Shown here: positions 1 to 64,000 of the stretch, piece by piece | How positions within the stretch are numbered: position 1 is the stretch's first letter | Layout of the letters: each line of letters starts with the position of its first letter | Source: Rhodobacterales bacterium | Lineage (GTDB): Bacteria; Pseudomonadota; Alphaproteobacteria; Rhodobacterales; CAZPXZ01 | Direction of reading: 5' to 3' | Assembly (NCBI GenBank): GCA_965217995.1 | Contig: CBDCKB010000004.1 | Location: 2,123,729 to 2,187,728 of the forward strand | Length of the DNA: 64,000 nucleotides | Position numbers and translations under genes: made by a program | The notes under the pieces: model-generated | What the model was told of the DNA's origin: nothing | What the model saw: the letters and a program-made list of their open reading frames with translations, nothing else | Databases searched by the model: none

Positions 1-459
1 CGGCGCTGGTCTCCGAAACATGACAACATCCTCTGGTATGCCAAAAACCCGGACCAATACACCTACCGATTCAACGATATTGACCGCATCCCCTATATGG
101 CCCCCGGTCTCGTCGGCCCCGAGAAGGCGGCACGGGGAAAAACCCCAACCGATACCTGGTGGCACACGATTGTCAGCACGAACGGGAAGGAGCGCACCGG
201 ATACCCGACGCAAAAACCTGTAGCCATCCTGAACCGCATCATCCGGGTTCACTCCAATCCCGGCGACCGGGTGCTCGATTTCTTCGCCGGCAGTGGCACG
301 ACGGGAGAGGCCGCCATACGCGCCGGAAGGGATGCGGTGCTCATCGACCACCATCCCGAAGCCTTCGAAGTCATGAAAAAACGGCTGTCATTCGCCGATC
401 CGGTGTGTCATACGCAACGACCGGAAACTTCCACACTGCCTTTGGCGGCAGTGGGTTGA
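1..459 (+). CDS. DNA methyltransferase (N4/N6 type), 3' part; 5' end outside window
   Basis: Frame 1 is open from base 1 (..HDNILWYAK..). Motifs TGYPTQKP and LDFFAGSGTTG (SAM-binding) occur in ORF 97..459. Confidence 0.85.
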   Translation, partial: RRWSPKHDNILWYAKNPDQYTYRFNDIDRIPYMAPGLVGPEKAARGKTPTDTWWHTIVSTNGKERTGYPTQKPVAILNRIIRVHSNPGDRVLDFFAGSGTTGEAAIRAGRDAVLIDHHPEAFEVMKKRLSFADPVCHTQRPETSTLPLAAVG

Positions 460-688
460 TGGCATTGCGACATTGTGCCTTCGATGCCGAACAGCACCCC
501 CCGGAAAATCCGCAAGATCACCTGCATCACAAACAGGCTCAGGCAGGGTTATCCAGAAGATACGACCTGGGAAGGAAGCCCTTTCGAGTGGATCCGGTGC
601 CGTCAGTCCTCCAGTTTGGGAGTTGTCTGTTACGGCACACGCCAGATGCGCTAGAATCCGGTCACAATCCGCAGATTGGAAATCCATC

Positions 689-1501
689 ATGACGGTGAAA
701 CCGGTACCCGCAAACGCACCCCTGCTCGAAACCCGAGACGGGGCCGTCGCCACCCTCACCCTGAACCGGCCCGAGCAGCGCAATGCCCTGTCCGACGAGA
801 TGATCGCCTCCCTCGATGCCGCCTTCCGGACACTGGCCGATGACGATGGCGTGCGGGCCATCATCCTGCGCGCCGAGGGACCGGCCTTCTGCGCCGGGCA
901 TGACCTCCGCGAGATGACCGCGCGGCGGGCCGAGCCGGACGGAGGACGGACAGCCTTCGCTGATCTCTTCGGGCGTTGCGCCCGGATGATGGCGGGGATC
1001 CCACAGCATCCCAAGCCGGTCATCGCCGAAATCCAGGGACCGGCCTTCGCCGCCGGCTCCCAGCTCGTCGCCTCCTGCGATCTCGCCGTGGCCGCCGAAG
1101 GCACGTTCTTCGCCACCCCCGGTGTCAATATCGGCCTGTTCTGCTCGACCCCGATGGTCGCGCTGGCGCGCAATGTCCCGCGCAAGCGCGCGATGGAGAT
1201 GCTGCTGCTCGGCGAATCCGTGGATGCCGGCCGGGCCGTCGAAATCGGTCTGATCAACCGGGTCGTGCCGGCCGCAGACCTCCGTGCCACGGCCGCCGCC
1301 ATGGCGGAGACGATTGTCTCGAAATCCGCCGTTGCCGTCCGCTACGGCAAGCGCGCCTTCTACGAGCAGATCGAAATGGATCTCGACAGCGCCTACGCGC
1401 ACACCGCGCGAATCATGACCGAGAACATGCTGGCCGGCGATGCCCGTGAGGGAATCGAGGCCTTCCTCGAGAAGCGGCCGCCGGACTGGCCTGACGCCTG
1501 A
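689..1501 (+). CDS. enoyl-CoA hydratase/isomerase (crotonase) family protein
   Basis: ORF 473..1501. The internal ATG at 689 gives MTVKPV..LTLNRPEQRNAL..AFCAGHDL..AEIQGPAFAAG, a typical crotonase fold. Confidence 0.9.
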   Translation: MTVKPVPANAPLLETRDGAVATLTLNRPEQRNALSDEMIASLDAAFRTLADDDGVRAIILRAEGPAFCAGHDLREMTARRAEPDGGRTAFADLFGRCARMMAGIPQHPKPVIAEIQGPAFAAGSQLVASCDLAVAAEGTFFATPGVNIGLFCSTPMVALARNVPRKRAMEMLLLGESVDAGRAVEIGLINRVVPAADLRATAAAMAETIVSKSAVAVRYGKRAFYEQIEMDLDSAYAHTARIMTENMLAGDAREGIEAFLEKRPPDWPDA

Positions 1502-1525
1502 AACCCGCCCGCCGGGGCCGGCGCA

Positions 1526-2230
1526 TCACTGGTTGTGCCTGCGCTCCTCGAGGTATTTGGTCGCCGTCTCCACCGCTACGGCCGCATCACGGCAATACGC
1601 ATCGGCCCCGATCGCGCTGGCGAATTCCTCGTTCAGGGGTGCGCCGCCGACCAGAACGACCAGCTCCTCGCGAATACCGCGCTCGATCAGCGTGTCGATC
1701 ACGACCTTCATATACGGCATGGTCGTGGTCAGGAGTGCTGACATCCCCAGGATATCCGGATCGTGGTCCTTGATCGCCTGCAGGTAGCCCTCGACCGCGT
1801 TGTTGATTCCAAGATCGAACACCTCGAAGCCGGCCCCCTCCATCATCATCGAAACCAGATTCTTGCCGATGTCATGGATGTCGCCCTTGACCGTGCCGAT
1901 GACCATCACCCCCGATTTGGGGGCGCCGGTTTCCGCCAGCAGGGGTCGCAGGAGCACCATGCCGCCCTTCATGGCATTGGCCGCGAGCAGGACTTCGGGA
2001 ACAAACAGGATCCCGTCCCGGAAATCGATCCCGACAACCCGCATGCCCTCGACCAGAGCCTTGGTCAGCACATCGTAGGGCTGCCAGTCGCGCGAAAGCA
2101 GAATCTCCACGCCTTCGATGACCTCATCCTTCATGCCGTCATACAGATCGTCATGCATCTGCAGGACGAGCTCGTCGTCTCCGAGCGCCTGCAGAACGAC
2201 ATCTTCTTCTTCTTCCTCAGCCATGGCCAT
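1526..2230 (-). CDS. corrinoid (B12-binding) protein, MetH cap+cobalamin-domain-like
   Basis: Motifs GDIHDIGKN (DxHxxG), SALLTTT and VLVGGAPL; 234 aa. Confidence 0.85.
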   Translation of the reverse strand: MAMAEEEEEDVVLQALGDDELVLQMHDDLYDGMKDEVIEGVEILLSRDWQPYDVLTKALVEGMRVVGIDFRDGILFVPEVLLAANAMKGGMVLLRPLLAETGAPKSGVMVIGTVKGDIHDIGKNLVSMMMEGAGFEVFDLGINNAVEGYLQAIKDHDPDILGMSALLTTTMPYMKVVIDTLIERGIREELVVLVGGAPLNEEFASAIGADAYCRDAAVAVETATKYLEERRHNQ

Positions 2231-2329
2231 CCACCTGTTGCCGCTCTCGGAGGTCGAGTAGCGGACTTTGCCCCAAATGCCGCCCGTGCGCTAGCCGTTC
2301 ACGACTTGCTGCGCACTGAATGCGACCTA

Positions 2330-3328
2330 TCAGGACTTCCTCCCGCGCCGACCCCGGCGCTTCTCCCCGCCCCCCGCGATCTGTACGAAATCACCCGTCG
2401 CCTCGCGAATGACCTCCCGGGTCGGGCGCGGGCCGACCGGCGTTGCGAGCAGTGCCTCCCGTATCGCCATGATATGCGCCCCGCGCGATCCGCAACAGGC
2501 TCCGATGATCTGCGCTCCCGCATCCCGCGCCAGGCAGGCATAGCGCGCCATCGTCGCGGGCGTGCCACTATAGTGGATATGCCCGTCGATGAATTCCGGC
2601 ACCCCGGCATTGGCCTTGGCGATCACCGGAATCCCGTTCGTCTTGCCGCCGAATTCCAGCACCGCCGCCAGCAGGTCGGAAGGACCGGTGCCGCAATTGG
2701 CCCCGATGGCGAGAGGCGGGGGGGCGAGTCCTGCCGCCAGCTCGGCGAATTCCGCCGGCCGCAGCCCCATCATCGTGCGACCGGCCGTATCGAAACTCAG
2801 GGTCAGACAATACGGTGCCCCGAGCCGGCGGGCCGCTTCGGCGACGGCAAGCATTTCCTCCCGCGAGGAAAGCGTCTCCCCCCACAGCAGATCAGCCCCC
2901 CCGTCCAGCAGCCCACACCCCTGCTCCTCGAACGCCGCCACCGCTGATTCGAACGGAAGCGAACCCACCGGCTCGAGGATTTCGCCCGTCGGCCCGATCG
3001 AGCCGGCCACGAGGACGGTGCGGTCCGCCTCCCGGGCCACCGAACCGGCAATCTCCGCCGCACGCCGGTTGAGCTCATGCACATCCGCCTCCCTGCCGTG
3101 CAGGGCAAGTCGATAGCGGTTGCCGCCAAAACTGTTGGTCAGGACAATATCGGAACCGGCCTCCACGAATTCCTCAACCAGAGACCGCACTTGCTCGGGA
3201 TTCGACTCATTCCAGAGCTCGGGGGCCTCGCCGACCGGAAGCCCGGAATCAAAAAGCGACGTGCCGGTCGCGCCATCGAGCAACACCGGGCGGTGCCGGT
3301 CCAGAAATCCGCCCAGAGAACCCGACAT
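2330..3328 (-). CDS. homocysteine S-methyltransferase domain protein (MetH N-terminal/BHMT-like)
   Basis: LLDGATGT start, NSFGGN, and Zn-ligand cysteines in GANCG and GACCGS. Confidence 0.85.
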   Translation of the reverse strand: MSGSLGGFLDRHRPVLLDGATGTSLFDSGLPVGEAPELWNESNPEQVRSLVEEFVEAGSDIVLTNSFGGNRYRLALHGREADVHELNRRAAEIAGSVAREADRTVLVAGSIGPTGEILEPVGSLPFESAVAAFEEQGCGLLDGGADLLWGETLSSREEMLAVAEAARRLGAPYCLTLSFDTAGRTMMGLRPAEFAELAAGLAPPPLAIGANCGTGPSDLLAAVLEFGGKTNGIPVIAKANAGVPEFIDGHIHYSGTPATMARYACLARDAGAQIIGACCGSRGAHIMAIREALLATPVGPRPTREVIREATGDFVQIAGGGEKRRGRRGRKS

Positions 3329-3340
3329 GCACTCCGCTCC

Positions 3341-3766
3341 TCAGTCCCCGGCGGCGGTCTGCTGGATGCGCCGGACCATCGCCATCAGGCCATTGCTACG
3401 CTGCGGGCTGATATGCGCTGTGAGGTCCAGCTCGGCAAGTGCCTCCGCTGGATCTGTTTCCACCACCTCGGCCAGCGTCCGTCCCGAATACAGCGCCCGC
3501 AGGATGGCGATCAGCCCGCGGGTGATATGGGCATCGCTGTCGCCCTCGAAATACAGACGCCGCACACCTTCGGCGTCTTCCTCCACGCGCGAAACCAGCC
3601 AGACCTGGCTCACGCATCCATCGACCTTGTTCTCCGGCACACGATCCGAATCCTCGATCCCGGGCATTCCGCGTCCGAGTTCGATGACATGGCGGTAGCG
3701 CTCGTCCCAGTCCCCCAGCAGTTCGAAATCGTCCACAATCTCCCGGAACGGTCCGTTCTCAGCCAT
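3341..3766 (-). CDS. sufE: cysteine desulfuration protein SufE
   Basis: 141 aa; ..[11 protein letters not shown].. and ..[10 protein letters not shown].. are typical of SufE. Confidence 0.85.
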
Positions 3767-5003
3767 CCTGCGGATCTTCCTTCAGGTGGTCCACCGCCAC
3801 CGGCACCACCCGGCCGCCGCGCCCGGTGAGCGCCGTCTCCCCTCGCTTGAGACGCAGAAGTTCCTCACCGAATTTTTCCCGACGCCAGCCGGAGAGCAGC
3901 GGGATGTCCGGCTCCTCCTCCATCGCCAGACGTTCGAGGTCGGCAGCGGATGCCACGATCCCCTCCGCCACGCCCGTATCGGCGGAGAGCGCCCGAAGCA
4001 GCAATTTCAGGAGGGTGCCCAGTACCGCCTGCGCCGGGTCGGGAGAACGCAGCGCCGGCAGCACCGGACGTTCTACCGGCGGACAATCCAGCCCCCTGCG
4101 CACCGCCGCAAGAACCGCCGTCCGGATTGCGGACATCTTGTTCCTGCGCCGTCCGACGACCCGCAGCGAATCCAGTTCGGCATCACTGGTCGGACACAAT
4201 CCCATAATTTCCCGAAGCATGTCGTCCGACATCACCTGCCGGCGCGGAACATCCCGCCGTCGCGCCTCCTGCTCGCGCCAGGCGGCCAGCTCCCGCAGCA
4301 CCGCGAGATGCTTTCCGCTCCGCGTGCGGATCTTCAGCCTGCGCCACGCCTCGCGCGGGTCCGTGTCATAGCGGGCCGGATCGACCAGCGCCGCCGCTTC
4401 CTCCGCAATCCACTCCTCCCGTCCGCGCTCCGCGAGCTCGGCCTTCAGTTTCTGGTAGACCGCAGGCAGGTGCTCGACATCCGTCAAGGCATATTCCGCC
4501 TGCCGCGCATCCAGCGGCCGATGCGACCAGTCGGTGGAACGCACGGCCTTGTCGACCCGGGCACCCACCAGGCGCTGCACGACCGTCCCGTAGGAAGCCT
4601 GGTCGCCCAGCCCGCAGACCGATGCGGCGATCTGGGTGTCGAACAGCGGCTCCGGAACGACGCCACCGCAATGCAGGAAGATCTCCACATCCTGGGAACC
4701 TGCATGCAGCACCTTCACCACCCCGGGGTCGGCCAGCAACCCGTAGAACGGTGCGAGATCGATCCCATCGGCCAGCGGGTCGATCAGATGGGCATCCCCC
4801 GACCCGGCTTCGGGGCCGCCGATCTGCACAAGGCACAACACCGGCCAGAAGGTGCGCTCGCGCAGAAACTCGGTATCGATGCACACATACGGCTCCCGCC
4901 CGAGCCGCCCGCAAAGGGCGGCCAGTGCCTTCGTGTCGGCGATGATGGGGTGTGGTTCCGGCATGAGCGGCGGATTCCTGTTTTGCACAAAAGGGCGCGT
5001 CAA
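3759..5003 (-). CDS. rnd: ribonuclease D (alternative start at 4964, MPEPHPII)
   Basis: [26 protein letters not shown] and HRDC-like tail; overlaps the sufE start by 8 nt. Confidence 0.85.
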
Positions 5004-5126
5004 CTATCGTATCCTGTCTTCGCGGGATTCCGGCCGGGCCGGTGTGTCCGCGTTCCCGAAACTATCCCGCCGGAAGCGGGCCTGCACGGCCCGGACCCGA
5101 GAGCCGGAGCAGAAAAAGAGGCACCG

Positions 5127-6905
5127 ATGCACCCCTACCGCTCCCATACCTGTGGTGCGCTGCGCCGGGAAGATGTCGGCACGGAGGTCCGGCTTTCGGG
5201 CTGGGTGCATCGAATCCGCGACCATGGCGGGCTCCTGTTCATCGACCTGCGCGACCCCTATGGCATGACCCAGATCGTCACCGACCCGGACTCCCCCGCT
5301 TTCGCCACGGTCCAGGAGCTGCGCGCGGAGACCGTGGTCCGGATCGACGGCCAGGTCCGCAAACGCGACGAGAGCACGGTCAATCCGGACCTCCCGACCG
5401 GGGAGGTGGAACTCTTCTGCCGGGCGCTCGAAGTGCTGAATCCGGCCGAGGAAGTGCCGCTGCCCGTGTTCGGCGAGCCCGACTACCCGGAGGAGATGCG
5501 GCTCCGCTACCGCTATCTGGACCTCCGGCGTGCCAGTCTGCATCAGCGCATCCTGTTGCGCTCGCGCATCGTCTCGTCCCTCCGCCGGCGCATGGAGGCG
5601 GCCGGATTCACCGAATTCCAGACCCCGATCCTGACCGCATCGAGCCCCGAAGGCGCGCGGAACTACCTGGTCCCCTCGCGCCTGCATCCGGGGAAGTTCT
5701 ACGCCCTCCCGCAGGCCCCGCAACAATACAAGCAGCTGGCCATGATCGCGGGCTTCGACCGCTACTTCCAGATCGCGCCCTGCTTCCGCGACGAGGATGC
5801 CCGCGCCGACCGCTCGCCCGGCGAATTCTACCAGCTCGATATCGAGATGAGTTTCGTCCGCCAGGAGGACGTCTTCGCGGCGATCGAGCCGGTGCTGCGC
5901 GACCTCTTTGTCGAATTCGGCACCGGGCGGAAGGTCGATGACCCGTTCCCGCAGATCACCTATCACGACGCCCTCGAACGCTACGCCACCGACAAGCCGG
6001 ATCTGCGCAACCCGATCCAGCTCCGCGCCGTATCGGAGCATTTCCGGGGGGGCGGCTTCGCCATCTTCGCCGGCATCCTCGAGCAGGACGCCCGGGCGGA
6101 GATCCGTGCCATCCCTGCCCCGGGCGGTGGCTCGCGCGCCTTCTGCGACCGGATGAATGCCTGGGCACAGGGCGAAGGCCAGCCGGGCCTGGCCTATATC
6201 CTGTTCCGCGAGGAGGACGGTCAATGCGTCGGCGCCGGGCCGGTGGCGCGCAATCTCGGCCCCGAACGGACCGAGGCGCTGCGCCGGGAACTCGATCTCG
6301 GCCCCGGGGACGCCGCTTTCTTCTGCGCCGGGGTGCCGGCCGAGATCCGTCGCTTCCTCGCCCCGGCCCGCCAACGGATCGCGGAGGAGCTCGACCTCGT
6401 GGACCGGACGCGCTTCGCCTTCTGCTGGATTGTGGATTTTCCGCTCTACGAACTCGATGACCGGGGGCAGCTCGGCTTCTCCCACAATCCCTTCTCGATG
6501 CCGCAGGGAGGACTCGAAGCCCTGGAGACGAAAGATCCCCTCGAGGTGCTGGCCTGGCAGTACGACATCGTCTGCAACGGGGTCGAACTCTCCTCCGGGG
6601 CCATCCGCAACCACCGCCTCGACATCATGCTCCGCAGTTTCGAGATCGTCGGCTACACCCGCGAGGAAGTGCTGGACCGGTTTCCGGGAATGGCCCAGGC
6701 CCTCCGTTTCGGGGCCCCGCCGCATGGCGGCATCGCGCCCGGGCTCGACCGGATCATCATGCTGCTCGCCGATGCCGCCAATCTCCGCGAAGTGACGATG
6801 TTCCCGCTCAGCCAGCAGGCCGAGGAGCTGATGCTGGGGGCACCGTCGGAAATCGGGGATTCGGAACTGCGCGATCTCGGCCTCCGGCTGGCGCCGCGGA
6901 AATAG
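5127..6905 (+). CDS. aspS: aspartate--tRNA ligase
   Basis: Internal ATG of ORF 3786..6905: [46 protein letters not shown]. Confidence 0.95.
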
Positions 6906-6922
6906 CCCGCAACCCGCCGCCA

Positions 6923-7183
6923 TCAGTGCCGGGTCACGCCGACATCCTCGAGCGTGACCAGATCGAAATGAATCGTCCCGGCCACCAGCCCCCAGAGCAC
7001 CACCGCTCCCACGGTCGCCACCTGCACCTTCCAGCGCAGCCCCGGATCGACCGGTGCGGAGGGCGGCGTTCCCGGAACCACTTGGCCGCCCTCGCTCTGG
7101 GAGCGGATGCGGATCGGCAGCACCGCGAAAAACACCAGCGGCCAGATGACCGCAAAGAGAACCACCGCCCCGGTCCAGCTCAC
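6923..7183 (-). CDS. DUF1467-type small membrane protein (GTG start)
   Basis: VSWTGAVVLFAVIWPLVFFAVLPIRIRSQ..GTPPSAP matches the DUF1467 pattern; lies just downstream of the epimerase gene. Confidence 0.6.
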   Translation of the reverse strand: MSWTGAVVLFAVIWPLVFFAVLPIRIRSQSEGGQVVPGTPPSAPVDPGLRWKVQVATVGAVVLWGLVAGTIHFDLVTLEDVGVTRH

Positions 7184-7211
7184 GCCGGATCCTCCCGGCC
7201 GGTCGCACCCG

Positions 7212-7616
7212 TCATGCCTCCTCCAGTTCCACCAGCACGCCGTCGAAATCCTTCGGGTGCAGAAACAGCACCGGCCGGCCATGGGCGCCGATCTTCGGCT
7301 CGCCATCGCCCAGAATGCGGGCACCGGATTCCTGCAACCGATCCCGGGCCGCGGCAATGTCGCTGACCTCATAGCAGACATGATGGATGCCACCCCCGGG
7401 ATTGCGCTCGAGAAACCCGGCCACCGGCGAATCGGCCCCGAGCGGCTCCAGCAGCTCGACCTTCGACCCCTCCAGCTCGACGAAGACCAGCCGGACCCCG
7501 TGCGCCGGTTCCTCCTGCACCGGTGACAGCCGCGCCCCGAGCGCATCCCGGTAGCGGGCCGCGGCCGCGGCCAGATCCGGCACGACGATCGCCACATGGT
7601 TGAGGCGCCCGATCAT
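7212..7616 (-). CDS. methylmalonyl-CoA epimerase (VOC/glyoxalase family)
   Basis: MIGRLNHVAIVVPDL..GGIHHVCYEV..VLVELEE; 134 aa. Confidence 0.85.
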   Translation of the reverse strand: MIGRLNHVAIVVPDLAAAAARYRDALGARLSPVQEEPAHGVRLVFVELEGSKVELLEPLGADSPVAGFLERNPGGGIHHVCYEVSDIAAARDRLQESGARILGDGEPKIGAHGRPVLFLHPKDFDGVLVELEEA

Positions 7617-10600
7617 GATGCCCGGGCCCCCGATTCGACCTCCATCCCCAGGATGCCGGGCAGACCGGCCAGCTCGGCCCGCCGGCTGACGGTGAGCGGA
7701 TGGATCCCCGGGATGGCGAGCTCGACCCGACTCTCCGCCTCGGGAATCTCCAGCAGCAGCCGGATCCGGGCGGACCCGATGGTCCCCTCTTCCTCTGTCA
7801 CGCGAAGGAAAGCGGCAACGGTGTCAGCGGCGGCGGCGGATGAAATCGACAGCCGCAACAGATCGGGCGGTGCGCGTCCGTGTCGGGTCAGTGTCTCTTC
7901 CAGCGAATAGGCGTTCCAGCAGATCAGCCCGCCGCCACGCCGGGATTCCCGGCCGTCACCGCCCCCCACCTCCAGCACCACCGATGCGCCCTCGACGAGT
8001 ACGTCCCGGCAGCGCTCCAACTCCGATTCGAACATGGTCAGGCTCTGATCCCCCAGCGGGTCGGAAATCTGCAGCCGGGCATAGATCCTGCCTCGCTGGG
8101 AGCGGCGGCGCTGCACCTGCGTCACGACCCCGGCCACCAGCCGGTTGCCCTCCCCCGGACTGTCCGCAGCGATTTCCGAGCAGTAGCGGATGTTCTGCGC
8201 CTGGAGGTCCTCGGCATAGGCATCAAGCGGATGTCCGGAGATCAGGAAGCCCACCGCTTCGCGCTCCATGGCAAACCGGTCCTTCGGCGGGAAATCGGGC
8301 ACCGTCGGCGGCGGCGGCTCCGGCACTTCGAGCTGTTCCTCGCCAAACAGAAACGGGGCCCCGCCTTCCGCCCCCGGCCGCCATGTCTGAGAATAGGCCA
8401 TCAACGTCGGCAGGAACTCGAGCACCCGGCGGCGGTTCGGCTCCAGCCCATCGAAGGCACCGGCGGCAGCGAGTTTCTCGAGCGCGCCCCGGCCGATGCT
8501 CTTGAGGCTGACGCGGCGGGCCAGATCGCACAGACTCGCATAGGGGCCGTCTGCCTTGCGCGCCTCCTCGATCTCGCCGATCGCGACGACGCCCACTCCT
8601 TTGACCGCGCCCAGTGCGTAGGGGATCGAATTCCCGGCCGGGCAGAATCGGGACCCGGAGTGATTCACGCAAGGCGGCGGCACGGTGATGCCGAGCCGGC
8701 GCGCCTCGGAGCGATAGGCGAGCAGTTTCTCGTCCTGCGCATGCCCGCCGATTTCCATGTTCATCGCGGCGGCAAGACACTCGACCGGATGGTGCACTTT
8801 CAGATAGGCGGTCTGGTAGCTGATCAAGGCGTAGGCAGCCGCATGCGACTTGTTGAAGCCGTAATCGGCGAATTTCTCGATCAGATCGTAGATCGGTTTC
8901 GCCTGCGCGGGTTCCACCCCGCAGGTCTTGCCCATCCCGGCGATGAACGCCTGTTTCATGGCCTGGATCTCCGAGGCCTGCTTCTTGCCGATGGCCCGGC
9001 GCAGATTGTCGGCCTGCCCCAGCGAGAAGCCGGCAAGCTTCTGCGCGATCTCCATGATCTGCTCCTGATAGACAATGATGCCGTAGGTCTCTTTCAGGAT
9101 CGGATCCAGCAGGGCCTCGACCTCGGGAGCGCTGCTGATCGGCTCCAGGCGCTTCCGGCCCAGCTTGCGGTCACAGAAAGAAGGAATGTTCTCCATCGGC
9201 CCGGGCCGGTACAGCGCCACCAGGGCGATCAGGTCCTCGAACCGATCCGGCTGCAGGTCGCGGAGCGCGCTGCGCATGCCCTCGCTCTCGACCTGGAACA
9301 CCCCGGTCGTCTCCGCCTCCCGGTAGAGATCAAACGTCCGGACGTCGTCGAGCGGCACCCGGGCGGGATCGAACTCCACCCCGCGGGCATGGAGAAAATC
9401 CACCGCCCCCTGGATGGCCGTCAGGGTCTTGAGACCGAGCAGGTCGAATTTCACCAGCCCCGCCTCCTCGACCCACTCCTTGGTGTATTGCGTGGCGGGC
9501 ATGTCGGAGCGGAAGTCCTGGTAGAGCGGCACCATCTCCGTGATCGCCCGGTTCGCGATCACCAGCCCGGCGGCATGAATCGACACATTGCGCGTCAGGC
9601 CCTCGATCCGCCGGGCGATCTCATAAAGCCGCTGGGTGCGGTCGTCGGCGCGGATCGCAGTGCGGAATTCCGGAATCTGCGCCATCGCATCCGCCAGCCG
9701 CACCGGCTCGCTCTGCTGGAGCGGGATCAGTTTGGCGAGGCGGTCGGTCTCGCCATAGCTCATGCCCAGCACGCGTCCGACATCGCGGATCGAGGCGCGC
9801 GATTTCAGGGAACCGAGGGAAATGATCTTCGCCGTCCGCTCGGCACCGTAGCGTCCGCGCACATAGGCAATCACCTCATCCCGGCGGCGTTCGCAGAAAT
9901 CGATGTCGAAATCCGGCATCGACACGCGTTCGGGATTGAGAAACCGCTCGAACAGCAAGCCGTAGCGGATCGGGTCCAGATCGGTGATGCGAAGCGCATA
10001 GGCGACCAGGGAACCGGCCCCCGAGCCCCTGCCCGGGCCGACCGGAATGCCCTGGCCGCGGGTCCAGCGGACGATATCCGCAACAATCAGGAAGTAGCCG
10101 GCAAACCCCATCCCCTCGATCATCTCGAGTTCGTACTTCAGCCGCCCCTCATAGACCGACGGGTCATCCGCCAGCTCGATTTCCCGGATCCGCTCCTCCA
10201 GCCCCTCACGTGCCGCGCCGCGAAGGGCTTCGATCTCGTCTTCGGCAAAGCGCGGCAGCTGCGGTTCCTGCCGGCCGGGCCAGAACGAGCAACGCTGGGC
10301 AATCTCGACCGTATTGGCCAGCGCTTCCGGCAGGTCGGCAAAGCGCTCCTGCATCTCCGCGCTCGAGGTGAAACAGCATTCGGGCGTGTAGCGTCCCGCC
10401 TCGCCATGTTTGCCGATGGCGAGGAGTACCTCATGGGCCTCGAAAAAATCCCGATCGGGGAAACAGACCCGATTGGTCGCCACGAGCGGCAGTTTCCGGT
10501 CATAGGCGAGACGCAGGAAATCCGCCTCGGTCGCGGCCTCCGCAGGCGCCGTCCGCTCCCCGCCGGTGCCATGCCGCTGGATCTCGACATAGAGACGGTC

Positions 10601-11101
10601 GGGAAAGATTGCGGCAAGATCATCGAGAAGCGCGCCGGCCGCCGCCTCCCGCCGGCCACGCAGCAGCGCGCCAAGGGGGCCGAAAGCCCCGCCGGTGAGG
10701 CAGATCAGATCCTCGCCGGCAGCGGCGAGACGGTCGAGAGTGACATAGACGCCCCCCTCCTTGAGATAGAGGTCGGAGAGATAGAGGTCGGAGACCAGCC
10801 GCAGCAGATTGCGCCAGCCGGTCTCGGTCTGCGCATAGAGGGCCAGGGCCGGGGAGATGCCCCCGGTTGGTTCCCCGAAACCGACCGCACAGCCCATGAT
10901 CGGCTGGATGCCGGCCGCCTCCATCGAACTGGCGAAATCGAGTGCCCCGAAGAGGTTGTCCGAATCGGCAAGGCCGACCGCCGGCATTTCCGACTTCTGG
11001 CAGAGATCCACGATTTCAGGGATCCGGATCGCCCCTTCGAGCGGCGAATAGGCGGAGCAGACGCGGAGATGGATGAAAGGCGGAGAGGCAGGGGCGGGCA
11101 T
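7613..11101 (-). CDS. dnaE: DNA polymerase III alpha subunit
   Basis: Start MPAPASPPFIHLRVCSAYSPLEGA (PHP domain) inside ORF 7613..11581; 1162 aa. Confidence 0.95.
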   Translation of the reverse strand: MPAPASPPFIHLRVCSAYSPLEGAIRIPEIVDLCQKSEMPAVGLADSDNLFGALDFASSMEAAGIQPIMGCAVGFGEPTGGISPALALYAQTETGWRNLLRLVSDLYLSDLYLKEGGVYVTLDRLAAAGEDLICLTGGAFGPLGALLRGRREAAAGALLDDLAAIFPDRLYVEIQRHGTGGERTAPAEAATEADFLRLAYDRKLPLVATNRVCFPDRDFFEAHEVLLAIGKHGEAGRYTPECCFTSSAEMQERFADLPEALANTVEIAQRCSFWPGRQEPQLPRFAEDEIEALRGAAREGLEERIREIELADDPSVYEGRLKYELEMIEGMGFAGYFLIVADIVRWTRGQGIPVGPGRGSGAGSLVAYALRITDLDPIRYGLLFERFLNPERVSMPDFDIDFCERRRDEVIAYVRGRYGAERTAKIISLGSLKSRASIRDVGRVLGMSYGETDRLAKLIPLQQSEPVRLADAMAQIPEFRTAIRADDRTQRLYEIARRIEGLTRNVSIHAAGLVIANRAITEMVPLYQDFRSDMPATQYTKEWVEEAGLVKFDLLGLKTLTAIQGAVDFLHARGVEFDPARVPLDDVRTFDLYREAETTGVFQVESEGMRSALRDLQPDRFEDLIALVALYRPGPMENIPSFCDRKLGRKRLEPISSAPEVEALLDPILKETYGIIVYQEQIMEIAQKLAGFSLGQADNLRRAIGKKQASEIQAMKQAFIAGMGKTCGVEPAQAKPIYDLIEKFADYGFNKSHAAAYALISYQTAYLKVHHPVECLAAAMNMEIGGHAQDEKLLAYRSEARRLGITVPPPCVNHSGSRFCPAGNSIPYALGAVKGVGVVAIGEIEEARKADGPYASLCDLARRVSLKSIGRGALEKLAAAGAFDGLEPNRRRVLEFLPTLMAYSQTWRPGAEGGAPFLFGEEQLEVPEPPPPTVPDFPPKDRFAMEREAVGFLISGHPLDAYAEDLQAQNIRYCSEIAADSPGEGNRLVAGVVTQVQRRRSQRGRIYARLQISDPLGDQSLTMFESELERCRDVLVEGASVVLEVGGGDGRESRRGGGLICWNAYSLEETLTRHGRAPPDLLRLSISSAAAADTVAAFLRVTEEEGTIGSARIRLLLEIPEAESRVELAIPGIHPLTVSRRAELAGLPGILGMEVESGARAS

Positions 11102-11258
11102 GCAGTTCTTATGCGTGATCCGGAGCGATTCGCAAATTCCCCGGCCGCAGATGCCGGACGAAAAAAGGAATCGGCGTTTGTCAGCACACCGCCATCGCCA
11201 TACCCTGCGCCAATATGCCGGTAGCAACCGACCCTCCGGCCAGCCAGAAGGAGACCCC

Positions 11259-12404
11259 ATGAAGCGGCGGAAATTCTTGATCGGCAGCGCGACCGGTGCA
11301 GCCGCAGGAACCGGTGCCGCGGCGGCATTCCTGTCCGGCCGCGGACCGAAAATCACCGGGGCGGTGCAGGAAGAACTGTATTCGCCGGCGGTCGCGCAGG
11401 AGCGCATCGAGTTCACCATGGTGTCGACATGGCCGCGGGACTTCCCCGGGGTTGGCACCGGTGCCCAGCGCTTCGCCCAGCGGATCACGGATATGACCGA
11501 AGGCCGGATCCAGGTGGAATATTTTGCGGCCGGCGAGCGGGTCGGAGCGTTCGACTCCTTTGACGAGGTCTCCTCGGGCAACGCCCAGGCCTACCATGCC
11601 GCCGACTACTACTGGAAGGGCAAGCATGCGAGCTGGGCCTATTTCACCACGGTGCCGTTCGGCCTGACCTACACCGAGATGAACGCCTGGATCCGTTTCG
11701 GTGGCGGCCAGGAACTGTGGGACGAGCTGGGGAGCGATTTCGGCATCAAGGGACTGATGTGCGGCAATACCAGCGTGCAGATGGGCGGCTGGTTCAACAA
11801 GGAAATCAACAGTGCCGAGGATCTGCAGGGGCTGAAGATGCGCATCCCGGGTCTGGGCGGTGATGTGATGGCCAAACTCGGCGCCTCGCCGGTCTCCCTC
11901 CCCGGCGGCCAGATCTACGAGAACCTGGTTTCCGGTGCCATCGACGCCGCCGAGTGGGTCGGGCCGTGGAATGACCAGGTCATGAAGTTCTACGAGGCGG
12001 CCAAGTATTACTACTACCCGGGCATGCACGAACCCGGAGGCATGCTTGCGGTCGGCCTCAACGACTCGTTCTGGAACAATCTCAGCAAATCCGACCAGCT
12101 CATCATCGAAGCCGCCTCCTCCATGGAGAACGACGTGATGATGGCGGAATACAACGCCAAGAACGGTGCCGCGCTGACAACCCTGATCCGGGATCAGGGA
12201 GTCCGGCTCCGGGAGTTCAACGACGACGTCTACGATGCCTTCGGCGAAGCCGCCGTCGAAGTGTTCGAAACGGTCCGCGTCCACAGCGACCTGGCACGCA
12301 GGGTCCACGAAAGTTTCCTCAAGGCGCGCAGGGAGATCGGCGGCTGGACGAACATTTCCGACCAGGCCTATGTCGCACAGCGCAACCGCGTCCTCGGCCT
12401 GTAG
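11259..12404 (+). CDS. TRAP transporter substrate-binding protein (COG4663-like), Tat signal
   Basis: MKRRKFLIGSATGAAAG.. twin-arginine leader; RBS GGAGA upstream; ..MVSTWPRDFPG.. Confidence 0.9.
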   Translation: MKRRKFLIGSATGAAAGTGAAAAFLSGRGPKITGAVQEELYSPAVAQERIEFTMVSTWPRDFPGVGTGAQRFAQRITDMTEGRIQVEYFAAGERVGAFDSFDEVSSGNAQAYHAADYYWKGKHASWAYFTTVPFGLTYTEMNAWIRFGGGQELWDELGSDFGIKGLMCGNTSVQMGGWFNKEINSAEDLQGLKMRIPGLGGDVMAKLGASPVSLPGGQIYENLVSGAIDAAEWVGPWNDQVMKFYEAAKYYYYPGMHEPGGMLAVGLNDSFWNNLSKSDQLIIEAASSMENDVMMAEYNAKNGAALTTLIRDQGVRLREFNDDVYDAFGEAAVEVFETVRVHSDLARRVHESFLKARREIGGWTNISDQAYVAQRNRVLGL

Positions 12405-12420
12405 GCCCGGCAGACCGTAG

Positions 12421-12654
12421 ACGGGTCGTCCGCCCGCTCGATTTCCCGGATCCGCCCCTCAAGCCCCTCGCGGGCCGGGCTTCGACCTCGTCTTCGGCAA
12501 GGCCGCCCCGGTATCTCCGCAGGGGAGGAGAAACAGCCTTCGGGCGGGTGGCCTCCACGGGCACGGTCCGCTCCCCGCCTGTGCCCTGCCGGTGGATCCC
12601 GACATAGGGGAAAGTCGCAAGATCCTTGAGCCGCGCGCCCGCCACCGCCCGCAA
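12421..12654 (-). pseudogene. decayed, internally deleted relic of the dnaE 5' coding region
   Basis: Blocks align by eye to dnaE 10157-10258, ~10365-10400 and ~10550-10640. They are followed from ~12655 by a copy of the dnaE/SBP intergenic region. Confidence 0.65.
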
Positions 12655-12798
12655 ATGCCTGATCCGGAGCGATTCGCAAATCCCCCGCACAGATGCAGGA
12701 CGGAAGAATCGGCGTTTGCCAAAACGCCCCGACCGCAATATCCTGCGCGGATATGCCGGTCACAAACCGGCCATCCAAACAATTGGGAGGAAACACTC

Positions 12799-13944
12799 AT
12801 GAAGCGTCGGGAATTCTTGAAAGGCGGTGCAACCGGTGCAGCCGTAGGAGCAGGCGCCGCGGCAGCACTCTTGTCCGGCCGCGGGCAGAAAATCGCTGGG
12901 GCTGTGCAGGAAGAGCTGTATTCGCCGGCGGTCGCGCAGGAGCGCATCGACGTCACCATGGTGTCGACATGGCCGCGGGACTTCCCAGGGCTGGGCACCG
13001 GTGCCCAGCGCTTCGCCCAGCGGATCTCGGATATGAGCGAAGGCCGGATCCAGGTGGAATATTTCTCGGCCGGCGAGCGGGTCGGAGCGTTCGACTCCTT
13101 TGACGAGGTCTCCTCGGGCAACGCCCAGATCTATCATGCCGCCGAATATTACTGGAAGGGCAAGCATCCGGGCTGGGCCTATTTCACCGCGGTGCCGTTC
13201 GGTCTGACCTACACCGAGCTGAACGCCTGGGTCCGCTTCGGCGGCGGCCAGGAACTGTGGGACGAGCTGGGGAACGAATTCGGCCTCAAGGCACTGATGT
13301 GCGGCAATACCGGCGTACAGATGGGCGGCTGGTTCAACAAGGAAATCAACAGTGCCGACGATCTGAAGGGGCTGAAGATGCGCATCCCGGGTCTGGGCGG
13401 TGATGTGATGGCCAAACTCGGCGCCTCGCCGGTCTCCCTCCCCGGCGGCCAGATCTACGAGAACCTGGTTTCCGGTGCCATCGATGCCACCGAGTGGGTC
13501 GGGCCGTGGAATGACCAGGTCATGAAGTTCTACGAGGCGGCCAAGTATTACTACTACCCGGGCATGCACGAACCCGGAGCCATGCTTGCGGCCGGCATCA
13601 ACGGCTCGTTCTGGAACAATCTCAGCAAATCCGACCAGCTCATCATCGAAGCCGCCTCCTCCATGGAGAACGACGTGATGATGGCGGAATACAACGCCAA
13701 GAACGGTGCCGCGCTGGCATCCCTGATCCGGGATCAGGGAGTCCAGCTCCGGGAGTTCAACGACGACGTCTACGACGCCTTCGGCGAAGCCGCGGTCGAG
13801 GTGTTCGAAACTGTCAGCGACCACAGCGACCTGGCAAGCAGGATCCACGAAAGTTTCCTCAAGGCGCGCGTGGAGATCGGTGGCTGGACGAACATTTCCG
13901 ACCAGGCCTACGTCGCACAGCGCAACCGCGTCCTCGGCCTGTAG
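12799..13944 (+). CDS. TRAP transporter substrate-binding protein, paralog 2
   Basis: MKRREFLKGGATGAAVG..; roughly nine-tenths identical to 11259..12404 by eye. Confidence 0.9.
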   Translation: MKRREFLKGGATGAAVGAGAAAALLSGRGQKIAGAVQEELYSPAVAQERIDVTMVSTWPRDFPGLGTGAQRFAQRISDMSEGRIQVEYFSAGERVGAFDSFDEVSSGNAQIYHAAEYYWKGKHPGWAYFTAVPFGLTYTELNAWVRFGGGQELWDELGNEFGLKALMCGNTGVQMGGWFNKEINSADDLKGLKMRIPGLGGDVMAKLGASPVSLPGGQIYENLVSGAIDATEWVGPWNDQVMKFYEAAKYYYYPGMHEPGAMLAAGINGSFWNNLSKSDQLIIEAASSMENDVMMAEYNAKNGAALASLIRDQGVQLREFNDDVYDAFGEAAVEVFETVSDHSDLASRIHESFLKARVEIGGWTNISDQAYVAQRNRVLGL

Positions 13945-13964
13945 GCCCGGCGCGGCGGACCGTA

Positions 13965-13994
13965 GCGGGCGGAGCCGGGGCTGGCTCCGCCCGC
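13965..13994 (+). promoter_or_regulatory. perfect 12-bp GC stem-loop between the SBP gene and dctQ
   Basis: gcgggcggagcc-ggggct-ggctccgcccgc; no T-tract follows. Confidence 0.4.
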
Positions 13995-14023
13995 AATCCG
14001 GTAGCTGAATCCAGACCGGCCCC

Positions 14024-15019
14024 ATGATTCGCGAGGCAGCGCCCCAGCCGGCCGATCTCCGGGGGGCCGCCCTCCGTGCGCTCGCTCTCTCGGTGGTCGC
14101 CCTGGCGGTCGCCTTCCTTGCCGACAGCTACCTGACCCTCGCCCAGGGCTGGCCGGGGGCGAGGGGCCTCCTCACCGGAGGCCCGGCCCTCGCCTGGGTC
14201 CAGGCGGCCCTGTATCCGGGACTGGTCGCCGTGGCCCTCGCCTGGATCTGGCGGACCTCTGACGCACCGCTCCGCCGGGATGCCGATCTGCTGTCCGGGC
14301 TGGTAACCTTCCTCATCCGGGCCGCCTTCTGGAGCGTCCTCATCGTCGGCGTCGCCGACATGCTGCTTTCCTTCCTCCGGGTCGAAGACTTCCTGTCCCT
14401 CTTCGTCGGCGAGGAGGCCACCAAGCTGATCGGCGTCCCGCGCTGGCGCGGAACCTTCATCCACATGCCGCTGATGCTGCTCGCGATCCTGATCGCGCTG
14501 CGCTGGCGGGGCCTCGGATTCATCTGGCTGGCGGCCCTCGTGGTGGTGGCCGAACTGTTCATCGTCCTGGCCCGTTTCATCTTCTCCTACGAGCAGGCCT
14601 TCATGGGCGATCTGGTGCGGTTCTGGTATGCCGCACTGTTCCTTTTTGCGAGCGCCCAGACCCTGGTCGAAGACGGACATGTGCGGGTCGATGTGCTCTA
14701 TGCGGGCTTTTCCGGGCGCGCCAAGGCGCGGACCAATCTCTTCGGCGCCGCCCTGCTCGGCATCCCGCTCTGCTGGACCGTCCTGATCCTCGGCCTGCGC
14801 AACAAGGCGGCCATCATCGCCAGTCCGATCCTCGCCTTCGAAACCACGCAGAGCGGATTCGGCCTGTATGTCAAATACATGATGGCAGGCTTCCTCGGCG
14901 TTTTTGCCGTCACGATGCTGATCCAGTTCACCGCCAGCCTCCTTTCCGCCGGGGCCGATCTCCTCGGCGAGCCGGGCGGGCGGAAACCGGACGAATCCGC
15001 GTCGATGCCTCCGGTGTAG
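14024..15019 (+). CDS. TRAP transporter small permease (DctQ-like) with extended N-terminal membrane region
   Basis: 331 aa; hydrophobic segments throughout; the C-terminal half resembles DctQ (..DGHVRVDVLY..). Confidence 0.8.
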   Translation: MIREAAPQPADLRGAALRALALSVVALAVAFLADSYLTLAQGWPGARGLLTGGPALAWVQAALYPGLVAVALAWIWRTSDAPLRRDADLLSGLVTFLIRAAFWSVLIVGVADMLLSFLRVEDFLSLFVGEEATKLIGVPRWRGTFIHMPLMLLAILIALRWRGLGFIWLAALVVVAELFIVLARFIFSYEQAFMGDLVRFWYAALFLFASAQTLVEDGHVRVDVLYAGFSGRAKARTNLFGAALLGIPLCWTVLILGLRNKAAIIASPILAFETTQSGFGLYVKYMMAGFLGVFAVTMLIQFTASLLSAGADLLGEPGGRKPDESASMPPV

Positions 15020-15034
15020 CGGAAAGATCCCCGA

Positions 15035-17683
15035 ATGGAGCTGCTGTTCGTCGCGATTCTGGTCCTGGTGATGGCCGGGGCATTGACGGCCGGCTATCCG
15101 GTGGCCTTCGCCCTGCCGGGGGCGGCGATCCTCACCATCGCTCTCGCCTCTCTCACCGGCCTGATCTTCGAGAACGACGTTTCGGCGTATTTCTACCAGG
15201 GCGGCCCCGTGCAATGGCTGAGCGCGGGGGTGACGAATTTCCGCGGCGTCTACTGGGAGGTCGAACGGGACACCCTGATCGCCATCCCGCTGTTCATCTT
15301 CATGGGCATCATGCTGCAGCGCTCGAAAATCGCCGAGGACCTGCTGGTGACCATGGCCCAGCTCTTCGGCCCGGTGCCGGGCGGACTCGGCATCTCGGTG
15401 GTGCTGGTCGGCGCCCTGCTGGCCGCGACCACCGGCATCATCGGTGCCACCGTGGTCGCGATGGGGCTGATCTCGCTGCCCGCCATGCTGCGCAACAACT
15501 ACTCCCACTCGCTGGCCACCGGCACGATCTGCGCCTCGGGCACGCTCGGGCAGATCATTCCGCCTTCGATCGTGCTGATCATCCTCGCCGACCAGCTCGC
15601 CACCGCCACGGACCAGGCCAGCACACTGCGCAAGGCGGAGTACAAGCACGGCACCGGCTCGAGCACTCTGCCGAGCGAATTCGATGTCGCCTCGACCAGT
15701 GCCGGCGACATGTTCCTCGGTGCCTTTCTGCCCGGCCTCGTGCTGGTCGGCCTCTATGTCCTCTACATTTTCGTGGCCGCCCGGCTGCGGCCGCACATTG
15801 CCCCGCCGGTGCCGTATGAAGGCTCCATCGACCGCCAGTTCGCCCTGCGCGTGATCCTCGCCCTGGTGCCGCCCCTGACCCTCATCCTTGCCGTTCTCGG
15901 CTCGATCATCCTCGGCATCGCCACCGTCAACCAGGCCGGCGCGATCGGCGCAGCGGGCGCCACCATCATGGCCGGCTACCGCCTCCAGGAGGGCAGATCC
16001 GGTGCCTTCCGGCCGGCGCTGCTGGCCGTCGCCTCGCTGGCCGCGATCCTAGTCCTGATCTCCATCTTCGATCTCAACATCAAGCACATCCGCGACGGCT
16101 TCGATCTGCTCGGCATCCTGCTCGCCGGCGGCGCCACGGCCACGCTGGTGGCGGCCCTCCTGTGGAGTGCCTGGCGGGTCATGCATATCGACGACACGCT
16201 CCGCGGCGTCATGCTGGAGACCGCCAAGACCACCTCGCTGGTGTTCATCATCCTGCTGGGTGCGGCGATGCTGACCGCAGCCTTCCGCGGCTTCGGCGGC
16301 GAGGAGCTGGTGAAGGAATTCCTCACCGGACTTCCGGGCGGCTTCTGGACACAGATCGTCGTCGTGATGGCGGTGATCTTCGTGCTCGGCTTCTTCCTCG
16401 ACTTCATCGAGATCGCCGTCGTGGTGGTCCCGATCATCGCCCCGATCCTGCTCGCCGACCCCTCCGCCAACATCACCGCCGTCTGGCTCGGGGTCATGAT
16501 CGGCGTCAATATCCAGACCTCCTTCCTGACCCCGCCCTTCGGCTTCGCACTGTTCTATCTGCGGGGCGTGGCCTCGAAGGTCGTCCGCACGATCGAGATC
16601 TACCGGGGCGTCGTCCCGTTCATCGTGCTGCAGCTGATCGGCCTCATGATCGTCGGGGCCTATCCCCCGCTGGTCAATTACATCCCCAATCGCGTCAGCC
16701 TGACCGCCGACACCGCGCCGCCGCCGATCAACCCCCGCCTGCAGGCCTGCATCGAGGAGGATCTCTTCGAGATCTATGCCGAACGCGAGGACGAGCTGCG
16801 CAGCCAGATGGAGGCGGCGGGCCGGCTCGATATGACCCCCCTGCCCCCCCGCATCCGTGATTCCTTCCGCATGAGCCTGGACCAGGCCGAAGCCACCTTT
16901 GCACTGGTGCAGACCATCCGGGAGGCGGAGGCCGCGCGGGAAGCCTATGTGCCGGAATACCGCCCGTTGCACCGGCGTGTCCGCCATGCCGAGCGGAAGA
17001 TTCGCCGCCTCGAGCAGGAGGCGCAGAAAACCGAGCAGAGACGTCGGAACCTGGCCCGCGCCGGTCTGCCCGAAACCGGGGAGACGGAAAAACTGGCCGA
17101 GATCAAGGAGAAGCAGAGGGCCCTTGCGGCTACCATCCCGGCCGAATGGGAGGAGGCACGCAGGCGCTATGTCGAACTGGCCGGGACCGTGAAGAAGGCC
17201 CGCACCACCTATCGGCGCAATGTCGACCAGGCCTATGGCACGCTGGTCCTGCTGCAGGCGACCCTGGACTCCGCGGATGAGCTGGCGGCACTCACGGACC
17301 GCCACCGGGAGATGGAGCAGGCGGTACAGATCCGCGATCCGATGGAAGCGGCCGACACCCTGCGCGCCTTCGAGCGCGAGCTGAATACCGTGGCCGAGAC
17401 CAGCGCGATCCGCGGCCTGGTGACCCAGGCGCGACGGCTGCTGACGCGGAAGAGCGACCGCGAGGGTGCCGTGAACCGGCTCCGCGAAGCCGCCGCGCTG
17501 CATGCGGAGGAGGCGGCCTGGCGCTCGGTGGCCGCACAGGTGCTGCGGGACGGTCTCGACCGCTATGAGGAATCCATCCGCAACACCCTCGGCCTGCGCC
17601 AGCAGGACCGCATCGACAGCGGACGCGCCGCCGGTCTGGCGATCTGCCTCGCCCATCACCGCGACATCTCGCTCGATTTCTGA
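15035..17683 (+). CDS. TRAP transporter large permease (DctM-like) fused to a ~330-aa charged C-terminal tail
   Basis: Single uninterrupted 882-aa ORF; the polytopic part runs to ~16680, then an Arg/Glu/Ala-rich non-hydrophobic tail. Confidence 0.85.
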   Translation: MELLFVAILVLVMAGALTAGYPVAFALPGAAILTIALASLTGLIFENDVSAYFYQGGPVQWLSAGVTNFRGVYWEVERDTLIAIPLFIFMGIMLQRSKIAEDLLVTMAQLFGPVPGGLGISVVLVGALLAATTGIIGATVVAMGLISLPAMLRNNYSHSLATGTICASGTLGQIIPPSIVLIILADQLATATDQASTLRKAEYKHGTGSSTLPSEFDVASTSAGDMFLGAFLPGLVLVGLYVLYIFVAARLRPHIAPPVPYEGSIDRQFALRVILALVPPLTLILAVLGSIILGIATVNQAGAIGAAGATIMAGYRLQEGRSGAFRPALLAVASLAAILVLISIFDLNIKHIRDGFDLLGILLAGGATATLVAALLWSAWRVMHIDDTLRGVMLETAKTTSLVFIILLGAAMLTAAFRGFGGEELVKEFLTGLPGGFWTQIVVVMAVIFVLGFFLDFIEIAVVVVPIIAPILLADPSANITAVWLGVMIGVNIQTSFLTPPFGFALFYLRGVASKVVRTIEIYRGVVPFIVLQLIGLMIVGAYPPLVNYIPNRVSLTADTAPPPINPRLQACIEEDLFEIYAEREDELRSQMEAAGRLDMTPLPPRIRDSFRMSLDQAEATFALVQTIREAEAAREAYVPEYRPLHRRVRHAERKIRRLEQEAQKTEQRRRNLARAGLPETGETEKLAEIKEKQRALAATIPAEWEEARRRYVELAGTVKKARTTYRRNVDQAYGTLVLLQATLDSADELAALTDRHREMEQAVQIRDPMEAADTLRAFERELNTVAETSAIRGLVTQARRLLTRKSDREGAVNRLREAAALHAEEAAWRSVAAQVLRDGLDRYEESIRNTLGLRQQDRIDSGRAAGLAICLAHHRDISLDF

Positions 17684-17746
17684 AGGTACCGGCATGCACG
17701 ACGCGCTCCCCCCCGCAGGACGGCTCAATCTCCCCTTCCGGCGGGC

Positions 17747-19060
17747 TTGCTGATGATCCCGCGCTACACCCGGCCGGAGATGGCGGAGCTCTGGTCTCCC
17801 CAGACCCGCTACCGCATCTGGTACGAGATCGAGGCGCATGCCTGCGACGCGCTGGCGGCCTGCGGGGCGATCCCCCAAGAGGCGGCGGAGGCGGTGTGGA
17901 AGGCGAAAGACACCGATTTCGATCTCGCGCGGATCGAGGAGATCGAGGCCGAGACCCGGCACGATGTGATCGCCTTCCTCACCCATCTCGCCGAGATCGT
18001 CGGCCCCCAGTCCCGGTTCGTCCACCAGGGCCTGACCTCCTCGGATGTGCTCGACACCTGCCTGGCGGTACAGCTTTCGCGCGCGGCCGATCTGCTGGAT
18101 GCGGATCTCGCCCGGGTGCTGGCCGCGCTCCGCCGCCGGGCCTTCGAGCACCGGCACACCCCCTGCATCGGACGGTCGCACGGGATCCATGCCGAGCCCA
18201 CCAGTTTCGGCGTCAAACTGGCCCAGGCCCATGCCGAAATGGAACGCGGAAGGCGGCGGTTGCGGCAGGCCCGCGAGGAGATCGCCGTCTGCGCCATCTC
18301 CGGTGCGGTGGGCATCTATGCCACCCTCGACCCGTCGGTCGAGATCCATGTCGCCCAGCGCCTCGGCCTGAAACCGGAGACGGTCTCGACCCAGGTGGTG
18401 CCGCGCGACCGGCATGCGGCGTTCTTCTGCACGCTGGCGGTGATCGCCTCCTCCATCGAGCGGATTGCGACCGAGATCCGGCATCTGCAGCGGACCGAGG
18501 TCGGCGAGGTCGAGGAACGGTTCGCCCCGGGGCAGAAGGGCTCCAGTGCCATGCCGCACAAGCGCAACCCGGTGCTGAGCGAAAACCTGGTCGGCCTCGC
18601 CCGGCTGGTGCGGATGGCCGCGGCCCCGGCGCTGGAGAATGTCGCCCTCTGGCACGAGCGTGACATCACGCACTCCTCGGTCGAGCGCGGCATCGCGCCG
18701 GATGCCACCGCGACCCTGGATTTCGCGCTGATCCGTCTTGCGGAGGTGATCGAGGATCTGCAGGTGCGGCCCGAGGCCATGGCCCGCAATCTCGACCGGC
18801 TCGGCGGTGCCGTCTATTCGGAGCGCGTCCTGCTGCTGCTGACCCAGAAAGGCCTGGCCCGCGAGGAGGCCTACCGGATCGTGCAGGCGGCCGCGATGCG
18901 GACCCTGCAGGAGGGAGTTCCCCTCATCGAGATTCTGCGCGAAGTGCCGGAAATCCGGGAACGGATCCCGCCGGACGAACTCGAGCCGCTATTCGATCCG
19001 GCCCACGCGCTGCGCCATGTCGATGCGATCTTCGCGCGGGTCTTCGGGGAAGAGTCCTAG
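17747..19060 (+). CDS. purB: adenylosuccinate lyase
   Basis: MIPRYTRPEM..; GQKGSSAMPHKRNP signature. Confidence 0.95.
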   Translation: MLMIPRYTRPEMAELWSPQTRYRIWYEIEAHACDALAACGAIPQEAAEAVWKAKDTDFDLARIEEIEAETRHDVIAFLTHLAEIVGPQSRFVHQGLTSSDVLDTCLAVQLSRAADLLDADLARVLAALRRRAFEHRHTPCIGRSHGIHAEPTSFGVKLAQAHAEMERGRRRLRQAREEIAVCAISGAVGIYATLDPSVEIHVAQRLGLKPETVSTQVVPRDRHAAFFCTLAVIASSIERIATEIRHLQRTEVGEVEERFAPGQKGSSAMPHKRNPVLSENLVGLARLVRMAAAPALENVALWHERDITHSSVERGIAPDATATLDFALIRLAEVIEDLQVRPEAMARNLDRLGGAVYSERVLLLLTQKGLAREEAYRIVQAAAMRTLQEGVPLIEILREVPEIRERIPPDELEPLFDPAHALRHVDAIFARVFGEES

Positions 19061-19383
19061 CCGGCTTCCTTCAGCACCTGCACCTGCGCCTCGCGCAGAC
19101 AGGCAACCAGCTGCTCGCGCAGTTCCTTCTCCGGGATGGCAACCCCCCTGGCCTCCAGATCCGGCTGCACATGCGCGAGGATGTCATCATCCCCCTCCTC
19201 CCGGAGGCTGCTGACGACCACCTCTCCGGCATAGGTCGCGGCGGTCTCTCCCTCCATCCCGAGACGCTCGGCGATCCAGAGTCCGAACAGTTTGGCGTGG
19301 CGGGCATCGGCCTTGAAGCGCAACGTCTCGTCCAGCGCAAACTTCTTTTCGAACAAATCTGTTCGGTCATCAAATGTGGTCAC
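19057..19383 (-). CDS. DUF1476 protein (F1-ATPase inhibitor zeta-subunit-like), GTG start
   Basis: [28 protein letters not shown].. closely parallels the Paracoccus zeta subunit N-terminus. Confidence 0.75.
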
Positions 19384-19481
19384 TTCGGCCCTCCCGGCGG
19401 TCTTCGCTTGCAGTGTGCTACGATGCGAATTATACACTTCTATGCAGTGCCGCACAGGCACCCCCCGAACAGGAGAGTGCT

Positions 19482-20258
19482 ATGGCCCGCCGCCGGATGG
19501 TTTACGAAGGCAAGGCCAAAATCCTTTACGAGGGACCGGAGGCCGGAACCCTTGTGCAGTATTTCAAGGACGACGCCACCGCATTCAACGGGAAGAAGCA
19601 CAAGATCCTCGACGGCAAGGGGGTGCTGAACAACCGCATCTGCGAGCATATCATGGAGAGTCTGAACAGTGTCAGCGTGCCGACCCACTTCATCCGTCGG
19701 CTGAACATGCGCGAGCAGCTCGTCCGGGCGGTCGAGATCATCCCCCTGGAAATGGTGGTGCGCAACGTCGCCGCGGGTTCCTTCTGCAAGCGCTTCGGCC
19801 TCGAGGAGGGCAAGCCGCTGCCGCGCCCGGTGGCCGAGTTCTACCTCAAGGATGACAAGCTCGGCGACCCGCTGGTCAACGAGGACCACATCCTCTCCTT
19901 CGGCTGGGCCACCCATCACGAGATCGAGGACATGCTCACCCTGGCCGTCCGGATCAATGATTTCCTCACCGGCCTGTTTCTTGGCTCCGGCATCCGGCTG
20001 GTGGATTTCAAGATCGAATGCGGACGGGAGTGGAAGAACGACATGGAACGGGTGATCGTCGCCGACGAAATCAGCCCGGACACCTGCCGGCTGTGGGATC
20101 TGACGAGCGACCGGCGGCTGGACAAGGATGTGTTCCGCAATGATCTGGGCGACCTGATCGATGCCTATTCGGAGGTCGCGCGACGGCTCGGCATCATCCG
20201 CGACAATGATGTCAGCGAAATCACCGGGCCCCAGATCGTCCACCGGGCGATGCACTGA
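19482..20258 (+). CDS. purC: phosphoribosylaminoimidazole-succinocarboxamide synthase
   Basis: [20 protein letters not shown].. inside ORF 19374..20258. Confidence 0.95.
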
Positions 20259-20269
20259 GCCCGTCCCGC

Positions 20270-20512
20270 ATGCGTGCGACCATCCGGATCATGCCGAAGG
20301 CCGGCGTCCACGACCCGCAGGGGGAGGCGATCCGCCGGGCCCTGGGCGAGCTCGGCTACGGGGAGGCCCGCGAGGTGCGCCAGGGCAAGCTCCTGACCTT
20401 CGAATTCGACGCCCCGGACGCCGGCAAGGCGCGGGCGCGGGTCGAGGAAATGTGCGCACAGCTCCTCGCCAACCCGATCATCGAGGATTACGAGATCGAC
20501 GTGACCTCATGA
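20270..20512 (+). CDS. purS: phosphoribosylformylglycinamidine synthase subunit PurS
   Basis: 80 aa; ..MPKAGVHDPQGEAI.. Confidence 0.9.
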   Translation: MRATIRIMPKAGVHDPQGEAIRRALGELGYGEAREVRQGKLLTFEFDAPDAGKARARVEEMCAQLLANPIIEDYEIDVTS

Positions 20513-20536
20513 CCCCGTCCCGCCACCACTAGGGCG

Positions 20537-21232
20537 ATGCGCACCGCCATCGTGATCTTCCCCGGCTCGAATTGCGACCGGGATCTCGAAATCGCACTCC
20601 ACCGGGCTGTCGGCCGGCCGCCGGTCCGGATCTGGCATGCGGAGAGCGAACTGCCGCCCGGCACCGATCTGGTCGCGGTCCCGGGCGGGTTCTCCTTCGG
20701 GGACTATCTGCGCAGCGGGGCCATCGCCGCCCGGTCGCCTGCGATGCGGGCGGTGCGGGAATTCGCCGCCCGGGGCGGCCTCGTGCTCGGGCTCTGCAAC
20801 GGCTTCCAGATCCTTGCCGAGATCGGCCTCCTGCCCGGTGCCTTCCTGCGCAATGCCAGTCTGAAATTCATCTGCCGCGATATCTGGCTCCGGGTCGAGT
20901 CCACCGATTCCCCCTTCACCCGCGGCTACCAGCCGGCGCAGGTCCTGCGCATCCCGATCTCGCATGCCGACGGTGCCTACACCCTGTCGGCAGACGGGCT
21001 GCACGCCCTCACCGAAGAGGGCCGGATCGCCTTCCGCTATGTCGCCTCCCCGGAGGGAACCGGAAACCATGCCGCCAACCCGAATGGCTCGGTCGGGGAT
21101 ATCGCCGGGATTTTCTCTCCCGACCGGCGCGTGCTCGGGATGATGCCGCATCCGGAGCGGGCGGTGGATCCGGTGCTCGGCAACACCGACGGAGCCGCGC
21201 TGTTCGCCGCCCTGGCCGGGGCTCGGGGCTGA
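20537..21232 (+). CDS. purQ: phosphoribosylformylglycinamidine synthase subunit PurQ
   Basis: [34 protein letters not shown]. Confidence 0.95.
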
Positions 21233-21235
21233 ACG

Positions 21236-23479
21236 ATGTCGGCCCGACCCGAAGCCGAGACCGATGCCCGGCTGGCCGCCGACCTGGGTCTCGTCGAGGC
21301 CGAATGGCTGCGCATCCTGGAACTGCTCGGGCGCCGGCCGAACCACACGGAACTCGGCATCTTCTCGGCCATGTGGAACGAGCACTGCTCGTACAAGAGC
21401 TCGCGCAAATGGCTGCGCGAACTGCCCGTGGAGGGACCGCAGGTGGTGCACGGACCGGGCGAGAACGCAGGTGTGGTCGAGATCGGGGACGGCAAGGTCG
21501 TGATCTTCAAGATCGAGAGCCACAACCATCCCTCCTATATCGAGCCCTACCAGGGGGCCGCCACCGGTGTCGGCGGCATCCTGCGGGACGTGTTCGCGAT
21601 GGGCGCGCGCCCGGTCGCCGCCCTGAACGCGCTCCGCTTCGGGGATCCGGCGCATCCCAAGACCCGGCATCTGATCGGCGGTGTGGTCGCGGGAATCGGT
21701 GGCTACGGCAACAGTTTCGGTGTGCCTACGGTCGGCGGCGAGACCGGTTTTGATCGTTCCTATGACGGCAACTGCCTGGTGAACGCCTTTGTCGCCGGAA
21801 TCGCCGAGCGTGACCACGTGTTTACGGCCAGCGCGGCCGGCACCGGACGCCCGGTGGTGTATCTCGGTGCCAAGACCGGACGCGACGGGGTCGGCGGCGC
21901 GACCATGGCCTCGGCGGGTTTCGGGGAGGAGAGCGAGGGACAGCGTCCCACCGTGCAGATCGGCGATCCCTTCGCGGAAAAACGGCTCTGCGAGGCATGC
22001 CTGGAACTGATGGCAGGGGGGGCCATCGAGTCCATCCAGGATATGGGCGCGGCCGGGCTCACCTGTGCGGCTTCCGAAATGGGCGCTGCCAGCGGTGTCG
22101 GCATCGAACTGGATCTCGATGCGGTTCCCTGCCGGGAGCCCAATATGAGCGCCTATGAGATGATGCTCTCGGAAAGCCAGGAACGGATGCTCGTCGTCCT
22201 GCGCCCGGAGAAGGAGGCGCTGGCTCGGGAAGTGTTCGCGAAATGGGACCTCGATTTCGCAACGGTCGGACGCACCGAACCGGGCAACCGGCTGCGGGTG
22301 CTGCGGGGCGGGCAGACCGCCGCCGATCTGCCCCTGTCGGCTCTCATCGACGAGGCCCCGGTCTATGACCGGCCCTGGACGGAAATCAAACCGGCCGAAG
22401 CCCCTCCCGTCGGAGCGGTGACCGGCACCGCGGAAGCGTTGCGCCGCCTGGTCGGCTCCCCTGCCCTCGCCTCCCGGCGCTGGATCTGGGAGCAGTACGA
22501 CCACATGGTGATGGCCGATACGGTGCAGCGGCCGGGCGGGGATGCGGCGGTGGTGCGGATCCACGGAACAGACCGGGCGCTGGCCTTCAGCCTCGATTCC
22601 AACCCGCATTACTGCAGCGCGGACCCGTATGAAGGCGGCAAGCAGGCGGTTGCGGAAGCCTGCAGGAACCTTTCCGCGGCAGGGGCACGACCGCTCGCGA
22701 TCACCGACTGTCTCAATTTCGGCAATCCCGAACGACCCGAGGTGATGGGACAATTCGTCGGCTGCATCCGCGGCATCGGTGATGCCTGCAGGGCACTCGG
22801 CGTACCGGTCGTCTCCGGCAATGTCTCCCTCTACAACCAGACCGGTGACACCGCCGTGCTGCCAACCCCGGTGATCGGTGCGGTCGGCCTCCTCGACCAT
22901 ATCGAGAGGATGCTTTCCCCCGCCCTTCCCGGACCGGGCTTCGTGCTCCTGCTGGTCGGTGCCTCGGACGGCCATCTGCACCAATCGCTCTATGCCCGTC
23001 TGCTCGTCGGGCGCGAGGACGGACCACCGCCGCCGGTGGACCTGGCCGCCGAGAAGGCGAACGCGGATTTCCTACGCATGCTGGCCGAAGACGGCACCGC
23101 CGCCGCCTGCCACGATCTGTCCGATGGCGGCCTTGCCCCGGCCGCCACCGAGATGGCCCTTGCCGGAAAATGCGGTGTCAGCCTTGACCCGCCCGAGGAC
23201 GGAATGCCGGCCCATGCCTGGTATTTCGGCGAGAGCCAGGCGCGATACCTCGTGGCGGTGCCGGAGGCGGCCGCAGAAACCGTTCTTGACCGGGCGCGAG
23301 AGGCGGCGGTGCCGGCCGCACGCGTCGGCCACTCCCTGGAGACGGCAACCGTCGTGCTGGACGGCGAACGGCTGGATCTCGAAGAACTGCGGGCCCTTCA
23401 CGAAAACTGGCTGCCCGACTATGTGTCGGGAGCTCCAGTGCCGGGCGGCGGGATTGCAGATGCGGACGCAAAAGACTAG
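21236..23479 (+). CDS. purL: phosphoribosylformylglycinamidine synthase subunit PurL
   Basis: 747 aa; ..[31 protein letters not shown].. Confidence 0.95.
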
Positions 23480-23515
23480 TTTTGTGCAGGCGGAAAACCC
23501 CGGAGAACGCATGCC

Positions 23516-23755
23516 ATGCCGATGCCGGCGGCCGAACTCAAGCAGCTGATCCGGGACGCGTTCCCGGATGCCGAGATCGAACTCCGCTCATTGGCCGCGG
23601 ATGACGATCATTATTCGGTGGCCATCGTCTCCGAGCGGTTTCGGGGGCGGAATCGGGTGCAGCAGCACCAGATGGTGTATGAAGCACTCAAGGGGCGGAT
23701 GGGCAACGAATTGCACGCGTTGGCCCTGCAGACCGCCGTGCCGGAACAGGGCTAG
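23516..23755 (+). CDS. BolA family protein
   Basis: 79 aa; ..DDDHYSVAIVSERFRG..RVQQHQMVY..LHALAL. Confidence 0.85.
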   Translation: MPMPAAELKQLIRDAFPDAEIELRSLAADDDHYSVAIVSERFRGRNRVQQHQMVYEALKGRMGNELHALALQTAVPEQG

Positions 23756-23772
23756 GAGAACAGGAGTCGACC

Positions 23773-24147
23773 ATGGAGACGACAGGACCGGCGCATGCCG
23801 AGATCCAGAAGATTGTCGACGGAAACGACGTCGTGCTCTTCATGAAGGGAACGGCGGATTTTCCGCAATGCGGGTTTTCCAGCCGGATCGCATCGATTCT
23901 TCGCTACCTGGCAGTGGATTTCCGGGATGTGAATGTCCTGGAGGGAGACGAATTGCGGCAGGGAATCAAGGATTTCACCAACTGGCCGACGGTTCCGCAG
24001 CTCTATATCAAGGGCGAATTTGTCGGCGGGTGCGACATCATCACCGAGATGACCATGTCCGGAGAGATCGACACGATGCTGGCAGACAAGGGTGTTACCT
24101 TCGATCCGGCAGCCGCAGAGAAAATCCGGCAATCCAACGCCGCCTGA
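23773..24147 (+). CDS. grxD: Grx4-family monothiol glutaredoxin
   Basis: CGFS active site; ..WPTVPQLYIKGEFVGGCDI.. Confidence 0.9.
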   Translation: METTGPAHAEIQKIVDGNDVVLFMKGTADFPQCGFSSRIASILRYLAVDFRDVNVLEGDELRQGIKDFTNWPTVPQLYIKGEFVGGCDIITEMTMSGEIDTMLADKGVTFDPAAAEKIRQSNAA

Positions 24148-24164
24148 AGCGTGTGCCTTCCTGC

Positions 24165-24238
24165 TGGGGGATAGTTTAACGGCAGAACTGCGGACTCTGA
24201 CTCCGTCGGTCCAGGTTCGAATCCTGGTCCCCCAGCCA
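24165..24238 (+). tRNA. tRNA-Gln (anticodon CUG)
   Basis: Manual cloverleaf: acceptor TGGGGGA/TCCCCCA, D stem GTT/AAC, anticodon stem GCGGA/TCCGT, loop CT-CTG-AC, T arm CCAGG-TTCGAAT-CCTGG, encoded CCA; 74 nt. Confidence 0.9.
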
Positions 24239-24330
24239 AATTTCGTTTTGATGATGCAGGCCCCCGCAAGCCACCACATTGATGTGCTGACCCCATTCCT
24301 CCGCTGGATCAGTCCTCGATCGGTCGTGCT

Positions 24331-25368
24331 TTATCTGTCATCGCCTGGGCTTGCAAAATCAGAATCCGGATCGCTTGAATCGCCTTCCCCACCCGGATTC
24401 CAATCAGCTGGATCAAGTTCCCGGACACGATTGGAAAAAACCCGATGCATGGAGTTAAGTTTTTCTGCCAGCCATTTGTGCTGTTCCGCCCAGCTTTCCT
24501 TGTTATCGAGATCAACCGTATCGGGATTGTAGGATACGATCTGACTGTCCTTTCCCTCCGGAAGCTCCTCCCATGCCAATGAATAACCAAGATCGTTTTC
24601 GATCTCGTCCTTCTGCTTATGCAGAAGATGAAAGAAACTCTTTGCATCAGTTCCGGTTATGTAGAGAACAACTCGAATCTGCTTCCGGTTTCGGTTAACC
24701 AGCGTTCGAAGATAGAAGCCCATGCGGCCAACAGGGAAAGTCATCAATGAATATGCTATCGGCGTTCGATCTCTATTAAACGACCCCTCATATTTCTTAA
24801 GCACCTGCAAAAAGGCTGCCCAGTATTCTTTATGTTTCTGACGATTTTCAGAAATTTCCTCCTGCTGCACGGAGCGAGAGATCTCTCGCGACCAGTTGTT
24901 CGGCTTCACGACAATGTTGAATTTCGGTGCTGGAAGTGAATTTCCGACCTTCCACAGCTGAATCTCCAAGCCAAAAAATCGAACATTCTCATGAGTATTT
25001 TTATTCATCCACTCGAGCGCAGCACGATGTTCATCAAGAAACTCTTTGGTAATCCAGATAGCTGTCATCGCTTCCAGCCCGGCAATATAGGTCAAAAATT
25101 TTCCAAGATGGGCATGATCCGTCCGATAAAGCTGGTTTTCGATAAGCACCCGGGCGTTTGTGTTTGTGTCCGTGCACACGATATCCGCAGAAAACAATCC
25201 CACGTCCATCTCCCGTGCTTCCAGCTCCAATGTCATTCCCAGTGTATCCCCAAGTATTTGTAGGTTTCCTTCATTATGCGCTAGCCACGAGGTGAAATCA
25301 GCGGCCTCATGTTTCCAACCCTCACTCAGGTCAATTTGTACAAGTCGCTCAAAATTTTGATCTGCCAT
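24331..25368 (-). CDS. nuclease-like N-terminal domain + DUF4268-type C-terminal domain protein (copy A)
   Basis: 345 aa; ..FSADIVC..VLIENQLYRTDHAHLGKFLTY..; C-terminal ..YWAAF..LAWEE..WAEQHKWLAEKL..; AT-richer than the flanks. Confidence 0.75.
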   Translation of the reverse strand: MADQNFERLVQIDLSEGWKHEAADFTSWLAHNEGNLQILGDTLGMTLELEAREMDVGLFSADIVCTDTNTNARVLIENQLYRTDHAHLGKFLTYIAGLEAMTAIWITKEFLDEHRAALEWMNKNTHENVRFFGLEIQLWKVGNSLPAPKFNIVVKPNNWSREISRSVQQEEISENRQKHKEYWAAFLQVLKKYEGSFNRDRTPIAYSLMTFPVGRMGFYLRTLVNRNRKQIRVVLYITGTDAKSFFHLLHKQKDEIENDLGYSLAWEELPEGKDSQIVSYNPDTVDLDNKESWAEQHKWLAEKLNSMHRVFSNRVRELDPADWNPGGEGDSSDPDSDFASPGDDR

Positions 25369-25542
25369 TTTGTCGTGTCCTTATCTTGCTTTCTATCTAG
25401 TATTTGCAGCATGTTTTACCGTTGCAATCACCACGAGTGATTCACGTCATACAACAATTACTGGAACATTAAACATCCTGTCAGCTATCACCATTTGAAA
25501 TTCGCGTTAATCACGTTAAGTAAAATGGTGCACCGAAACCAA

Positions 25543-26574
25543 CTAACTTGAAGTGATATCTTTTAAATCGTTAACACGTTTTATAAAGTCCGGGTCGTTG
25601 ACACGCGCTGCAAAAACTGTGTGCATGGCGCTAAGATGCTTCGCCAACCACTCGTGTTGTTCCGGCCAGCTCGCTCGATCTAAAAAATCAACATCATTCC
25701 GATAGAGCGAAATGGTTTCGGTCGAGCGTCTTGAGGCGGCATCCCATTCTAGTAACCCTCCCAATTCAAGTTCCAGCAATCTTCCCAATTCACGTTCGAT
25801 TTCCTCCTTTTCTCCGTGCAATAAAACCCACCAAAGCAAAGAATTCTTGCCTTGGGTATAAAGACTGCAGCGAAGCTTTTTTCTTGCACTCAATATTGAT
25901 GCCCTAAGGCTGATGTCAGAGCGTCCAATTCGGTATGTCATTGTCGCTTCAGATCTAGCCGAACGACTCATCAATTGTCCCTTTTGTGTATCAAGAAATT
26001 TGTTGAAATCTGTCCAGTAACTTAACTGCAGAAATTTATTCTTGGTAAGCGCTTCGTTACCCAAAATGCGTCCTGCATGTGTACCCAAGCGTGACCATTC
26101 ATTTGGCTTGGAGACGATGTTGAAATTTGGAGCCACGAGCGAACCGCCGATTTGCCATAGCTCAATTTCTAATCCAAAAAAACGTATGCTTTGGTCGGTT
26201 TTTGTGTTCCACCAATCGAGGGCCGCCTGGTGCTGCTCGTGAAACTGAGCGGCGATCCAGATGATCGTGGCAGCTTCCAAGCCGGAAGCATAGGTAAGGA
26301 GCTGCCCCAAATGGGTGTGGTCCGTTGTTTCCAGCTGGTTTTCGATGAGTACCATGTCTTGCTGCTCGCTGTACTCGTCCCTACACACAATGTCTGCCCG
26401 AAACGGTCCAACGGATTTTTCCGTTGCCACCAGTTTCAGCTGCATTCCCAATGCGTTCGAAAGGAGTTCCAAATTTTCTTCCTGCGCCAACCACGGAGTG
26501 AAGTCTCTTTCCTCGTCTTTCCAGTACTCGCGTACTTCAACTTTTGCAATCCGCCCAAGAGATCTATCTATCAC
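25543..26574 (-). CDS. nuclease-like N-terminal domain + DUF4268-type C-terminal domain protein (copy B, paralog)
   Basis: 343 aa; ..FRADIVC..VLIENQLETTDHTHLGQLLTY..; collinear with copy A along its full length. Confidence 0.75.
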   Translation of the reverse strand: MIDRSLGRIAKVEVREYWKDEERDFTPWLAQEENLELLSNALGMQLKLVATEKSVGPFRADIVCRDEYSEQQDMVLIENQLETTDHTHLGQLLTYASGLEAATIIWIAAQFHEQHQAALDWWNTKTDQSIRFFGLEIELWQIGGSLVAPNFNIVSKPNEWSRLGTHAGRILGNEALTKNKFLQLSYWTDFNKFLDTQKGQLMSRSARSEATMTYRIGRSDISLRASILSARKKLRCSLYTQGKNSLLWWVLLHGEKEEIERELGRLLELELGGLLEWDAASRRSTETISLYRNDVDFLDRASWPEQHEWLAKHLSAMHTVFAARVNDPDFIKRVNDLKDITSS

Positions 26575-26938
26575 TTTGTTGACTCCTCGGCTTGTTTTCT
26601 ACTCCGCAATTGGAAGTAAATTTCCCTGCAGGTTCTACAACATCAAAAACCTAAAGCGCAAAGCTCTCGATTCAGGCTTCTACGCCCAATATCCACCCCT
26701 CCGCCTGTGCGACGGCTGGTAGCAGACCGACCCCTACCGGCACTAGCAGGCCGTTCAGCGATTCTACCCCCTACACCGTCGACCATCCTTGATTGTTGCC
26801 CTTAATTGGGTATTTGTCAAACCAAGACTTCGTTTTCCTTCAAGTTAAACACCAAAGCCACCTAGTCCCGCATGTTCTTCCGTGACCCAACCTTCTTTAT
26901 GTCAGAGCAGGTGTACTCCCGGCGACCCCGCCGAACCA

Positions 26939-27220
26939 TCACCGCCGGGAGGCTCTCCGCCGCGACGGGCGTGTTCTTTGTCCCTCGACCAGACCTTCGC
27001 GCAGCACCGCCTTCATGGGATGGGCATCATCCATGTCTGCATGCTCGACAAGCATTGCCTCGATCGCCTCACGCATATCGGTCGTATCCGGCAGGCCCAG
27101 AACCCAATCGAGGAAAATGGTCCGGCAGTCCTCCACCCCGATTCCTTCTATCCGGAAAGAATCGCGGATCAGGCCACGCGGGTCGTGTGGTGCGTCATGC
27201 GGAATTGCCGGCTGCGACAC
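26939..27220 (-). CDS. small hypothetical protein downstream of yebC
   Basis: 93-aa ORF with GC-rich codon usage; 5-nt gap after the yebC stop. Function unknown. Confidence 0.45.
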   Translation of the reverse strand: MSQPAIPHDAPHDPRGLIRDSFRIEGIGVEDCRTIFLDWVLGLPDTTDMREAIEAMLVEHADMDDAHPMKAVLREGLVEGQRTRPSRRRASRR

Positions 27221-27225
27221 GTCGC

Positions 27226-27975
27226 TCAGGCCACCGACCGGGCGAAAACTTCGTCGGTCATTTCAAAATTCGTATAGACCGCCTGGACATCATCATCCTC
27301 GTTGAGAGATTCGAAGAGAACGGCCGCTTTTTCGGCATCGGCTCCCTCTACGGGGATTCCGTCGCGGGGCCACCAGATCAGCCGCGCCCGCTCCGGCGCA
27401 GCTCCGAGGCGTTCCTCAAGCACCCGGGCGGCCTCCCCCAGATTCCCGCGGCTGCAGAAAATCCGATGCCCGTCGGCATCGGAAGCCACATCCTCCGCAC
27501 CCGCCTCGATCGCGGCCTCAAGAACCGCTTCCGCTTTCGCCGTCGCCGGCGGAAACACAATTTCGCCCAGCCGGTCAAACATAAAGGTCACCGCCCCGCC
27601 CTCCGCGAGAGTGCCGCCGCCCTTGCTGAACCGAGCCCGGATGCTGGCCGCCGTGCGGTTGCGGTTGTCGGTGAGCGCCTCCACCACAAACCCAACCCCG
27701 CCGGGGCCGTATCCCTCGTAGAGCACCTCCTGGTAATCGGCCGCATCCCCGCCTTCGGCCTTGCCGACCGCGCGCTGGATGTTGTCCTTGGGCATGTTCT
27801 GCCCGCGCGCTTCCTGGATGGCGAGACGCAACCGGGGATTGCCGTCGGGGTCGGCACCGCCGAGTCGTGCGGCAACGGTGATCTCCCGCGACAGGCGCGA
27901 GAAGATCCGGCCGCGCTTCCGGTCCTGCGCGCCCTTGCGGTGCATGATGTTCTTGAATTGCGAGTGGCCCGCCAA
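27226..27975 (-). CDS. YebC/PmpR family DNA-binding transcriptional regulator (TTG start before AGHSQFKNI)
   Basis: ..AGHSQFKNIMHRKGAQDRKRG..NPRLR..MPKDNIQRA..; 249 aa from the TTG at 27975. Confidence 0.9.
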   Translation of the reverse strand: MAGHSQFKNIMHRKGAQDRKRGRIFSRLSREITVAARLGGADPDGNPRLRLAIQEARGQNMPKDNIQRAVGKAEGGDAADYQEVLYEGYGPGGVGFVVEALTDNRNRTAASIRARFSKGGGTLAEGGAVTFMFDRLGEIVFPPATAKAEAVLEAAIEAGAEDVASDADGHRIFCSRGNLGEAARVLEERLGAAPERARLIWWPRDGIPVEGADAEKAAVLFESLNEDDDVQAVYTNFEMTDEVFARSVA

Positions 27976-28116
27976 ATCAGCCTCCCGGCCCGGGATCGCC
28001 CCGATACGCGCCTGTATGCCCCACAAATCCGGGGCTACCAAGCGTAGCGATCACCGCCCCACGGGACAAGAAGCGAGGACATCCACCCGAGGGGTCCGGA
28101 CCGCGAGCCCCCTCCC

Positions 28117-28938
28117 TCACCGGCACGGCATCACCTCCGGCAGCACACCACCGACGCGCACGGCATCGACCGATACGGCCAGTCCCGTCCGGTCATCGGT
28201 CTCGACACAAACCGCGGAAAGCATCGGATCCTCCGTTTCCGGCTCGAACCGGCCGCTCCGCATGCCCGTGACGAAGCGTGCGAGAGGTTCGTCCTTCCGC
28301 ATGCCGATGACCGAATCGTAGCTGCCGCACATGCCGATATCGGTTGCATAGGCGGTGCCGCCGGGAAGGATCCGGAAGTCGGCGGTCGGCACATGGGTGT
28401 GGGTGCCCGCCACCAGGCTGGCCCGCCCGTCGCACCAATGCCCCATGGCCATCTTTTCCGAGGTCGCCTCGGCATGGAAATCCAGCAGAACCGCGCCGGC
28501 CTGCCGGCCGAGCTCCGCCCGTTCGAGTTCGGCCCCCACCATCTCGAACGGATCCGCATAGAGACCGGATAAAAACACCCGCCCCAGCGCATTGAGGACA
28601 TGCACGATGCGCCCGTCCCCCGTCTCGTAGCTTCGCGCCCCCGCACCCGGCGCGCCCGGGGCGATGTTGAGCGGACGCAGAAGCCGCGGCTCCTGCTCCA
28701 GAAATGCCAACACCGACGGCTCGTCGAAGGCATGATCGCCGAGGGTGATCACATCGGCGCCCGCCTCGAACAGTTCTTCGGCGATCCCCGGCGTGATGCC
28801 CCGACCATGGGCGGCGTTCTCGCCGTTGACCACCACAAAATCCAGCCGTAGCCGCTTGCGAAGCCCGGGAAGACGGTCCCGCACGATCCTGCGTCCGCCC
28901 TTGCCCATCACATCGCCGACCATCAGGAGCTGCATCAC
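28117..28938 (-). CDS. YmdB-like metallophosphoesterase (TIGR00282 family)
   Basis: ..MVGDVMGKGGR..VVVNGENAAHGRGI..LGDH.. Confidence 0.8.
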   Translation of the reverse strand: MMQLLMVGDVMGKGGRRIVRDRLPGLRKRLRLDFVVVNGENAAHGRGITPGIAEELFEAGADVITLGDHAFDEPSVLAFLEQEPRLLRPLNIAPGAPGAGARSYETGDGRIVHVLNALGRVFLSGLYADPFEMVGAELERAELGRQAGAVLLDFHAEATSEKMAMGHWCDGRASLVAGTHTHVPTADFRILPGGTAYATDIGMCGSYDSVIGMRKDEPLARFVTGMRSGRFEPETEDPMLSAVCVETDDRTGLAVSVDAVRVGGVLPEVMPCR

Positions 28939-29513
28939 CGCCTCCAGCGAAGGGTTTCTGCCTCGGTCACCACCGCATCCAGCAGCACGTCATGCCTGTC
29001 CCGCGGCACCTCCGCAATCTCCTGCGCAGCATAGGCAAACCCCACGGCCATGCGCAGTCTCCCCGCGGCCCGCAGGTTCTGCAGCGTACGGTCATAGAAA
29101 CCTCCGCCATAACCGAGACGCGCCCCGGACCGGTCCCATGCGAGAAGGGGAACAATCACCAGGGTCGGATCCCGGAACACCTCCGTGACCGGAACCCGGA
29201 CATCGAACGCTCCTGGCTGCAGTTCCGCCCCCGGCCGCCAGGCCAGAAACACCAGCGGGGCCCCCTTCCCCTCGACCCGCGGCACGCAGGTTTCGGCCCC
29301 GGCCCGGATCGCCCGTTCCAGCGCCGGAACCGGATCCAGTTCGGTGCGGACCGGCAGATAACCGGCCACGACATCGCCCGCGCCGGGGGCCAGGAGTTCG
29401 ACAAGCCTCGCACAGGCCGCCTGCGCCGCCTCCGGGCCGTCCCGGGCCGCCGCCTCGCGCCGCCCGGCGGCATCCGCCCGCTCGGCGCGCTTGCGCTCGG
29501 TCAGAGAATCCAT
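28935..29513 (-). CDS. 5-formyltetrahydrofolate cyclo-ligase
   Basis: ..ERKRAERA..VPLLAWDRSGARLGYGGGFYDRTL.. Confidence 0.85.
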   Translation of the reverse strand: MDSLTERKRAERADAAGRREAAARDGPEAAQAACARLVELLAPGAGDVVAGYLPVRTELDPVPALERAIRAGAETCVPRVEGKGAPLVFLAWRPGAELQPGAFDVRVPVTEVFRDPTLVIVPLLAWDRSGARLGYGGGFYDRTLQNLRAAGRLRMAVGFAYAAQEIAEVPRDRHDVLLDAVVTEAETLRWRR

Positions 29514-29622
29514 ACGGGGCTGTCCGCCATCGGGGGGATCATTGCACGGCCCTTCCGCGGCCCTCTCCCCGAAGCACCGGCCGCGCGTCCGGAATCCAGA
29601 GATTCAAAGCGGAGAGGAACGG

Positions 29623-29937
29623 TCAGCGTTCAAGACGTGTGACCAGATCCTGGATGCGACGCGATGCATCGAACATCGTTTCCGCAGCTTCGGCCGCCGC
29701 CTCCTGCTCGAGGGTCCGCTCGGATTCCACCTCTTCGAGCGCCTGGATCGCGGAGAGAAGAAGTAGCAGTTTCTCCGGCACATGCCCGAGCTCTTCCACC
29801 AGCATGACCGCACTGCGATCCAGGGCGGAAGCATGGTTGCGTACCGTTTCCTCCGAGCCTGCATCCGTGGAAATGACATAGCGACGCTTGTGGATACACA
29901 CTTCGATATCGTGCATTCCGCCAGACAGATCAGTCAT
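29623..29937 (-). CDS. zapA: cell division protein ZapA-like
   Basis: 104 aa; ..IEVCIHKRRYVISTDAGSEE..; position upstream of the cyclo-ligase matches the usual zapA synteny. Confidence 0.7.
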   Translation of the reverse strand: MTDLSGGMHDIEVCIHKRRYVISTDAGSEETVRNHASALDRSAVMLVEELGHVPEKLLLLLSAIQALEEVESERTLEQEAAAEAAETMFDASRRIQDLVTRLER

Positions 29938-30199
29938 TGCTGATTTTCCGGAGGATCCGTATCACCTGGTCCAGATTGCGGGCGGCATGCCGACGGATCC
30001 GCCGCTCTTCCCCCAGCTCCGCCCGCAGTTCGAGGATGGTTCTGTTCTGTGCCTGGCTGCTCTCGGTATCCCGATCAAGCCGCCCGATCACCGAGGATTC
30101 CAGCCCCCGCAGTGAATCGTCCAGAGCGGCAACCGCGTCGCGCAGCAATGCGCCCGGATCCTCCTCCTCCTCTTCGATCCTGTGCGCAACACCGGCCAT
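29930..30199 (-). CDS. DUF4164-like coiled-coil protein
   Basis: 89-aa charged helical ORF overlapping the zapA start by 8 nt. Confidence 0.5.
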   Translation of the reverse strand: MAGVAHRIEEEEEDPGALLRDAVAALDDSLRGLESSVIGRLDRDTESSQAQNRTILELRAELGEERRIRRHAARNLDQVIRILRKISND

Positions 30200-30277
30200 C
30201 GCATCCCACCATCCCTTTCCGGGGGTATCCCCCTATATCCCGATTCCCCGCCCGCCCGGCATGGGCCGGCCGGACCG

Positions 30278-30835
30278 TCACTCCGCAAGAATTTCGCGAT
30301 GGAGATCGGCCAGCCTGTGCCAGGGTTTCTCATCCCAATATCCGCGCGCCCGGCCGGAGGTCGAGGGGAGCACAAACAGTTCGGTGCCGTCCAGCCGATA
30401 CTCCGACTGCAACCCGTAATCCAGCACGTTCACGCCAAACCGCTTTTTCAGGAAAGCCTTCGCCGGCGTTTTCGCCGTGAAGGCAAGAATCCGGGGGCGA
30501 TATTTCTTGATCTTCGCGCTCAGGGCATCGACGTTGTAATGGTCGCGCGAAACTTCCTCATCACTGCCGAACTGGGTCTTGTTGAGATCGGTCAACCCGA
30601 TGCGCAAGGCGGCGAGTTCGGGGTATTGACCCGGGTCGAATTTCCGCGGCGTCAGGCCGATCTCCGCGAGAATTCCCCAGAATCGATTTCTTTCATGGGC
30701 GTAATACGCTCGTTGTTCCGCCGAGCGACGGCTGGCCGCGTTGCCGCAGAACACCGTCACCATGCCGGGTTCCAGGACATCCGGAAGAACATTTCCCGCC
30801 GATCCGCGGCCCGGTCGATTCGCAACTCTCGCCAT
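30278..30835 (-). CDS. uracil-DNA glycosylase superfamily protein (Mug/HDG-like), copy A
   Basis: ..VTVFCGNAAS..YYAHERNRFW..GLTDL..LPSTSGRA.. Confidence 0.65.
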   Translation of the reverse strand: MARVANRPGRGSAGNVLPDVLEPGMVTVFCGNAASRRSAEQRAYYAHERNRFWGILAEIGLTPRKFDPGQYPELAALRIGLTDLNKTQFGSDEEVSRDHYNVDALSAKIKKYRPRILAFTAKTPAKAFLKKRFGVNVLDYGLQSEYRLDGTELFVLPSTSGRARGYWDEKPWHRLADLHREILAE

Positions 30836-31095
30836 GCCTCAAGCCTCCCCGTTTCTGTCCGACCCGGCGCCCTGCCGGCTTATCGGTCGCCACCCTCCTT
30901 GAGGATGGTGTCGACCACGATCTTCGTTCGGTTGTCCTCACTATGCGGTCGACGCGTCGCGCAGCAATGCGCCCGAAGCCGAATCCTCCTCTGCGATCCT
31001 GTGCGCAACACCGGCCATCGCATCCCGCCATCCCTTTCCGGAAGCATCTCCTATATACCGATTCCCCGCCTGCCCGGCACGGCCCGGCCGGACCG

Positions 31096-31671
31096 TCACT
31101 CCGCAAGAATTTTGTGATGGAGAGCAGCCAGCTCGCGCCAGGGCGCCTCATCCCAATATTTGGGCTCCAGCTGGTCGGAGGTCGAGGGGAGCACAAACAC
31201 TTCGGTATCGCCCAGCCGACACTTCAACTGCATCCCGTAATCCTTCACGTTCCCCTTAAACGGCTCTTTCGGGAAAACCTTTTTCAGGAAAACCCTCGCC
31301 GACTTTTTCCCATTGAAGGCCAGAATCCGGGGGCGATATTTCTCGATCTTGCGGCACAGGGCACCGACATTGTAATGGCTGGGCGAAAGATTCCGATCAC
31401 TGCCAAACTGGGTCTTGTTGAGATCGGTCAGCCCGATGCGCAATTTAGCGAGTTTGGTGTATTCCTTCGGCTTGAATTTCCGCGGCGTCAGGCAGATCTC
31501 CGCGAGAATTCCCCAAAACAGATTGCTTTCATCGGCGTAATACTTCCCTTGTTTCGCCGAGCAGTTGCCGGCTGCGCTGCCGCAGAACACCGTCACCACG
31601 CCGGGTTTCAGGAGATCCGGAAGAACATCCCCCGTCGGTCCCTTGCCCGGTCGATTCGCAACCCCCGCCAT
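31096..31671 (-). CDS. uracil-DNA glycosylase superfamily protein, copy B (more diverged, AT-richer)
   Basis: ..VTVFCGSAAG..YYADESNLFW..GLTDL..LPSTSDQL.. Confidence 0.6.
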   Translation of the reverse strand: MAGVANRPGKGPTGDVLPDLLKPGVVTVFCGSAAGNCSAKQGKYYADESNLFWGILAEICLTPRKFKPKEYTKLAKLRIGLTDLNKTQFGSDRNLSPSHYNVGALCRKIEKYRPRILAFNGKKSARVFLKKVFPKEPFKGNVKDYGMQLKCRLGDTEVFVLPSTSDQLEPKYWDEAPWRELAALHHKILAE

Positions 31672-31715
31672 GCCTCAAGTCTCCCTGTTTCTGTCCGACC
31701 CGGCACCCTGCCGGC

Positions 31716-32948
31716 TTATCGGTCGCCGCCCTCCTCAAGGATGGTGTCGACCACGACCTCGGAATGCAGCGTCCGGTGCACCGGGCATTTTTCGGCGATG
31801 GCCAGCAGGCTGGCGCGCTGCTCCGCATCAAGCGCCCCCTCAAGCACCAGCACCCGCTCGATGCGGTCGATCTTGCCGCCCTGGGTCTCGCAGGCCGCGC
31901 AATCCTCGGCATGCACCTTGTTGTGGCGCAGGGTGACCCGGGCCCGGTCCAGCGGCAGACCCTTGCGGTCGGCATAGATGCGCAGGGTCATCGTCGTGCA
32001 GGCGCCAAGGCCAGCAAGCAGGAAGTCGTAGGGCGTCGGCCCGGTATTGCCGCCGCCAACATTCGGCGGCTCGTCGGCCCGCAGCGCATGCCGGCCGCCG
32101 ACCCAGATCTGCTGGGCGAATTTGCCATCGTCGGCCTCGCTCACCACCACCTCGTTGGCACTCCCCTCGGCCTGCGGCTCCTCTCCCTGCCGCACGAACC
32201 GGCTCGACCAGGCCGAAATCACATCGGCCGCATAGGCCGCGTCCTCACGCCGGGTCAGCAGATGGTCCGCGTCATCCAGCGAGACAAAACTCTTGGGATG
32301 CTTGGCGGCGGCAAAAATCTCGGCCGCGTTGCTGATGCCGACGACCTTGTCATGCGGACCATGCATCACCAGCAGCGCCTTGCCGAGTTTGCCGATCGCG
32401 GCCACCTGGTTCTGGTTCTGGATGTCGTCGAGGAATTGCTGGGTGATGGAGAACGGGCGGCCGCCGAGCTTCACCTCGACCGCGCCCTTCGCCTCGATCT
32501 CGGCAAGATTGTCCGTAAACCGCTCGGCGACATGCGCGGCATCGCAGGGTGCGCCGATGGTCGCAACCGCCACCGCTTCCGGCACCGAGCCCGCGGCCGC
32601 CAGCACCGCCGCACCGCCCAGACTGTGCCCGACCAGAATTCGCGGAGCCTCATGGTTCTCGCGCAGATAGTCGGCCGCCCGCAGCAGGTCGGCCACATTG
32701 GAGGAGAAATTGGTGGAGGCGAATTCGCCGTCGCTGTGGCCGAGACCCGTAAAGTCAAACCGGAGCACCGCGATGCCATGCGCGGCGAGGCCGGCCGAGA
32801 CCCGGGCGGCCGCGAACACATCCTTCGAGCAGGTGAAGCAGTGCGCGAACAGCGCATAGGCCCGGGGAGGGCCGGGCGGCAGATCCAGACGTGCGGCAAG
32901 TGTCGAGCCGAGCGAGCCGGTGAAGGCGACACGATTGGGAGCGGACAT
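31716..32948 (-). CDS. alpha/beta hydrolase - OsmC family fusion protein
   Basis: Start MSAPNRVAF inside ORF 31716..35075; GHSLGG nucleophile elbow; C-terminal ..GLGACTTMT..EKCPVHRTL (OsmC). Confidence 0.85.
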   Translation of the reverse strand: MSAPNRVAFTGSLGSTLAARLDLPPGPPRAYALFAHCFTCSKDVFAAARVSAGLAAHGIAVLRFDFTGLGHSDGEFASTNFSSNVADLLRAADYLRENHEAPRILVGHSLGGAAVLAAAGSVPEAVAVATIGAPCDAAHVAERFTDNLAEIEAKGAVEVKLGGRPFSITQQFLDDIQNQNQVAAIGKLGKALLVMHGPHDKVVGISNAAEIFAAAKHPKSFVSLDDADHLLTRREDAAYAADVISAWSSRFVRQGEEPQAEGSANEVVVSEADDGKFAQQIWVGGRHALRADEPPNVGGGNTGPTPYDFLLAGLGACTTMTLRIYADRKGLPLDRARVTLRHNKVHAEDCAACETQGGKIDRIERVLVLEGALDAEQRASLLAIAEKCPVHRTLHSEVVVDTILEEGGDR

Positions 32949-33098
32949 GGGTTGAAACCTCCAGCTGCGGCACGGTCCCCCGCAAGATACGGCCGGTGAC
33001 GGGGAATGCGACTCCCGCTCCGCCGGATGCGGTGCTTGACGACCGGGCAGAACGGAAGAACCATAACCGACCTTCGAGCCGCCGTTTCCGGATCCCGC

Positions 33099-35153
33099 AT
33101 GCCAACCGCCCCCCTTCCGCCCGCTGTCCACGGACCAGCGCGTCACGCCCGTATGGCCGGTGCCCTGCGGGCCCTTGCCATCGACGCCGTCGAAAAGGCC
33201 CAGTCCGGCCATCCGGGCATGCCGATGGGCATGGCCGATGCGGTGACGGTCCTGTTCGACCGGCATCTGCGTGCCGATCCCGCCGCGCCGCGATGGCCGA
33301 ACCGGGACCGGTTCGTGCTCTCGGCCGGGCATGGCTCGATGCTGCTCTACGGACTCCTGCATCTGCTCGGCCATGCCGACATGCCGATGGCCGAACTGCG
33401 CCGCTTCCGCCAGCTCGGCGCGCGCACCGCCGGCCACCCGGAATACGGCCATGCCGCCGGCATCGAGACCACCACCGGGCCGCTCGGCCAGGGCCTGGCC
33501 GCCGCGGTCGGCATGGCCATGGGCGAGCGCTGGCTGCGCGAACGACTCGGCCGCAGGCTCATCGACCACCATGTCTATGTGGTCGTCGGCGATGGCTGCC
33601 TGATGGAGGGAATCAGCCATGAAGCGATCTCCCTCGCCGGCCATCTCGGACTCGGCAAGCTGATCGTGCTGTTTGACGACAATGGCATCTCGATCGACGG
33701 CGCGGTCTCGCTCGCCGACTCGACCGACCAGGCCGCGCGCTTCCGCGCCGCCGGCTGGGACGCCACATGCATTGACGGGCACGATCCGGAAGCCGTCCAC
33801 CGCGCCCTCGCGGAGGCCAAGCGCACCACCCGGCCGAGTCTGATCTGCTGTCGGACGACCATCGGACTGGGCGCCCCGGACAAGCAGGGCACCGCCGCCG
33901 CGCATGGCGCACCGCTCGGAGCCCCGGAGGCCCGGGCGGCAAAACAGGCCTATGGCTGGACCGAGCCTCCCTTCCGGATTCCGCACCGGGTGCTGCAGGA
34001 CTGGCGGGCGGCGGGACGGCGGAGCCACCGACGGCGCATCGCCTGGGAGCGGCATCTGCGGGAGCTTCCGAAATCCGCCCGCCGGCAGGCCGCGGTCTTT
34101 CTCGACGGGGCCATCCCACCGGAGTTCGGCCAGGAGATGCTCCGGCTGAAGCGGCGGCTTTCCCGGGAACGACCGAAACTCGCCACCCGCAAGGCGTCGG
34201 AACTGGCCCTCGAAGTGGTCAATGAACTGATCCCGACGACCCTCGGCGGCTCGGCCGACCTGACCGGCTCCAACAACACCCGCACCCGCGGTCTCGCCGC
34301 GATCACCCCCGAGGATTTCTCGGGCCGCTATGTGCATTGGGGAATCCGCGAGCATGCCATGGTCGCGGCCATGAGCGGCCTCGCCACCCAGGGCGGAATC
34401 ATTCCCTATAGCGGCACGTTCCTCGCCTTCACCGACTACGCACGGCCGTCCATCCGGCTGGCCGCCCTGATGGGCCTGCGGGCGATCTATGTGATGACCC
34501 ATGATTCGATCGGGCTGGGCGAGGACGGCCCCACCCACCAGCCGGTCGAGCATCTGGCGATGCTGCGGGCCACCCCCAACCTGCTCGTGTTCCGCCCCGC
34601 GGATGCGGTGGAGACCGTGGAAAGCTGGCAGCTGGCCCTCGAATCCCGCGATGCCCCCAGTGTGATCGTCCTCTCCCGACAGGGCCTCCCGACCGTTCGG
34701 GAGAAGCATCGCGCAGGAAATCTTTCCGCCCGGGGGGCCTATGTCCTGGCCGAGGCGGAGGGGGACTGCCAGGTGCTCCTGATCGCCACCGGCTCCGAGG
34801 TCAGCATCGCCATGGAGGCGCGCGGGAAGCTCCAGCAACGGGGGATTCCGACCCGGGTCGTCTCGATGCCCTGCGAGGAGCTGTTCCGCCGCCAGACCCC
34901 CGCCTGGCGGCGCAAGGTGCTGCCCTCCGGCCCCGTGCGGATCGCCATCGAGGCCGCGGCAGAACGGGGCTGGGAACGCTGGCTCTATGGCAGCGGCGGC
35001 AGCGAGGCAGGGAGCGCTTTCGTCGGCATGCGGTCCTTCGGGGCCTCGGCCCCGGCGCCGGACCTCTACCGGCATTTCGGAATCGACACCGGATCGGTGG
35101 TCCGCACGGCGCGGCGCCTGCTCCGGCAGTCCAAGATGGAGACCCCCTCATGA
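33099..35153 (+). CDS. tkt: transketolase
   Basis: ..[35 protein letters not shown].. Confidence 0.95.
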
Positions 35154-36166
35154 AGAAAGCAAGACTGGCCATCAACGGATTCGGCCGCATCGGCCGGTGC
35201 GTGCTCCGGGCGGTTGTGGAATCGGAACGCCAGGATCTCGAAGTGGTGGCGGTGAATGATCTCGGCCCAGCCGACTTCAACGCACATCTGCTCCGCTACG
35301 ATTCCGTGCACGGGCGCTTTCCGCACCCCGTCTCTGTCGACGGGGCGACGGGCAGCATGAATGTCGGCTTGGGCCCGATCCGGGTCACCGCCGAGCGCGA
35401 CCCGGCCCGGCTCCCCTGGGGGGAGATGGAGGTCGATGTGGTGCTCGAATGCACCGGCATCTTTGCCTCGCACGACAAGGCCGCCACGCATCTCGAAGCC
35501 GGTGCCCGCAAAGTCCTGATTTCGGCCCCGGCGGAGGGAGTCGCCAAGACCATCGTCTTCGGCGTCAATCACGAAATACTTGCCGACGGCGACCGCGTGG
35601 TCTCCAACGCCTCCTGCACCACCAACTGCCTGGCACCGGTGGCCCGGGTGCTGCATGAGAGCGTCGGCATCGAGCACGGCCATATGACCACGATCCACGC
35701 CTATACCGGCGACCAGCCGGCACTCGACACGCTGCACAAGGACCCCTATCGGGCCCGCGCCGCCGCGGTGTCCGCGATCCCGACCTCGACCGGGGCCGCG
35801 AAAGCGGTCGCCAAGGTGCTGCCCGAGCTCGCCGGGCGCCTCGACGGCGTGGCGATCCGTATCCCGACGCCCAATGTCTCGGCCGTCGACCTGACTTTCG
35901 TGCCCTCGCGCAAGACCACCGCCGAGGAGATCAACGAGGCGTTCCGGGCCGCCGCAGAAGGACCGCTGCGCGGCATCATGGCCTTCGACGAAGCCCCGAA
36001 AGTGTCGATCGACTACAACCACGACCCGCATTCCGCGAGCATCGCCGCGCCGCAGACGCGGATGGTCGGGGACCGGCTGGCCCGGGTCTTCGCGTGGTAT
36101 GACAATGAGTGGGGTTTCTCGAACCGGATGTGCGACACCGCCGCCGCACTCGCCCGGATGGAATGA
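35150..36166 (+). CDS. gap: glyceraldehyde-3-phosphate dehydrogenase
   Basis: ..[21 protein letters not shown]..; 4-nt overlap with the tkt stop. Confidence 0.95.
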
Positions 36167-36419
36167 ACGAACGCAGGTATCTGCCCCGGATCGGGGGAAG
36201 CCGAGGGACGCGCGGACGGAGTGCTGGGGTCTTCCCGTTCCGCCCGCGGCAATCCGCGGGATGACAGTTCAGGACTGATCCGCATCGCGGCGGGCAACCC
36301 GGGATCCCTGTCTGGTCCCTGCCGGGTGGATCGAGGTTCTCAAGCGGGAGGACAGCCGCCTCTTCCGGGGGCGGAGTTCGTCAAATTCCCCCTATGGCCG
36401 TCATCCTGCAGGCCCGCTG

Positions 36420-37568
36420 CTAGGCCGCCGTCACCAGCGTTTTCTTCGGATCATGGAAGGGCATCGGCACCACCACGGCACCCCGCTCCCCATCTGCGCA
36501 CGCAACCGTGAGGCGGGTTCCTTCCGCCGCCGTCGCGGTCGCGACCAAAGCCAGCGCAATGTTCTTCTTCAAGCGCGGCGAATGCACCACCGTGCTCGCA
36601 TGCCCGACCCTTTCCCCCTCCCGGAAAACCGGCCAGTGCTCCTCGTTGCCGGGGATCGGATCCCCCTCGATCTCGAGCCCGGCCAGACGCCGGGCGGGCG
36701 GGTGGGCGGCCAGTGCCTCCAGGGCCGGCCGGGCGAGATAGTCGAGGCCCTCCCCGAAGGAGACCAGCCGCGCGAGGCCGATCTCGAAGGGATTTTCCGT
36801 CAGCCCCATATCGTTGCCATAGGAGAGGATGCCCGCCTCGGTGCGGCGGATGGTCGACGGGCAGGCCGGGGCCACGCCATAGGGTTTGCCGGCCTCCATC
36901 AGCCGTTCCCAGAGCGTGTCGCCGAAACGGCCGTCGCGGAGAAACACCTCATAGCCGCGCTCGCCGCTCCAGCCCGTGCGCGAGACCAGGAGCGGCATGC
37001 CGTCGAGTTCGGTCTCGTAGAACCGGTAGTAGCGAAGTTCCCTGGCCTGCGGCCCGAACAGGTCCCCGATCAGATCGACGGCGCGAGGTCCCTGGACCTG
37101 CAGGGGGCTGACATCGGGCTCGCCGAGGGCCACATCCCAGCCACCGGCCGCGGCCAGCCCCTTGGCCCAGAGCAGCGCATCGCTGTCGGCGAGCGAGAAC
37201 CAGAACCGGTCGGGCGCAAGCCGCAGCGCGATCGGATCGTTGACGATCCCGCCCTGTTCGTCGGTGAGGAGGACGTATTTCGCCTGCCCGACCTCGAAGC
37301 CCGAAAGATCCCGGCAGGTGAGATACTGGGCGAAGCGCGCCGCGTCGGGGCCGCTGACCTCGAGCTGCCGCTCGCAGGCGACATCCCACACCGTCACCTT
37401 TTCAATGAGATTCCAGAAATCCGCTTCCGGGCTTTCATACCAGAGCGGCATCAAGGTGTGGTTGTAGACCGAATAGGCCTGCGCACCCCAGCGCCTTGTG
37501 GCTTCGTAGAACGGCGATTTCCGGACCCGAGGGGCGATTCCGAGGAGAGGCAGCGGCCTCTGCATCAA
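36420..37568 (-). CDS. aminomethyltransferase (GcvT/DmdA-like) family protein
   Basis: 382 aa; ..LQVQGP..SRTGWSGERGYEV.. Confidence 0.85.
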   Translation of the reverse strand: MMQRPLPLLGIAPRVRKSPFYEATRRWGAQAYSVYNHTLMPLWYESPEADFWNLIEKVTVWDVACERQLEVSGPDAARFAQYLTCRDLSGFEVGQAKYVLLTDEQGGIVNDPIALRLAPDRFWFSLADSDALLWAKGLAAAGGWDVALGEPDVSPLQVQGPRAVDLIGDLFGPQARELRYYRFYETELDGMPLLVSRTGWSGERGYEVFLRDGRFGDTLWERLMEAGKPYGVAPACPSTIRRTEAGILSYGNDMGLTENPFEIGLARLVSFGEGLDYLARPALEALAAHPPARRLAGLEIEGDPIPGNEEHWPVFREGERVGHASTVVHSPRLKKNIALALVATATAAEGTRLTVACADGERGAVVVPMPFHDPKKTLVTAA

Positions 37569-38173
37569 GGTCCCTTCCAGTCGACCTGACAGATTTCGGC
37601 ACTCCGCCCGGACAGGTTCCAGGCCCGTCCGGCCGCGCGCACGCGCCCCTCCAGGGCGGTGGCCACGACGATCTCCGGCGCGATCCAGTAGCGGGAATTC
37701 GTGACCGTCACCGGCTGGCCTTCGGCATTCCCCGGCACCGGCACCACCCGCCCCCGGATCCGCTTCGGCACTTCAATGATCCGCTCCTCGCCTTGGTTCT
37801 GGTAGCTGACCGGCGCACGCTCGGCACCGAGGAAATTCCCGACCAGCACCGAGAACAGACCGGTCGTGCCGCGCGCCTTGCCGCTCAGGATCCGGGTCAG
37901 CCCCTCAAAGGCAGGATCGTTCGCACGCTCGTCGATCCAGGCCGCGACCGACCAGTTCCCTTCGCTCATCCGCCCGGGGATGTCGATCAGAAAGGCGACG
38001 TTCAGCCCGGCCAGATCCTCGTCCCCCGTCTTTCCCTCATCGATCCGCAGCCCCGCCCAGGTCTGGCAGTAGCCCTGTGTCGGCGGATGTTCCCCCAGTG
38101 ACACCACGCACGGGCAGAACACCGTGCAATTGCAATTGAGCACCAATTCGCCCTTGATCGACCAGGAATCCAT
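37565..38173 (-). CDS. DUF1326 domain protein
   Basis: ..LNCNCTVFCPCV.. Cys-rich N-terminus; stop overlaps the downstream GcvT-like start (ATGA). Confidence 0.7.
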   Translation of the reverse strand: MDSWSIKGELVLNCNCTVFCPCVVSLGEHPPTQGYCQTWAGLRIDEGKTGDEDLAGLNVAFLIDIPGRMSEGNWSVAAWIDERANDPAFEGLTRILSGKARGTTGLFSVLVGNFLGAERAPVSYQNQGEERIIEVPKRIRGRVVPVPGNAEGQPVTVTNSRYWIAPEIVVATALEGRVRAAGRAWNLSGRSAEICQVDWKGP

Positions 38174-38185
38174 TCACTCTCTCCC

Positions 38186-39001
38186 CTAATCCACAACCGC
38201 CGCCCGGATGGCGACCGCCGCAGCAGCAGCCAAAAGTATCAGCGCAACCGTTCCGCGTATATGGTTGCGCGGACCCGGCAGCTTTTCCAGAACCATAATC
38301 CCCGTCGCCGCCACCATCCAGAGCGTATTCATCACGCCACCCACAAAAGCCAGCAGCATCAGCGCCCAGCAGCAGGCCGCGCAGAACATCCCCTGCTGCA
38401 GGCCCATCACCAGGGCACCGCCGGCACCGTCCCGCCAGCGGGCGAAGAAAAACCGGAACGGCTCGCGGCATTTCACGAGGCAGGCCTCCTTCCAGCTGGT
38501 CAGCTGGTAGCCGCCGGCCAGGGCCAGGAGCACGGCCACCGCCCAGGGCGTTTCCGCAATCCCGACCCGGTCGACCAGACCCTGTGCGTACAGCACCGTC
38601 TGCAGCGACGCCGCGAGAACGGCATAGCCGAGCCAGACGAGCAGATAGCCGGCGGCAAGAGCCGGCAGTCCCCCTTGAGGAGGCCGCCGGCCGCCGGCGC
38701 GACCGAGCCCGGCATAGACCGACAGGAACGGCACCGCGCCGGGCCCCATCATCGCGACGGCCATCAAGGACCACATCAGCAGGAGGGCCCGGAATTCCTG
38801 CGGCTCCGCTCCAGCGCGGCAGATCTCGCCCGCCCAGCGCAGAACCCCGAGCACGCCGGTGCCGCTCCCGGGATTCGAAAGCGACAGGGACATGCCGAGC
38901 AGGAGTGCCCAGGCAGCGAGGATGGCGGCGGTGAACACGCCCCAGAAACCGAAAGTCCGGTAGCCGCCAGCGGCGGCGGCCATGGTTCCGCCAACACTCA
39001 T
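38186..39001 (-). CDS. DUF2182 (predicted metal-binding integral membrane) protein
   Basis: Polytopic hydrophobic ORF. The start at the internal ATG (MSVGGTMAAAAGG) avoids overlap with the upstream gene. Confidence 0.65.
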   Translation of the reverse strand: MSVGGTMAAAAGGYRTFGFWGVFTAAILAAWALLLGMSLSLSNPGSGTGVLGVLRWAGEICRAGAEPQEFRALLLMWSLMAVAMMGPGAVPFLSVYAGLGRAGGRRPPQGGLPALAAGYLLVWLGYAVLAASLQTVLYAQGLVDRVGIAETPWAVAVLLALAGGYQLTSWKEACLVKCREPFRFFFARWRDGAGGALVMGLQQGMFCAACCWALMLLAFVGGVMNTLWMVAATGIMVLEKLPGPRNHIRGTVALILLAAAAAVAIRAAVVD

Positions 39002-39006
39002 TTCGT

Positions 39007-39867
39007 TCAGACCGCGGTTGCGCGCGCCAGTTCCAGATAGATCTCCCGCAGCCGGCACGTCAGCGGCCCTTGCCGGCCATTGGAGAGAATGCGCCCGTCG
39101 ACCGACACCACGCCGGTGACCAGGCCCCCGGCCGAGGTCAGGAACGCCTCCGCCGCCTCCTGCGCCTCCCCGGGCGTGAAGGGACGCTCCTCAATCTCGA
39201 TTCCGTTCTCCGCCGCCAGTCGCAGGACTGCCGCACGCGTGCACCCGGCCAGAATCGCCCGTGAGAGCGGCCGGGTGACGAGTTTGCCCGTCTCGGTGAC
39301 GATATAGACATTGTTCGACGTGCCCTCGGTGACAAAACCGTCCTCGACAAACCACGCATCATCCGCGCCGGCCTCGACCGCCGCCCGCTTGGCCAGCGAG
39401 GCGCCCAGGAGCGCGACAGTCTTGATATCGCGTCGCCCCCAGCGGATCTCCGGCACGGTAATGACCCGGATGCCGGATTCAGCCGAGGCCGCCCCGGCGA
39501 GGTCGATGATCTGGGTAAACATGAAAACGGTCGGGGGCAGCCCCGTGGGAGGCAGGAAATCGCGCTCGGCGACACCGCGCGAGACCTGGAGATAGACCAC
39601 CCCCCCCTCGAGGTGGTTCCGGCTGACAAGCTCCCGCATCCGGCCGAGGATTTCTGCATCCGTGTCGGGAAGGTCGATCTGAAGCTCGCCAAGCGAACGG
39701 CGCAGGCGGGCAAAATGGGACTCGGTATCGGTGAGCTTCCCCTCGAGTACCGCGCAGACCTCATAGATGGCATCGGCAAAGAGCACGGCGCGGTCGAAGA
39801 CCGAGATCCGGGCCTCGGATTGGGGGACAAACTCCCCGTTGACATACACGATCCGTTCGTCCGTCAT
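39007..39867 (-). CDS. class IV (D-amino-acid/branched-chain) aminotransferase
   Basis: ..YVNGEFVP..ISVFDR..YLQVSRG.. Confidence 0.85.
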   Translation of the reverse strand: MTDERIVYVNGEFVPQSEARISVFDRAVLFADAIYEVCAVLEGKLTDTESHFARLRRSLGELQIDLPDTDAEILGRMRELVSRNHLEGGVVYLQVSRGVAERDFLPPTGLPPTVFMFTQIIDLAGAASAESGIRVITVPEIRWGRRDIKTVALLGASLAKRAAVEAGADDAWFVEDGFVTEGTSNNVYIVTETGKLVTRPLSRAILAGCTRAAVLRLAAENGIEIEERPFTPGEAQEAAEAFLTSAGGLVTGVVSVDGRILSNGRQGPLTCRLREIYLELARATAV

Positions 39868-39952
39868 GATCCATCAATCCCCCGTCCTCACAGCAGTGTC
39901 AAGCGAAAATTGTATTTGCAGAAATTTATTCTAAAATCCTTTTCCATCTACC

Positions 39953-39988
39953 CTATATCTATATCTATATCCATAGATATAGATATAG
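39953..39988. repeat. perfect AT-rich palindrome, 16-bp arms with a 4-nt centre
   Basis: ctatatctatatctat-atcc-atagatatagatatag, read directly; built from (CTATAT)n hexamers. Confidence 0.9.
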
Positions 39989-40094
39989 CAGTTGCGCTTC
40001 AGAGAAGCAGCTAGTATACACTGTCGTGACCGAGAGCAACAACTAGGAGCACAGTCATGGCCCAGCTATCGAAGAACGCACCGACCGACCAAGC

Positions 40095-40480
40095 GCACGG
40101 AAGACTCCAGCAATCGGAGATTCCGACCCGGATCGCCTCGATCCCCCGGAAGGAGCTGTACCTCCGCCAAGCCCCCGCCCAGCAGCGCAAGGTGCTGCCG
40201 CCTCCCAGCCCCGTGCAGACCACCATCGAGGCCGGGGCAGAGCGAAACGGGGAGTGCTGGCTCTATGGCAGCGGCAGCAGCGAGGCAGAGAGTGCTTTCG
40301 TCGGCATACAGTCCTTCGATGCCTCGGCCTCGGTGCTGTACCTCTGCCGGCATTTCGGGACCGACACGGTCGCTGCGGAAGACGAGAAATCCGAGAAGCC
40401 CGGCACCAAATCCCCGCGAAAGCAGGAGCATGGGAGAGCGCAAGGAATTCGGAGAACCGAATGTTCAACCGAAAAGATCA
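40095..40480 (+). pseudogene. relic copy of the tkt 3' end (and probably the tkt-gap junction)
   Basis: 40098-40385 aligns by eye to tkt 34828-35110. The translation ..IPTRIASIPRKELY..RKVLP..WLYGSGSSEAESAFVG..RHFGTD parallels the tkt C-terminus. Confidence 0.7.
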
Positions 40481-40764
40481 AGCGCAAGAAAAACGCCGAG
40501 AGGGCAGTGAAAAACGCAGAGATTCACGCCCGGCAAACTGACCTGAATTACATGCGGTTGCGGAACAGGCAGAGGCAGAACCGGCAACGGCGGAAGTCAA
40601 AAAAATTACTTCCGAGACGAAAGTCCCGTATGTGTTTGGGTGTCGGCAGGACTGCCCGTCCCCCCTGACCCACCGACCGCAGGGCCGGGAACTCCTCCAT
40701 GCCCCTCCCGCCGAATGAGGCCAGAAACATCCACATGCCCGGCACTTCCGGTATAGAAGCGGGC

Positions 40765-41796
40765 ATGACGACGGAACCCGCTCAGAACCCTGGAGGGGAG
40801 AAGGGCCACCTGCTCGTGACGGGCGGTGCCGGCTATATCGGCAGCCATGTGGCGCTGGCCTGTCTGGAGGCTGGCTACCGGATCGTGGTCCTCGACAACC
40901 TCTCCGCCGGGCATCCCTCCATGGTGCCGACGGCCTGCCATTTCATCGACGGCGATGCCGACGACCGCAACACCGTCCGCGCGATCCTCGCCGAGCACCC
41001 CATCAACGCCGTGGTGCATCTGGCTGCCAGTATCAGCGTCCCCGAATCCATGCGGGATCCTCTCCGCTACTACCGCAACAATACCGCTGCCAGCGCCAAC
41101 CTGATCCAGACCTGCATCGAGGCCGGAATCGGACAGTTTGTCTTTTCGTCAACGGCCGCCGTCTACGGCGCGCCCGACATCATCCCGGTATCCGAATCCG
41201 CCCCGACCCTTCCGGTCAACCCCTATGGCCGTTCGAAACTCGCCACCGAATGGGCCTTGCGGGATACCGCCGCCGCCCATGATTTCCGCTATGTCGCGCT
41301 CCGCTACTTCAACGTCGCCGGAGCCGACCCCCACGGGCGGGCCGGGCCGCACACAGGAGGCGCCACACATCTGATCACGGTTGCCTGCGAGGCCGCCGTC
41401 GGACTGCGCGACCACATCACCGTGTTCGGCACCGATTACAGCACCGCCGACGGCACCTGCGTGCGCGACTACATCCATGTCTCCGATCTTGCCGGAGCGC
41501 ATCTCGCCGCCCTTGACGATCTCAAGGCCGGCGGCACCAGCCGGGTCCTCAACTGCGGCTACGGCACCGGCCATTCCGTCCGCGAGGTGCTCGAAGCGGT
41601 GCAGGCCGAATCCGGAATCCGTCTCGACATCCGCGAGGGGGAGCGGCGGGCGGGCGACCCGCCGGCACTGGTCGCCGATACCCGCCAGATCCACGAGGCC
41701 CTGCGCTGGACCCCCCGCCACGACGATCTCCGCAGCATCGTCCGCAGCACGCTTGCCTGGAGTGAAGCATCCCTCCGCGCCGGAAAGCCGGAATAA
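40765..41796 (+). CDS. galE: UDP-glucose 4-epimerase
   Basis: ..LLVTGGAGYIGSH..; YxxxK SDR pattern; 343 aa. Confidence 0.9.
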   Translation: MTTEPAQNPGGEKGHLLVTGGAGYIGSHVALACLEAGYRIVVLDNLSAGHPSMVPTACHFIDGDADDRNTVRAILAEHPINAVVHLAASISVPESMRDPLRYYRNNTAASANLIQTCIEAGIGQFVFSSTAAVYGAPDIIPVSESAPTLPVNPYGRSKLATEWALRDTAAAHDFRYVALRYFNVAGADPHGRAGPHTGGATHLITVACEAAVGLRDHITVFGTDYSTADGTCVRDYIHVSDLAGAHLAALDDLKAGGTSRVLNCGYGTGHSVREVLEAVQAESGIRLDIREGERRAGDPPALVADTRQIHEALRWTPRHDDLRSIVRSTLAWSEASLRAGKPE

Positions 41797-41805
41797 GGCC
41801 CGCCG

Positions 41806-43122
41806 ATGTCCCTCTCTTTCGAACCCTATTGGTGGGACGCGGCACCGCCCGCCTCCGACCCTGCCCCGGCAGAACTGCCGGATTCCGTCGACACGGCGGT
41901 CGTGGGGGCCGGATTCACCGGCCTCGCCGCCGCCCGGGTGCTGGCCGCGGCCGGACGGGACACGCTGGTCCTGGAGGCCCGCCGGCTCGGCTCCGGGGCC
42001 AGCACCCGCAATGGCGGCATGGCCGGCAGCGGCACCCGCCAGCGTCTCGGTGAGATCGCCTCCCGCTATGGCATGGACCGGGCACAGCGCATCCTGCGCG
42101 AAAGCCTGGAAGCGGTGGACAGCCTCGAAACGATGATCCGCGAACTCGGCATCGAGTGCGACTTCGCCCGCACCGGCCGGGTTCTGGCCGCCTGGCGGCA
42201 CCGGGACCTCGACGGTTTTGCCCGGCATGCCGAGGATGTGAATGCCCTCCGCCCCGGCGAGGCGCAGCTGGTCGATGCCGACCGCCTGCAGACCGAGGAG
42301 GTGGCCTCCCGCCGCTATCATGGCGGCCTGGTGCTGCGCACCCATGGCGGGCTGCATCCCGCCAAACTCCATGCCGGGCTGCTCGCTGCCACCCGCGCCG
42401 CCGGTGCGCGGTTTGCGCCGCAGATGCCGGTGCAGGGGATCGAACGCACCCGCGACGGCTTCCGGCTGCGCACCCCGGCCGGGGAGGTCCGGGCCGGCGA
42501 GGTGATCGTCGCCACCAACGGCTATACCGACCGTGCGATCCCGTGGCTCCGGCGCCGGCTGCTGCCCATTCCCTCCTATGTGATCGCCTCGGAGCCGATG
42601 CCTCCGGCCGAACTCGCGGCCCTGATTCCGGGCGGCCGGATGATTGTCGAGAGCCGCCACCGGTACTGCTATTACCGCCGCTCGCCGGACGGCACCCGGC
42701 TGCTGTTCGGGGGACGCGCGTCCCTCGCCGAAATCCCCCTGCCCCGGGCGGCGGTGCGGCTGCAGCGGATGATCGCCGATCTGTTTCCGGAGGCGGCAGG
42801 CCGGTTGCGCTACAGCCATTGCTGGACCGGTTTCGTGGCCTTCACCGGCAGTTTCCTGCCCTTCGTTGCCCGCCAGGACGGCATCCATTATGTGGGCGGC
42901 TACAACGGCAACGGCGTGGCCCTCTCCCAGTATCTCGGGCGCAAGGCCGCGCTCCTCGCCCTCGGCGATCCCGAGAGCGAGACCGCCTTTGCCGGAACCC
43001 GGCCCGAAACCCCCACCTATTACCTGCTCCCCGGCGGGCTGATCCGGTCCGGTGCCGAGGCGGTGCTGCGGTGCCAGGACCTGTCCGACCGGACCGCCCG
43101 CCGCCCGCGTCAGCGCCGCTGA
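41806..43122 (+). CDS. FAD-dependent oxidoreductase (DAO family)
   Basis: ..TAVVGAGFTGLAAA..GASTRNGG.. Confidence 0.8.
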   Translation: MSLSFEPYWWDAAPPASDPAPAELPDSVDTAVVGAGFTGLAAARVLAAAGRDTLVLEARRLGSGASTRNGGMAGSGTRQRLGEIASRYGMDRAQRILRESLEAVDSLETMIRELGIECDFARTGRVLAAWRHRDLDGFARHAEDVNALRPGEAQLVDADRLQTEEVASRRYHGGLVLRTHGGLHPAKLHAGLLAATRAAGARFAPQMPVQGIERTRDGFRLRTPAGEVRAGEVIVATNGYTDRAIPWLRRRLLPIPSYVIASEPMPPAELAALIPGGRMIVESRHRYCYYRRSPDGTRLLFGGRASLAEIPLPRAAVRLQRMIADLFPEAAGRLRYSHCWTGFVAFTGSFLPFVARQDGIHYVGGYNGNGVALSQYLGRKAALLALGDPESETAFAGTRPETPTYYLLPGGLIRSGAEAVLRCQDLSDRTARRPRQRR

Positions 43123-43652
43123 CCGCGAAACCGGCGCACGAGCAGCACGAAGGGGGCGAGCAGCGGCAGAATCATCAGGAGCTTGACCGCCAGATCGGTG
43201 GCGGCCCATTGCACCCAGCTGCCGCCGCTGCCGGCAAAGGCGAGGCTGTAGAACAGCGCCGTGTCGATCGTGCTCGCCACCGCCGAAGACAGTACCGGAG
43301 CGCGCCACCAGAGCCCCTTGCGGAGGCGGTCGAAGACCTCGACATCGACCAGCTGCCCGACCAGGAAGGCGGTCCCGGAAGCCAGCGCAATGCGCGGCCC
43401 CGCGATCACGGCCGAGGCCGCCACGGCGAGCACGAAACTCACCCAGACCACGCGCCGGGCGGCCACGGGTCCGAACAGCCGGTTGATCAGGTCGGTGACC
43501 AGGAAGGCCAGCGGAAAGACGAAATGGCCCCAGGTCAGCCAGTCATTGATGGGATGCAGCACCGCGTAATTGGCGGCCGCGACCACCGCCGCCATCGCCA
43601 GGATGCCCCCGACCAGTGCCCCTCGGGACACGGAAGGCGTTTCTTCCTGCAT
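43110..43652 (-). CDS. VUT/YhhQ family (queuosine precursor transporter-like) membrane protein
   Basis: Start MQEETPS inside ORF 43110..43712; ..FPLAFLVTDLINR..STIDTALF.. Confidence 0.7.
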   Translation of the reverse strand: MQEETPSVSRGALVGGILAMAAVVAAANYAVLHPINDWLTWGHFVFPLAFLVTDLINRLFGPVAARRVVWVSFVLAVAASAVIAGPRIALASGTAFLVGQLVDVEVFDRLRKGLWWRAPVLSSAVASTIDTALFYSLAFAGSGGSWVQWAATDLAVKLLMILPLLAPFVLLVRRFRGQRR

Positions 43653-43860
43653 CTGGACCTCCTCCTTCCCGGACCGGCACCTGCCCCGCCGGTCCGGTGC
43701 AAATCTGCACATATGGATGGCACACCGGTCCGGCGGAGGGCCGGCAAAGATGCTATCCTGTCAGGCCGACATTCGCTGGCAGGGCCCTTCCGTGGAAGCC
43801 ACCCGGGGCCCTGGACAGAGGGCCGTGTCCGACGACATGTCCGACCACAAGGGGGGAACC

Positions 43861-45204
43861 ATGACCGACTATCAATCCGGCAGCGACCACATCGCGACCA
43901 ACTCTCTCGAAGAGCAGTGGATGCCCTTCTCCGACAACCGGGGCTTCAAGCAGGCCCCGCGCATCGTGGATGAGGGCCATGGGATGTATCTGACCGACCA
44001 CCGGGGCGAGCACCTGCTCGACGGCAGTTCGGGACTGTTCTGCTGCCCGGCCGGCAATTCCCGTCCGGAGATCACCGAAGCGGTGTACCACCAGATGCAG
44101 CGCAACAGCTACGCACCCCCGTTCCAGATCGGCACCAAGCCCGCCTTCGCCGCCGCCGAGCGGGTCGCGCGGCTGCTGCCCGAGCCGATGAACCATGTGT
44201 TCTTTGTCAATTCCGGCTCGGAGTCGATCGATACCGCACTCAAGATCGCCATGGCCTATCACCGGGCCCGAGGCGAAGGCCAGCGGGTCCGCTTCGTCTC
44301 ACGCGAGCGCGCCTATCACGGCGTCAATATCGGCGGAACCTCCCTGTCCGGCCTGGTCAAGAACCGCGAGACCTTCTCCGGTGTCATGCCCCATGTCGCG
44401 TTCATGCGCCACACCTGGCTGGAGAAAAACCGCTTCGAGCGCGGCCAGCCGACGCATGGCACGGAACTGGCCGAGGATCTGCAGCGCATCGTCAACACCT
44501 TTGGCGGCAGCACGATCGCCGCATGTTTCGTGGAACCGGTGGCGGGCTCCTGCGGCTGTCTGATCCCTCCCAAAGGCTATCTCGAGCGGCTGCGCGAGAT
44601 CTGCGACGAGAACGGGATCCTGCTGGTGTTTGACGAGGTGATCTGCGGCTTCGGCCGGCTCGGGGCTCCTTTCGGGGCCGATCTCTTTGGCGTGATCCCG
44701 GATGTGATCACCATGGCCAAGGCACTGACCAACGGGGCCATCCCGATGGGTGCGGTCGGGGTGCGGGATGAAATCTACGAGACCGTCACCGAGGCGGCCC
44801 CGGACAACGCCATCGAGTTCTTCCACGGCTACACCTATTCCGGCCATCCAGTCGCCTCGGCCGCCTGCGTCGCGGCCCTTGATATCTACGAGAGGGAGAA
44901 TCTGTTCGAGCGGGTGAAAGAGAATGAGGCGTATTTCCTCGACGGGATCTGGAGCCTGCGCGACCACCCGTTGGTGACCGATATCCGCGGCATCGGCCAT
45001 TTTGCCGCAGTGGATATCGCTTCCGCCCCCGGCATGCCGGGGCAACGCGGTCCGGAGGTGCAGAAGGACCTGTTCCTGAACGGCCTGCATGTGAAATTCA
45101 CCGGCGACTGCGCACTCCTGGCCCCGGCCTTCACGGCCGAGCGGAAGCATTTCGATGAACTCGTGACCCTCCTCCAGGGCGGGCTCGACCGCATCCCGGC
45201 CTGA
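43861..45204 (+). CDS. class III (omega) aminotransferase, beta-alanine/pyruvate type (alternative start 43837)
   Basis: ..FVNSGSESIDTALK..FDEVICGFGRLG.. Confidence 0.9.
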   Translation: MTDYQSGSDHIATNSLEEQWMPFSDNRGFKQAPRIVDEGHGMYLTDHRGEHLLDGSSGLFCCPAGNSRPEITEAVYHQMQRNSYAPPFQIGTKPAFAAAERVARLLPEPMNHVFFVNSGSESIDTALKIAMAYHRARGEGQRVRFVSRERAYHGVNIGGTSLSGLVKNRETFSGVMPHVAFMRHTWLEKNRFERGQPTHGTELAEDLQRIVNTFGGSTIAACFVEPVAGSCGCLIPPKGYLERLREICDENGILLVFDEVICGFGRLGAPFGADLFGVIPDVITMAKALTNGAIPMGAVGVRDEIYETVTEAAPDNAIEFFHGYTYSGHPVASAACVAALDIYERENLFERVKENEAYFLDGIWSLRDHPLVTDIRGIGHFAAVDIASAPGMPGQRGPEVQKDLFLNGLHVKFTGDCALLAPAFTAERKHFDELVTLLQGGLDRIPA

Positions 45205-45216
45205 TCCCGGCACCCC

Positions 45217-46140
45217 ATGCTGGCGACCGAGCCGGTCCGGTTTCCCGATGCCCTGCGGGAGGGTGCACGCGGCGGAGTGCCGACCCGCGCCCTGGTGGTC
45301 GGCGCGCATGCCCCGCATGTGCTGGAGGGCGTGCGCCGGGCGGTCGGGGAGGACTGGATCGAACCTGTCCTGATCGGACCGCCGGACGGCATCCAGCACG
45401 CGGCCGACAAGATCGGATGGGATCCGGTCGGGATTGAAACCCTCCCCGCAGAGGGCGAAGCGGAAATGGCCGCCGCGGCGACCCGGGCCGCCCCTTCCTG
45501 CGGCATGGTGATCAAGGGGCATATCCACACTTCGGCACTGCTCGGTGCGCTGCTGCGCAAGGAGGCCGGGGTCCGTACCGGCGGCGGCCTCGCGCATGTG
45601 TTCTACCTCACCCATCCCGACAGCCCGCGAGGGCTGGCGGTCGCCGACGGCGCGTTGAACATCGCGCCCGACCTGGAAATGCGGAAGCAGATCCTCCGGC
45701 TCCTCGCCGGGCTGCTGCGGATCCTCGGAACCCCGCGTCCGCGCATTGCCATTCTCGCCGCCACCGAGGAGGTGGCTCCCCAGATGCCGGTGACGCTGGA
45801 GGCGAAGGCGCTCGCCGACTGGGCGGAGGAGGAGGGGCTCGAGGCCGAGGTGCACGGCCCCCTGGCCCTCGACGCGGCCCTGTCCCCGGTGGCAGCCAGG
45901 ATCAAGGGCATCGAATCACCGGTGGCGGGAGCCGCGGATGGATTGCTGGTGCCGGACATCGAGACCGGCAATGCGGTGGTCAAGACGCTGATCTGGTGCC
46001 GCGCTGCCTGCGCGGCCGGAATCGTTCTCGGCGGGCGGATTCCGGTTCTGGTGCCCAGCCGCAGCGACCCCCCGGAGGCGCGGCTTGCGGCGACCGCCCT
46101 GGCACGCATCGTCGCCCGCCATGGAGACAGCGGCTCCTGA
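45217..46140 (+). CDS. phosphate acetyl/butyryl transferase family protein
   Basis: ..MVIKGHIHT..IAILAATE..VPDIETGNAV.. Confidence 0.7.
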   Translation: MLATEPVRFPDALREGARGGVPTRALVVGAHAPHVLEGVRRAVGEDWIEPVLIGPPDGIQHAADKIGWDPVGIETLPAEGEAEMAAAATRAAPSCGMVIKGHIHTSALLGALLRKEAGVRTGGGLAHVFYLTHPDSPRGLAVADGALNIAPDLEMRKQILRLLAGLLRILGTPRPRIAILAATEEVAPQMPVTLEAKALADWAEEEGLEAEVHGPLALDAALSPVAARIKGIESPVAGAADGLLVPDIETGNAVVKTLIWCRAACAAGIVLGGRIPVLVPSRSDPPEARLAATALARIVARHGDSGS

Positions 46141-46165
46141 CAGGAACGGCCCCCGGGCCTCCCGC

Positions 46166-47734
46166 TCAGCCCGGGCGCATGACCTCCCGCGGCAGTTTGA
46201 TATCGAAACTCCCGCGGATCCGGGCATCCATCTCCTCACTGACATAATCCGGGAAATGCCCGTCGAGGATCTCGCGCTTGCGCTGGGTGGCCCGGTCCAG
46301 AATGTCGAGACGTCCTTCCTCCGCCCATTCCTTGGGGGATGTCCGGTCGGCGATCTCGGGATAGATGTATTCGCTCTGCATCAGCTTCAGGGTCTGGTCC
46401 GAGCCCAGATAATGGCCCGGCCCGTTGAGGCAGACCTCGCGGATGGTGTCCACCGAGCAATTTTCCTCGTTCACCTCGATTCCGCGCAGGCACCGCAGAC
46501 CCGCGCCCAGCATGTCGTTGTCGATGAGCAGGGATTCGGGCGAAAAGCCGAGCAGAGAAGCATGCATGCCGGCGGCCTCATAGACCATGTTGACGCCGGA
46601 AAGGCCCGCCATGACCGTGGTCATGCCCTTCTCGTAGCCGGATTGCGCGTCGGGCAGTTTGGCGTCGGCCATGCCGGCCGCGGAGGCGGTCGGAAGTCCG
46701 TAGAAACGCCCCATCTGCCCGCAGGCCGCGGTCAGCAGGGACTGCTCGCCGGAGCCCCCGGACATCGCCCCGGTCCGCAGATCGGAGACAAAGGGCCAGG
46801 AACCGGCGACGACCGGATGGCCCGGAGAGATGGCGTTCACATAGAGCAGTCCGGTGATGGCCTCGGCAAAGGCCTGTGCCACCGCCCCGGCGATCGCGGC
46901 CGGTGCCGTGGCGCCGGCCTGCCCGGCCGACAGGGCCAGAATCGGCACGCCGGCCCGCGCCCCCGCCTCCAGCACCGCGCAGGAATCCCAGGCGAATTTC
47001 AGAGGCGGCACGACAAAGCAATTCGCGTTGCTGATGAACGGCTTTCTCCGCCAGGCAGCCTCGCCGCCCGCGACGCAATGCAGCAGTTCGATCACCCCCT
47101 TGAACGTGGTGCTGTCATTGATGGACATGCCGACATGCTTGCGGATGCCGGCCAGGCAGACATAGGCGGTGTTGATATCGAGGTCGAGCGGGGTGGGCAT
47201 GTCCCGCGCGATCAGCGGGCGCTGGAAGTAGTGGATGTTGTCGCAGAGATCGGCAATGCGGGCCGCATCGTAGAGGTCGCGGAGCATGGATTCGCGGTAT
47301 TCCCGCTTCTCGAGATCGACGACATGGACCGCCGCCCCGCCCGTGCCGTAATAGGCCCGGTCCCCGCAGGGATTGATGTCATAGGCCGGGTCGCGTGCAT
47401 ACCAGACAAAATCCCGGTTGGCCGCGGCGATGGCGTCCTCGACCAGGGCGCGGGGAAACCGTATCCGGCCGGTTTCCGAATCCTGGATCGCACCCGCACC
47501 GATCAGGGTCCGGGCCGTGAAATCGGGGGCTTCGCCGAAACCGATCTCTTCGAGAATGCGGAGGACGGCCTGGTGGATCTGCTCGATGCCGGCGGCATCG
47601 AGGGGGCCCTGCCCCGGGCTCGACATGCCCGGCCGGACCGGGCGCAGATCCGCCGCCAGGGGGGCGGTACGTATCTCACGGCGCGCACGGCGCCCGCCGG
47701 CACGGCGTGGCGCGCTACCGGAAGATGAAGCCAT
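46166..47734 (-). CDS. trimethylamine methyltransferase (MttB) superfamily protein, non-pyrrolysine type
   Basis: 522-aa uninterrupted ORF; ..IHQAVLRILEEIG..LSAGQAGATAP..YLGSDQTL.. Confidence 0.9.
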   Translation of the reverse strand: MASSSGSAPRRAGGRRARREIRTAPLAADLRPVRPGMSSPGQGPLDAAGIEQIHQAVLRILEEIGFGEAPDFTARTLIGAGAIQDSETGRIRFPRALVEDAIAAANRDFVWYARDPAYDINPCGDRAYYGTGGAAVHVVDLEKREYRESMLRDLYDAARIADLCDNIHYFQRPLIARDMPTPLDLDINTAYVCLAGIRKHVGMSINDSTTFKGVIELLHCVAGGEAAWRRKPFISNANCFVVPPLKFAWDSCAVLEAGARAGVPILALSAGQAGATAPAAIAGAVAQAFAEAITGLLYVNAISPGHPVVAGSWPFVSDLRTGAMSGGSGEQSLLTAACGQMGRFYGLPTASAAGMADAKLPDAQSGYEKGMTTVMAGLSGVNMVYEAAGMHASLLGFSPESLLIDNDMLGAGLRCLRGIEVNEENCSVDTIREVCLNGPGHYLGSDQTLKLMQSEYIYPEIADRTSPKEWAEEGRLDILDRATQRKREILDGHFPDYVSEEMDARIRGSFDIKLPREVMRPG

Positions 47735-47920
47735 CGGCGGTCCCCTCCAACGAACGGTCAGCTACCCGAATATACCCCCTAGACTCGGAGTATATCGGGA
47801 ACCGGCGACGGGAAAAGAATTTCTCCGCCATCCGGCCGGGACCCTGCACCTGGCGGGGGACCCCGAAACGAACGGGAATCGGGAGCGATCCGGACCGCTT
47901 CGGAAGTGCGAAAACCCGCC

Positions 47921-49399
47921 TCAGCCCCCCACGCTCAAACCCACATAGCGCGGCGTGACACCGTCATGGAGGAGCACCAGAGCGGAGCGCCGGTCCTTCG
48001 CACGCGTCTCTTCGACCAGACTCTCCACATCGGTCGGTGTCTGCACGAGCTTCCGGTTGACCTCCTGGATCACCGACCCCGGGGTAATGCCGGCACGGCT
48101 GGCCGGGCTGTTCGGCTTCACCGCCACCACCAGCACGCCCTTGATACTGTCGTCGATTCCAAAACGCTTCCGGCCGGAATCCTCCAGCCGTTCCAGCGAC
48201 ATCCCGAGCTGGGTCGAGGCCGCGGGAGCCGGTGCCTGCCCGACCACCGTCTCCTCGTCTTCTTCCTCGGCGAGCCGGCCGATCTCCACCGGCAGGGTCT
48301 GGCTGCGCTCATCGCGCCAGATCTTCACCCGCACATCCCGCCCGATCTCGGTCTGCGCCACCATCCAGGGCAGATCGCGCATCTCCTCCACCTCATCACC
48401 GTCATAGGCAAGGATGACATCCCCGGCCTGGATGCCGGCCTGTTCGGCCGGGCTGGCGGATACCACCTTGCTCACCAGGGCACCGGCAGCCTTCTCCAGG
48501 CCCAGGAGCTCGGCAAGTTCCGTATCCACCGTCTGGATGTGCACACCGAGCCAGCCGCGCCGCACCTGGCCGTGCTCGCGGATCTGGTCGACAATCAGGG
48601 AGGCGATCCGCGAGGGCACCGCCAGCGCGACGCCGCTCGAGGCCCCGCTGGGGGAGAGAATGGCGGTGTTGACGCCGATCACCTCCCCTTTCGTGCTGAT
48701 CAGCGGCCCGCCGGAATTGCCCTTGTTGACGGCCGCGTCGGTCTGGATGAAATCGTCATAGACGCCGGCCTGGATATCGCGGTTGCGGGCCGAGACGATG
48801 CCGGCGGAGACCGAGCCTCCGAGGCCGAAAGGGTTGCCGATCGCCAGCACCCAGTCGCCCACCCGGATCGAATCCGAATCCCCGAAATTGATGAACGGCA
48901 GCGGACCCTCGGGGACAACCTTGAGGAGTGCGATATCGGTTTGCTTGTCGGCTCCCACGATCTCCGCCGCCAGCCGATCCTTCTCCGAGAACTGCACCTC
49001 CACCTCCGAGGCACCCTCAATGACGTGATGGTTGGTAACGATGTAGCCGCTCGGGTCGATCACGAAACCCGACCCAACGGCCGGCGGCAGGTTTTCGCGC
49101 TGTCCGCGACGCCCGAAGAACTCGCGATACGGGAAGTCCGGAGGCAGATTCTTGAAGAAGTCCGGCAGTTCTCCGCCCTGCTCTTCGCCCTGCTCCCCGC
49201 CATCATTCCGGATCGCAAAGATGCTGACCACCGCGGGCGAGGCCCTTTCGGCGAGGTCCGCAAAATCCGGCAGGTCGCGCCCCTGCGCTGTCCCGGAAAC
49301 GCCTGGCAGCAGGACAATCAATGCCCCCAAGGCCATGGCACCCGCCATGTTGCGAAATCCCCGGCTGGGGTGGGGCGGGTATGAAATTGTCGGTTGCAT
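47921..49399 (-). CDS. Do/DegP/HtrA family periplasmic serine protease
   Basis: Start MQPTISY..; ..TNHHV..GNSGGPL..; two PDZ-like regions. Confidence 0.9.
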   Translation of the reverse strand: MQPTISYPPHPSRGFRNMAGAMALGALIVLLPGVSGTAQGRDLPDFADLAERASPAVVSIFAIRNDGGEQGEEQGGELPDFFKNLPPDFPYREFFGRRGQRENLPPAVGSGFVIDPSGYIVTNHHVIEGASEVEVQFSEKDRLAAEIVGADKQTDIALLKVVPEGPLPFINFGDSDSIRVGDWVLAIGNPFGLGGSVSAGIVSARNRDIQAGVYDDFIQTDAAVNKGNSGGPLISTKGEVIGVNTAILSPSGASSGVALAVPSRIASLIVDQIREHGQVRRGWLGVHIQTVDTELAELLGLEKAAGALVSKVVSASPAEQAGIQAGDVILAYDGDEVEEMRDLPWMVAQTEIGRDVRVKIWRDERSQTLPVEIGRLAEEEDEETVVGQAPAPAASTQLGMSLERLEDSGRKRFGIDDSIKGVLVVAVKPNSPASRAGITPGSVIQEVNRKLVQTPTDVESLVEETRAKDRRSALVLLHDGVTPRYVGLSVGG

Positions 49400-49529
49400 G
49401 GATTTCTCCTTCCATCCACTGCTCCGGCTGGAATGACCGGGCCGAGTACTGATATGGGGCATCATTGTGGAATCATCCGGGCAAATTCCCGGCAATTCTG
49501 TGGCAATTCCCGGCATGCTGCAGCGGCAC

Positions 49530-49742
49530 TCAGCCGCGAACCAACCACACGACACACAAACCGGCAGCGGCCAGGAGCAGGGCGATGATCCGCACGACCC
49601 ACGGATCGATCCGTTCCATCGCTGCCAGAAACCCCGCCGCGAGCCGGCGTGACAGGACCGGCATGGCCGCCACCAGCACGCCTTCAATGAAGATCCAGAG
49701 GCCGAGTCCGACGGCCAGGTCCCGGAAGAGACTTGCCAGCAC
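49530..49742 (-). CDS. DUF2065 small membrane protein
   Basis: 70 aa, two hydrophobic helices, directly downstream of hflC as is usual. Confidence 0.6.
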   Translation of the reverse strand: MLASLFRDLAVGLGLWIFIEGVLVAAMPVLSRRLAAGFLAAMERIDPWVVRIIALLLAAAGLCVVWLVRG

Positions 49743-49757
49743 GGCGAGCCCTCCCTG

Positions 49758-50633
49758 CTACTTCGGCTCCACCTGGTCCGATTTCAGATACTCGAAGAAC
49801 TCCGAGTCCGGGTTGATCACCAGGGTCGAGTTCGAGCCCTTGAGCGCCCGCACATAGGCCGTCAGAGACCGGTAGAAAGCGAAGAATTCCGGATCCCGTC
49901 CAAAAGCATCGGCAAATACCCGGTTGCGCTGGGCATCCGCCTCACCGCGCGCGATTTCGGATAGCCGACGTGCCTCGGAGACGATCTCCACCGCCTCCCG
50001 GTCGGCGCCGGCGCGGACCTTCTGCGCCGCCTCAGCCCCCCGGGCCCGCTCGTCAGCAGCCTCCCGCTGGCGTTCTGCCTCCATCCGCTGGAAGGTCGCC
50101 TGCAGGTTCTGCTCGGGCAGGTCCGCGCGGCGGATGCGCACGTCAATGATTTCGACCCCGAGGCCCTCGGCCTCGGTCTTGGTGGAATCACGGATTGAGC
50201 GCATCAGTGCAGCCCGCTCGCCCGAAAGCACCGTGCCGGAAGTCTGGGAGCCGAGCACTTCCCGGAGCGAGGCGTTGAGGATGGTCTCCAGCCGGGAGAG
50301 CGCGGCACGCATGCTCTGGACCGATTCACGGAACCGGCGCGGATCGGTGATCCGCCAGCGGGCAAAAGCGTCCACCACAAGACGGCGGCCATCCAGAGGG
50401 GTGACCTCCAGGGACGTCGTCTCAAGCGGCAGGATGCGGGCCTCGTAATACTCGACCGTGTTGAAAGGCGGGGGCAGCTTGAATTTCAGCCCCGGCTCGC
50501 TCTCCACCCGCTCGACCCGACCAAAGGCCAGCACCAGTGCCTGCCGACGTTCGTCGACCACAAACACGCAGGCAAGCCCGGCCACCACGAGGGCGGCGAG
50601 AACCGCCGCAAGAATCAGCCTGCGGCGGGTCAC
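49758..50633 (-). CDS. hflC: protease modulator HflC
   Basis: SPFH/band-7 domain; 4-nt overlap with the hflK stop. Confidence 0.9.
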   Translation of the reverse strand: MTRRRLILAAVLAALVVAGLACVFVVDERRQALVLAFGRVERVESEPGLKFKLPPPFNTVEYYEARILPLETTSLEVTPLDGRRLVVDAFARWRITDPRRFRESVQSMRAALSRLETILNASLREVLGSQTSGTVLSGERAALMRSIRDSTKTEAEGLGVEIIDVRIRRADLPEQNLQATFQRMEAERQREAADERARGAEAAQKVRAGADREAVEIVSEARRLSEIARGEADAQRNRVFADAFGRDPEFFAFYRSLTAYVRALKGSNSTLVINPDSEFFEYLKSDQVEPK

Positions 50634-51745
50634 TGTTCCGGCTCCTGCCGGCGGCCCTTTTGGAGCTCGTTGAGCGGCAGATACGGGACCACACCCTGCC
50701 CGCTGCTGCCGATATCGTCGATGATGATCTTGTCGACATCGCCAAGCACCTGCTCGAGGGTTTCGATATAGAGCCGCTTGCGGGTCACCGCCGGAGCCAG
50801 CAGGTAGGACGCATAGACATTATTGAAACGCGCCGCCTCGCCCTGGGCCTCTTTGACCACCCGCGCGCGGTAGCCCTCGGCCTCCTGCAGGACCTGCGCA
50901 GCCTCACCCCGCGCCTCGGCGAGGCGCTGGTTGGCGTAGGCCCCGGCCCGCTTCTCAAGCGTGTCCCGGTCCTGCTCCGCTGCCTGGACATCCCGGAAGG
51001 CGTCGATCACCCCCGGCGGCGGATCTGCGCGGTCAAAATTGACGCGCACGATATTGACGCCGGACTCGTAGGAATCGAGGGTCTCCTGGATCAGGTTATA
51101 CACGTCCTGGGTGACCAGACCGCGATCTCGGTTGAGGATCGGTTTCAGCTCGGAGCGGCCGATCACCTGACGCATGGCGGACTCGGCCACGGCCTTGATG
51201 GTCTTGTCGGGCGACGCGAGGTTGAAGAGGAACTTTTCCGGTTCGGCAATGTTCCAGACCACCTGGAAATTGATGTCGACAATGTTCTCGTCGCCGGTGA
51301 GCATCAGGCTTTCGTCACGAACACTCCTGAGCTGCGTCGAACTGTTGCTGGATTCGGCACTGTCCCGGTAGCCGATCTCGACGGAGTTTTCGCGGGTGAC
51401 CGGCAGGACTTCCGCGGTCTGCACCGGCCAGGCAGCAAAATGCAGGCCGGGCCCCTGGGTGGTGGTATAGCGCCCGAAGGTGAGAACGACCGCCGCTTCA
51501 TCCGGCCGGACCGAAAACACGGAGGCATAGACCCAGACACCGATCGCAGCGACAAAGGCGAGCAGAAGCGCGGCGCGGTTCGAGCGGCCGCCATCCCGGC
51601 CACCCCCGAAAACGCTGCGGAAGCGGTCCCGTCCCTTGTTGAACAGGTCGTCAAGATCCGCCTGTGGGTTTCGTGGCCGCCGCGGGGGCGGATCGGAGGA
51701 AGGCCCCCCGCCCCACGGACCGGCACCGTTGTCGTTCCAGGACAT
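50630..51745 (-). CDS. hflK: protease modulator HflK
   Basis: Start MSWNDNGAGPWGGGP.. inside ORF 50630..52081; SPFH domain. Confidence 0.9.
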   Translation of the reverse strand: MSWNDNGAGPWGGGPSSDPPPRRPRNPQADLDDLFNKGRDRFRSVFGGGRDGGRSNRAALLLAFVAAIGVWVYASVFSVRPDEAAVVLTFGRYTTTQGPGLHFAAWPVQTAEVLPVTRENSVEIGYRDSAESSNSSTQLRSVRDESLMLTGDENIVDINFQVVWNIAEPEKFLFNLASPDKTIKAVAESAMRQVIGRSELKPILNRDRGLVTQDVYNLIQETLDSYESGVNIVRVNFDRADPPPGVIDAFRDVQAAEQDRDTLEKRAGAYANQRLAEARGEAAQVLQEAEGYRARVVKEAQGEAARFNNVYASYLLAPAVTRKRLYIETLEQVLGDVDKIIIDDIGSSGQGVVPYLPLNELQKGRRQEPEQ

Positions 51746-52102
51746 AGAGAACACCTCGCGTATAGATTGACGGTGGGAGAATTTCTGCCACCTGCCGCAA
51801 GATAGACAAATCAGGCCGGAATTGCAAGAACCGGCGGGGAACCGCGGAATTTCCCGATTGTTCACCATTCCCCAAGGGGCATGGAACGGCGGGCCCGTGC
51901 CATCCTGCAGACATCCCAAGGAAGCAAAATTCGGATCCGGAAGCCAAAATGCCTGCCGCTGGACGATGGAGGGCTTCGCCCGTGCGGAGCACGCCTCATG
52001 CCCCAAACCGAGGAAGACACAGGCAGGTCCCCTCCAAGGATGGTTTGAAACTGCGGGAGCCCGGCAGAATTTGGGTTGCATCCACTTCTTTTGATGAAAC
52101 TC

Positions 52103-52150
52103 CTGCCGTGAGCAGGGATCGCCGGAAAGCGCAGGAAATCCTCACGGCAG
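52103..52150 (-). terminator. 10-bp inverted repeat downstream of the glycosyltransferase cluster (weak terminator candidate)
   Basis: ctgccgtgag..28 nt..ctcacggcag; large loop, no clean U-tract. Confidence 0.25.
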
Positions 52151-52173
52151 CGTCTACAAGACGTACCCCATGA

Positions 52174-53448
52174 TCAGGTCTGGGAACGCGCGCCGGCAAC
52201 GACTTCCGCAATCAGCTTCTCATATTGGTCAACCGCCTTGTCCACAGAAAAAAATTCTGCGCGGCGCCGCAAAACCTCCCGCGGCAATGGGTTGTCCAGC
52301 GTTCGCTCGATCGCATCTGCCAATTCGTCGTCCTTGCCCACAGGAACCAGCTCGCCCCACCTGCCCCCCTCAAGAATTTCAGCAGGCCCGTAGGGGCAGT
52401 CAGTACTGACGACCGGACAGCCGCATGCCAGGGCCTCAATCAAAACATTGGGCAGCGCATCCTGCCGGGATGACAGCACAAACACGGCCGCTCGTGCCAT
52501 GTAGGAAAGGGGATCATTCACGCTCCCCGGCATCGAAACCTTGTCGTTCAGATCCAGCCGGTCAACCAGATTCTCGAGTCTCTGCCGCCATTTGCCATCG
52601 CCGAGAATCAGCAACCGAACCGATCGACGCTCGGACAAGCGTCCGAAAGCACGGATAAGTGAAGCGAAACCTTTTTTCCGCAAAAATGCGCCCGCAGCCA
52701 GGACAATCGGAGGGCCGGGATCATGGATCCACGGATGATCGGGGGAGGCAAGACAAGATTTTGGAATTTCGTCAGAATACACAGGATTGTAGATGGTGGA
52801 AACGTTTGACTCATCGATAGATGGCAGATTGGCCAGGCTTTTTCCCAGGCCCTGCGATACCGCAACCAGGTGGTTGGCATGTGGAAGCAGAAGCCGATAC
52901 TTTGAACGAGGCTTCCAGGAGGATCGCAGAGCACTATGTATGGCTGTAATTAATGCCGGAGGACTGGAAACAAAATGTCCGGCAGAAAGTGTTGCATATT
53001 CGGAGTTGGGTGCTGAGGTAAGAATGCAGTTGGGTTTCTCCTGTCTTATGTAGGCAAGCATGGCAAGTGTTCGTCGGACATCCTCAAACAAATGTACCGC
53101 CCGCGGATCCCACTTGCAGAGCTGCAAAATTTTCAACCACATCTTCCACCGGGCAAGCCATGTTGGCGATTCAATATCAAGGAACAATACCCTGTTCCGA
53201 AATTCAACAGGAACGGAGCACTTCGCCTGATCGTCGCCCTGTTCCAGAGAAACCAGCCGCACCGAAGGAGAAAGGCGCTCCGGACGCCCGATCTGCAATG
53301 AGAACATCACAACGTCGACCTGGTGCCCTCTATCGGCCAGCGCCGTGGCAAGCTGCATCACGATAGGCACTACCCCCCCGCCCGTGCGCAGACTCGGAAT
53401 GGCCAATGCTATATGCATCGGCGGAGTGTTACCGGAAGTATCCATCAA
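52174..53448 (-). CDS. GT4-family glycosyltransferase, paralog 1
   Basis: ..GGGVVPIVMQLATALADRGH..; C-terminal EALACGCPVVSTD. Confidence 0.85.
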   Translation of the reverse strand: MMDTSGNTPPMHIALAIPSLRTGGGVVPIVMQLATALADRGHQVDVVMFSLQIGRPERLSPSVRLVSLEQGDDQAKCSVPVEFRNRVLFLDIESPTWLARWKMWLKILQLCKWDPRAVHLFEDVRRTLAMLAYIRQEKPNCILTSAPNSEYATLSAGHFVSSPPALITAIHSALRSSWKPRSKYRLLLPHANHLVAVSQGLGKSLANLPSIDESNVSTIYNPVYSDEIPKSCLASPDHPWIHDPGPPIVLAAGAFLRKKGFASLIRAFGRLSERRSVRLLILGDGKWRQRLENLVDRLDLNDKVSMPGSVNDPLSYMARAAVFVLSSRQDALPNVLIEALACGCPVVSTDCPYGPAEILEGGRWGELVPVGKDDELADAIERTLDNPLPREVLRRRAEFFSVDKAVDQYEKLIAEVVAGARSQT

Positions 53449-53561
53449 ATTCTTTCAGTTGCAAAATTTATTATATACTCACCAACCAGGAAAGGGGTAT
53501 ACATGATACACGCGACTCTCCCATATCTTAATGCATCATGAATCTAGTTGCAACATCAATT

Positions 53562-54830
53562 CTAAGATCGTGCACTACCAACGACCTCTGCAATCAATTT
53601 CTCATATTGGTCAACTGCTTTGTCCACAGAAAAGAATTCTGCGCGGCGGCGTAGAACATCCCTCGGCAATGGGTTGTCTAGCACTCGCTCGATCGCATCT
53701 GCCAACTCGCCATCCTTGCCCACAGGAACCAGCTCACCCCATTTCCCCCCTTCAAGAATTTCAGATGGACCGTAGGGACAGTCGGTACTGACGACCGGAC
53801 AGCCACATGCTAGAGCCTCGATCAACACATTACCCAATCCCTCCCGCCGGGATGACAGCACAAACACAGCCGCTCGTGCCATGTAGGAAAGGGGATCGTT
53901 CACTCTTCCCGGCATCGAAACGCTGTCGCTTAGATCCAGCCTATGAATTAAAGCTTCGTATCGTTTCCGCCACCTACCCTCGCCAAGAATCAGCAACCGA
54001 ACCGATCGATGCTCTGACAACCGCCGGAAAGCACGAAGAAGGGTGGGAAAATCCTTGTCCTTCGAAAATCGACCGGCGGCAAGGACAACCGGTGGACCGT
54101 CGTCATGCATCCACGGATGAGCCGGGGAGGAGATCAAAGCAAGATTAGACATTTCAGCAGAATGCACAGGATTGTAAATGGCGGAAACCTTCGATTTATG
54201 GATGCCCAGCACATCAACCACTTCAGCCGCCACCCCTTGCGATACCGTAACCAAGTGGTCGGCATGTGGAAACAAGAGCCAATGCTTCGCGCGGGCTTTC
54301 AGATAGGGTCTCATCTTAAAGTGAACTATTGGAACAATGGGAGGGGAGTTAGGAGCAAGGCGAGCGGCTAGAAGCATCGCATTCTTGGATGGAGGTATCG
54401 ATGGAAGAATACAGTCTGGCTGCTTCTGCCTTATGTAGGCAAGCGAGGCAATGGTTGATCGGACATCACCAAACAAATACATAGCAAGTGGATTCCAATT
54501 GTAGATTTTTAGAATTTTCAACCCAATCTTCCATCTAACGATCCATGCAGGTGATTCAGTATCCAAGGGTGAAAAATTTCCCTGAAATTCAACAGGCAGC
54601 AAGCACCTCGCTTGATCACTGCTCCTATCCAGAACAAACAATCGAACAGAGGGAGGAAAAGATTCTGAATATCCAATTTGTGGCGAAAGCATCACAATAT
54701 CGACCCGATGACCTCTATCGGCCAACCCCCGGGCAAGGCGCATCACGACAGGCTCCACCCCACCACCAGCCGCCAAATTTGGCACGCCAAAAGCTATATG
54801 CGTCGGCAAAACCTTGACTGGTGTGCCCAT
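53562..54830 (-). CDS. GT4-family glycosyltransferase, paralog 2
   Basis: C-terminal third nearly identical to paralog 1 (..NDPLSYMARAAVFVLSS..FFSVDKAVDQYEKLIAEVV). Confidence 0.85.
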   Translation of the reverse strand: MGTPVKVLPTHIAFGVPNLAAGGGVEPVVMRLARGLADRGHRVDIVMLSPQIGYSESFPPSVRLFVLDRSSDQARCLLPVEFQGNFSPLDTESPAWIVRWKIGLKILKIYNWNPLAMYLFGDVRSTIASLAYIRQKQPDCILPSIPPSKNAMLLAARLAPNSPPIVPIVHFKMRPYLKARAKHWLLFPHADHLVTVSQGVAAEVVDVLGIHKSKVSAIYNPVHSAEMSNLALISSPAHPWMHDDGPPVVLAAGRFSKDKDFPTLLRAFRRLSEHRSVRLLILGEGRWRKRYEALIHRLDLSDSVSMPGRVNDPLSYMARAAVFVLSSRREGLGNVLIEALACGCPVVSTDCPYGPSEILEGGKWGELVPVGKDGELADAIERVLDNPLPRDVLRRRAEFFSVDKAVDQYEKLIAEVVGSARS

Positions 54831-54938
54831 GAAGCGCTACTCCAACGACGAAGCCCAATCATGCCCCCGCATCGACGAATGGCACGTATGGCTATTCTTT
54901 ATACTCTAATTGGGCACCTATTGTATGTCAAATTGAAT

Positions 54939-56216
54939 CTAGAGGCGCGCTTTGTTGACGACTTCCACAATCAATTTCTCATATCGGTCAACTGCATTAT
55001 CTACAGAAAAGAATTTGGCCCGATCTTGCAAAACTCCCCGTGGCAACGGGCTGTCGAGCGTTCGCCCGATCGCCTCTGCCAGCTCGATATCCTTGCCCAC
55101 GGAAACAAGCTCACCCCACCTTCCTTCTTCAAGAATTTCAGCCGGGCCGTACGGACAATCGGTGCTGACGACCGGGCAACCACAGGCCAAAGCCTCGATC
55201 AAAACGGTGGGCAGGCCTTCACGCCGAGATGACAGCACAAACACTGCCGCCCTTGCCATGTAGGACAGAGGATCATCCACCCTACCTGGTAGCGACACCA
55301 TGCTGCCCAGGCCAAGTTTGTCAATCATGTTCTCCAAATTTTTCCTTTGCCGACCATCGCCCAGAATCACCAACCGCAGTTGGCGGTGATCTGCCAAATG
55401 TCGGAAAGCTCGAAGAAGAGTGGGGAGGTCTTTTTGCTTTGAAAGGCGTCCAGCTGCCAGAACAATCGGTGGACCTCCGTCATTCATCCATGGATGGCTC
55501 GGAGGTTTCAATGCAATCTTCGACATTTCGTCAGAATAGACGGGGTTATAAATGGTAGAAACTTTCGACTCATGAACATTGGGCAACATGGTCAAACTGG
55601 CCGCAAGACCTTGCGATACCGCAACCAAATGAGAGGCATGTGGAAACAACAGTCGGTACTTTGCACGGGTTGCTCGATAGGGCCGCAACTTAAGATGAAC
55701 TATCGGAATAATGGGAGGAGAACCAGGAATCAAGCGAGCCGCATGAAGCATCCCTATTTTTGATTTTGGTAGTGATGGAAGTATGCAATCTGGCATTTCT
55801 TGTTTTATATAGGAGCCCATATCCATTATCCGTCGAACATCCTCAAGGCAAAGCAGAGCACGTGGATGATATCTGTGCATGCTCATAATTCTTGCGCCAA
55901 CCTTCCACCGGGTACCCCTTGTTGAGGGTAGCTTGTTGAGTGGAAAAAATTTATCCTGAAATTCAACCGGCAGGATGCGCTTTGCTCGATCACTATCCCC
56001 ATCCAAAACAAACAACCGAACAGAAGAAGGAAGAAATTCCGAATACCCAATTTGCGGTGTAAGCATCACGATATCTACTCGATGCCCCCGAGTGGCTAAC
56101 CCCCTAGCAAGACGCATCACGACGGGCTCTGCCCCGCCACCCGCCAAGTTCGGAATTGCCAATGCGATGTGCAGTGGTCCTTGCTCGATGGGAACACTCA
56201 TCCGATCCAACTCCAA
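54939..56216 (-). CDS. GT4-family glycosyltransferase, paralog 3
   Basis: Same architecture; ..DDPLSYMARAAVFVLSS..EALACGCPVVSTD.. Confidence 0.85.
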   Translation of the reverse strand: MELDRMSVPIEQGPLHIALAIPNLAGGGAEPVVMRLARGLATRGHRVDIVMLTPQIGYSEFLPSSVRLFVLDGDSDRAKRILPVEFQDKFFPLNKLPSTRGTRWKVGARIMSMHRYHPRALLCLEDVRRIMDMGSYIKQEMPDCILPSLPKSKIGMLHAARLIPGSPPIIPIVHLKLRPYRATRAKYRLLFPHASHLVAVSQGLAASLTMLPNVHESKVSTIYNPVYSDEMSKIALKPPSHPWMNDGGPPIVLAAGRLSKQKDLPTLLRAFRHLADHRQLRLVILGDGRQRKNLENMIDKLGLGSMVSLPGRVDDPLSYMARAAVFVLSSRREGLPTVLIEALACGCPVVSTDCPYGPAEILEEGRWGELVSVGKDIELAEAIGRTLDSPLPRGVLQDRAKFFSVDNAVDRYEKLIVEVVNKARL

Positions 56217-56527
56217 TTCCCGGCACTCATGACGGCGCCTCTAGCCTTGACGCCAAGCACGTTGCAGCGGCAATCGGCCCGATTCAAGTGTTCCTTCATA
56301 CTTTTCCATGTTCGGTTCATTGAAATTTTCATATAACAAATTGCGCTATGCCCTGATACAGATAGCACATGTGCGTAGCCTGTGAGAACTGCGCTATGTG
56401 CTGATAAAAATTCGGCACAGAAAGAGCTCCTAACGCACAATCCTAATTGCATTTTCGGCAATCAAAACTTTGGGCGATTTACCGATTTTCTACCACGACT
56501 CAGCAACAGCTTCAATTGATTCCAGTA

Positions 56528-57292
56528 TTACAATTCTTGCGGCACGAACGCAACAGTATCAACACGCTTTCTGGCTATACGCCACCCCTTTTCCTTCATG
56601 CCTTCAACAGCCTGCTCAATCAGTTCTTTGCCCACTATGCCTGGATGCATCTCGACGATGACAACTCGCACTCCCTCTAGGTCGGCCACTGGCAATAGCT
56701 CCACCTCCCCTCCTTCCACATCCATGATAATAGCCGTCGGGCGGTGTCTGTCAATCAGGTCGTTTATCATGACACTCTGGACAATAATTTCGTCACCCAT
56801 ACGACCTCGCACGAAGGCACTAGAAGCAACCCAATCTTCTTGTTGTCGAAAAAAAGTTAAATCTCGCCCGTCTGATGTGACGGCACACATTACCAAGTTT
56901 GGTTCCCACTTATTCAATTGGTAATTTTTCCGAATTATCGGCTCCAGATACGGATTGGCTTCACAGGAGAGTACATTCCCTTCGCCACAAATCCCCGTGG
57001 CCACTAGCCCAACAAGGCCAATCCCTGCCCCAATATCCAATACACGATCCCGAGAATGCAATGTGACTTGAGCCAAAAGTACTTCAGTTCTTTCGTATTT
57101 GTCGTCAAACAATCCCATGCGAATCGACTCTGGAATATCACTGCGTGCAGTCCAAATTTTTATGCCAAAACTAGTTGTTATATAATCAGCATCCAGCCAG
57201 TGCCGCAATAATGCCTTCGGCGGTGTTGATACCGACCTCCATAGGCGTCTGCCTTGCTGGCTTAGAGTGTACCGACCCGTATCACATCCCAT
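56528..57292 (-). CDS. FkbM-family SAM-dependent methyltransferase, copy 1 (start at the ATG shared in-frame with copy 2)
   Basis: ..VLDIGAGIGLVG..CEANP..; upstream of MGCDTG the two copies fall out of frame with each other. Confidence 0.75.
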   Translation of the reverse strand: MGCDTGRYTLSQQGRRLWRSVSTPPKALLRHWLDADYITTSFGIKIWTARSDIPESIRMGLFDDKYERTEVLLAQVTLHSRDRVLDIGAGIGLVGLVATGICGEGNVLSCEANPYLEPIIRKNYQLNKWEPNLVMCAVTSDGRDLTFFRQQEDWVASSAFVRGRMGDEIIVQSVMINDLIDRHRPTAIIMDVEGGEVELLPVADLEGVRVVIVEMHPGIVGKELIEQAVEGMKEKGWRIARKRVDTVAFVPQEL

Positions 57293-57599
57293 TGCGTTGC
57301 TCCTGGATACTCCCTCAATACACACGAGAACACTAGACAAACAGCCGCATCCAATAATTTTTGCCCAACCATCCGAAGTGCCCGTAGGAGCCTCAAATCC
57401 GATCGAAGCACGCCGACGCGCTTGCTCGTTGAAGTGCCTACATGCTGTGGCATCAATCCATTCCGAGAAGGTGGGCTGCATGACAAGCCGGACCCGCGGG
57501 TGGGAAGTATAATGTGGGCACGATGGAAGTCAAGGCAGAGACAGCATTGCCTGCTGTTCCGGAAACAGATAGCATCAGGGTAAATTTTCGACCCAATCT
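56528..57599. repeat. ~1.07 kb duplicated segment (FkbM gene + upstream), copy 1; partner 59316..60400
   Basis: Similarity starts exactly at the stop codons (ttacaattcttgcggcacgaa) and ends at ..gacccaatct. Confidence 0.85.
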
Positions 57600-57878
57600 G
57601 CCCGCCTGCAAGAGCCATGATAACTGATCCCCCGGCATACCGAACAATGCATCATCGGATGAGTTGGTTGAAATTGCGGCAAGCCCGGAATATAAACTCG
57701 GATAACATTCCGCGGAGGAAATGAATATTGTGTCATTTCTGCAATGTGCATGGGTAACCAAGGCAAGCGAACAATTTCCTTCATGTTCTGCACCACCCCT
57801 TGCAATCTGCGCCGATCCGGCCAGCACGGCTGCTTCCGCTCCTAGTCAGCGTAGTAGCCGTCCGGGGAAAAATTCCAA

Positions 57879-58643
57879 ATGCGCAATATTGTAATCAACC
57901 TATCTAGAGCGCATGAGCGAAAACGTTCTATGGCCAAGCAATTTCGCTCTGCTGGAATGAGCTGTAAGTTTTTTGTAGCAACCGACTGGCAGGAATTGAC
58001 AGACCAGCAGCTGGCCCTCGTTGACCGGAATGGCCGCGTTTTGCATGGCCGACGGGAGCTCCGCTTGGGGCAGGTAGCCTGCTGGCTCAGCCACCGAAAA
58101 GTGCTGGAAGAATTTCTGCGCAGCGGGGAAGAACGCATCGGAGTGTTTGAAGACGATATCGTGTTTGCAAAAGACGCCAGAGACGTAATTGACTGTATCT
58201 CCCGAACCAATATCCCGTTTGATATCATATTCTTGCACAATGGGAAAGCCGCTGATCGGTTTGTAGCACTCCGAAAACTGTCAAGCACACACCATTTGGG
58301 AATTTTCCGGTTTCACGATTATGGAACCCAAGGTTACATCATTACCCGAAGTGGGGCCGAGAAATTTCTATCTAGCAATCCAAAAATCGTCCACCAGCTT
58401 GACCATTCCATGCACGCCTATTGGGAGAGCGACCTTTCTGTATACTCCCTGAATCCACCCACGGTCATCATTCCCCCTTCCCACTCCTACCTGCACGAAT
58501 CACCCACGCCAAAACGTCGATATTCGGCCGTTTCCATTATGCACCGAATTCGATCCCTGGCAGTGGAGGAGATACAGCGTCGACGCGCATTCCAGCGGCG
58601 TCTGCTCGAACGAAATCTGCAGGACAACAGCAACGCGGGATAG
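57879..58643 (+). CDS. GT25-family glycosyltransferase (LOS/LPS core type), copy 1
   Basis: MRNIVINLSRAHERKRSM..VFEDD..GTQGYIITRSGAEKFL. Confidence 0.8.
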   Translation: MRNIVINLSRAHERKRSMAKQFRSAGMSCKFFVATDWQELTDQQLALVDRNGRVLHGRRELRLGQVACWLSHRKVLEEFLRSGEERIGVFEDDIVFAKDARDVIDCISRTNIPFDIIFLHNGKAADRFVALRKLSSTHHLGIFRFHDYGTQGYIITRSGAEKFLSSNPKIVHQLDHSMHAYWESDLSVYSLNPPTVIIPPSHSYLHESPTPKRRYSAVSIMHRIRSLAVEEIQRRRAFQRRLLERNLQDNSNAG

Positions 58644-58679
58644 AGCAGTTTCTGCTAGCTCACGCCAATTTCACCCCGC
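58641..58679 (+). repeat. 39-nt direct repeat, copy 1 (partner 60402..60440, 3 mismatches)
   Basis: tagagcagtttctgctagctcacgccaatttcaccccgc versus tagagcggttcctgctagctcacaccaatttcaccccgc. Confidence 0.9.
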
Positions 58680-58987
58680 CGGTAGACGGAGAGATGCCGA
58701 GTTTGGTAGCGGCCCGCTGACCGGCCATCGCTGGCGCCGCAAGGTTTCGATCCGGCGAATGACGTATTCCGGAACAGGATGGCGTAGCTTGTGCGGCTGG
58801 AAGAATCGGTCCCGCAGACCGGCGATACCTTCAGTGCGAAAGCGTGCAACCCATTTTGCGGCGGTCTTCGGGCTGACGCCAAAGACTGCGACCGCAACCC
58901 CCGGCGTTTGCCCATCTTCCAACACGCGGCGGCGCACCAGCACGGCTCGACTATGGGCATCAATCGTGCATTCTTATGAGCGTTCAT
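58655..58987 (-). mobile_element. IS481-family transposase remnant (N-terminal HTH part only, frameshifted, DDE domain absent)
   Basis: MNAHKNARL.. then in another frame LVRRRVLEDGQTPG..FGVSPKTAAKWVARFRTEGIAGLRDR..RIETLRRQRW. Confidence 0.7.
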
Positions 58988-59315
58988 TCGACCCTTCTGG
59001 GAGCTGGTTTGTTGCCAAACATCAGCCTCTCCAATCAGGGCCGAATGGACAACCTGCAGACAGATCACAGCTAGGCTGGTGTTGATTGTAATGCCAGGGT
59101 CGGATGGCAGTCAGATTACGACAGGGCTTTCTACTATGGTGGGTGGGTAAGATACCCGATGGACATCATTCCGCTACGTATGAGCTGCAAACAGGTTGTT
59201 TCATGCCCCCAGAGGAGCAACCTCGACAAGCACCCGGCATCGAGCTGAACCATCCATCCGAGCAACTTATCGGTTTGTCACAAGGACCCATCAGCAATTT
59301 TAACTTATTTCCGTG

Positions 59316-60080
59316 TTACAATTCTTGCGGCACGAATACAACAGTATTATAACTCTTTCTAGTCATACGCCACCCCCTTTCCTCCATGCCTTCAACAACC
59401 TGCTCAATCGATTCTTCGCCCATTATGCCTGGGTGCATCTCGACAATGACAGCGCGCACTCCCCTTAGGTCGGCCACGGGCAATAGCTCCACCTCCCCTC
59501 CTTCCACATCCATGATAATAACCGTCGGGTGGTGTCTCCCAATCAGGTCGTTTATCATGACACTTTGGACAATAATTTCGTTACCTTTGCGACCTTGCAC
59601 GAAGGCACTAGAAGCAACCCAATCCTCTGGTTCTTGAAAGAACGTTAGATCTCGCCCATCTGATGTGACGGCACACATTAGCAAGTTTGGTTTCCACTTA
59701 TTCAATCGGTAATTTTTCCGAATTATCGACTCCAGATCCGGATTGGCTTCACAGGAAAGTACATTCCCTTCGCCACAAATTCGCGTGGCCACCAGCCCAA
59801 CAAGGCCAATCCCTCCCCCGAGATCCAATACGCGATCCCAGGAATGCAATGTGACTTGAGTCAAAAGTACGTCAGCTCTTTCGTATTTGTCCTCAAACAA
59901 TGACATGCGAATCGACTCTGGAATATCGCTGTGCGCAGTGCAAATTTTTATGCCAAAGCTAGTTGTTATATAATCAGCATTCAGCCAGATCCGCAACAAT
60001 AACTTCGGCGGTCTTGTTACCGACCTCCATAGGCGTCTGCCTTGTTGTCTTAGAGTGTACCGACCCATATTGTATCCCAT
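59316..60080 (-). CDS. FkbM-family SAM-dependent methyltransferase, copy 2
   Basis: Same length as copy 1 from MGYNMGRYTL..; ..VLDLGGGIGLVG..CEANP.. Confidence 0.75.
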   Translation of the reverse strand: MGYNMGRYTLRQQGRRLWRSVTRPPKLLLRIWLNADYITTSFGIKICTAHSDIPESIRMSLFEDKYERADVLLTQVTLHSWDRVLDLGGGIGLVGLVATRICGEGNVLSCEANPDLESIIRKNYRLNKWKPNLLMCAVTSDGRDLTFFQEPEDWVASSAFVQGRKGNEIIVQSVMINDLIGRHHPTVIIMDVEGGEVELLPVADLRGVRAVIVEMHPGIMGEESIEQVVEGMEERGWRMTRKSYNTVVFVPQEL

Positions 60081-60415
60081 TGCGTTGCCCCTGAACACTT
60101 CCTCAATGCACGCAAAAGCACTGGACAAACAGTCGCATTGAATAATTTCTTGCCCAACCATTCGAAGGGCCCGTAGGAGTCTTAAATTCGATCGAAGCAC
60201 CGCCGACGCACGTGCTCGTTGGAGTGTTTACATGCTGTGGCATCAATCGATTCCGAGAAGGTGGACTACATGACAAGCCGGGCCCGCCGCGACTTGTAAT
60301 GTGGGAAGTATAATGTGGGCGTGATGGGAGTCAAGGCAGAGACAGCATTGCTTGCTATTCCGGAGACGCACAGCATCAAGGTAAATTTTTGACCCAATCT
60401 ATAGAGCGGTTCCTG

Positions 60416-61186
60416 CTAGCTCACACCAATTTCACCCCGCTGCAGTCTCCGGAAGGCGATCCGCTTCTGCACGGCCCGGATGGCGCCAGCCCGTGCGCGG
60501 CGCCAGAGAGGGGTGATATATCCCGAGCTCCGACGATGTAACCTCTTGCCGATCAGCCGTCCGCTTTCAATCTGGGAATCATCATCTCCCTCGTTGTACA
60601 CCACGGGCGGATCGACATAATACACGTTCAGGCCACTGTCCCAAAAACGGGAGATGGACTGATCGATATCCCACACCATGCGCGGAATGTGCTGAAGAAA
60701 ATGCCTGGCGGCCTCCCGCGTGATGACATATCCCTCGGATCCGTAATCTGCAAATTTCACGCGGCCCAGCGCATGCCCCGTGGGCAGACTGTGACAGGGG
60801 ATAAATTTCTTGGCGAAATTCCGCCTGTGCAGTATGACGATATCGAAAGGAACCGGCTTTTGCTCCAGCAGTGCCAGAACCTGCGCCAAATCGGGACGGA
60901 ACCGGGCATCGTCCTCAATGATCGCCAGCATGCGTTCTTCGCCCTCAAGCAGGTCCCGCATCGCCTCACGTTGAGACAGCCAATTGGCAATCGACGCATC
61001 CGGGAGCGGATAGAGCCCAAGGCGTTCGCGCTGCTCCCGGTCGACCTGTGCGTATTGTTCCTCGGTCATCTGCTTGCCGTTCACCGCGTCACGGATGCTG
61101 AATGACAGTCCTGCCGCAGCGAACTCCCGTTCCATGGCCTCCCGGCGCTCTGTCGCATGCGCAAGACTGATCAGAACAATTTTCAC
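60416..61186 (-). CDS. GT25-family glycosyltransferase, copy 2 (GTG start at VKIVLISL; the ATG at 61255 is an alternative)
   Basis: ..VLISLAHATERREAM..IIEDD..GSEGYVITREAARHFL; the last 7 codons lie inside the 39-nt repeat. Confidence 0.75.
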   Translation of the reverse strand: MKIVLISLAHATERREAMEREFAAAGLSFSIRDAVNGKQMTEEQYAQVDREQRERLGLYPLPDASIANWLSQREAMRDLLEGEERMLAIIEDDARFRPDLAQVLALLEQKPVPFDIVILHRRNFAKKFIPCHSLPTGHALGRVKFADYGSEGYVITREAARHFLQHIPRMVWDIDQSISRFWDSGLNVYYVDPPVVYNEGDDDSQIESGRLIGKRLHRRSSGYITPLWRRARAGAIRAVQKRIAFRRLQRGEIGVS

Positions 61187-61230
61187 ATCATTCTCCGCGA
61201 GCAGATTCTTCTGTGCGCGATCTACAACAG

Positions 61231-61989
61231 CTATGCATGGCCGTTCCCCCGCCAATGCGTGTCAATCCATGGTGTCGGCCGGACCCATCGATGGACCGGT
61301 CCCTTGTAATACCCGGCAAGCGCTTCGTGGGGATTCGGACGGCCGTGAAAGGCAATGATCCGGCTTTCCTTCGGAATGCCGGGTGCGACCGCAAGATTGG
61401 CCGGAAATGGGGGAATGCAATCACGCTTGAAACTAGCCACCCATTTCCGCGGCCACCAGTGCCTGCTCTTTGCATGACCGCTCAAAAAACGCTGCTCGTT
61501 CCGAAAGCTTGCAAGCACCTCGCTCCGCCTCTCCAAAAAGGTTTCCGCGATGTACCGCATGGTGCCGGCCTCGAATCGAAAAACGGATGTGTTGCCAATC
61601 CGTGGTTTTCCGATCCTCCTTAACCGCTGGTGCCAGTGCTCCCAATCCCGGATCAGGCAGAATTCACCGCTTGCATGTTCAAAAAAGCAATCAATCGAAC
61701 CCACGAGAACGACATCAAGATCAAGAAACAGACATGGGCCTTCCAACCCCGCACGATGATCCAGAAACACCCCTAGTTTTGGCCAGGCACCTCGCTTGAA
61801 GGCGCGGGCCGGCAGGCCGAGATCGGGTAGCGGGAACGATTCAATCCCCGAAGAGAGGCCGTTCGGGTCATCGGCAAAGCAGACAAATCGCAGTTTTCGG
61901 GTCGAGTGCCGCAAAACCGCCTCCATGAGAGAATTCACGTAATCGGCACCGTATCGGGTGCCCCATTTCATCGTAATGATCGTGCTCAT
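61231..61989 (-). CDS. hypothetical protein, possible GT-A fold glycosyltransferase (DxD-like FLDLDVV)
   Basis: 252-aa ORF, MKWGTRYGADYVN..FVCFADD..LDLD; the function is inferred only from motif and context. Confidence 0.4.
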   Translation of the reverse strand: MSTIITMKWGTRYGADYVNSLMEAVLRHSTRKLRFVCFADDPNGLSSGIESFPLPDLGLPARAFKRGAWPKLGVFLDHRAGLEGPCLFLDLDVVLVGSIDCFFEHASGEFCLIRDWEHWHQRLRRIGKPRIGNTSVFRFEAGTMRYIAETFLERRSEVLASFRNEQRFLSGHAKSRHWWPRKWVASFKRDCIPPFPANLAVAPGIPKESRIIAFHGRPNPHEALAGYYKGPVHRWVRPTPWIDTHWRGNGHA

Positions 61990-62255
61990 GCCCGCGACAT
62001 CCAGCTCAAATACCCGCTCCGCAAGCGGGCAACATAGCAGGTTGCCGCGTCACAAGACCCCGACCCCGAAACATCCCGGAGCTCCTGTCGGGGCAAAAAT
62101 TCCCCGGCAGGTCACGGGCACATCCAGAATTCCAGCCCACCACCGGCCGGCACCGGATATCCGGGACCCCAGGCACCGAATCCCGCCCGCGGACCGTACA
62201 GATGCCATGCACGGAAAAGCCCTGCCTCATCCCGGAGGCTGCCAGCCAGACTGCC

Positions 62256-63047
62256 TCATCCAGGATCCCGGACGCGGGAGAAGTCGGCCCCCGGGGTCAA
62301 AACCTGCCCGCCTCCTGTCTCACCGGCACCCAGACTGTAGCCCCTCATCAGCCCCGCAAAATCCTCATCCTGGTAGTGGAAGGTCGGATGCAGACGCTTC
62401 TGCTTCCGCAGGGACCGCTGCATGCGGCTCAAATTTCCGGCCTTCCAACGCTCTCCCGGGCGGATGCGCGCACGGTCAAAATCCACCAGATAGCATCTGC
62501 CTTCCCCGTTCAGCAGAATGTTGCTGGCATTGAGGTCTGCGTGCCAGACCTGGCAGTCATGAAACCGACGCAACACCTCTCCCAGACGGGCCCATTCCTC
62601 TCCGCCCAGAGGCCGGGAGAGAAGGATCTCCCCCAGGGACCGGCAATCCGGAATCAGTTCCGTGATCAGGTCCGCGCAATAGGTGACGAGGCCACTGCGC
62701 ACCACGCGCCAGGCCGCCGGCACGGGCACCGGAAGGCCGATCCCCCGCATCCTTCGCAAAAGCCGCCATTCCCGCGCCGGACGCGTCAGTGAGTCCGGCA
62801 CCCGCAGGTAACGGTCGTGCAGCAGTTTCGCGACCAACCCACCACGTCGGTAGTGGCGAAGGACATAGCTCCGGTGCCCGGACCGGAACACCCATATGGT
62901 CCCGCGTCCGCCGGACCGCGTATCGACCAACCATCCCATCCGCTTGAGATCGTCCGGCTCGAAAATCCTGCCGTCTGCCGTCGAGAAGTAATCCGTATCA
63001 AATGTGAGTCGCTGTCCGCCATGCGAAATAACCTGGATCGCCATCAT
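62256..63047 (-). CDS. kdkA: 3-deoxy-D-manno-octulosonic acid (Kdo) kinase
   Basis: ..YVLRHYRRGGL..HADLNASNILL..; the start MMAIQV avoids overlap with waaA. Confidence 0.8.
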   Translation of the reverse strand: MMAIQVISHGGQRLTFDTDYFSTADGRIFEPDDLKRMGWLVDTRSGGRGTIWVFRSGHRSYVLRHYRRGGLVAKLLHDRYLRVPDSLTRPAREWRLLRRMRGIGLPVPVPAAWRVVRSGLVTYCADLITELIPDCRSLGEILLSRPLGGEEWARLGEVLRRFHDCQVWHADLNASNILLNGEGRCYLVDFDRARIRPGERWKAGNLSRMQRSLRKQKRLHPTFHYQDEDFAGLMRGYSLGAGETGGGQVLTPGADFSRVRDPG

Positions 63048-63165
63048 CAGGATTCTTGGGAAGATCCCACGGGAGAGATCAGGAACATCTCCGGCCGGAC
63101 GGAAATTCCTGCATTCTCCATGCCCTCCGGGGATTTCCGGGGCCCCCGGCTCCACATAGCGATTC

Positions 63166-64000
63166 TCAGCCCGCCAGCAGATGCAGGATCCGCCCTGCAA
63201 TCCGCTCCGGTATGTCGGGCGCTTCATCCGCCAGCTGCCGCGCCTGGCCGGCAATGCGGATTCTCCTCTGCTTCGCCTCCCCACTCAACCCGAGCAATCC
63301 GGCCACCGACGACGCAAGACTGGCCGCATCCTCCACCTGGACCGCCCCCCCGATGGTGTCGAGCCTTGCATAGATGTCCCGGAAATTCTCTGTGTCCGGA
63401 CCATGCAGGATGGCGGAGTCCAGAAATGCAGCCTCAAACGGGTTGTGCCCCCCTGCCCCGCCAAAAGATCCGCCGAGCAGCGTTACCGGTGCCAGCCGGT
63501 ACCAGATGCCGAGCTCCCCGATCGTGTCCGCGAGATACACCTGGACATCCGCTTCCGGCTCCTCGCCCCGCGATCGCTGCCCGACGCGCCAGCCCCTGGC
63601 CTCCAGCTGCTGCCGCAGGTCGTTGCCCCGCTCGGGATGGCGCGGAACGATCAGCAGCAAGGCCTCGGGGCACGCTCCTTCCCGGAGGATCTGCTGTGCG
63701 TCCATGACCACCGGCTCATCCGCCTCATGCGTGCTCGCCGCCATCCATATCTGGCGGCGGCCGATGATGTGCCGGAATTTTTTCACTTCCCGCCCGTCGG
63801 CCGGCAAAACCGCCGCCGAGGCCTTGAGCGAACCCGGCGCGGATACCAGTGCCGGTTTTGCGCCCAGCGCAACAAAATTCTCCGCCACCCTTCGATCCTG
63901 TGCCATCAGGAGCGAGATTCGCCCGAGCAACTCCCGCAACATCCCGCCCATACGCCGCCAATTCCGCATCGAGCGTTTCGACATGCGCGCATTGACCAGC
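63166..64000 (-). CDS. waaA: Kdo transferase WaaA/KdtA, C-terminal part (5' end beyond window)
   Basis: ..LLIVPRHPER..YLADTIGELG..GGSF..GGHNPFEAA..; the frame stays open to base 64000. Confidence 0.9.
   Translation of the reverse strand, partial: LVNARMSKRSMRNWRRMGGMLRELLGRISLLMAQDRRVAENFVALGAKPALVSAPGSLKASAAVLPADGREVKKFRHIIGRRQIWMAASTHEADEPVVMDAQQILREGACPEALLLIVPRHPERGNDLRQQLEARGWRVGQRSRGEEPEADVQVYLADTIGELGIWYRLAPVTLLGGSFGGAGGHNPFEAAFLDSAILHGPDTENFRDIYARLDTIGGAVQVEDAASLASSVAGLLGLSGEAKQRRIRIAGQARQLADEAPDIPERIAGRILHLLAG

Follow-up and report, generated by a model that had tools for sequence, protein, structure and literature searches.

We analyzed a 64,000-nucleotide stretch of a Rhodobacterales contig (hereafter, the window) in which mtgE, a homocysteine methyltransferase gene, is followed on the same strand by mtgC, a gene for a corrinoid protein. 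These two genes, the direct repeat in the spacer between them, the neighbors upstream of mtgE, and an MttB-family gene elsewhere in the window are as follows:

1526..2230, minus strand: mtgC (cbp/mtbC), a 234-aa ORF for a corrinoid protein with a B12 cap and a Rossmann B12-binding domain
2301..2326, minus strand: direct repeat GTCGCA-N15-GTCGT with a 21-bp period, located between mtgE and mtgC, 97 nt 5' of the ATG at 2230
2330..3328, minus strand: mtgE (bmt, bhmt), 332 aa, by homology a stand-alone Zn-dependent homocysteine S-methyltransferase
3341-3766, minus strand: sufE (Pfam SufE), ending 12 nt before mtgE
3759-5003, minus strand: rnd, RNase D (Pfam DNA_pol_A_exo1 and HRDC), upstream of mtgE and co-oriented with it
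46166..47734, minus strand: non-Pyl MttB-family methyltransferase, a 522-aa uninterrupted ORF (PF06253, E 6.8e-111)

The gap between mtgE and mtgC is 99 nt (105 nt if mtgC begins at its second ATG), matching the same-strand spacing of about 100 nt reported in the initial annotation of this DNA. The order rnd-sufE-mtgE-mtgC recurs in the close relatives L003, L005, and L037, and sufE and rnd adjoin the mtgE locus in most Rhodobacterales loci among the matches listed; we regard these two genes as conserved syntenic companions and do not think that they belong to the methyl-transfer system. The nearest relatives of the window organism among the matches listed are Rhodobacterales and Paracoccaceae MAGs. 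Rfam gave no riboswitch or other RNA element before mtgE or mtgC at gathering scores, and no sigma-70-like promoter site was found between the two genes. Nor does a convincing terminator separate them, terminator-like matches occurring within coding sequence only.

MtgE covers the whole of the PF02574 (S-methyl_trans) profile (1-283/283, E 1.2e-61), in agreement with the homocysteine-binding/Zn module originally read from this ORF. Its motifs GANCG (aa 209-213, with Cys212) and GACCGS (aa 276-281, with Cys278 and Cys279) align with GINCS and GGCCGT of the Thermotoga MetH homocysteine module 1q7m, and the cysteines of those two motifs we take to be the Zn ligands of that structure. We propose Cys212, Cys278, and Cys279 as the Zn ligands of MtgE. 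Over 86 aligned orthologs from the matches listed, both cores, NCG and CCG, stay invariant (at least 98%), and syntenic orthologs, which come from at least 80 loci among those matches, are 51-63% identical to MtgE.

The downstream ORF contains the cap and B12-binding domains previously recognized in it (Pfam PF02607, E 2.2e-14; PF02310, E 3.2e-25), and the accompanying motifs DxHxxG (D117-I-H119-D-I-G122), SALLTTT (164-170), and VGGAP (194-198) are all present, being invariant or almost so in 69 orthologs from the matches listed. Its start is likelier to be the second ATG, at 2224, because the resulting 232-aa protein is 100% identical to a database protein (P0001) and AGGTGG lies 6 nt 5' of that ATG. 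The MtgE and MtgC sequences of the window are already in public collections (NCBI and ENA sources). Stand-alone corrinoid proteins (1y80, E 3.9e-55) are nearer relatives of MtgC than MetH B12 domains are (E ~1e-26), and it is the sole corrinoid protein that Pfam finds among the ~55 ORFs of the 64 kb. Among the matches listed, the corrinoid proteins encoded after mtgE in related loci are 73-85% identical to it. The product of the Sinorhizobium meliloti corrinoid gene that lies within an MttB-mtgC-DUF1638-MTHFR-mtgD-ramA cluster shares 76% identity, and that of locus L007, which has a full mtgC-DUF1638-MTHFR-mtgD-ramA cluster around its corrinoid gene, shares 81% by tblastn and 84% by BLASTP.

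The pair comprises the homocysteine and cap-plus-B12 modules of methionine synthase divided between separate genes, as the initial annotation had proposed. The canonical MetH of E. coli, Thermus, and Thermotoga carries out the same chemistry with homocysteine and B12 modules homologous to MtgE and MtgC but is one polypeptide of four or five modules, including those for pterin binding and AdoMet reactivation, whereas the window pair is split. We rejected canonical MetH (TIGR02082/PRK09490) as an assignment for the pair: MtgE and MtgC each match a single region of TIGR02082, at 129.3 and 137.1 bits, far below the cut-off of 1010.85, and neither a pterin module nor a PF02965 (AdoMet-reactivation) module occurs in the window. 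The Desulfitobacterium hafniense MtgB/MtgC/MtgA glycine-betaine:THF system and the methanogen methylamine systems likewise use a stand-alone corrinoid protein, loaded by an MttB-superfamily enzyme and repaired by RamA, but their methyl acceptor is THF or CoM, not homocysteine. An anaerobe-type MtgC or MtbC was also rejected, the window protein missing the NCBIfam cut-offs of both (198.2 versus 370 bits for MtgC, NF047996; 185.1 versus 350 for MtbC, NF041607).

That no pterin or reactivation module is encoded nearby, another point made at the outset, held up in both Pfam and tblastn searches of the 64 kb. Pfam found no PF00809, RACo/DUF4445, DUF1638, or MTHFR gene among the ~55 ORFs, and tblastn with MtgD, RamA-like, DUF1638, MTHFR, and S. 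meliloti protein queries recovered none of the missing modules in the window. The 10 kb adjoining the window on its left has no called pterin-binding, RamA-like, DUF1638, or MTHFR gene either. When the protein database was searched with an MtgD query, the 120 best of over 8000 matches included no protein of the window contig; with a DUF1638 query none appeared among the best 120, from which the query's own sequence was likewise absent.

We gathered related loci by an MtgE search of genome contigs (n = 80, from the matches listed) and counted downstream genes in the 63 whose flank on that side extends 4.5 kb or more. A corrinoid gene lies downstream of mtgE on the same strand in 53 of these 63 loci, directly adjacent in 18 and with one gene between in 35; in Roseovarius nubinhibens, the one checked, the intervening gene is a radical-SAM gene. 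The gene adjoining mtgC encodes a DUF1638 protein in 51 of the 53, again from the matches listed, but not in the window. By contrast, a pterin module or RamA-like activase was found within 10 kb in none of the 80 loci listed. The absence of MtgD and RamA near the pair is the rule, and it therefore gives no sign that methyl-THF is not the methyl donor.

Characterized relatives show the same layout. The split methionine synthase of Phaeobacter inhibens, demonstrated by genetics, consists of the homocysteine methyltransferase PGA1_c13370 (Bmt), the corrinoid protein PGA1_c13350 (MtbC/Cbp), and the pterin module PGA1_c16040 (Price 2018, PMC5764234), along with the RamA-like PGA1_c15200 and the DUF1638 protein PGA1_c13340 (PMC5764234). 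As in the window, the homocysteine methyltransferase gene precedes a separate corrinoid gene, and the pterin module and activase are unlinked (PMC5764234). Rhodobacterales loci among the matches listed follow this arrangement too, their MtgE being 51-60% and their MtgC 70-80% identical to the window proteins. The gene order is PGA1_c13370, c13360 (radical SAM), c13350, c13340 (DUF1638) (PMC5764234), and the R. nubinhibens locus, with its radical-SAM gene, repeats it; the window has no radical-SAM gene between mtgE and mtgC, nor do 18 of the 53 loci listed, and it differs as well in having no DUF1638 gene directly downstream of mtgC. Orthology to the P. inhibens pair was shown via synteny in other Rhodobacterales. 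Although unlinked, PGA1_c16040 and PGA1_c15200 are essential for methionine synthesis (PMC5764234), as are the unlinked pterin module and RamA-like activase of Ruegeria pomeroyi DSS-3, SPO1863 and SPO2041 (PMC12478193). The initial annotation had held that the methyl donor must be another methyltransferase; this does not follow, given that characterized relatives use an unlinked, essential pterin module and that not one of the 80 loci listed carries such a module nearby. A split metH with its other half encoded elsewhere, the arrangement that annotation had itself named as contrary to its proposal, is what exists in P. inhibens and R. pomeroyi.

In R. pomeroyi, MtgC is a hub common to MtgE, MtgD, and the MttB-family glycine-betaine methyltransferases (Mausz 2025, PMC12478193), and growth on glycine betaine requires both mtgC and mtgD (PMC12478193). 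In the MtgBCDE model, THF is the main acceptor of the methyl groups, through MtgD, and cells on non-methylated substrates depend on MtgD for methionine synthesis (PMC12478193). The hub protein, which serves MtgE, MtgB, and a bidirectional MtgD, differs from the B12 domain of MetH, the MtgC of the window likewise being nearer to stand-alone corrinoid proteins, and several MttB paralogs per genome are usual (PMC12478193; bioRxiv 10.64898/2025.12.19.695462). Unlike in R. pomeroyi, no MtgB, MtgD, metF2, RamA, or DUF1638 gene is linked to the window pair. S. meliloti (CP090106.1; L088) differs again, with all parts within ~18 kb and with ~8 kb separating bmt from mtgC. Considering these comparisons together, we think it very likely that the pair represents the MtgE-MtgC part of the Alphaproteobacteria split methionine synthase MtgCDE, with a corrinoid hub shared with the MtgBCD glycine-betaine demethylase. 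The mtgE-mtgC pair is in this respect already known, being another ortholog of a system characterized between 2018 and 2025 by genetics, proteomics, and in-vitro assay.

By analogy with that system, MtgC would bind cobalamin in the base-off/His-on form via His119. In an anabolic mode, Co(I)-MtgC would be methylated from 5-methyl-THF by a separately encoded pterin-binding MtgD; in a catabolic mode, it would instead be methylated from glycine betaine or other quaternary amines by an MttB-family MtgB. MtgE would activate homocysteine at Zn (Cys212/278/279) and accept the methyl group from CH3-Co(III)-MtgC, yielding methionine. An unlinked RamA-like activase that depends on ATP would, together with a DUF1638 protein, repair cobalt accidentally oxidized to Co(II). 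For annotation, the lesson is one of caution: a homocysteine methyltransferase and corrinoid protein pair with no pterin module nearby is best read as MtgE and MtgC of a split methionine synthase, not as a "BHMT" plus a "dimethylamine corrinoid protein," and it is not evidence for a THF-independent pathway.

MtgE might instead work mainly as a cofactor-independent betaine- or DMSP-homocysteine methyltransferase resembling BHMT, its adjacency to mtgC reflecting synteny without obligatory coupling. The protein scores 436.6 bits on NCBIfam NF005718, "betaine--homocysteine S-methyltransferase," above the cut-off of 338, and its S. meliloti ortholog, 53% identical across 309 aa, is annotated and described as Bmt; this family model presumably derives from the S. 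meliloti type, later reinterpreted as MtgE. In vitro, the purified P. inhibens Bmt (PGA1_c13370) forms methionine with DMSP or betaine as the donor and needs neither THF nor cobalamin (PMC12366255). The regulation of mtgE and mtgC is also apparently separate, with methyl donors inducing mtgC and repressing mtgE (PMC12478193, PMC12366255). In structural terms, however, MtgE is much nearer to MetH homocysteine modules, its best solved relative being 1q7m, matched over the full length at E 2.5e-35, than to human and rat BHMT, which align over residues 42-222 alone (E ~1e-12). The betaine-binding residues are kept by the SAR11-type Bhmt only, and S. meliloti bhmt mutants can still catabolize betaine (Mausz et al.). 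The genetics points the same way: mtgC, mtgD, and mtgE mutants of P. inhibens or R. pomeroyi are methionine auxotrophs (PMC5764234, PMC12478193, PMC12366255), among them the corrinoid and pterin mutants of P. inhibens and the mtgC and mtgD mutants of R. pomeroyi. Because corrinoid and pterin mutants are auxotrophic like the homocysteine methyltransferase mutant, the corrinoid route is the main one in ordinary growth. Given also that the linkage of mtgE to mtgC is conserved (the 53 of 63 listed loci above), we judge a mainly BHMT-like role to be unlikely, and in any case such an activity and the corrinoid-coupled role of MtgE can coexist.

The MttB-family gene at 46166..47734 had been put forward as the obvious candidate in the window for the methyl donor to the pair. 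It was correctly described as non-Pyl, the uninterrupted ORF having Met355 at the position of pyrrolysine in the Methanosarcina enzyme. The protein is about equally far from the MttB structure 7xcl and the MtgB structures 9yce/2qne (E ~1e-60). Its identity to the MttB that adjoins mtgC in S. meliloti is only 27%, compared with 58% to another S. meliloti paralog, which is at a separate locus. It is encoded 43 kb from mtgE-mtgC, among genes for an aminotransferase, a PTA-like protein, DegP, and HflKC, and no copy of the repeat found upstream of mtgC (see below) precedes it. It is thus a weak candidate, though possibly an extra methyl donor to MtgC. The proposed path from MttB through the corrinoid protein to homocysteine is essentially the published MtgBCDE model and is not new.

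Taken to its extreme, this path would be the sole route to methionine in a lineage that had lost MtgD, RamA, and DUF1638, with methyl groups passing from a quaternary amine through the MttB homolog, MtgC, and MtgE with no methyl-THF involved. The lack of pterin-binding, RamA-like, and DUF1638 genes in the window and its 10-kb left flank, including that of the usually adjacent DUF1638 gene after mtgC, agrees with this scenario; an MttB-family enzyme needs a corrinoid partner, for which MtgC is the one protein available in the 64 kb; MtgB-MtgC-MtgE contact is allowed by the published hub model; and the longest contig, at 2.37 Mb, suggests that the genome may be small, making gene loss conceivable. 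We nonetheless consider it very improbable, as MtgD and RamA are missing near mtgE-mtgC in all 80 listed loci while the characterized systems use an unlinked MtgD, the MttB homolog is remote in position, neighborhood, sequence, and operator from an mtgC-linked enzyme, the DmdA-like methyl-THF-forming demethylase and 5-formyl-THF cyclo-ligase encoded in the window argue for an active methyl-THF pool that needs a consumer, and obligate dependence on external methylamines for methionine would amount to a severe auxotrophy.

Returning to the split methionine synthase, we examined the direct repeat in the mtgE-mtgC spacer. It belongs to a conserved element, GGTCGS-N15 followed by the direct repeat: in 59 of 71 loci from the matches listed, the same repeat, (G)GTCGG-N16-GTCGC(AAT), precedes mtgC at a distance of 76-124 nt. 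With the 16-nt spacing fixed, the 5,168 bases of the region from -135 to -60 contain 55 matches, where 0.17 would be expected from the remainder of the same loci. Scored with a position weight matrix (PWM) trained without the window's copy, the repeat at 2301..2326 reaches 21.1 bits and is the top site in the 64 kb (null maxima at most 13.6), although this score of ~21 bits is below the training-set median of 33. The same scan gave no second site above the null in the 64 kb, and we rejected co-regulation of the MttB homolog with mtgC via this repeat.

The repeat resembles known operators of quaternary-amine catabolism. The published CdhR site combines GGTCGC and a spacer of 15 bp, and it closely resembles the GbdR and SouR sites (PMC5806209). 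In P. aeruginosa, sites of all three regulators have GGTCGC-like hexamers and a 15-bp spacer, like the window repeat, and lie upstream of quaternary-amine catabolic genes (PMC5806209), although Pseudomonas aeruginosa belongs to another phylum-level lineage than the window organism. On this likeness, we predict that the repeat at 2301..2326 is an operator for a GbdR/CdhR-type (GATase1-like AraC) activator; no gene for a GATase1-AraC regulator was found in the window or near the 80 loci listed, with L007 the sole exception. The predicted operator would give mtgC its own promoter; mtgE would probably be transcribed on the rnd-sufE transcript and mtgC probably from a promoter controlled through the direct repeat. 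In the presence of methylated amines, the level of the corrinoid hub could then increase separately from that of mtgE, and the repeat could explain the induction of mtgC by betaine or DMSP independent of mtgE. The published accounts of the Mtg system cited here do not mention a direct repeat upstream of mtgC. That such a repeat precedes mtgC by ~100 nt in most of the Rhodobacterales loci examined is a by-product of the present analysis that may be worth a small follow-up.

On the minus strand of the window, rnd and sufE are followed by mtgE (bmt/bhmt, homocysteine methyltransferase) and, after a 99-nt spacer, by mtgC (corrinoid protein); an enoyl-CoA hydratase gene is convergent with mtgC and ends 24 nt past its stop codon. 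The features discussed here are as follows:

3759-5003, minus strand: rnd (Pfam)
3341-3766, minus strand: sufE (Pfam), ending 12 nt before mtgE
2330-3328, minus strand: mtgE, homocysteine S-methyltransferase, 332 aa (PF02574, NF005718)
2301-2326, minus strand: direct repeat upstream of mtgC (weight matrix, 21.1 bits)
1526-2230, minus strand: mtgC, B12 cap (PF02607) and B12-binding (PF02310) domains (Pfam)
46166-47734, minus strand: MttB homologue, an uninterrupted ORF with Met355 at the pyrrolysine position

MtgE matches the Pfam profile PF02574 end to end (E 1.2e-61) and scores 436.6 bits against NCBIfam NF005718, above the curated cut-off of 338. Its nearest solved structure is the homocysteine module of Thermotoga MetH (1q7m, E 2.5e-35), with GANCG (Cys212) aligned to GINCS and GACCGS (Cys278/279) to GGCCGT; we take the 1q7m cysteines to be Zn ligands, and Cys212, Cys278 and Cys279 are invariant across 86 aligned MtgE orthologues. 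MtgE is 53% identical to the S. meliloti bmt product, and it carries a basic C-terminal tail (EKRRGRRGRKS) at a terminus poorly conserved among orthologues. In MtgC, D117-x-H119-x-x-G122, SALLTTT and VGGAP are all conserved in 69 orthologues. ATG 2224 appears to be the better start, since the resulting 232-aa product is identical to a database protein (P0001) and AGGTGG lies 6 nt upstream; the N-terminus bears an acidic run, AEEEEED, that is poorly conserved among orthologues. MtgC resembles stand-alone corrinoid proteins (1y80, E 3.9e-55) more closely than it does MetH B12 domains (~1e-26), a relationship also reported by Mausz et al. 2025 (PMC12478193). Within the same loci (L003-L087), MtgC retains 70-85% identity versus 51-63% for the adjacent MtgE, a difference consistent with MtgC being a hub that may serve several partners.

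The initial annotation described this pair as a split MetH, and rightly so: the homocysteine and cap-plus-B12 modules lie on separate genes, as in Price et al. 2018 and Mausz et al. 2025. In P. inhibens, transposon fitness data showed that methionine synthesis needs three separate proteins, namely the homocysteine methyltransferase PGA1_c13370, the cap-plus-B12 protein PGA1_c13350 and the unlinked pterin module PGA1_c16040; a DUF1638 protein and a RamA-like DUF4445 protein, the latter also unlinked, are needed as well (PMC5764234). R. pomeroyi depends on MtgC and the pterin-binding MtgD to make methionine and also to demethylate glycine betaine with the MttB-family MtgB, and S. meliloti "Bhmt" has been reinterpreted as the homocysteine module MtgE (PMC12478193). 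In vitro, P. inhibens MtgE/Bmt additionally accepts betaine or DMSP as a direct methyl donor (PMC12366255). The mtgE-mtgC pair is thus already known; its members are ordinary orthologues whose proteins are in public databases.

To place the locus among its relatives, we scanned one genome per species with the window MtgE and mapped marker proteins onto the loci, finding at least 80, nearly all in Rhodobacterales, at 51-60% identity. Gene-order counts were limited to the 63 loci whose downstream flank is 4.5 kb or longer; 53 of these have a corrinoid gene downstream of mtgE on the same strand, immediately next in 18 and after one gene in 35; DUF1638 is also present in 51 of these 53. The intervening gene in Roseovarius nubinhibens, the one locus examined, encodes a radical-SAM protein on the opposite strand, corresponding in position to P. 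inhibens PGA1_c13360. Close relatives (L003, L005/6 and L037; corrinoid proteins 83-85% identical) share the order rnd-sufE-mtgE-mtgC, followed by DUF1638 directly or after one gene. Complete clusters occur in a 7.4-Mb genome (L007), where mtgC-DUF1638-MTHFR-mtgD-RACo lies beside sarcosine oxidase genes (corrinoid protein 81% identical to the window MtgC by tblastn, 84% by BLASTP), and in S. meliloti, where MttB, mtgC, DUF1638, MTHFR, mtgD and ASKHA-RamA are clustered with bmt 8 kb off (76%).

Pfam scans and tblastn with genuine examples of each detected no PF00809, RACo/DUF4445, DUF1638 or MTHFR gene in the 64-kb window, bearing out the earlier observation that pterin and reactivation modules are not nearby; none of the four was called in the 10 kb to its left (10700-20699 of L001, a metagenome contig from the same organism), and Rfam found no riboswitch. 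This absence does not mean, as was concluded earlier, that the methyl group has to come from a different methyltransferase, since MtgD and RamA are as a rule encoded away from mtgE-mtgC (neither lies within 10 kb in any of the 80 listed loci). Transfer from an MttB protein to MtgC is itself an already published model, in which the methyl group passes mainly to THF via MtgD (PMC12478193). The particular MttB homologue proposed, judged from its sequence and position, would be a poor donor candidate: it lies 43 kb from mtgE-mtgC among unrelated genes, is 27% identical to the mtgC-linked S. meliloti MttB versus 58% to a different S. meliloti paralogue, and has no mtgC-type direct repeat in a weight-matrix scan of the 64 kb. 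Any MttB was present in just 2 of the 80 listed loci, at 28% identity. We therefore give only a small probability to a route from this MttB homologue through the corrinoid protein to homocysteine without methyl-THF, in whose favor stands the sole atypical feature of the locus, the absence of DUF1638 directly after mtgC. Rfam PYLIS_3 (RF02510, "pyrrolysine insertion sequence mttB") matches inside this non-Pyl gene (46573-46672, minus strand; 64.5 bits, gathering score 38), beginning exactly at the ATG (Met355) that replaces UAG. Most of what matches is conserved coding sequence, and several model pairs are unformed, so RF02510 cannot tell Pyl from non-Pyl mttB.

When the mtgE-mtgC spacers were aligned, a direct repeat with a 21-bp period emerged, (G)GTCGG-N16-GTCGC(AAT); it sits 76-124 nt 5' of the start of mtgC, in 59 of the 71 loci, irrespective of the upstream gene. 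With spacing fixed at 16 nt, the -135 to -60 interval held 55 hits in 5,168 bases versus 0.17 expected, a background taken from the rest of the same, related loci and hence not an independent-sample probability, although the bases between the half-sites vary freely. The window copy, left out when the weight matrix was built, outscores every other site in the 64 kb (nulls reach 13.6 bits at most); the bare pattern is not enriched across the window (2 found, 2.2 expected). The repeat has the same architecture as the footprinted P. aeruginosa CdhR site (GGTCGC, 15-bp spacer), called very similar to GbdR and SouR sites (PMC5806209). CdhR, GbdR and SouR belong to the GATase1-like AraC type and control betaine, carnitine and sarcosine catabolism; a regulator gene of this type lies 2 kb from mtgC in L007, and none was found in the window or the 80 listed loci. 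We infer that mtgC may have its own amine-responsive promoter, independent of mtgE, with this repeat as predicted operator. Such a promoter would agree with reports that betaine or DMSP induces mtgC and leaves mtgE uninduced (PMC12478193, PMC12366255 and a further paper). Transcription of the two genes is reported to be decoupled (PMC12366255 and a further paper). The accessible parts of the cited literature on this system do not mention such a site, and the predicted operator is the one mildly new element of the locus.

Elsewhere in the window, a GcvT-family gene (36420-37568, minus strand) has the DMSP demethylase DmdA as top NCBIfam match, just below cut-off (386 versus 410 bits); if DmdA-like, its product would use DMSP to form 5-methyl-THF, and the organism would then be expected to have a methionine synthase module that consumes methyl-THF. 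A TRAP transporter locus (11052-17683, plus strand) has two tandem DctP solute-binding genes, DctQ and a DctM ORF of unusual length (887 aa, matched in three stretches). Directly after tRNA-Gln(CTG) (24165-24238), a low-GC stretch (24165-26600; 47% versus ~66% elsewhere) with tandem DUF4268 paralogues (24331-25368 and 25543-26574, 43% identical) resembles a small island integrated at a tRNA gene. Two neighboring uracil-DNA-glycosylase-superfamily genes (30278-30835 and 31096-31671, minus strand) lie in a region of lower GC (~62%). GC is also lower in an envelope-polysaccharide/LPS cluster (52174-63284, 49-56%) encoding three tandem paralogous GT4 glycosyltransferases (52174-56240), two FkbM-type methyltransferases, two GT25 glycosyltransferases and a Kdo/WaaP-family kinase.

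What the first reader, a model, noticed from the sequence alone, without database searches (positions are those of the whole stretch)
16680..17683. TRAP large permease continues in frame into a ~330-aa charged, coiled-coil-like cytoplasmic tail
ORF 15035..17683 (882 aa) has a normal polytopic DctM-like part up to about ..PPLVNYIPNR. It then continues with no stop codon through Arg/Glu/Ala-rich sequence that lacks hydrophobic segments (REAEAAREAYVPEYRPLHRRVRHAERKIRRLEQEAQKTEQRRRNLARAG...LREAAALHAEEAAWRS...). To my knowledge DctM subunits are roughly half this length. The partner DctQ (14024..15019, 331 aa) also carries extra N-terminal membrane segments. A large soluble helical appendage on a TRAP membrane subunit could be a regulatory, scaffolding or oligomerisation module.
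Basis: partly seen in the sequence, partly recalled or inferred. Interest (0 to 1): 0.55.

Follow-up and report, generated by a model that had tools for sequence, protein, structure and literature searches.

The report
Helical domain fused to TRAP permease
The long tail on this nutrient-transporter membrane subunit is a real, widely conserved and so far unannotated all-helical domain that defines a distinct TRAP transporter subfamily, and it most likely projects into the periplasm, not the cytoplasm as first proposed.

Summary
ORF 15035..17683 encodes 882 aa: a 549-aa DctM core followed in frame by a 333-aa hydrophilic domain with normal coding signal. It is not an artefact. At least 575 species-representative genomes encode the domain. 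In every fetched locus not cut by a contig end (one exception), it shares one frame with a complete DctM core, behind a TakP-like binding protein and an unusually long DctQ. Pfam, NCBIfam, PDB sequences and two Foldseek libraries give no match, and the searched literature does not mention it. AlphaFold (pLDDT 87.5) and coevolution agree on a roughly 100 Å helical hairpin stalk, with both chain ends at a conserved base. The "cytoplasmic" reading is probably wrong. Canonical M subunits end on the periplasmic side, the inserts add even numbers of helices, the tail has no hydrophobic segment, and the charge bias around the last helix fits in→out. Exactly two invariant cysteines occur in all 74 sequences. 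The tail co-occurs and co-varies with a four-helix N-terminal extension of DctQ. Function is untested. The best guess is a periplasmic accessory module of an enlarged TRAP complex: a new variant of a known kind.

The parts
11259..12404 (+). DctP paralogue 1: TakP-like TRAP solute-binding protein with a twin-arginine-like signal (MKRRKFL...)
   Evidence: ORF. It is 89% identical to paralogue 2.
12799..13944 (+). DctP paralogue 2: TakP-like TRAP solute-binding protein
   Evidence: Pfam DctP E 4e-54. Closest solved structures are 4pet, 7ug8 (ketoacid-binding protein), 5cm6 and 2hzk (TakP), at E 1e-70 to 6e-77, aligned through residue 352 of 365 of TakP. Orthologues in related loci are 66-86% identical.
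14024..14518 (+). Family-specific N-terminal extension of DctQ (aa 1-165, four hydrophobic segments)
   Evidence: Hydropathy. Absent from the Phaeobacter and Sulfitobacter outgroup Q subunits of 173 and 192 aa. Conserved motifs W..WPG and SFLRVE. Its divergence tracks the tail best.
14519..15019 (+). Canonical DctQ core (aa 166-331) and stop codon
   Evidence: Pfam DctQ match at aa 179-306, 30.2 bits against a cut-off of 28.3.
15035..16681 (+). DctM core (aa 1-549)
   Evidence: Pfam DctM E 4e-62. Aligns to the solved TRAP M subunits 7qha_B, 7qe5_A and 8thi_A up to ...LVNYIPNR.
15992..16174 (+). Insert of about 60 aa in the DctM core with two hydrophobic helices (aa ~320-380) joined by a 5-aa loop
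   Evidence: Gap relative to 7qha_B and to the Sulfitobacter M subunits. Present in the Phaeobacter M subunit.
16682..16732 (+). Conserved Pro-rich linker after the last transmembrane helix (IPNRVSLTADTAPPPIN; family consensus L-T-x-E/D-T-A-P-P-P-x-N-P)
   Evidence: Conservation over 74 sequences. Low pLDDT at its start in the model.
16733..17656 (+). All-helical stalk domain (aa 567-874). It consists of a long hairpin (hC with hD/hE), a third long helix hJ packing back on it, and a conserved base formed by hA and hK. It contains invariant C572 (16748-16750), H646 (16970-16972) and C871 (17645-17647).
   Evidence: AlphaFold2 pLDDT 87.5, pTM 0.78. DCA couplings. Invariant residues. No match in Pfam, NCBIfam, PDB or Foldseek.
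17657..17683 (+). Near-invariant C-terminal motif HRDISL(N/D)F and the stop codon
   Evidence: At least 90% conserved. Low pLDDT in both models. Weak coupling between H97 and I329 in tail numbering.

Best explanation
The tail is a genuine, previously unannotated all-alpha domain of about 330 aa. It is permanently fused to the C-terminus of the M (large permease) subunit in a distinct, widespread TRAP subfamily. The operon is a TakP-like binding protein, then an eight-segment DctQ, then DctM carrying a two-helix insert and the tail. The domain most likely lies in the periplasm. A conserved Pro-rich linker leaves the last transmembrane helix, which Peter et al. assign to the moving bundle. The domain forms a helical hairpin stalk about 100 Å long. 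Its N- and C-terminal ends come together in a conserved base close to the membrane, probably stapled by the two invariant cysteines. The tip is variable. Inferred mechanism: the base sits on the periplasmic face beside the family-specific DctQ extension. Together they form an accessory module that braces or tethers the transport domain and shapes the site where the binding protein docks. Shown: reality of the fusion, its conservation, the helical architecture and the co-occurrence with the DctQ extension. Inferred: compartment (strong), disulfide (moderate), contact with the DctQ extension (weak) and role in transport (speculative).
For: Fusion and conservation:
- The tail alone finds 18 homologues at 31-48% identity, 15 of them covering 98-100% of it.
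- At least 575 genome hits.
- In the 80 fetched loci the tail shares one open frame with a DctM core. 73 passed the full-length filter, 6 are cut by a contig end and L019 is broken.
- 733 representative clusters match.
- The top 120 full-length hits are 878-890 aa.

Operon: DctP, long DctQ and DctM+tail are conserved.

Fold: pLDDT 87.5 and pTM 0.78, all helical. An independent DCA on 276 sequences gives antiparallel hC-hD/hE and hC-hJ contacts, and hA contacts with hK and the loop at 300-312.

Compartment:
- The M domain has a periplasmic N-terminus and ten transmembrane helices plus two hairpins, and natural M-P fusions exist (PMC5812351; PMC9352664).
- Canonical M ends 3-6 residues after the point where the tail starts.
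- The inserts add two helices (M) and four helices (Q).
- The tail has no hydrophobic segment.
- K+R averages 2.9 before and 1.0 after the last helix in 74 sequences.
- There are exactly two cysteines, both invariant, in 74 of 74 tails.

Link to DctQ: the extension is absent from tail-less outgroups. Distance matrices give r = 0.85 and partial r = 0.48 between the tail and the DctQ extension, against 0.00 for DctP.
Against: - No experiment or model places the tail relative to the membrane. The full-length AlphaFold model was poor in the membrane part (pLDDT 30-60, pTM 0.46) and no coordinates were available.
- The two invariant cysteines could form a Cys2His2-type metal site with invariant H646 and near-invariant H875. 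That reading does not discriminate between compartments.
- The correlation between the tail and the DctQ extension may only reflect that both evolve fast (mean distances 0.58 and 0.52).
- No structural or sequence relative suggests a biochemical activity.
- The tail is highly charged (56 K+R and 57 D+E), which is unusual but not excluded for an exported domain.
Confidence: 0.5

Rival explanations
1. The tail is a periplasmic arm that captures or docks the binding protein. It would bind the TakP-like, presumably helix-swapped dimeric, DctP and hold it at the transporter, or present the second protomer.
For: The DctP here belongs to the TakP clade and aligns through TakP's C-terminal helix. TakP is a helix-swapped dimer, and how such dimers work with QM is an open question (PMC1839085; PMC5812351). 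The tail would emerge next to the docking site of the binding protein's C-terminal lobe (PMC9352664). The C-terminal motif is conserved but poorly modelled, which suggests an interaction peptide.
Against: After controlling for the other components, tail divergence shows no residual correlation with DctP (partial r = 0.00). DctP is far more conserved (66-86%) than the tail (36-49%). The stalk tip is variable and has indels. I did not test whether tail-less TakP-type systems exist.
Confidence: 0.2
2. The tail is a cytoplasmic regulatory, scaffolding or oligomerisation domain.
For: It is hydrophilic, Arg- and Glu-rich and helical, with weak coiled-coil-type hits (SMC E 0.002). An invariant Cys2 plus His2 could form a cytoplasmic-type zinc site.
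Against: This requires the last helix to end in the cytoplasm. That contradicts the conserved fold of solved M subunits, the natural M-P fusions and the charge bias. No extra hydrophobic segment exists to re-cross the membrane.
Confidence: 0.1
3. The tail is a homo-oligomerisation module, in either compartment, that dimerises QM complexes and replaces the weak lipid-mediated dimer seen for HiSiaQM.
For: It has long amphipathic helices. HiSiaQM shows a monomer-dimer equilibrium with a tiny interface (PMC10942642). The binding protein family is dimeric.
Against: The monomer model is already a self-contained bundle with pTM 0.78, and the strongest couplings are explained by intramolecular contacts. 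No multimer prediction was possible.
Confidence: 0.1
4. The feature is an artefact: sequencing readthrough, a lost stop codon, or a separate downstream gene starting at ATG 16808 and fused by error.
For: A few database entries carry only half of M plus the tail (P0013-P0015).
Against: The tail shares one frame with a complete core in 73 independent genomes. GC3 is continuous. Conservation runs across the junction. Met592 is Ile in 64 of 74 members. The half-M entries checked (P0013, P0015) are frame-broken contigs.
Confidence: 0.01

Closest known systems
Canonical TRAP large permease DctM / SiaM (Pfam PF06808; solved as PpSiaQM 7qha and HiSiaQM 7qe5/8thi)
   Same: The core (aa 1-549) is homologous over the whole M fold, including the IPPS and TPPFG hairpin motifs. 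It works with a DctQ and a DctP encoded in the same operon.
   Different: This protein carries a 333-aa soluble C-terminal domain, a two-helix insert of about 60 aa and a hydrophilic insert of about 33 aa. Its partner Q is twice the normal length. It scores below the NCBIfam TIGR00786 cut-off (251.9 against 268.45).
TakPQM alpha-keto-acid TRAP system of Rhodobacter sphaeroides (TakP structure 2hzk/2hzl)
   Same: The binding protein is a close structural-family relative (E 1.4e-70) and aligns through the C-terminal helix that mediates TakP's swapped dimer.
   Different: TakQ and TakM have not been characterised, and I could not check their lengths. The substrate of the present system is untested. 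The family's DctP proteins form a much tighter group (66-86% identity) than their similarity to TakP suggests.
Tail-less relatives on Roseobacter plasmids (Phaeobacter gallaeciensis pP11_c: Q 173 aa, M 516 aa; Sulfitobacter sp. W027: Q 192 aa, M 463 and 440 aa)
   Same: 41-53% identity in the M core. The Phaeobacter M subunit shares the two-helix insert.
   Different: They end 3-5 residues after the ...LP motif where this tail begins, and they lack the DctQ extension.
Natural M-P fusion TRAP transporters (for example Acidaminococcus intestini G4Q5D7, cited in PMC9352664)
   Same: They are a precedent for a large periplasmic domain fused directly to the C-terminus of M.
   Different: There the fused domain is the binding protein itself. 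Here it is an unrelated helical domain, and a separate DctP is still encoded.
TPAT systems (TatT accessory component of a TRAP-like transporter)
   Same: An extra all-helical extracytoplasmic component accompanies a TRAP-type binding protein and permease (PMC5812351).
   Different: TatT is a separate TPR protein that trimerises and binds the binding protein. No sequence or fold similarity was found here.

Membership tests
TRAP transporter DctM large permease (Pfam PF06808) | Significant match to the DctM profile over the whole membrane domain | tested here: met
   E 4e-62, 210.8 bits against a cut-off of 23.8. Aligns to the solved M subunits up to their C-termini.
TRAP transporter DctM large permease (NCBIfam TIGR00786 dctM subfamily) | Score at or above the curated cut-off of 268.45 bits | tested here: not met
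   251.9 bits. The inserts split the match, so this is an atypical member.
Tripartite TRAP system | Genes for a DctP-type binding protein and a DctQ small permease adjacent to DctM | tested here: met
   DctP E 4e-54. DctQ 30.2 bits against a cut-off of 28.3. The gene order is conserved in the related loci.
Tripartite TRAP system | Binding-protein-dependent, ion-gradient-driven uptake | not testable with these tools
   Requires transport assays.
TakP-type (COG4663-like) alpha-keto-acid binding proteins | Close similarity to TakP, including the long C-terminal helix used for the swapped dimer | tested here: met
   2hzk_A at E 1.4e-70, query 33-372 aligned to chain residues 12-352 of 365. 7ug8 'ketoacid-binding protein' at E 5.9e-73.
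TakP-type (COG4663-like) alpha-keto-acid binding proteins | Binds alpha-keto acids with a cation; dimeric in solution | not testable with these tools
   Requires ligand screening and AUC or SEC.
Any described protein domain family, for the tail (Pfam-A 2025, NCBIfam 20.0) | Profile match above the curated threshold | tested here: not met
   The best Pfam E-value is 0.034. The only NCBIfam hit is SMC at E 0.002, 15.9 bits against a cut-off of 567. No family recurs over 10 members.
Any solved fold, for the tail (PDB and BFVD by Foldseek; PDB by profile) | Significant structural or sequence match | tested here: not met
   Best Foldseek E 0.07 with TM-scores up to 0.25 (PDB) and E 0.015 with TM-score 0.23 (BFVD). 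Best profile E 0.078.
Dimeric coiled-coil / SMC-like proteins | Extended two-chain coiled coil that needs a partner chain | tested here: inconclusive
   The monomer folds into an intramolecular antiparallel bundle (pTM 0.78; DCA).

The most novel reading that the evidence does not exclude
The stalk is an active periplasmic element of the transport cycle. Its near-invariant, flexible C-terminal peptide HRDISLxF, ending in a free Phe carboxylate, might act as a tethered pseudo-substrate or latch. It would occupy the carboxylate-recognising site of the TakP-like binding protein, or the mouth of the transporter. That would gate binding-protein docking or tether the dimeric binding protein to an enlarged QM complex. 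It would be a new way of coupling a soluble receptor to an elevator transporter.
Probability: 0.07. Interest if true: 0.8.

Novelty: new variant of a known kind. Interest (0 to 1): 0.55.

Why it matters
TRAP transporters are usually described as a four-helix Q subunit, an M subunit of about 425 aa with a flat periplasmic surface, and a free binding protein. This subfamily is found in hundreds of proteobacterial and other species. Here Q is doubled, M has two extra helices, and M carries a 330-aa extramembrane stalk attached to the last helix of the bundle that moves during transport. If the stalk is periplasmic, it sits where the binding protein docks. The binding protein belongs to the TakP clade, and how that clade's dimers cooperate with QM is an acknowledged open question. 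The domain has no Pfam family and no structural relative, so it is a candidate new domain family and a target for cryo-EM and genetics. In practical terms, annotation pipelines label these proteins as ordinary "TRAP transporter large permease subunit" and miss more than a third of the protein.

Tried and rejected
- Artefact or separate ORF: rejected.
- Opposite-strand ORF 16049..18673 (874 aa): rejected. It is a high-GC shadow, because GC3 periodicity and all homology lie on the + strand.
- Known domain: Pfam and NCBIfam on the tail, and Pfam on 10 members, gave only coiled-coil noise.
- PDB profile search gave nothing significant.
- Foldseek against PDB and BFVD gave nothing significant.
- The full-length AlphaFold model, meant to show which face the tail sits on, failed.
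- The whole-protein positive-inside analysis was uninformative because of the re-entrant hairpins. Only the local test on the last helix was usable.
- Plasmid search for the tail found no match.
- Odd architectures were uninformative: P0051 and P0080 are frameshift artefacts, and P0087 and P0126 look chimeric.
- A true split of M into two genes was considered and rejected for P0013 and P0015, which are frame-broken contigs, while the close relative P0018 reads through. P0014 was not checked.
- Conserved neighbours look like housekeeping genes (parC-, bpt-, recO- and era-like, judged by eye and not scanned), so they give no functional clue.
- Seven literature searches found no description of the domain.
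Full report
**Observation**

The + strand ORF 15035..17683 encodes 882 aa. Pfam DctM covers about aa 11-545 (E 4e-62). Residues 550-882 (window 16682-17680) match no Pfam or NCBIfam family above noise. They have no hydrophobic segment and are rich in Ala, Arg, Glu and Leu. GC3 stays at 0.80-0.91 through the tail, as in the core, so it is coding. The long antisense ORF 16049..18673 is a high-GC shadow. The upstream DctQ (14024..15019, 331 aa) has about 165 extra N-terminal residues with four hydrophobic segments.

**The tail is real and conserved**

- The tail alone retrieves 18 proteins at 31-48% identity. Fifteen cover 98-100% of it, and most with enough N-terminal sequence carry DctM.
They are mostly Alpha- and Gammaproteobacteria, plus SAR324 and an Acidimicrobiia bin.
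- In all 80 fetched loci the tail shares an open frame with a DctM core. Seventy-three passed the full-length filter, six are cut by a contig end and L019 is broken.
- An exhaustive profile search found 733 representative clusters.
- The top 120 hits to the whole protein are 878-890 aa and are named only "TRAP transporter large permease subunit" or similar.
- Met592, the ATG at 16808, is Ile in 64 of 74 members, so it is not a start.
- Entries with half of M plus the tail (P0013, P0015) come from contigs where M is broken by frame changes. A close relative reads through the same site.

**A distinct TRAP architecture**

The order DctP, long DctQ, DctM plus tail is conserved. The nearest tail-less relatives lie on Roseobacter plasmids: Phaeobacter has Q of 173 aa and M of 516 aa, and Sulfitobacter has Q of 192 aa and M of 463 and 440 aa. 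They end 3-5 residues after the "...LP" motif where this tail begins, and they lack the DctQ extension.

Relative to solved M subunits, the core has a hydrophilic insert (about aa 185-217) and an insert of about 60 aa with two hydrophobic helices.

The binding protein is TakP-like. Its closest solved structures are 4pet, 7ug8 "ketoacid-binding protein", 5cm6 and 2hzk, and it aligns through TakP's C-terminal helix. TakP is a helix-swapped dimer that binds alpha-keto acids (PMC1839085). The window holds two tandem copies that are 89% identical.

**Fold**

AlphaFold2 on a ten-sequence alignment gives pLDDT 87.5 and pTM 0.78. The model is all helical, with helices of 71, 41 and 40 residues.

My mean-field DCA on 276 unique tails (Neff 215) independently gives these contacts, in tail numbering:
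- hC with hE, antiparallel: 75-180, 86-170, 89-163.
- hC with hD, antiparallel: 111-145, 118-142.
- hJ packing on the N-terminal half of hC: 53-287, 49-291.
- The N-terminal helix hA, which holds C23, contacting the C-terminal loop and helix hK, which holds C322: 24-305, 24-319, 31-302, 8-316.

The domain is therefore a hairpin stalk roughly 100 Å long. Both chain ends meet in a conserved base, and the tip is variable with indels.

No solved or predicted structure resembles it significantly.

**Compartment**

The evidence points the other way.
- The M domain starts in the periplasm (PMC5812351).
- It has ten membrane-spanning helices plus two re-entrant hairpins (PMC9352664), so it also ends in the periplasm.
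- Natural M-P fusions exist.
- Canonical M ends within a few residues of the point where this tail starts.
- The family-specific inserts add even numbers of helices.
- Nothing in the tail can re-cross the membrane.
- Across 74 sequences the flank before the last helix has 2.9 K+R and the flank after it has 1.0.
- Every one of 74 tails has exactly two cysteines, both invariant, and coevolution places them near each other. This fits a periplasmic disulfide.

There is a caveat. H646 is invariant and H875 is near-invariant, so a Cys2His2 metal site is an alternative reading. The full-length model was too poor to show orientation. I put the periplasmic location at about 85%.

**Function**

Function is inferred only. 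The tail and the DctQ extension co-occur. Across 63 loci, tail divergence correlates best with the DctQ extension (r = 0.85; partial r = 0.48 given all other parts). It does not correlate with DctP once the other parts are controlled (0.00). Both regions evolve fast, so this is only suggestive. The extension has conserved motifs at its predicted periplasmic helix ends.

The tail hangs from the last helix, which Peter et al. assign to the moving bundle. My best guess is a periplasmic accessory module that braces or tethers the transport domain and shapes the docking site. Direct capture of the dimeric binding protein and homo-oligomerisation remain possible.

Recurring neighbours look like housekeeping genes. 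Two divergent loci sit beside LeuA-like, carboxylase and acyl-CoA dehydrogenase genes, which hints weakly at branched-chain 2-oxo acids.

**Novelty**

The transporter kind is known. The architecture and the domain appear undescribed: there is no Pfam or NCBIfam family, no structural relative, and nothing in seven literature searches. I classify it as a new variant of a known kind.

Noticed in passing
window 11259-12404 and 12799-13944: Two tandem copies of the TakP-like binding-protein gene, 89% identical at the protein level. Nearly all related loci show a single copy. Because TakP-type proteins dimerise, a heterodimer is conceivable.
   Followed up: partly
window 11259-11330 and 12799-12870: Both DctP paralogues begin with a twin-arginine-like signal (MKRR(K/E)FL followed by an Ala/Gly-rich stretch). 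There is a weak hit to the formate dehydrogenase TAT-target model (E 0.061).
   Followed up: no
window 46573-46672 (- strand): Rfam PYLIS_3 (pyrrolysine insertion sequence of mttB) matches at 64.5 bits, above its gathering score of 38. This presumably marks an MttB-family methyltransferase gene.
   Followed up: no
window 24165-24235 (+ strand): A tRNA gene (Rfam RF00005, 63.7 bits).
   Followed up: no
L083 3980-6635 and L084 3972-6632: In two divergent family members from long contigs, the M gene is broken by frame changes. Both share a break at about aa 341-354, inside the inserted hairpin, and L084 has a second break. This is probably an assembly error or a pseudogene. The shared position could also be a homopolymer hot spot or, less likely, a true split.
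   Followed up: partly
L083 1-1562 and 8066-11638; L084 6807-8405: Neighbours in two divergent loci: a dCache sensor kinase with a response regulator; an acyl-CoA dehydrogenase; BioY with carboxyltransferase and biotin carboxylase; and a LeuA/HMGL-like synthase. This hints weakly at branched-chain 2-oxo-acid or leucine metabolism.
   Followed up: no
window 17747-19060 and 19374-20258: Directly downstream lie ORFs that I read by eye as adenylosuccinate lyase-like (purB) and SAICAR synthase-like (purC); they were not scanned. In many related genomes the operon sits among genes that look like parC, bpt, recO and era. The transporter therefore seems to lie in a core-genome region and not in a catabolic island.
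   Followed up: partly
window 15173-15265 (DctM aa 47-77): A 31-aa net-acidic loop that is almost invariant in the family (F53, P58, W61, N68, F69, R70, Y73, W74...). It carries an insertion of about 17 aa relative to tail-less relatives. It is predicted to be periplasmic and could be a contact site for the base of the tail.
   Followed up: no

Follow-up and report, generated by a model that had tools for sequence, protein, structure and literature searches.

The window (the whole stretch of 64,000 nucleotides of Rhodobacterales DNA analysed here, numbered from its first letter) contains four consecutive open reading frames, all on the minus strand. The first (39007–39867; 286 residues; Aminotran_4, E = 2e-43) encodes a class IV (fold type IV) aminotransferase which is D-amino-acid-transaminase-like; the second (38186–39001; 271 residues; Pfam E = 7e-53) is dmdE-like, its product being a polytopic membrane protein from the PF09948/DUF2182/COG5486/PpoB2 family; the third (37565–38173; 202 residues; Pfam E = 2e-47), referred to as dmdF-like, specifies a soluble protein of the DUF1326 family in which six cysteines are invariant. 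The last gene (36420–37565; 381 residues; GCV_T, E = 2e-47; GCV_T_C, E = 7e-19) is dmdA-like and encodes a GcvT-fold methyltransferase, putatively THF-dependent. The 3′ end of the operon is convergent with a GAPDH gene, and its upstream neighbour is a galE-like gene.

The aminotransferase and dmdE-like genes are joined by TGA-acgaa-ATG, a gap of 5 nt; starting dmdE at the next ATG (38983), which is the call made in a 99%-identical metagenome contig, gives a protein of 265 residues and a junction gap of 23 nt. The dmdE/dmdF junction reads TAG-gggagagagtga-ATG, a 12-nt gap within which lies a GGGAGAG Shine-Dalgarno-like run. Open reading frames, coordinates and Pfam domains all agree with the four co-directional genes and the 5-nt and 12-nt gaps described by an earlier, sequence-only reading of this DNA. 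That reading also placed a 4-nt ATGA overlap at the last junction; stop and start do overlap there, but the sequence is cCTTGATGcag, i.e. TTGATG and not ATGA, with a single A common to the TGA and the ATG (a 1-nt overlap). A TTG start for the dmdA-like gene would give a 4-nt TTGA overlap with dmdF. Tight spacing is seen again in related genomes (in L082, 7-nt and 45-nt gaps and then an overlap of 4 nt; in L004, a 7-nt gap after the aminotransferase gene). Such spacing is ordinary in bacterial operons, and the close packing of four genes is not, by itself, unusual; co-transcription of all four is almost certain.

The linkage of a DUF2182 gene, a DUF1326 gene and a demethylase gene has already been named, as dmdE-dmdF-(dinB)-dmdA-acuI under DmdR control, in work on Ruegeria lacuscaerulensis ITI-1157 (Fu et al., EMBO J 2026, PMC12992908). 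In that organism growth on DMSP by the demethylation route needs both dmdE and dmdF, purified DmdF consumes H2O2, and a dmdE mutant is partly rescued when dmdA is deleted (PMC12992908). The description of DUF2182/DUF1326 as an uncharacterised pair is therefore superseded, both genes having names and mutant phenotypes, and neither is the module undescribed, its dmdEF-dmdA linkage having been published (PMC12992908). Among the 80 genomes with the closest DUF1326 relatives, which formed our survey sample, DUF2182 is the gene immediately preceding DUF1326 in about 78 and a Roseobacter-type DmdA lies downstream of the pair in 55; DmdR is present in 62, and acuI occurs without dmdA in a further 17. 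The commonest architecture is dmdR< dmdE> dmdF> (dinB>) dmdA> acuI>, and the published arrangement was confirmed in Ruegeria intermedia (L019). These counts bear out the proposed link between the DUF pair and a THF-dependent GcvT/DmdA-like enzyme as widespread and non-random. When conservation of the neighbourhood was examined as the sequence-only reading had suggested, it held for DUF2182-DUF1326-DmdA and failed for the aminotransferase, which is linked in one lineage only.

The window operon resembles that of Fu et al. in having adjacent, co-directional DUF2182 and DUF1326 genes, in that order, directly upstream of a DmdA-type gene, and its DmdF is 63–68% identical to the Roseobacter proteins. 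It differs in lacking a divergent GntR/FadR-type dmdR, dmd boxes, dinB and acuI, in having a demethylase from another clade (40–45% identical) and an E-F pair on a non-Roseobacter branch, and in being led by an aminotransferase gene.

The dmdE-like protein scores 179.7 bits against PF09948 (cutoff 28.7), formerly DUF2182, for which the current Pfam name is ‘PpoB2 copper chaperone’. Residues M76, W77, M80, M84, M85, C174, C178 and C207, together with C210, C211, M215, M224, M229, M236 and E239, are invariant in 34 homologues and make up Met-rich and CxxxC / CxxCC motifs. An AF2 model is all-alpha (pLDDT 86) and has no fold match in the PDB. PpoB2 of Marinomonas mediterranea, the COG5486 protein for which a role was first established, transfers copper to the tyrosinase PpoB1, and the DUF2182 family, which the sequence-only reading took as uncharacterised, has had a physiological role since then; published copper delivery to a partner is that of PpoB2 alone (PMC2855505). 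The window protein shares with PpoB2 its Pfam family (PF09948) and an operonic position directly beside the gene for a soluble partner, and its invariant Met and Cys residues would be compatible with Cu(I) handling. The partner differs, being a Cys-rich DUF1326 beta-barrel protein and not a tyrosinase.

The dmdF-like protein is 63–77% identical to homologues in Rhodobacterales, Hyphomicrobiales and Rhodospirillales. Its Cys-rich NCNCTVFCPCV stretch, picked out by the sequence-only reading, is present, and the four cysteines within it are invariant in 30 homologues; the full set of invariant residues is C14, C16, C20, C22, C36, C195 and H29. The AF2 model is all-beta (pLDDT 87), with a weak best match to acetoacetate-decarboxylase-like barrels (E = 5e-5, TM 0.42–0.47) and none to peroxidase folds. 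The E-F pairs of the window lineage form a clade of their own (100% support), sister to Hyphomicrobiaceae pairs without DMSP genes. The nearest outside relatives, in Hyphomicrobiaceae and Dongia, have no DMSP gene beside them; the former stand alone among unrelated genes and the latter adjoins a two-component system and an AMP-ligase.

The GcvT-like protein lies much nearer to DmdA than to GcvT. Its best PDB match is P. ubique DmdA (3tfh; E = 1e-77, 265 bits, versus 5e-40 and 141 bits for GcvT), and its combination of a GCV_T folate-binding domain with a GCV_T_C barrel, as well as its length (DmdA, ~370–385 residues) and single-domain build, fits that of DmdA (DMSP demethylase, EC 2.1.1.269; P. 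ubique SAR11_0246, PDB 3TFH; R. pomeroyi SPO1913). The NCBIfam DmdA equivalog NF009133 is likewise the top family, at 386.4 bits (next best, 206), a score below the cutoff of 410; relatives in the same clade score 359–422, members at 382–422 bits fall on both sides of the cutoff, and Ruegeria DmdA scores 700. Some members of the clade are labelled DMSP demethylase by NCBI. Over trimmed alignment columns the window protein is 35% identical to P. ubique DmdA and 40–45% to Roseobacter DmdA, with both of which it has in common the motifs NDP, S[IL]ADSD and LSYGxD and a 2-residue deletion, features that GcvT, TMAO demethylase and DMGDH are without.

For all this likeness, the window protein, a putative demethylase, falls outside the clade that joins P. 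ubique and Roseobacter DmdA in neighbour-joining trees (99–100% bootstrap). The three demethylases at the syntenic locus (window, L082 and L004) are monophyletic (88–89% bootstrap), and residues constant in proven DmdA are altered here (C-Y-Y-x-P to [AC]-K-Y-V-L-L; IERIE to IRRIE). The ‘DMSP-specific’ Trp of DmdA (W171 in the numbering of PMC7487153, W197 of 3TFH) is present in the window protein; however, most Roseobacter DmdA proteins from dmdR-regulated operons have Tyr at this site, as does GcvT, and the residue therefore does not discriminate. DmdA-like paralogues that are non-functional, or whose function is unknown, are recognised in the literature.

Another five members of the demethylase clade are solitary. 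A member from Lichenihabitans lies beside metF, folD and purU, a context which fits a 5-methyl-THF product, the compound that arises together with MMPA when DmdA demethylates DMSP with THF. Members on plasmids of Phaeobacter inhibens (pP30_b) and Loktanella salsilacus (plas1), 50–52% identical to the window protein, adjoin acyl-CoA synthetase and enoyl-CoA hydratase genes, and have oxidative-stress or sulfur-handling genes nearby, in this respect resembling the window: in Phaeobacter a SELENBP/methanethiol-oxidase-family gene and a rhodanese, as well as an MBL gene, and in Loktanella OsmC. The plasmid clusters have CoA-pathway genes and no dmdEF; in the window the reverse is true. The plasmid ligase was rejected as a DmdB orthologue (288 versus 822) and the SELENBP-like gene as an MtoX orthologue (151 versus 650).

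The aminotransferase exceeds the cutoff of the NCBIfam ‘D-amino-acid transaminase’ subfamily NF005209 (372 versus 320), in which it resembles Dat, but lies under that of the Dat equivalog TIGR01121 (220 versus 277). It carries the motifs RRDIK(149)T..LLG..LAK and E181-G-T-S-N, whose K149 and E181 would correspond to the Lys and Glu of the Bacillus D-AAT active site. Its linkage to E-F occurs only in six syntenic genomes (L001, L082, L004, L002, L133 and L134), three of which (L002, L133 and L134) keep aminotransferase-E-F without the demethylase. In 45 metagenome loci with aminotransferase homologues (23–59% identity), no E, F, A or DAO gene was found within 6 kb; these homologues occupy housekeeping contexts, for example near pyruvate kinase (14 of 23 loci), rplT and accA. 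The linkage is conserved exactly as far as the surrounding synteny (DAO, Vut_1, Aminotran_3, GAPDH, Tkt) and so carries no independent functional signal. The proposed ‘sandwich’ as a four-part functional module thus does not hold, with the aminotransferase in one lineage only, the GcvT-like gene missing from three of six genomes and no counterpart among the 45 loci elsewhere, and a D-amino-acid or methylated-amine substrate gained no specific support. The aminotransferase probably plays no mechanistic role in the module.

With somewhat better than even confidence, we interpret the locus as a four-gene operon whose final three genes represent a variant form of the dmdE-dmdF-dmdA module already published. 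The DUF2182-DUF1326-DmdA linkage is itself already known, and the locus is an incremental extension of the published system. The GcvT-fold enzyme would demethylate a sulfonium compound with tetrahydrofolate as methyl acceptor, yielding 5-methyl-THF; family and context make DMSP, or something closely analogous, its most likely substrate. DmdE, as a Met/Cys-rich membrane protein, and DmdF, as a soluble beta-barrel with six invariant cysteines, would constitute a self-contained two-gene accessory unit. Purely by analogy with PpoB2 and its tyrosinase, we infer that DmdE might load a thiophilic metal, for example copper, onto DmdF. The aminotransferase would be co-transcribed as a consequence of how genes are arranged locally in this lineage, which is uncultured and labelled Rhodobacterales. 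Retention of the F-A stop/start overlap in L082 counts for this interpretation. Counting against it are the demethylase score (386, below 410) and a clade apart from proven DmdA; the three of six sister genomes without a demethylase, and the nearest outside relatives of E-F without DMSP genes; the five solitary clade members, and the absence of dmdB/C/D, acuI, dmdR and dinB from the 64-kb window; and the DmdA-like paralogues in the literature, along with plasmid ligase and SELENBP-like genes that are not DmdB/MtoX orthologues.

Several of these observations would also fit DmdE-DmdF as a general pair for metal handling or oxidative stress that is not specifically tied to the neighbouring demethylase of this genome, the operon an insertion accident at a syntenic hot spot and its three functions independent. 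The pairs that stand alone in Hyphomicrobiaceae or adjoin other functions in Dongia, the three sister genomes without a demethylase, the dmdEF-like genes found away from DMSP genes in Beta- and Gammaproteobacteria and Actinomycetes (PMC12992908), and flanks that are rearranged even between 98%-identical strains are all consistent with such a pair. We nonetheless consider it unlikely, since E-F is joined to two distinct DmdA-type clades (the Roseobacter type in 55 of 80 loci; that of the window, L082 and L004), which is not easily chance, and the F-A overlap is kept at 74% protein identity. Furthermore, the monophyly of the locus demethylases points to retention since a common ancestor and not to recent random insertion, and the Ruegeria demethylation route depends specifically on dmdE and dmdF (PMC12992908).

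Alternatively, all four genes could act in a single pathway that handles a methylated amino compound (for example S-methylmethionine, another amino-sulfonium or a methylated D-amino acid), in which the GcvT-like enzyme would demethylate to THF, the aminotransferase would act on the amino acid, whether product or precursor, and DmdEF would be accessory or protective. The short distance from aminotransferase stop to dmdE start (in the window/L001, L082 and L004, 5–7 nt, rising to at most 23 nt if dmdE begins at the later ATG) would suit such a pathway, as would a demethylase that falls in a clade distinct from proven DmdA, scores below the HMM cutoff and is altered at the C-Y-Y-x-P and IERIE sites, and so would the amino-acid aminotransferase, FAD oxidoreductase and amino-acid ABC transporter genes near the Lichenihabitans clade member. 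We regard it as distinctly improbable: aminotransferase-E-F persists without the demethylase in half of the sister genomes, its homologues in the 45 metagenome loci have no E, F, A or DAO gene nearby and sit among housekeeping neighbours, its linkage at the locus is no better conserved than the synteny as a whole, and no class IV aminotransferase lies beside the other clade members examined.

Much marine sulfur and carbon passes through DMSP demethylation, a process to which dmdE and dmdF were linked as recently as 2026 (PMC12992908). The variant module that we favour joins them to a DmdA-like gene from another clade and lies beyond the DmdR/acuI regulon. If the window clade truly demethylates DMSP, surveys using the current DmdA cutoff undercount demethylators, and the requirement for E-F would be a property of the chemistry and not of Roseobacter regulation. 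The conserved Cys/Met motifs and the PpoB2 precedent offer a testable idea for the role of DmdE. A bolder proposal, to which we give little credence, is that DmdE-DmdF is a portable membrane metallochaperone with a Cys-cluster client, recruited independently by at least two clades of THF-dependent sulfonium demethylases, of which the window clade would be a second, unrecognised family (acting on DMSP or an analogue) missed by HMM cutoffs. Were this so, DmdF might serve to detoxify, by metal or thiol chemistry, a by-product specific to this reaction, and not to remove peroxide in general, and the aminotransferase could mark an amino-sulfonium substrate, e.g. S-methylmethionine, in this lineage.

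Within the 64-kb window we found no homologue of DmdR (GntR/FadR-type), no dinB, no dmdB/C/D and no match to acuI (tblastn with Ruegeria AcuI, E ≤ 1e-8, at least 50% coverage); matches to the R. pomeroyi dmd-box sequence were at chance level, with none upstream of the operon. In the absence of DmdR, dinB and acuI from the locus, regulation must differ from that of the Roseobacter system. The intergenic region upstream of the operon (39868–40698), the presumed promoter site, yielded no match to a sigma-70 consensus or to Rfam. It contains a 16-nt perfect inverted repeat (39953–39968 / 39973–39988), which has no counterpart ahead of the aminotransferase gene in L001, L082, L133 and L134. The region is strain-variable, positions 39891–40729 being swapped for ~1.9 kb of unrelated sequence in the 98–98.5%-identical contig L001, and a degenerate 275-bp copy of the tkt 3′ end lies at 40093–40367.

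Four co-directional open reading frames occupy the minus strand of the window between 36420 and 39867. They encode a class IV aminotransferase (39867–39007; Pfam Aminotran_4, E = 2e-43), a DmdE-like protein (39001–38186; PF09948, E = 7e-53; formerly DUF2182 and presently listed in Pfam as 'PpoB2, copper chaperone'), a DmdF-like protein (38173–37565; DUF1326, E = 2e-47), and a GcvT-like protein (37565–36420; GCV_T and GCV_T_C). The gap between the aminotransferase gene and dmdE is 5 nt, or 23 nt if dmdE begins at the next ATG, which is the start assigned to it in a metagenome contig of 99% identity; dmdE and dmdF are separated by 12 nt containing GGGAGAG. The four co-directional genes and both short gaps described in the sequence-only reading are confirmed, as is a stop/start overlap between dmdF and the GcvT-like gene, but its sequence is corrected from ATGA to TTGATG (cCTTGATGcag), in which one A is common to the TGA stop and the ATG start; a TTG start would instead give a TTGA overlap. 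At its downstream end the unit is convergent with GAPDH and transketolase genes; upstream lies an 830-bp intergenic region, followed by a divergent galE-like gene and a DAO-family oxidoreductase gene.

The DUF2182/DUF1326 pair was initially regarded as uncharacterised, but roles for both genes have been published. Fu et al. (EMBO J 2026; PMC12992908) named them dmdE and dmdF in Ruegeria lacuscaerulensis and other Roseobacters, where the operon order is dmdE-dmdF-dinB-dmdA-acuI (dmdA encoding DMSP demethylase and acuI acryloyl-CoA reductase) and a divergently encoded GntR/FadR regulator, DmdR, acts as repressor. Neither dmdE nor dmdF mutants grow on DMSP, the dmdE mutant being partly rescued by deletion of dmdA; a DMSP transporter role for DmdE was excluded, and purified DmdF consumes H2O2 (PMC12992908). 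A role had been assigned earlier to the DUF2182/COG5486 family through PpoB2 of Marinomonas mediterranea, which passes copper specifically to the tyrosinase PpoB1, its partner in the operon (PMC2855505). Published work has therefore both characterised the pair and tied it to a GcvT-type enzyme; the proposed coupling of a metal/membrane pair to a DmdA-like, THF-dependent enzyme stands, but its novelty does not, as it is already described (PMC12992908).

The neighbourhood survey proposed in the sequence-only reading was run with the window DUF1326 protein as query against a single genome for each GTDB species, keeping the best 80 loci (63–71% identical; Rhodobacterales for the most part, plus some Roseibium and Hyphomicrobiaceae), onto which nine reference proteins were placed by tblastn; the domain content of the Ruegeria intermedia locus was confirmed. 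DUF2182 lies directly upstream of DUF1326 in all of these best 80 loci but a few that end at a contig edge. A divergent DmdR was placed at 62 of the 80 and a Roseobacter-type DmdA within ~2 kb downstream at 55, a further 17 having acuI without dmdA. The survey reproduces the published picture of dmdEF and makes chance a very poor explanation for the association of the DUF pair with DmdA.

The original interpretation is partly supported, and what is new lies in the differences from the published system: dmdEF fused to a DmdA-like gene of a second clade, a dmdE–dmdF pair from a non-Roseobacter branch, and a locus lacking DmdR, dinB and acuI. The Roseobacter dmd operon has DmdR, dinB and acuI, whereas no homologue of DmdR, DinB or AcuI was found in the 64-kb window.

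The GcvT-like protein, when placed phylogenetically as had been suggested, is DmdA-like yet belongs to a clade of its own. Its closest solved structure is P. ubique DmdA (3tfh; E = 1e-77, 265 bits, compared with 141 bits for GcvT), and among NCBIfam models it scores highest on NF009133, the DmdA equivalog (386.4 bits, below the curated cutoff of 410), with TMAO demethylase next at 206 bits. On the same DmdA model, Ruegeria DmdA scores 700 bits and the nearest homologues of the window protein (55–75% identical) 382–422 bits, on both sides of the cutoff, those over it carrying the NCBI name DMSP demethylase. The motifs NDP, S[IL]ADSD and LSYGxD, together with a two-residue deletion, are common to the window protein and both characterised DmdA groups, and are absent from GcvT, TMAO demethylase and the DMGDH-like domain. 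A tryptophan termed DMSP-specific (PMC7487153) is also present in the window protein, but was rejected as a DmdA marker because most Roseobacter DmdA have Tyr at this position. In neighbour-joining trees (200 bootstraps; outgroups GcvT, TMAO demethylase and DMGDH), P. ubique and Roseobacter DmdA unite at 99–100% bootstrap, as do the outgroups, and the window protein falls in a third group apart from both. Its identity over trimmed columns is 35% to P. ubique DmdA, 40–45% to Roseobacter DmdA and 28–31% to GcvT. DmdA-like paralogues for which DMSP activity is absent or unknown are described in the literature, and the window protein is therefore a candidate DmdA, not an assigned one.

Five members of this clade with long contigs stand alone. 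A tblastn search of PLSDB plasmids returned 50–52%-identical members inside the window clade. On Phaeobacter inhibens pP30_b (NZ_CP010619.1, 58660–65856) the GcvT-like gene comes last, after genes that encode, in this order, SELENBP-family, 2Fe-2S, CoA-binding and rhodanese proteins, an MBL-fold hydrolase, an enoyl-CoA hydratase and an acyl-CoA synthetase; on Loktanella salsilacus plas1 it lies with OsmC, enoyl-CoA hydratase and acyl-CoA synthetase genes, the rest of the Phaeobacter cluster not being kept. The NCBIfam DmdA model calls neither of these two GcvT-like genes. A third member, in Lichenihabitans psoromatis, has metF, purU and folD as flanking genes, and the metF neighbour fits 5-methyl-THF as the product. 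As judged from gene content, these contexts resemble DMSP demethylation in kind (methyl transfer to THF, CoA activation, hydration, and sulfur/peroxide handling). The plasmid ligase scores 288 bits against 822 for DmdB, and the SELENBP-like protein 151 against 650 for MtoX; neither is an orthologue, and the evidence therefore points to DMSP or a close chemical relative rather than to DMSP in particular. The Roseobacter plasmid clusters may encode an undescribed catabolic pathway for sulfonium or thioether acids, parallel to dmdABCD.

Within the window lineage, six related genomes share a syntenic locus, with Aminotran_3, Vut_1 and an opposing DAO gene preceding the aminotransferase gene, dmdE and dmdF, and opposing GAPDH and Tkt genes beyond. 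The DmdA-like gene is present in the window (and its 98–98.5%-identical counterpart L001), in L082 (DmdF 77% identical) and in L004 (69%), and absent from L133 (74%), L134 (71%) and L002 (71%); L002 and L004 are Rhodobacterales bacteria by their NCBI labels. The demethylases found at this locus, three in all, form a monophyletic group (88–89% bootstrap), which argues that the gene was probably ancestral in the lineage and was then lost three times. The idea of a variable aminotransferase beside a constant demethylase was discarded, as the sister genomes show the reverse within the lineage. In the DmdF tree the six genomes form one clade (100%); their sisters are two Hyphomicrobiaceae genomes with dmdE–dmdF alone amid unrelated genes, and next out is Dongia mobilis, where a two-component system is followed by the pair and then by an AMP-ligase. 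On this distribution, dmdE–dmdF behaves as a self-contained pair of genes that became linked to DmdA-type genes from two distinct clades, and this linkage supports a functional tie between the pair and the demethylase. The pair is not confined to such a role, since some sister genomes have it without the demethylase and elsewhere it stands by itself. In L002 (OZ244777.1, a Rhodobacterales MAG) the aminotransferase gene and dmdE lie ~1.3 kb apart (5731–6986); this insert holds two long ORFs, one on each strand, neither of which matches a Pfam family.

The sequence-only reading had also made the aminotransferase part of the module. The protein scores above the cutoff of the NCBIfam subfamily model 'D-amino-acid transaminase' (372 against 320) and below that of the equivalog (220 against 277). 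Its linkage to dmdE–dmdF is confined to the six syntenic genomes, in which all the surrounding genes are just as conserved. Scanning metagenomes for homologues gave 45 loci, 43 at 45–59% identity and two at 23–31%; dmdE, dmdF or a DmdA-like gene lay within 6 kb in none of the 45, and a DAO-family match was near in one, distantly related (32%). Among the 23 longer loci, 14 have a pyruvate kinase gene nearby, and others have rplT, accA or ABC-F genes. We conclude that the predicted co-transcription of the aminotransferase gene here comes through local gene order; a mechanistic part in the module is not likely, and the gene is probably a lineage-specific passenger.

Invariant across 34 DmdE homologues are the MWxxMxxxMM stretch (M76, W77, M80, M84, M85), C174-x3-C178, C207-x2-C210-C211, several more methionines, and E239; across 30 DmdF homologues, C14, C16, C20, C22, C36, C195 and H29 are invariant. 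The AF2 model of DmdE is all-helical (pLDDT 86) and its fold search against the PDB gave no match at E ≤ 0.001. DmdF is modelled as an all-beta barrel (pLDDT 87) with a low-confidence Cys-rich loop (residues ~20–35); its top fold matches, acetoacetate-decarboxylase-like barrels, are weak (TM 0.42–0.47) and, being below TM 0.5, are a hint of the predicted fold, not of homology. No peroxidase or catalase fold appeared in the DmdF fold search, and PDB sequence searches with either protein gave nothing significant. By analogy with PpoB2, DmdE would load a thiophilic metal onto DmdF.

As for regulation, a search for the dmd box (the promoter motif of the Roseobacter operon) gave chance-level matches only, a sigma-70 consensus scan found no promoter, terminator-like matches were no more frequent than chance predicts, and an Rfam scan of 35900–41000 (E ≤ 0.1) returned no family and so no riboswitch. 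Starting 24 nt before the aminotransferase ATG, positions 39891–40729 are replaced in L001 by ~1.9 kb of unrelated DNA that includes a Type_ISP_C fragment; the promoter region is therefore strain-variable. A perfect 16-nt inverted repeat (CTATATCTATATCTAT / ATAGATATAGATATAG; 39953–39968 and 39973–39988, 4-nt spacer) occupies an AT-rich patch some 90–120 nt before the start of the aminotransferase gene. It resembled an operator but was rejected as a conserved regulatory site, since L001, L082, L133 and L134 do not have it and the segment that holds it is missing from a strain of 98% identity and from four related genomes. The same segment contains, at 40093–40367, a 275-bp stretch that repeats the transketolase 3′ end (34818–35089; 82% identical), and seems to be a hot spot for local rearrangement.

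The remaining window genes are housekeeping in nature (dnaE, purine genes, a TRAP transporter, tkt, gap, hflKC and degP), with no other dmd genes among them. About 6 kb from the operon lies a gene for a 522-aa MTTB-superfamily methyltransferase (46166–47734, minus strand), a superfamily that includes methyltransferases for glycine betaine and other quaternary amines; beside it are a class III aminotransferase gene (43570–45204, plus strand) and a PTA_PTB-family gene (45217–46140, plus strand), a synteny kept in L082. Three tandem uracil-DNA-glycosylase superfamily paralogues (PF03167; 185–186 aa each) at ~29480–31671 on the minus strand (15896–18087 in L001) adjoin an alpha/beta-hydrolase–OsmC fusion gene; L082 has one copy only. 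Two neighbouring DUF4268 paralogues (24331–25368 and 25543–26574, minus strand) lie in an island of low GC (47% against ~66% for the window; GC3 ~0.5) and were probably acquired horizontally. Three tandem family-4 glycosyltransferase paralogues (422–425 aa) and an FkbM-type methyltransferase gene (52174–57481, minus strand) lie within a low-GC (49–54%) stretch reaching ~62 kb, probably a polysaccharide-synthesis island. Among the surveyed loci, a Hyphomicrobiaceae MAG (JAWKVX010000002.1) carries at 10145–11743 of its locus (L003) a 532-aa ORF in which an RVT_1 reverse transcriptase is fused to a TIR domain; it adjoins a patatin-like phospholipase gene and looks like a defence-type gene.
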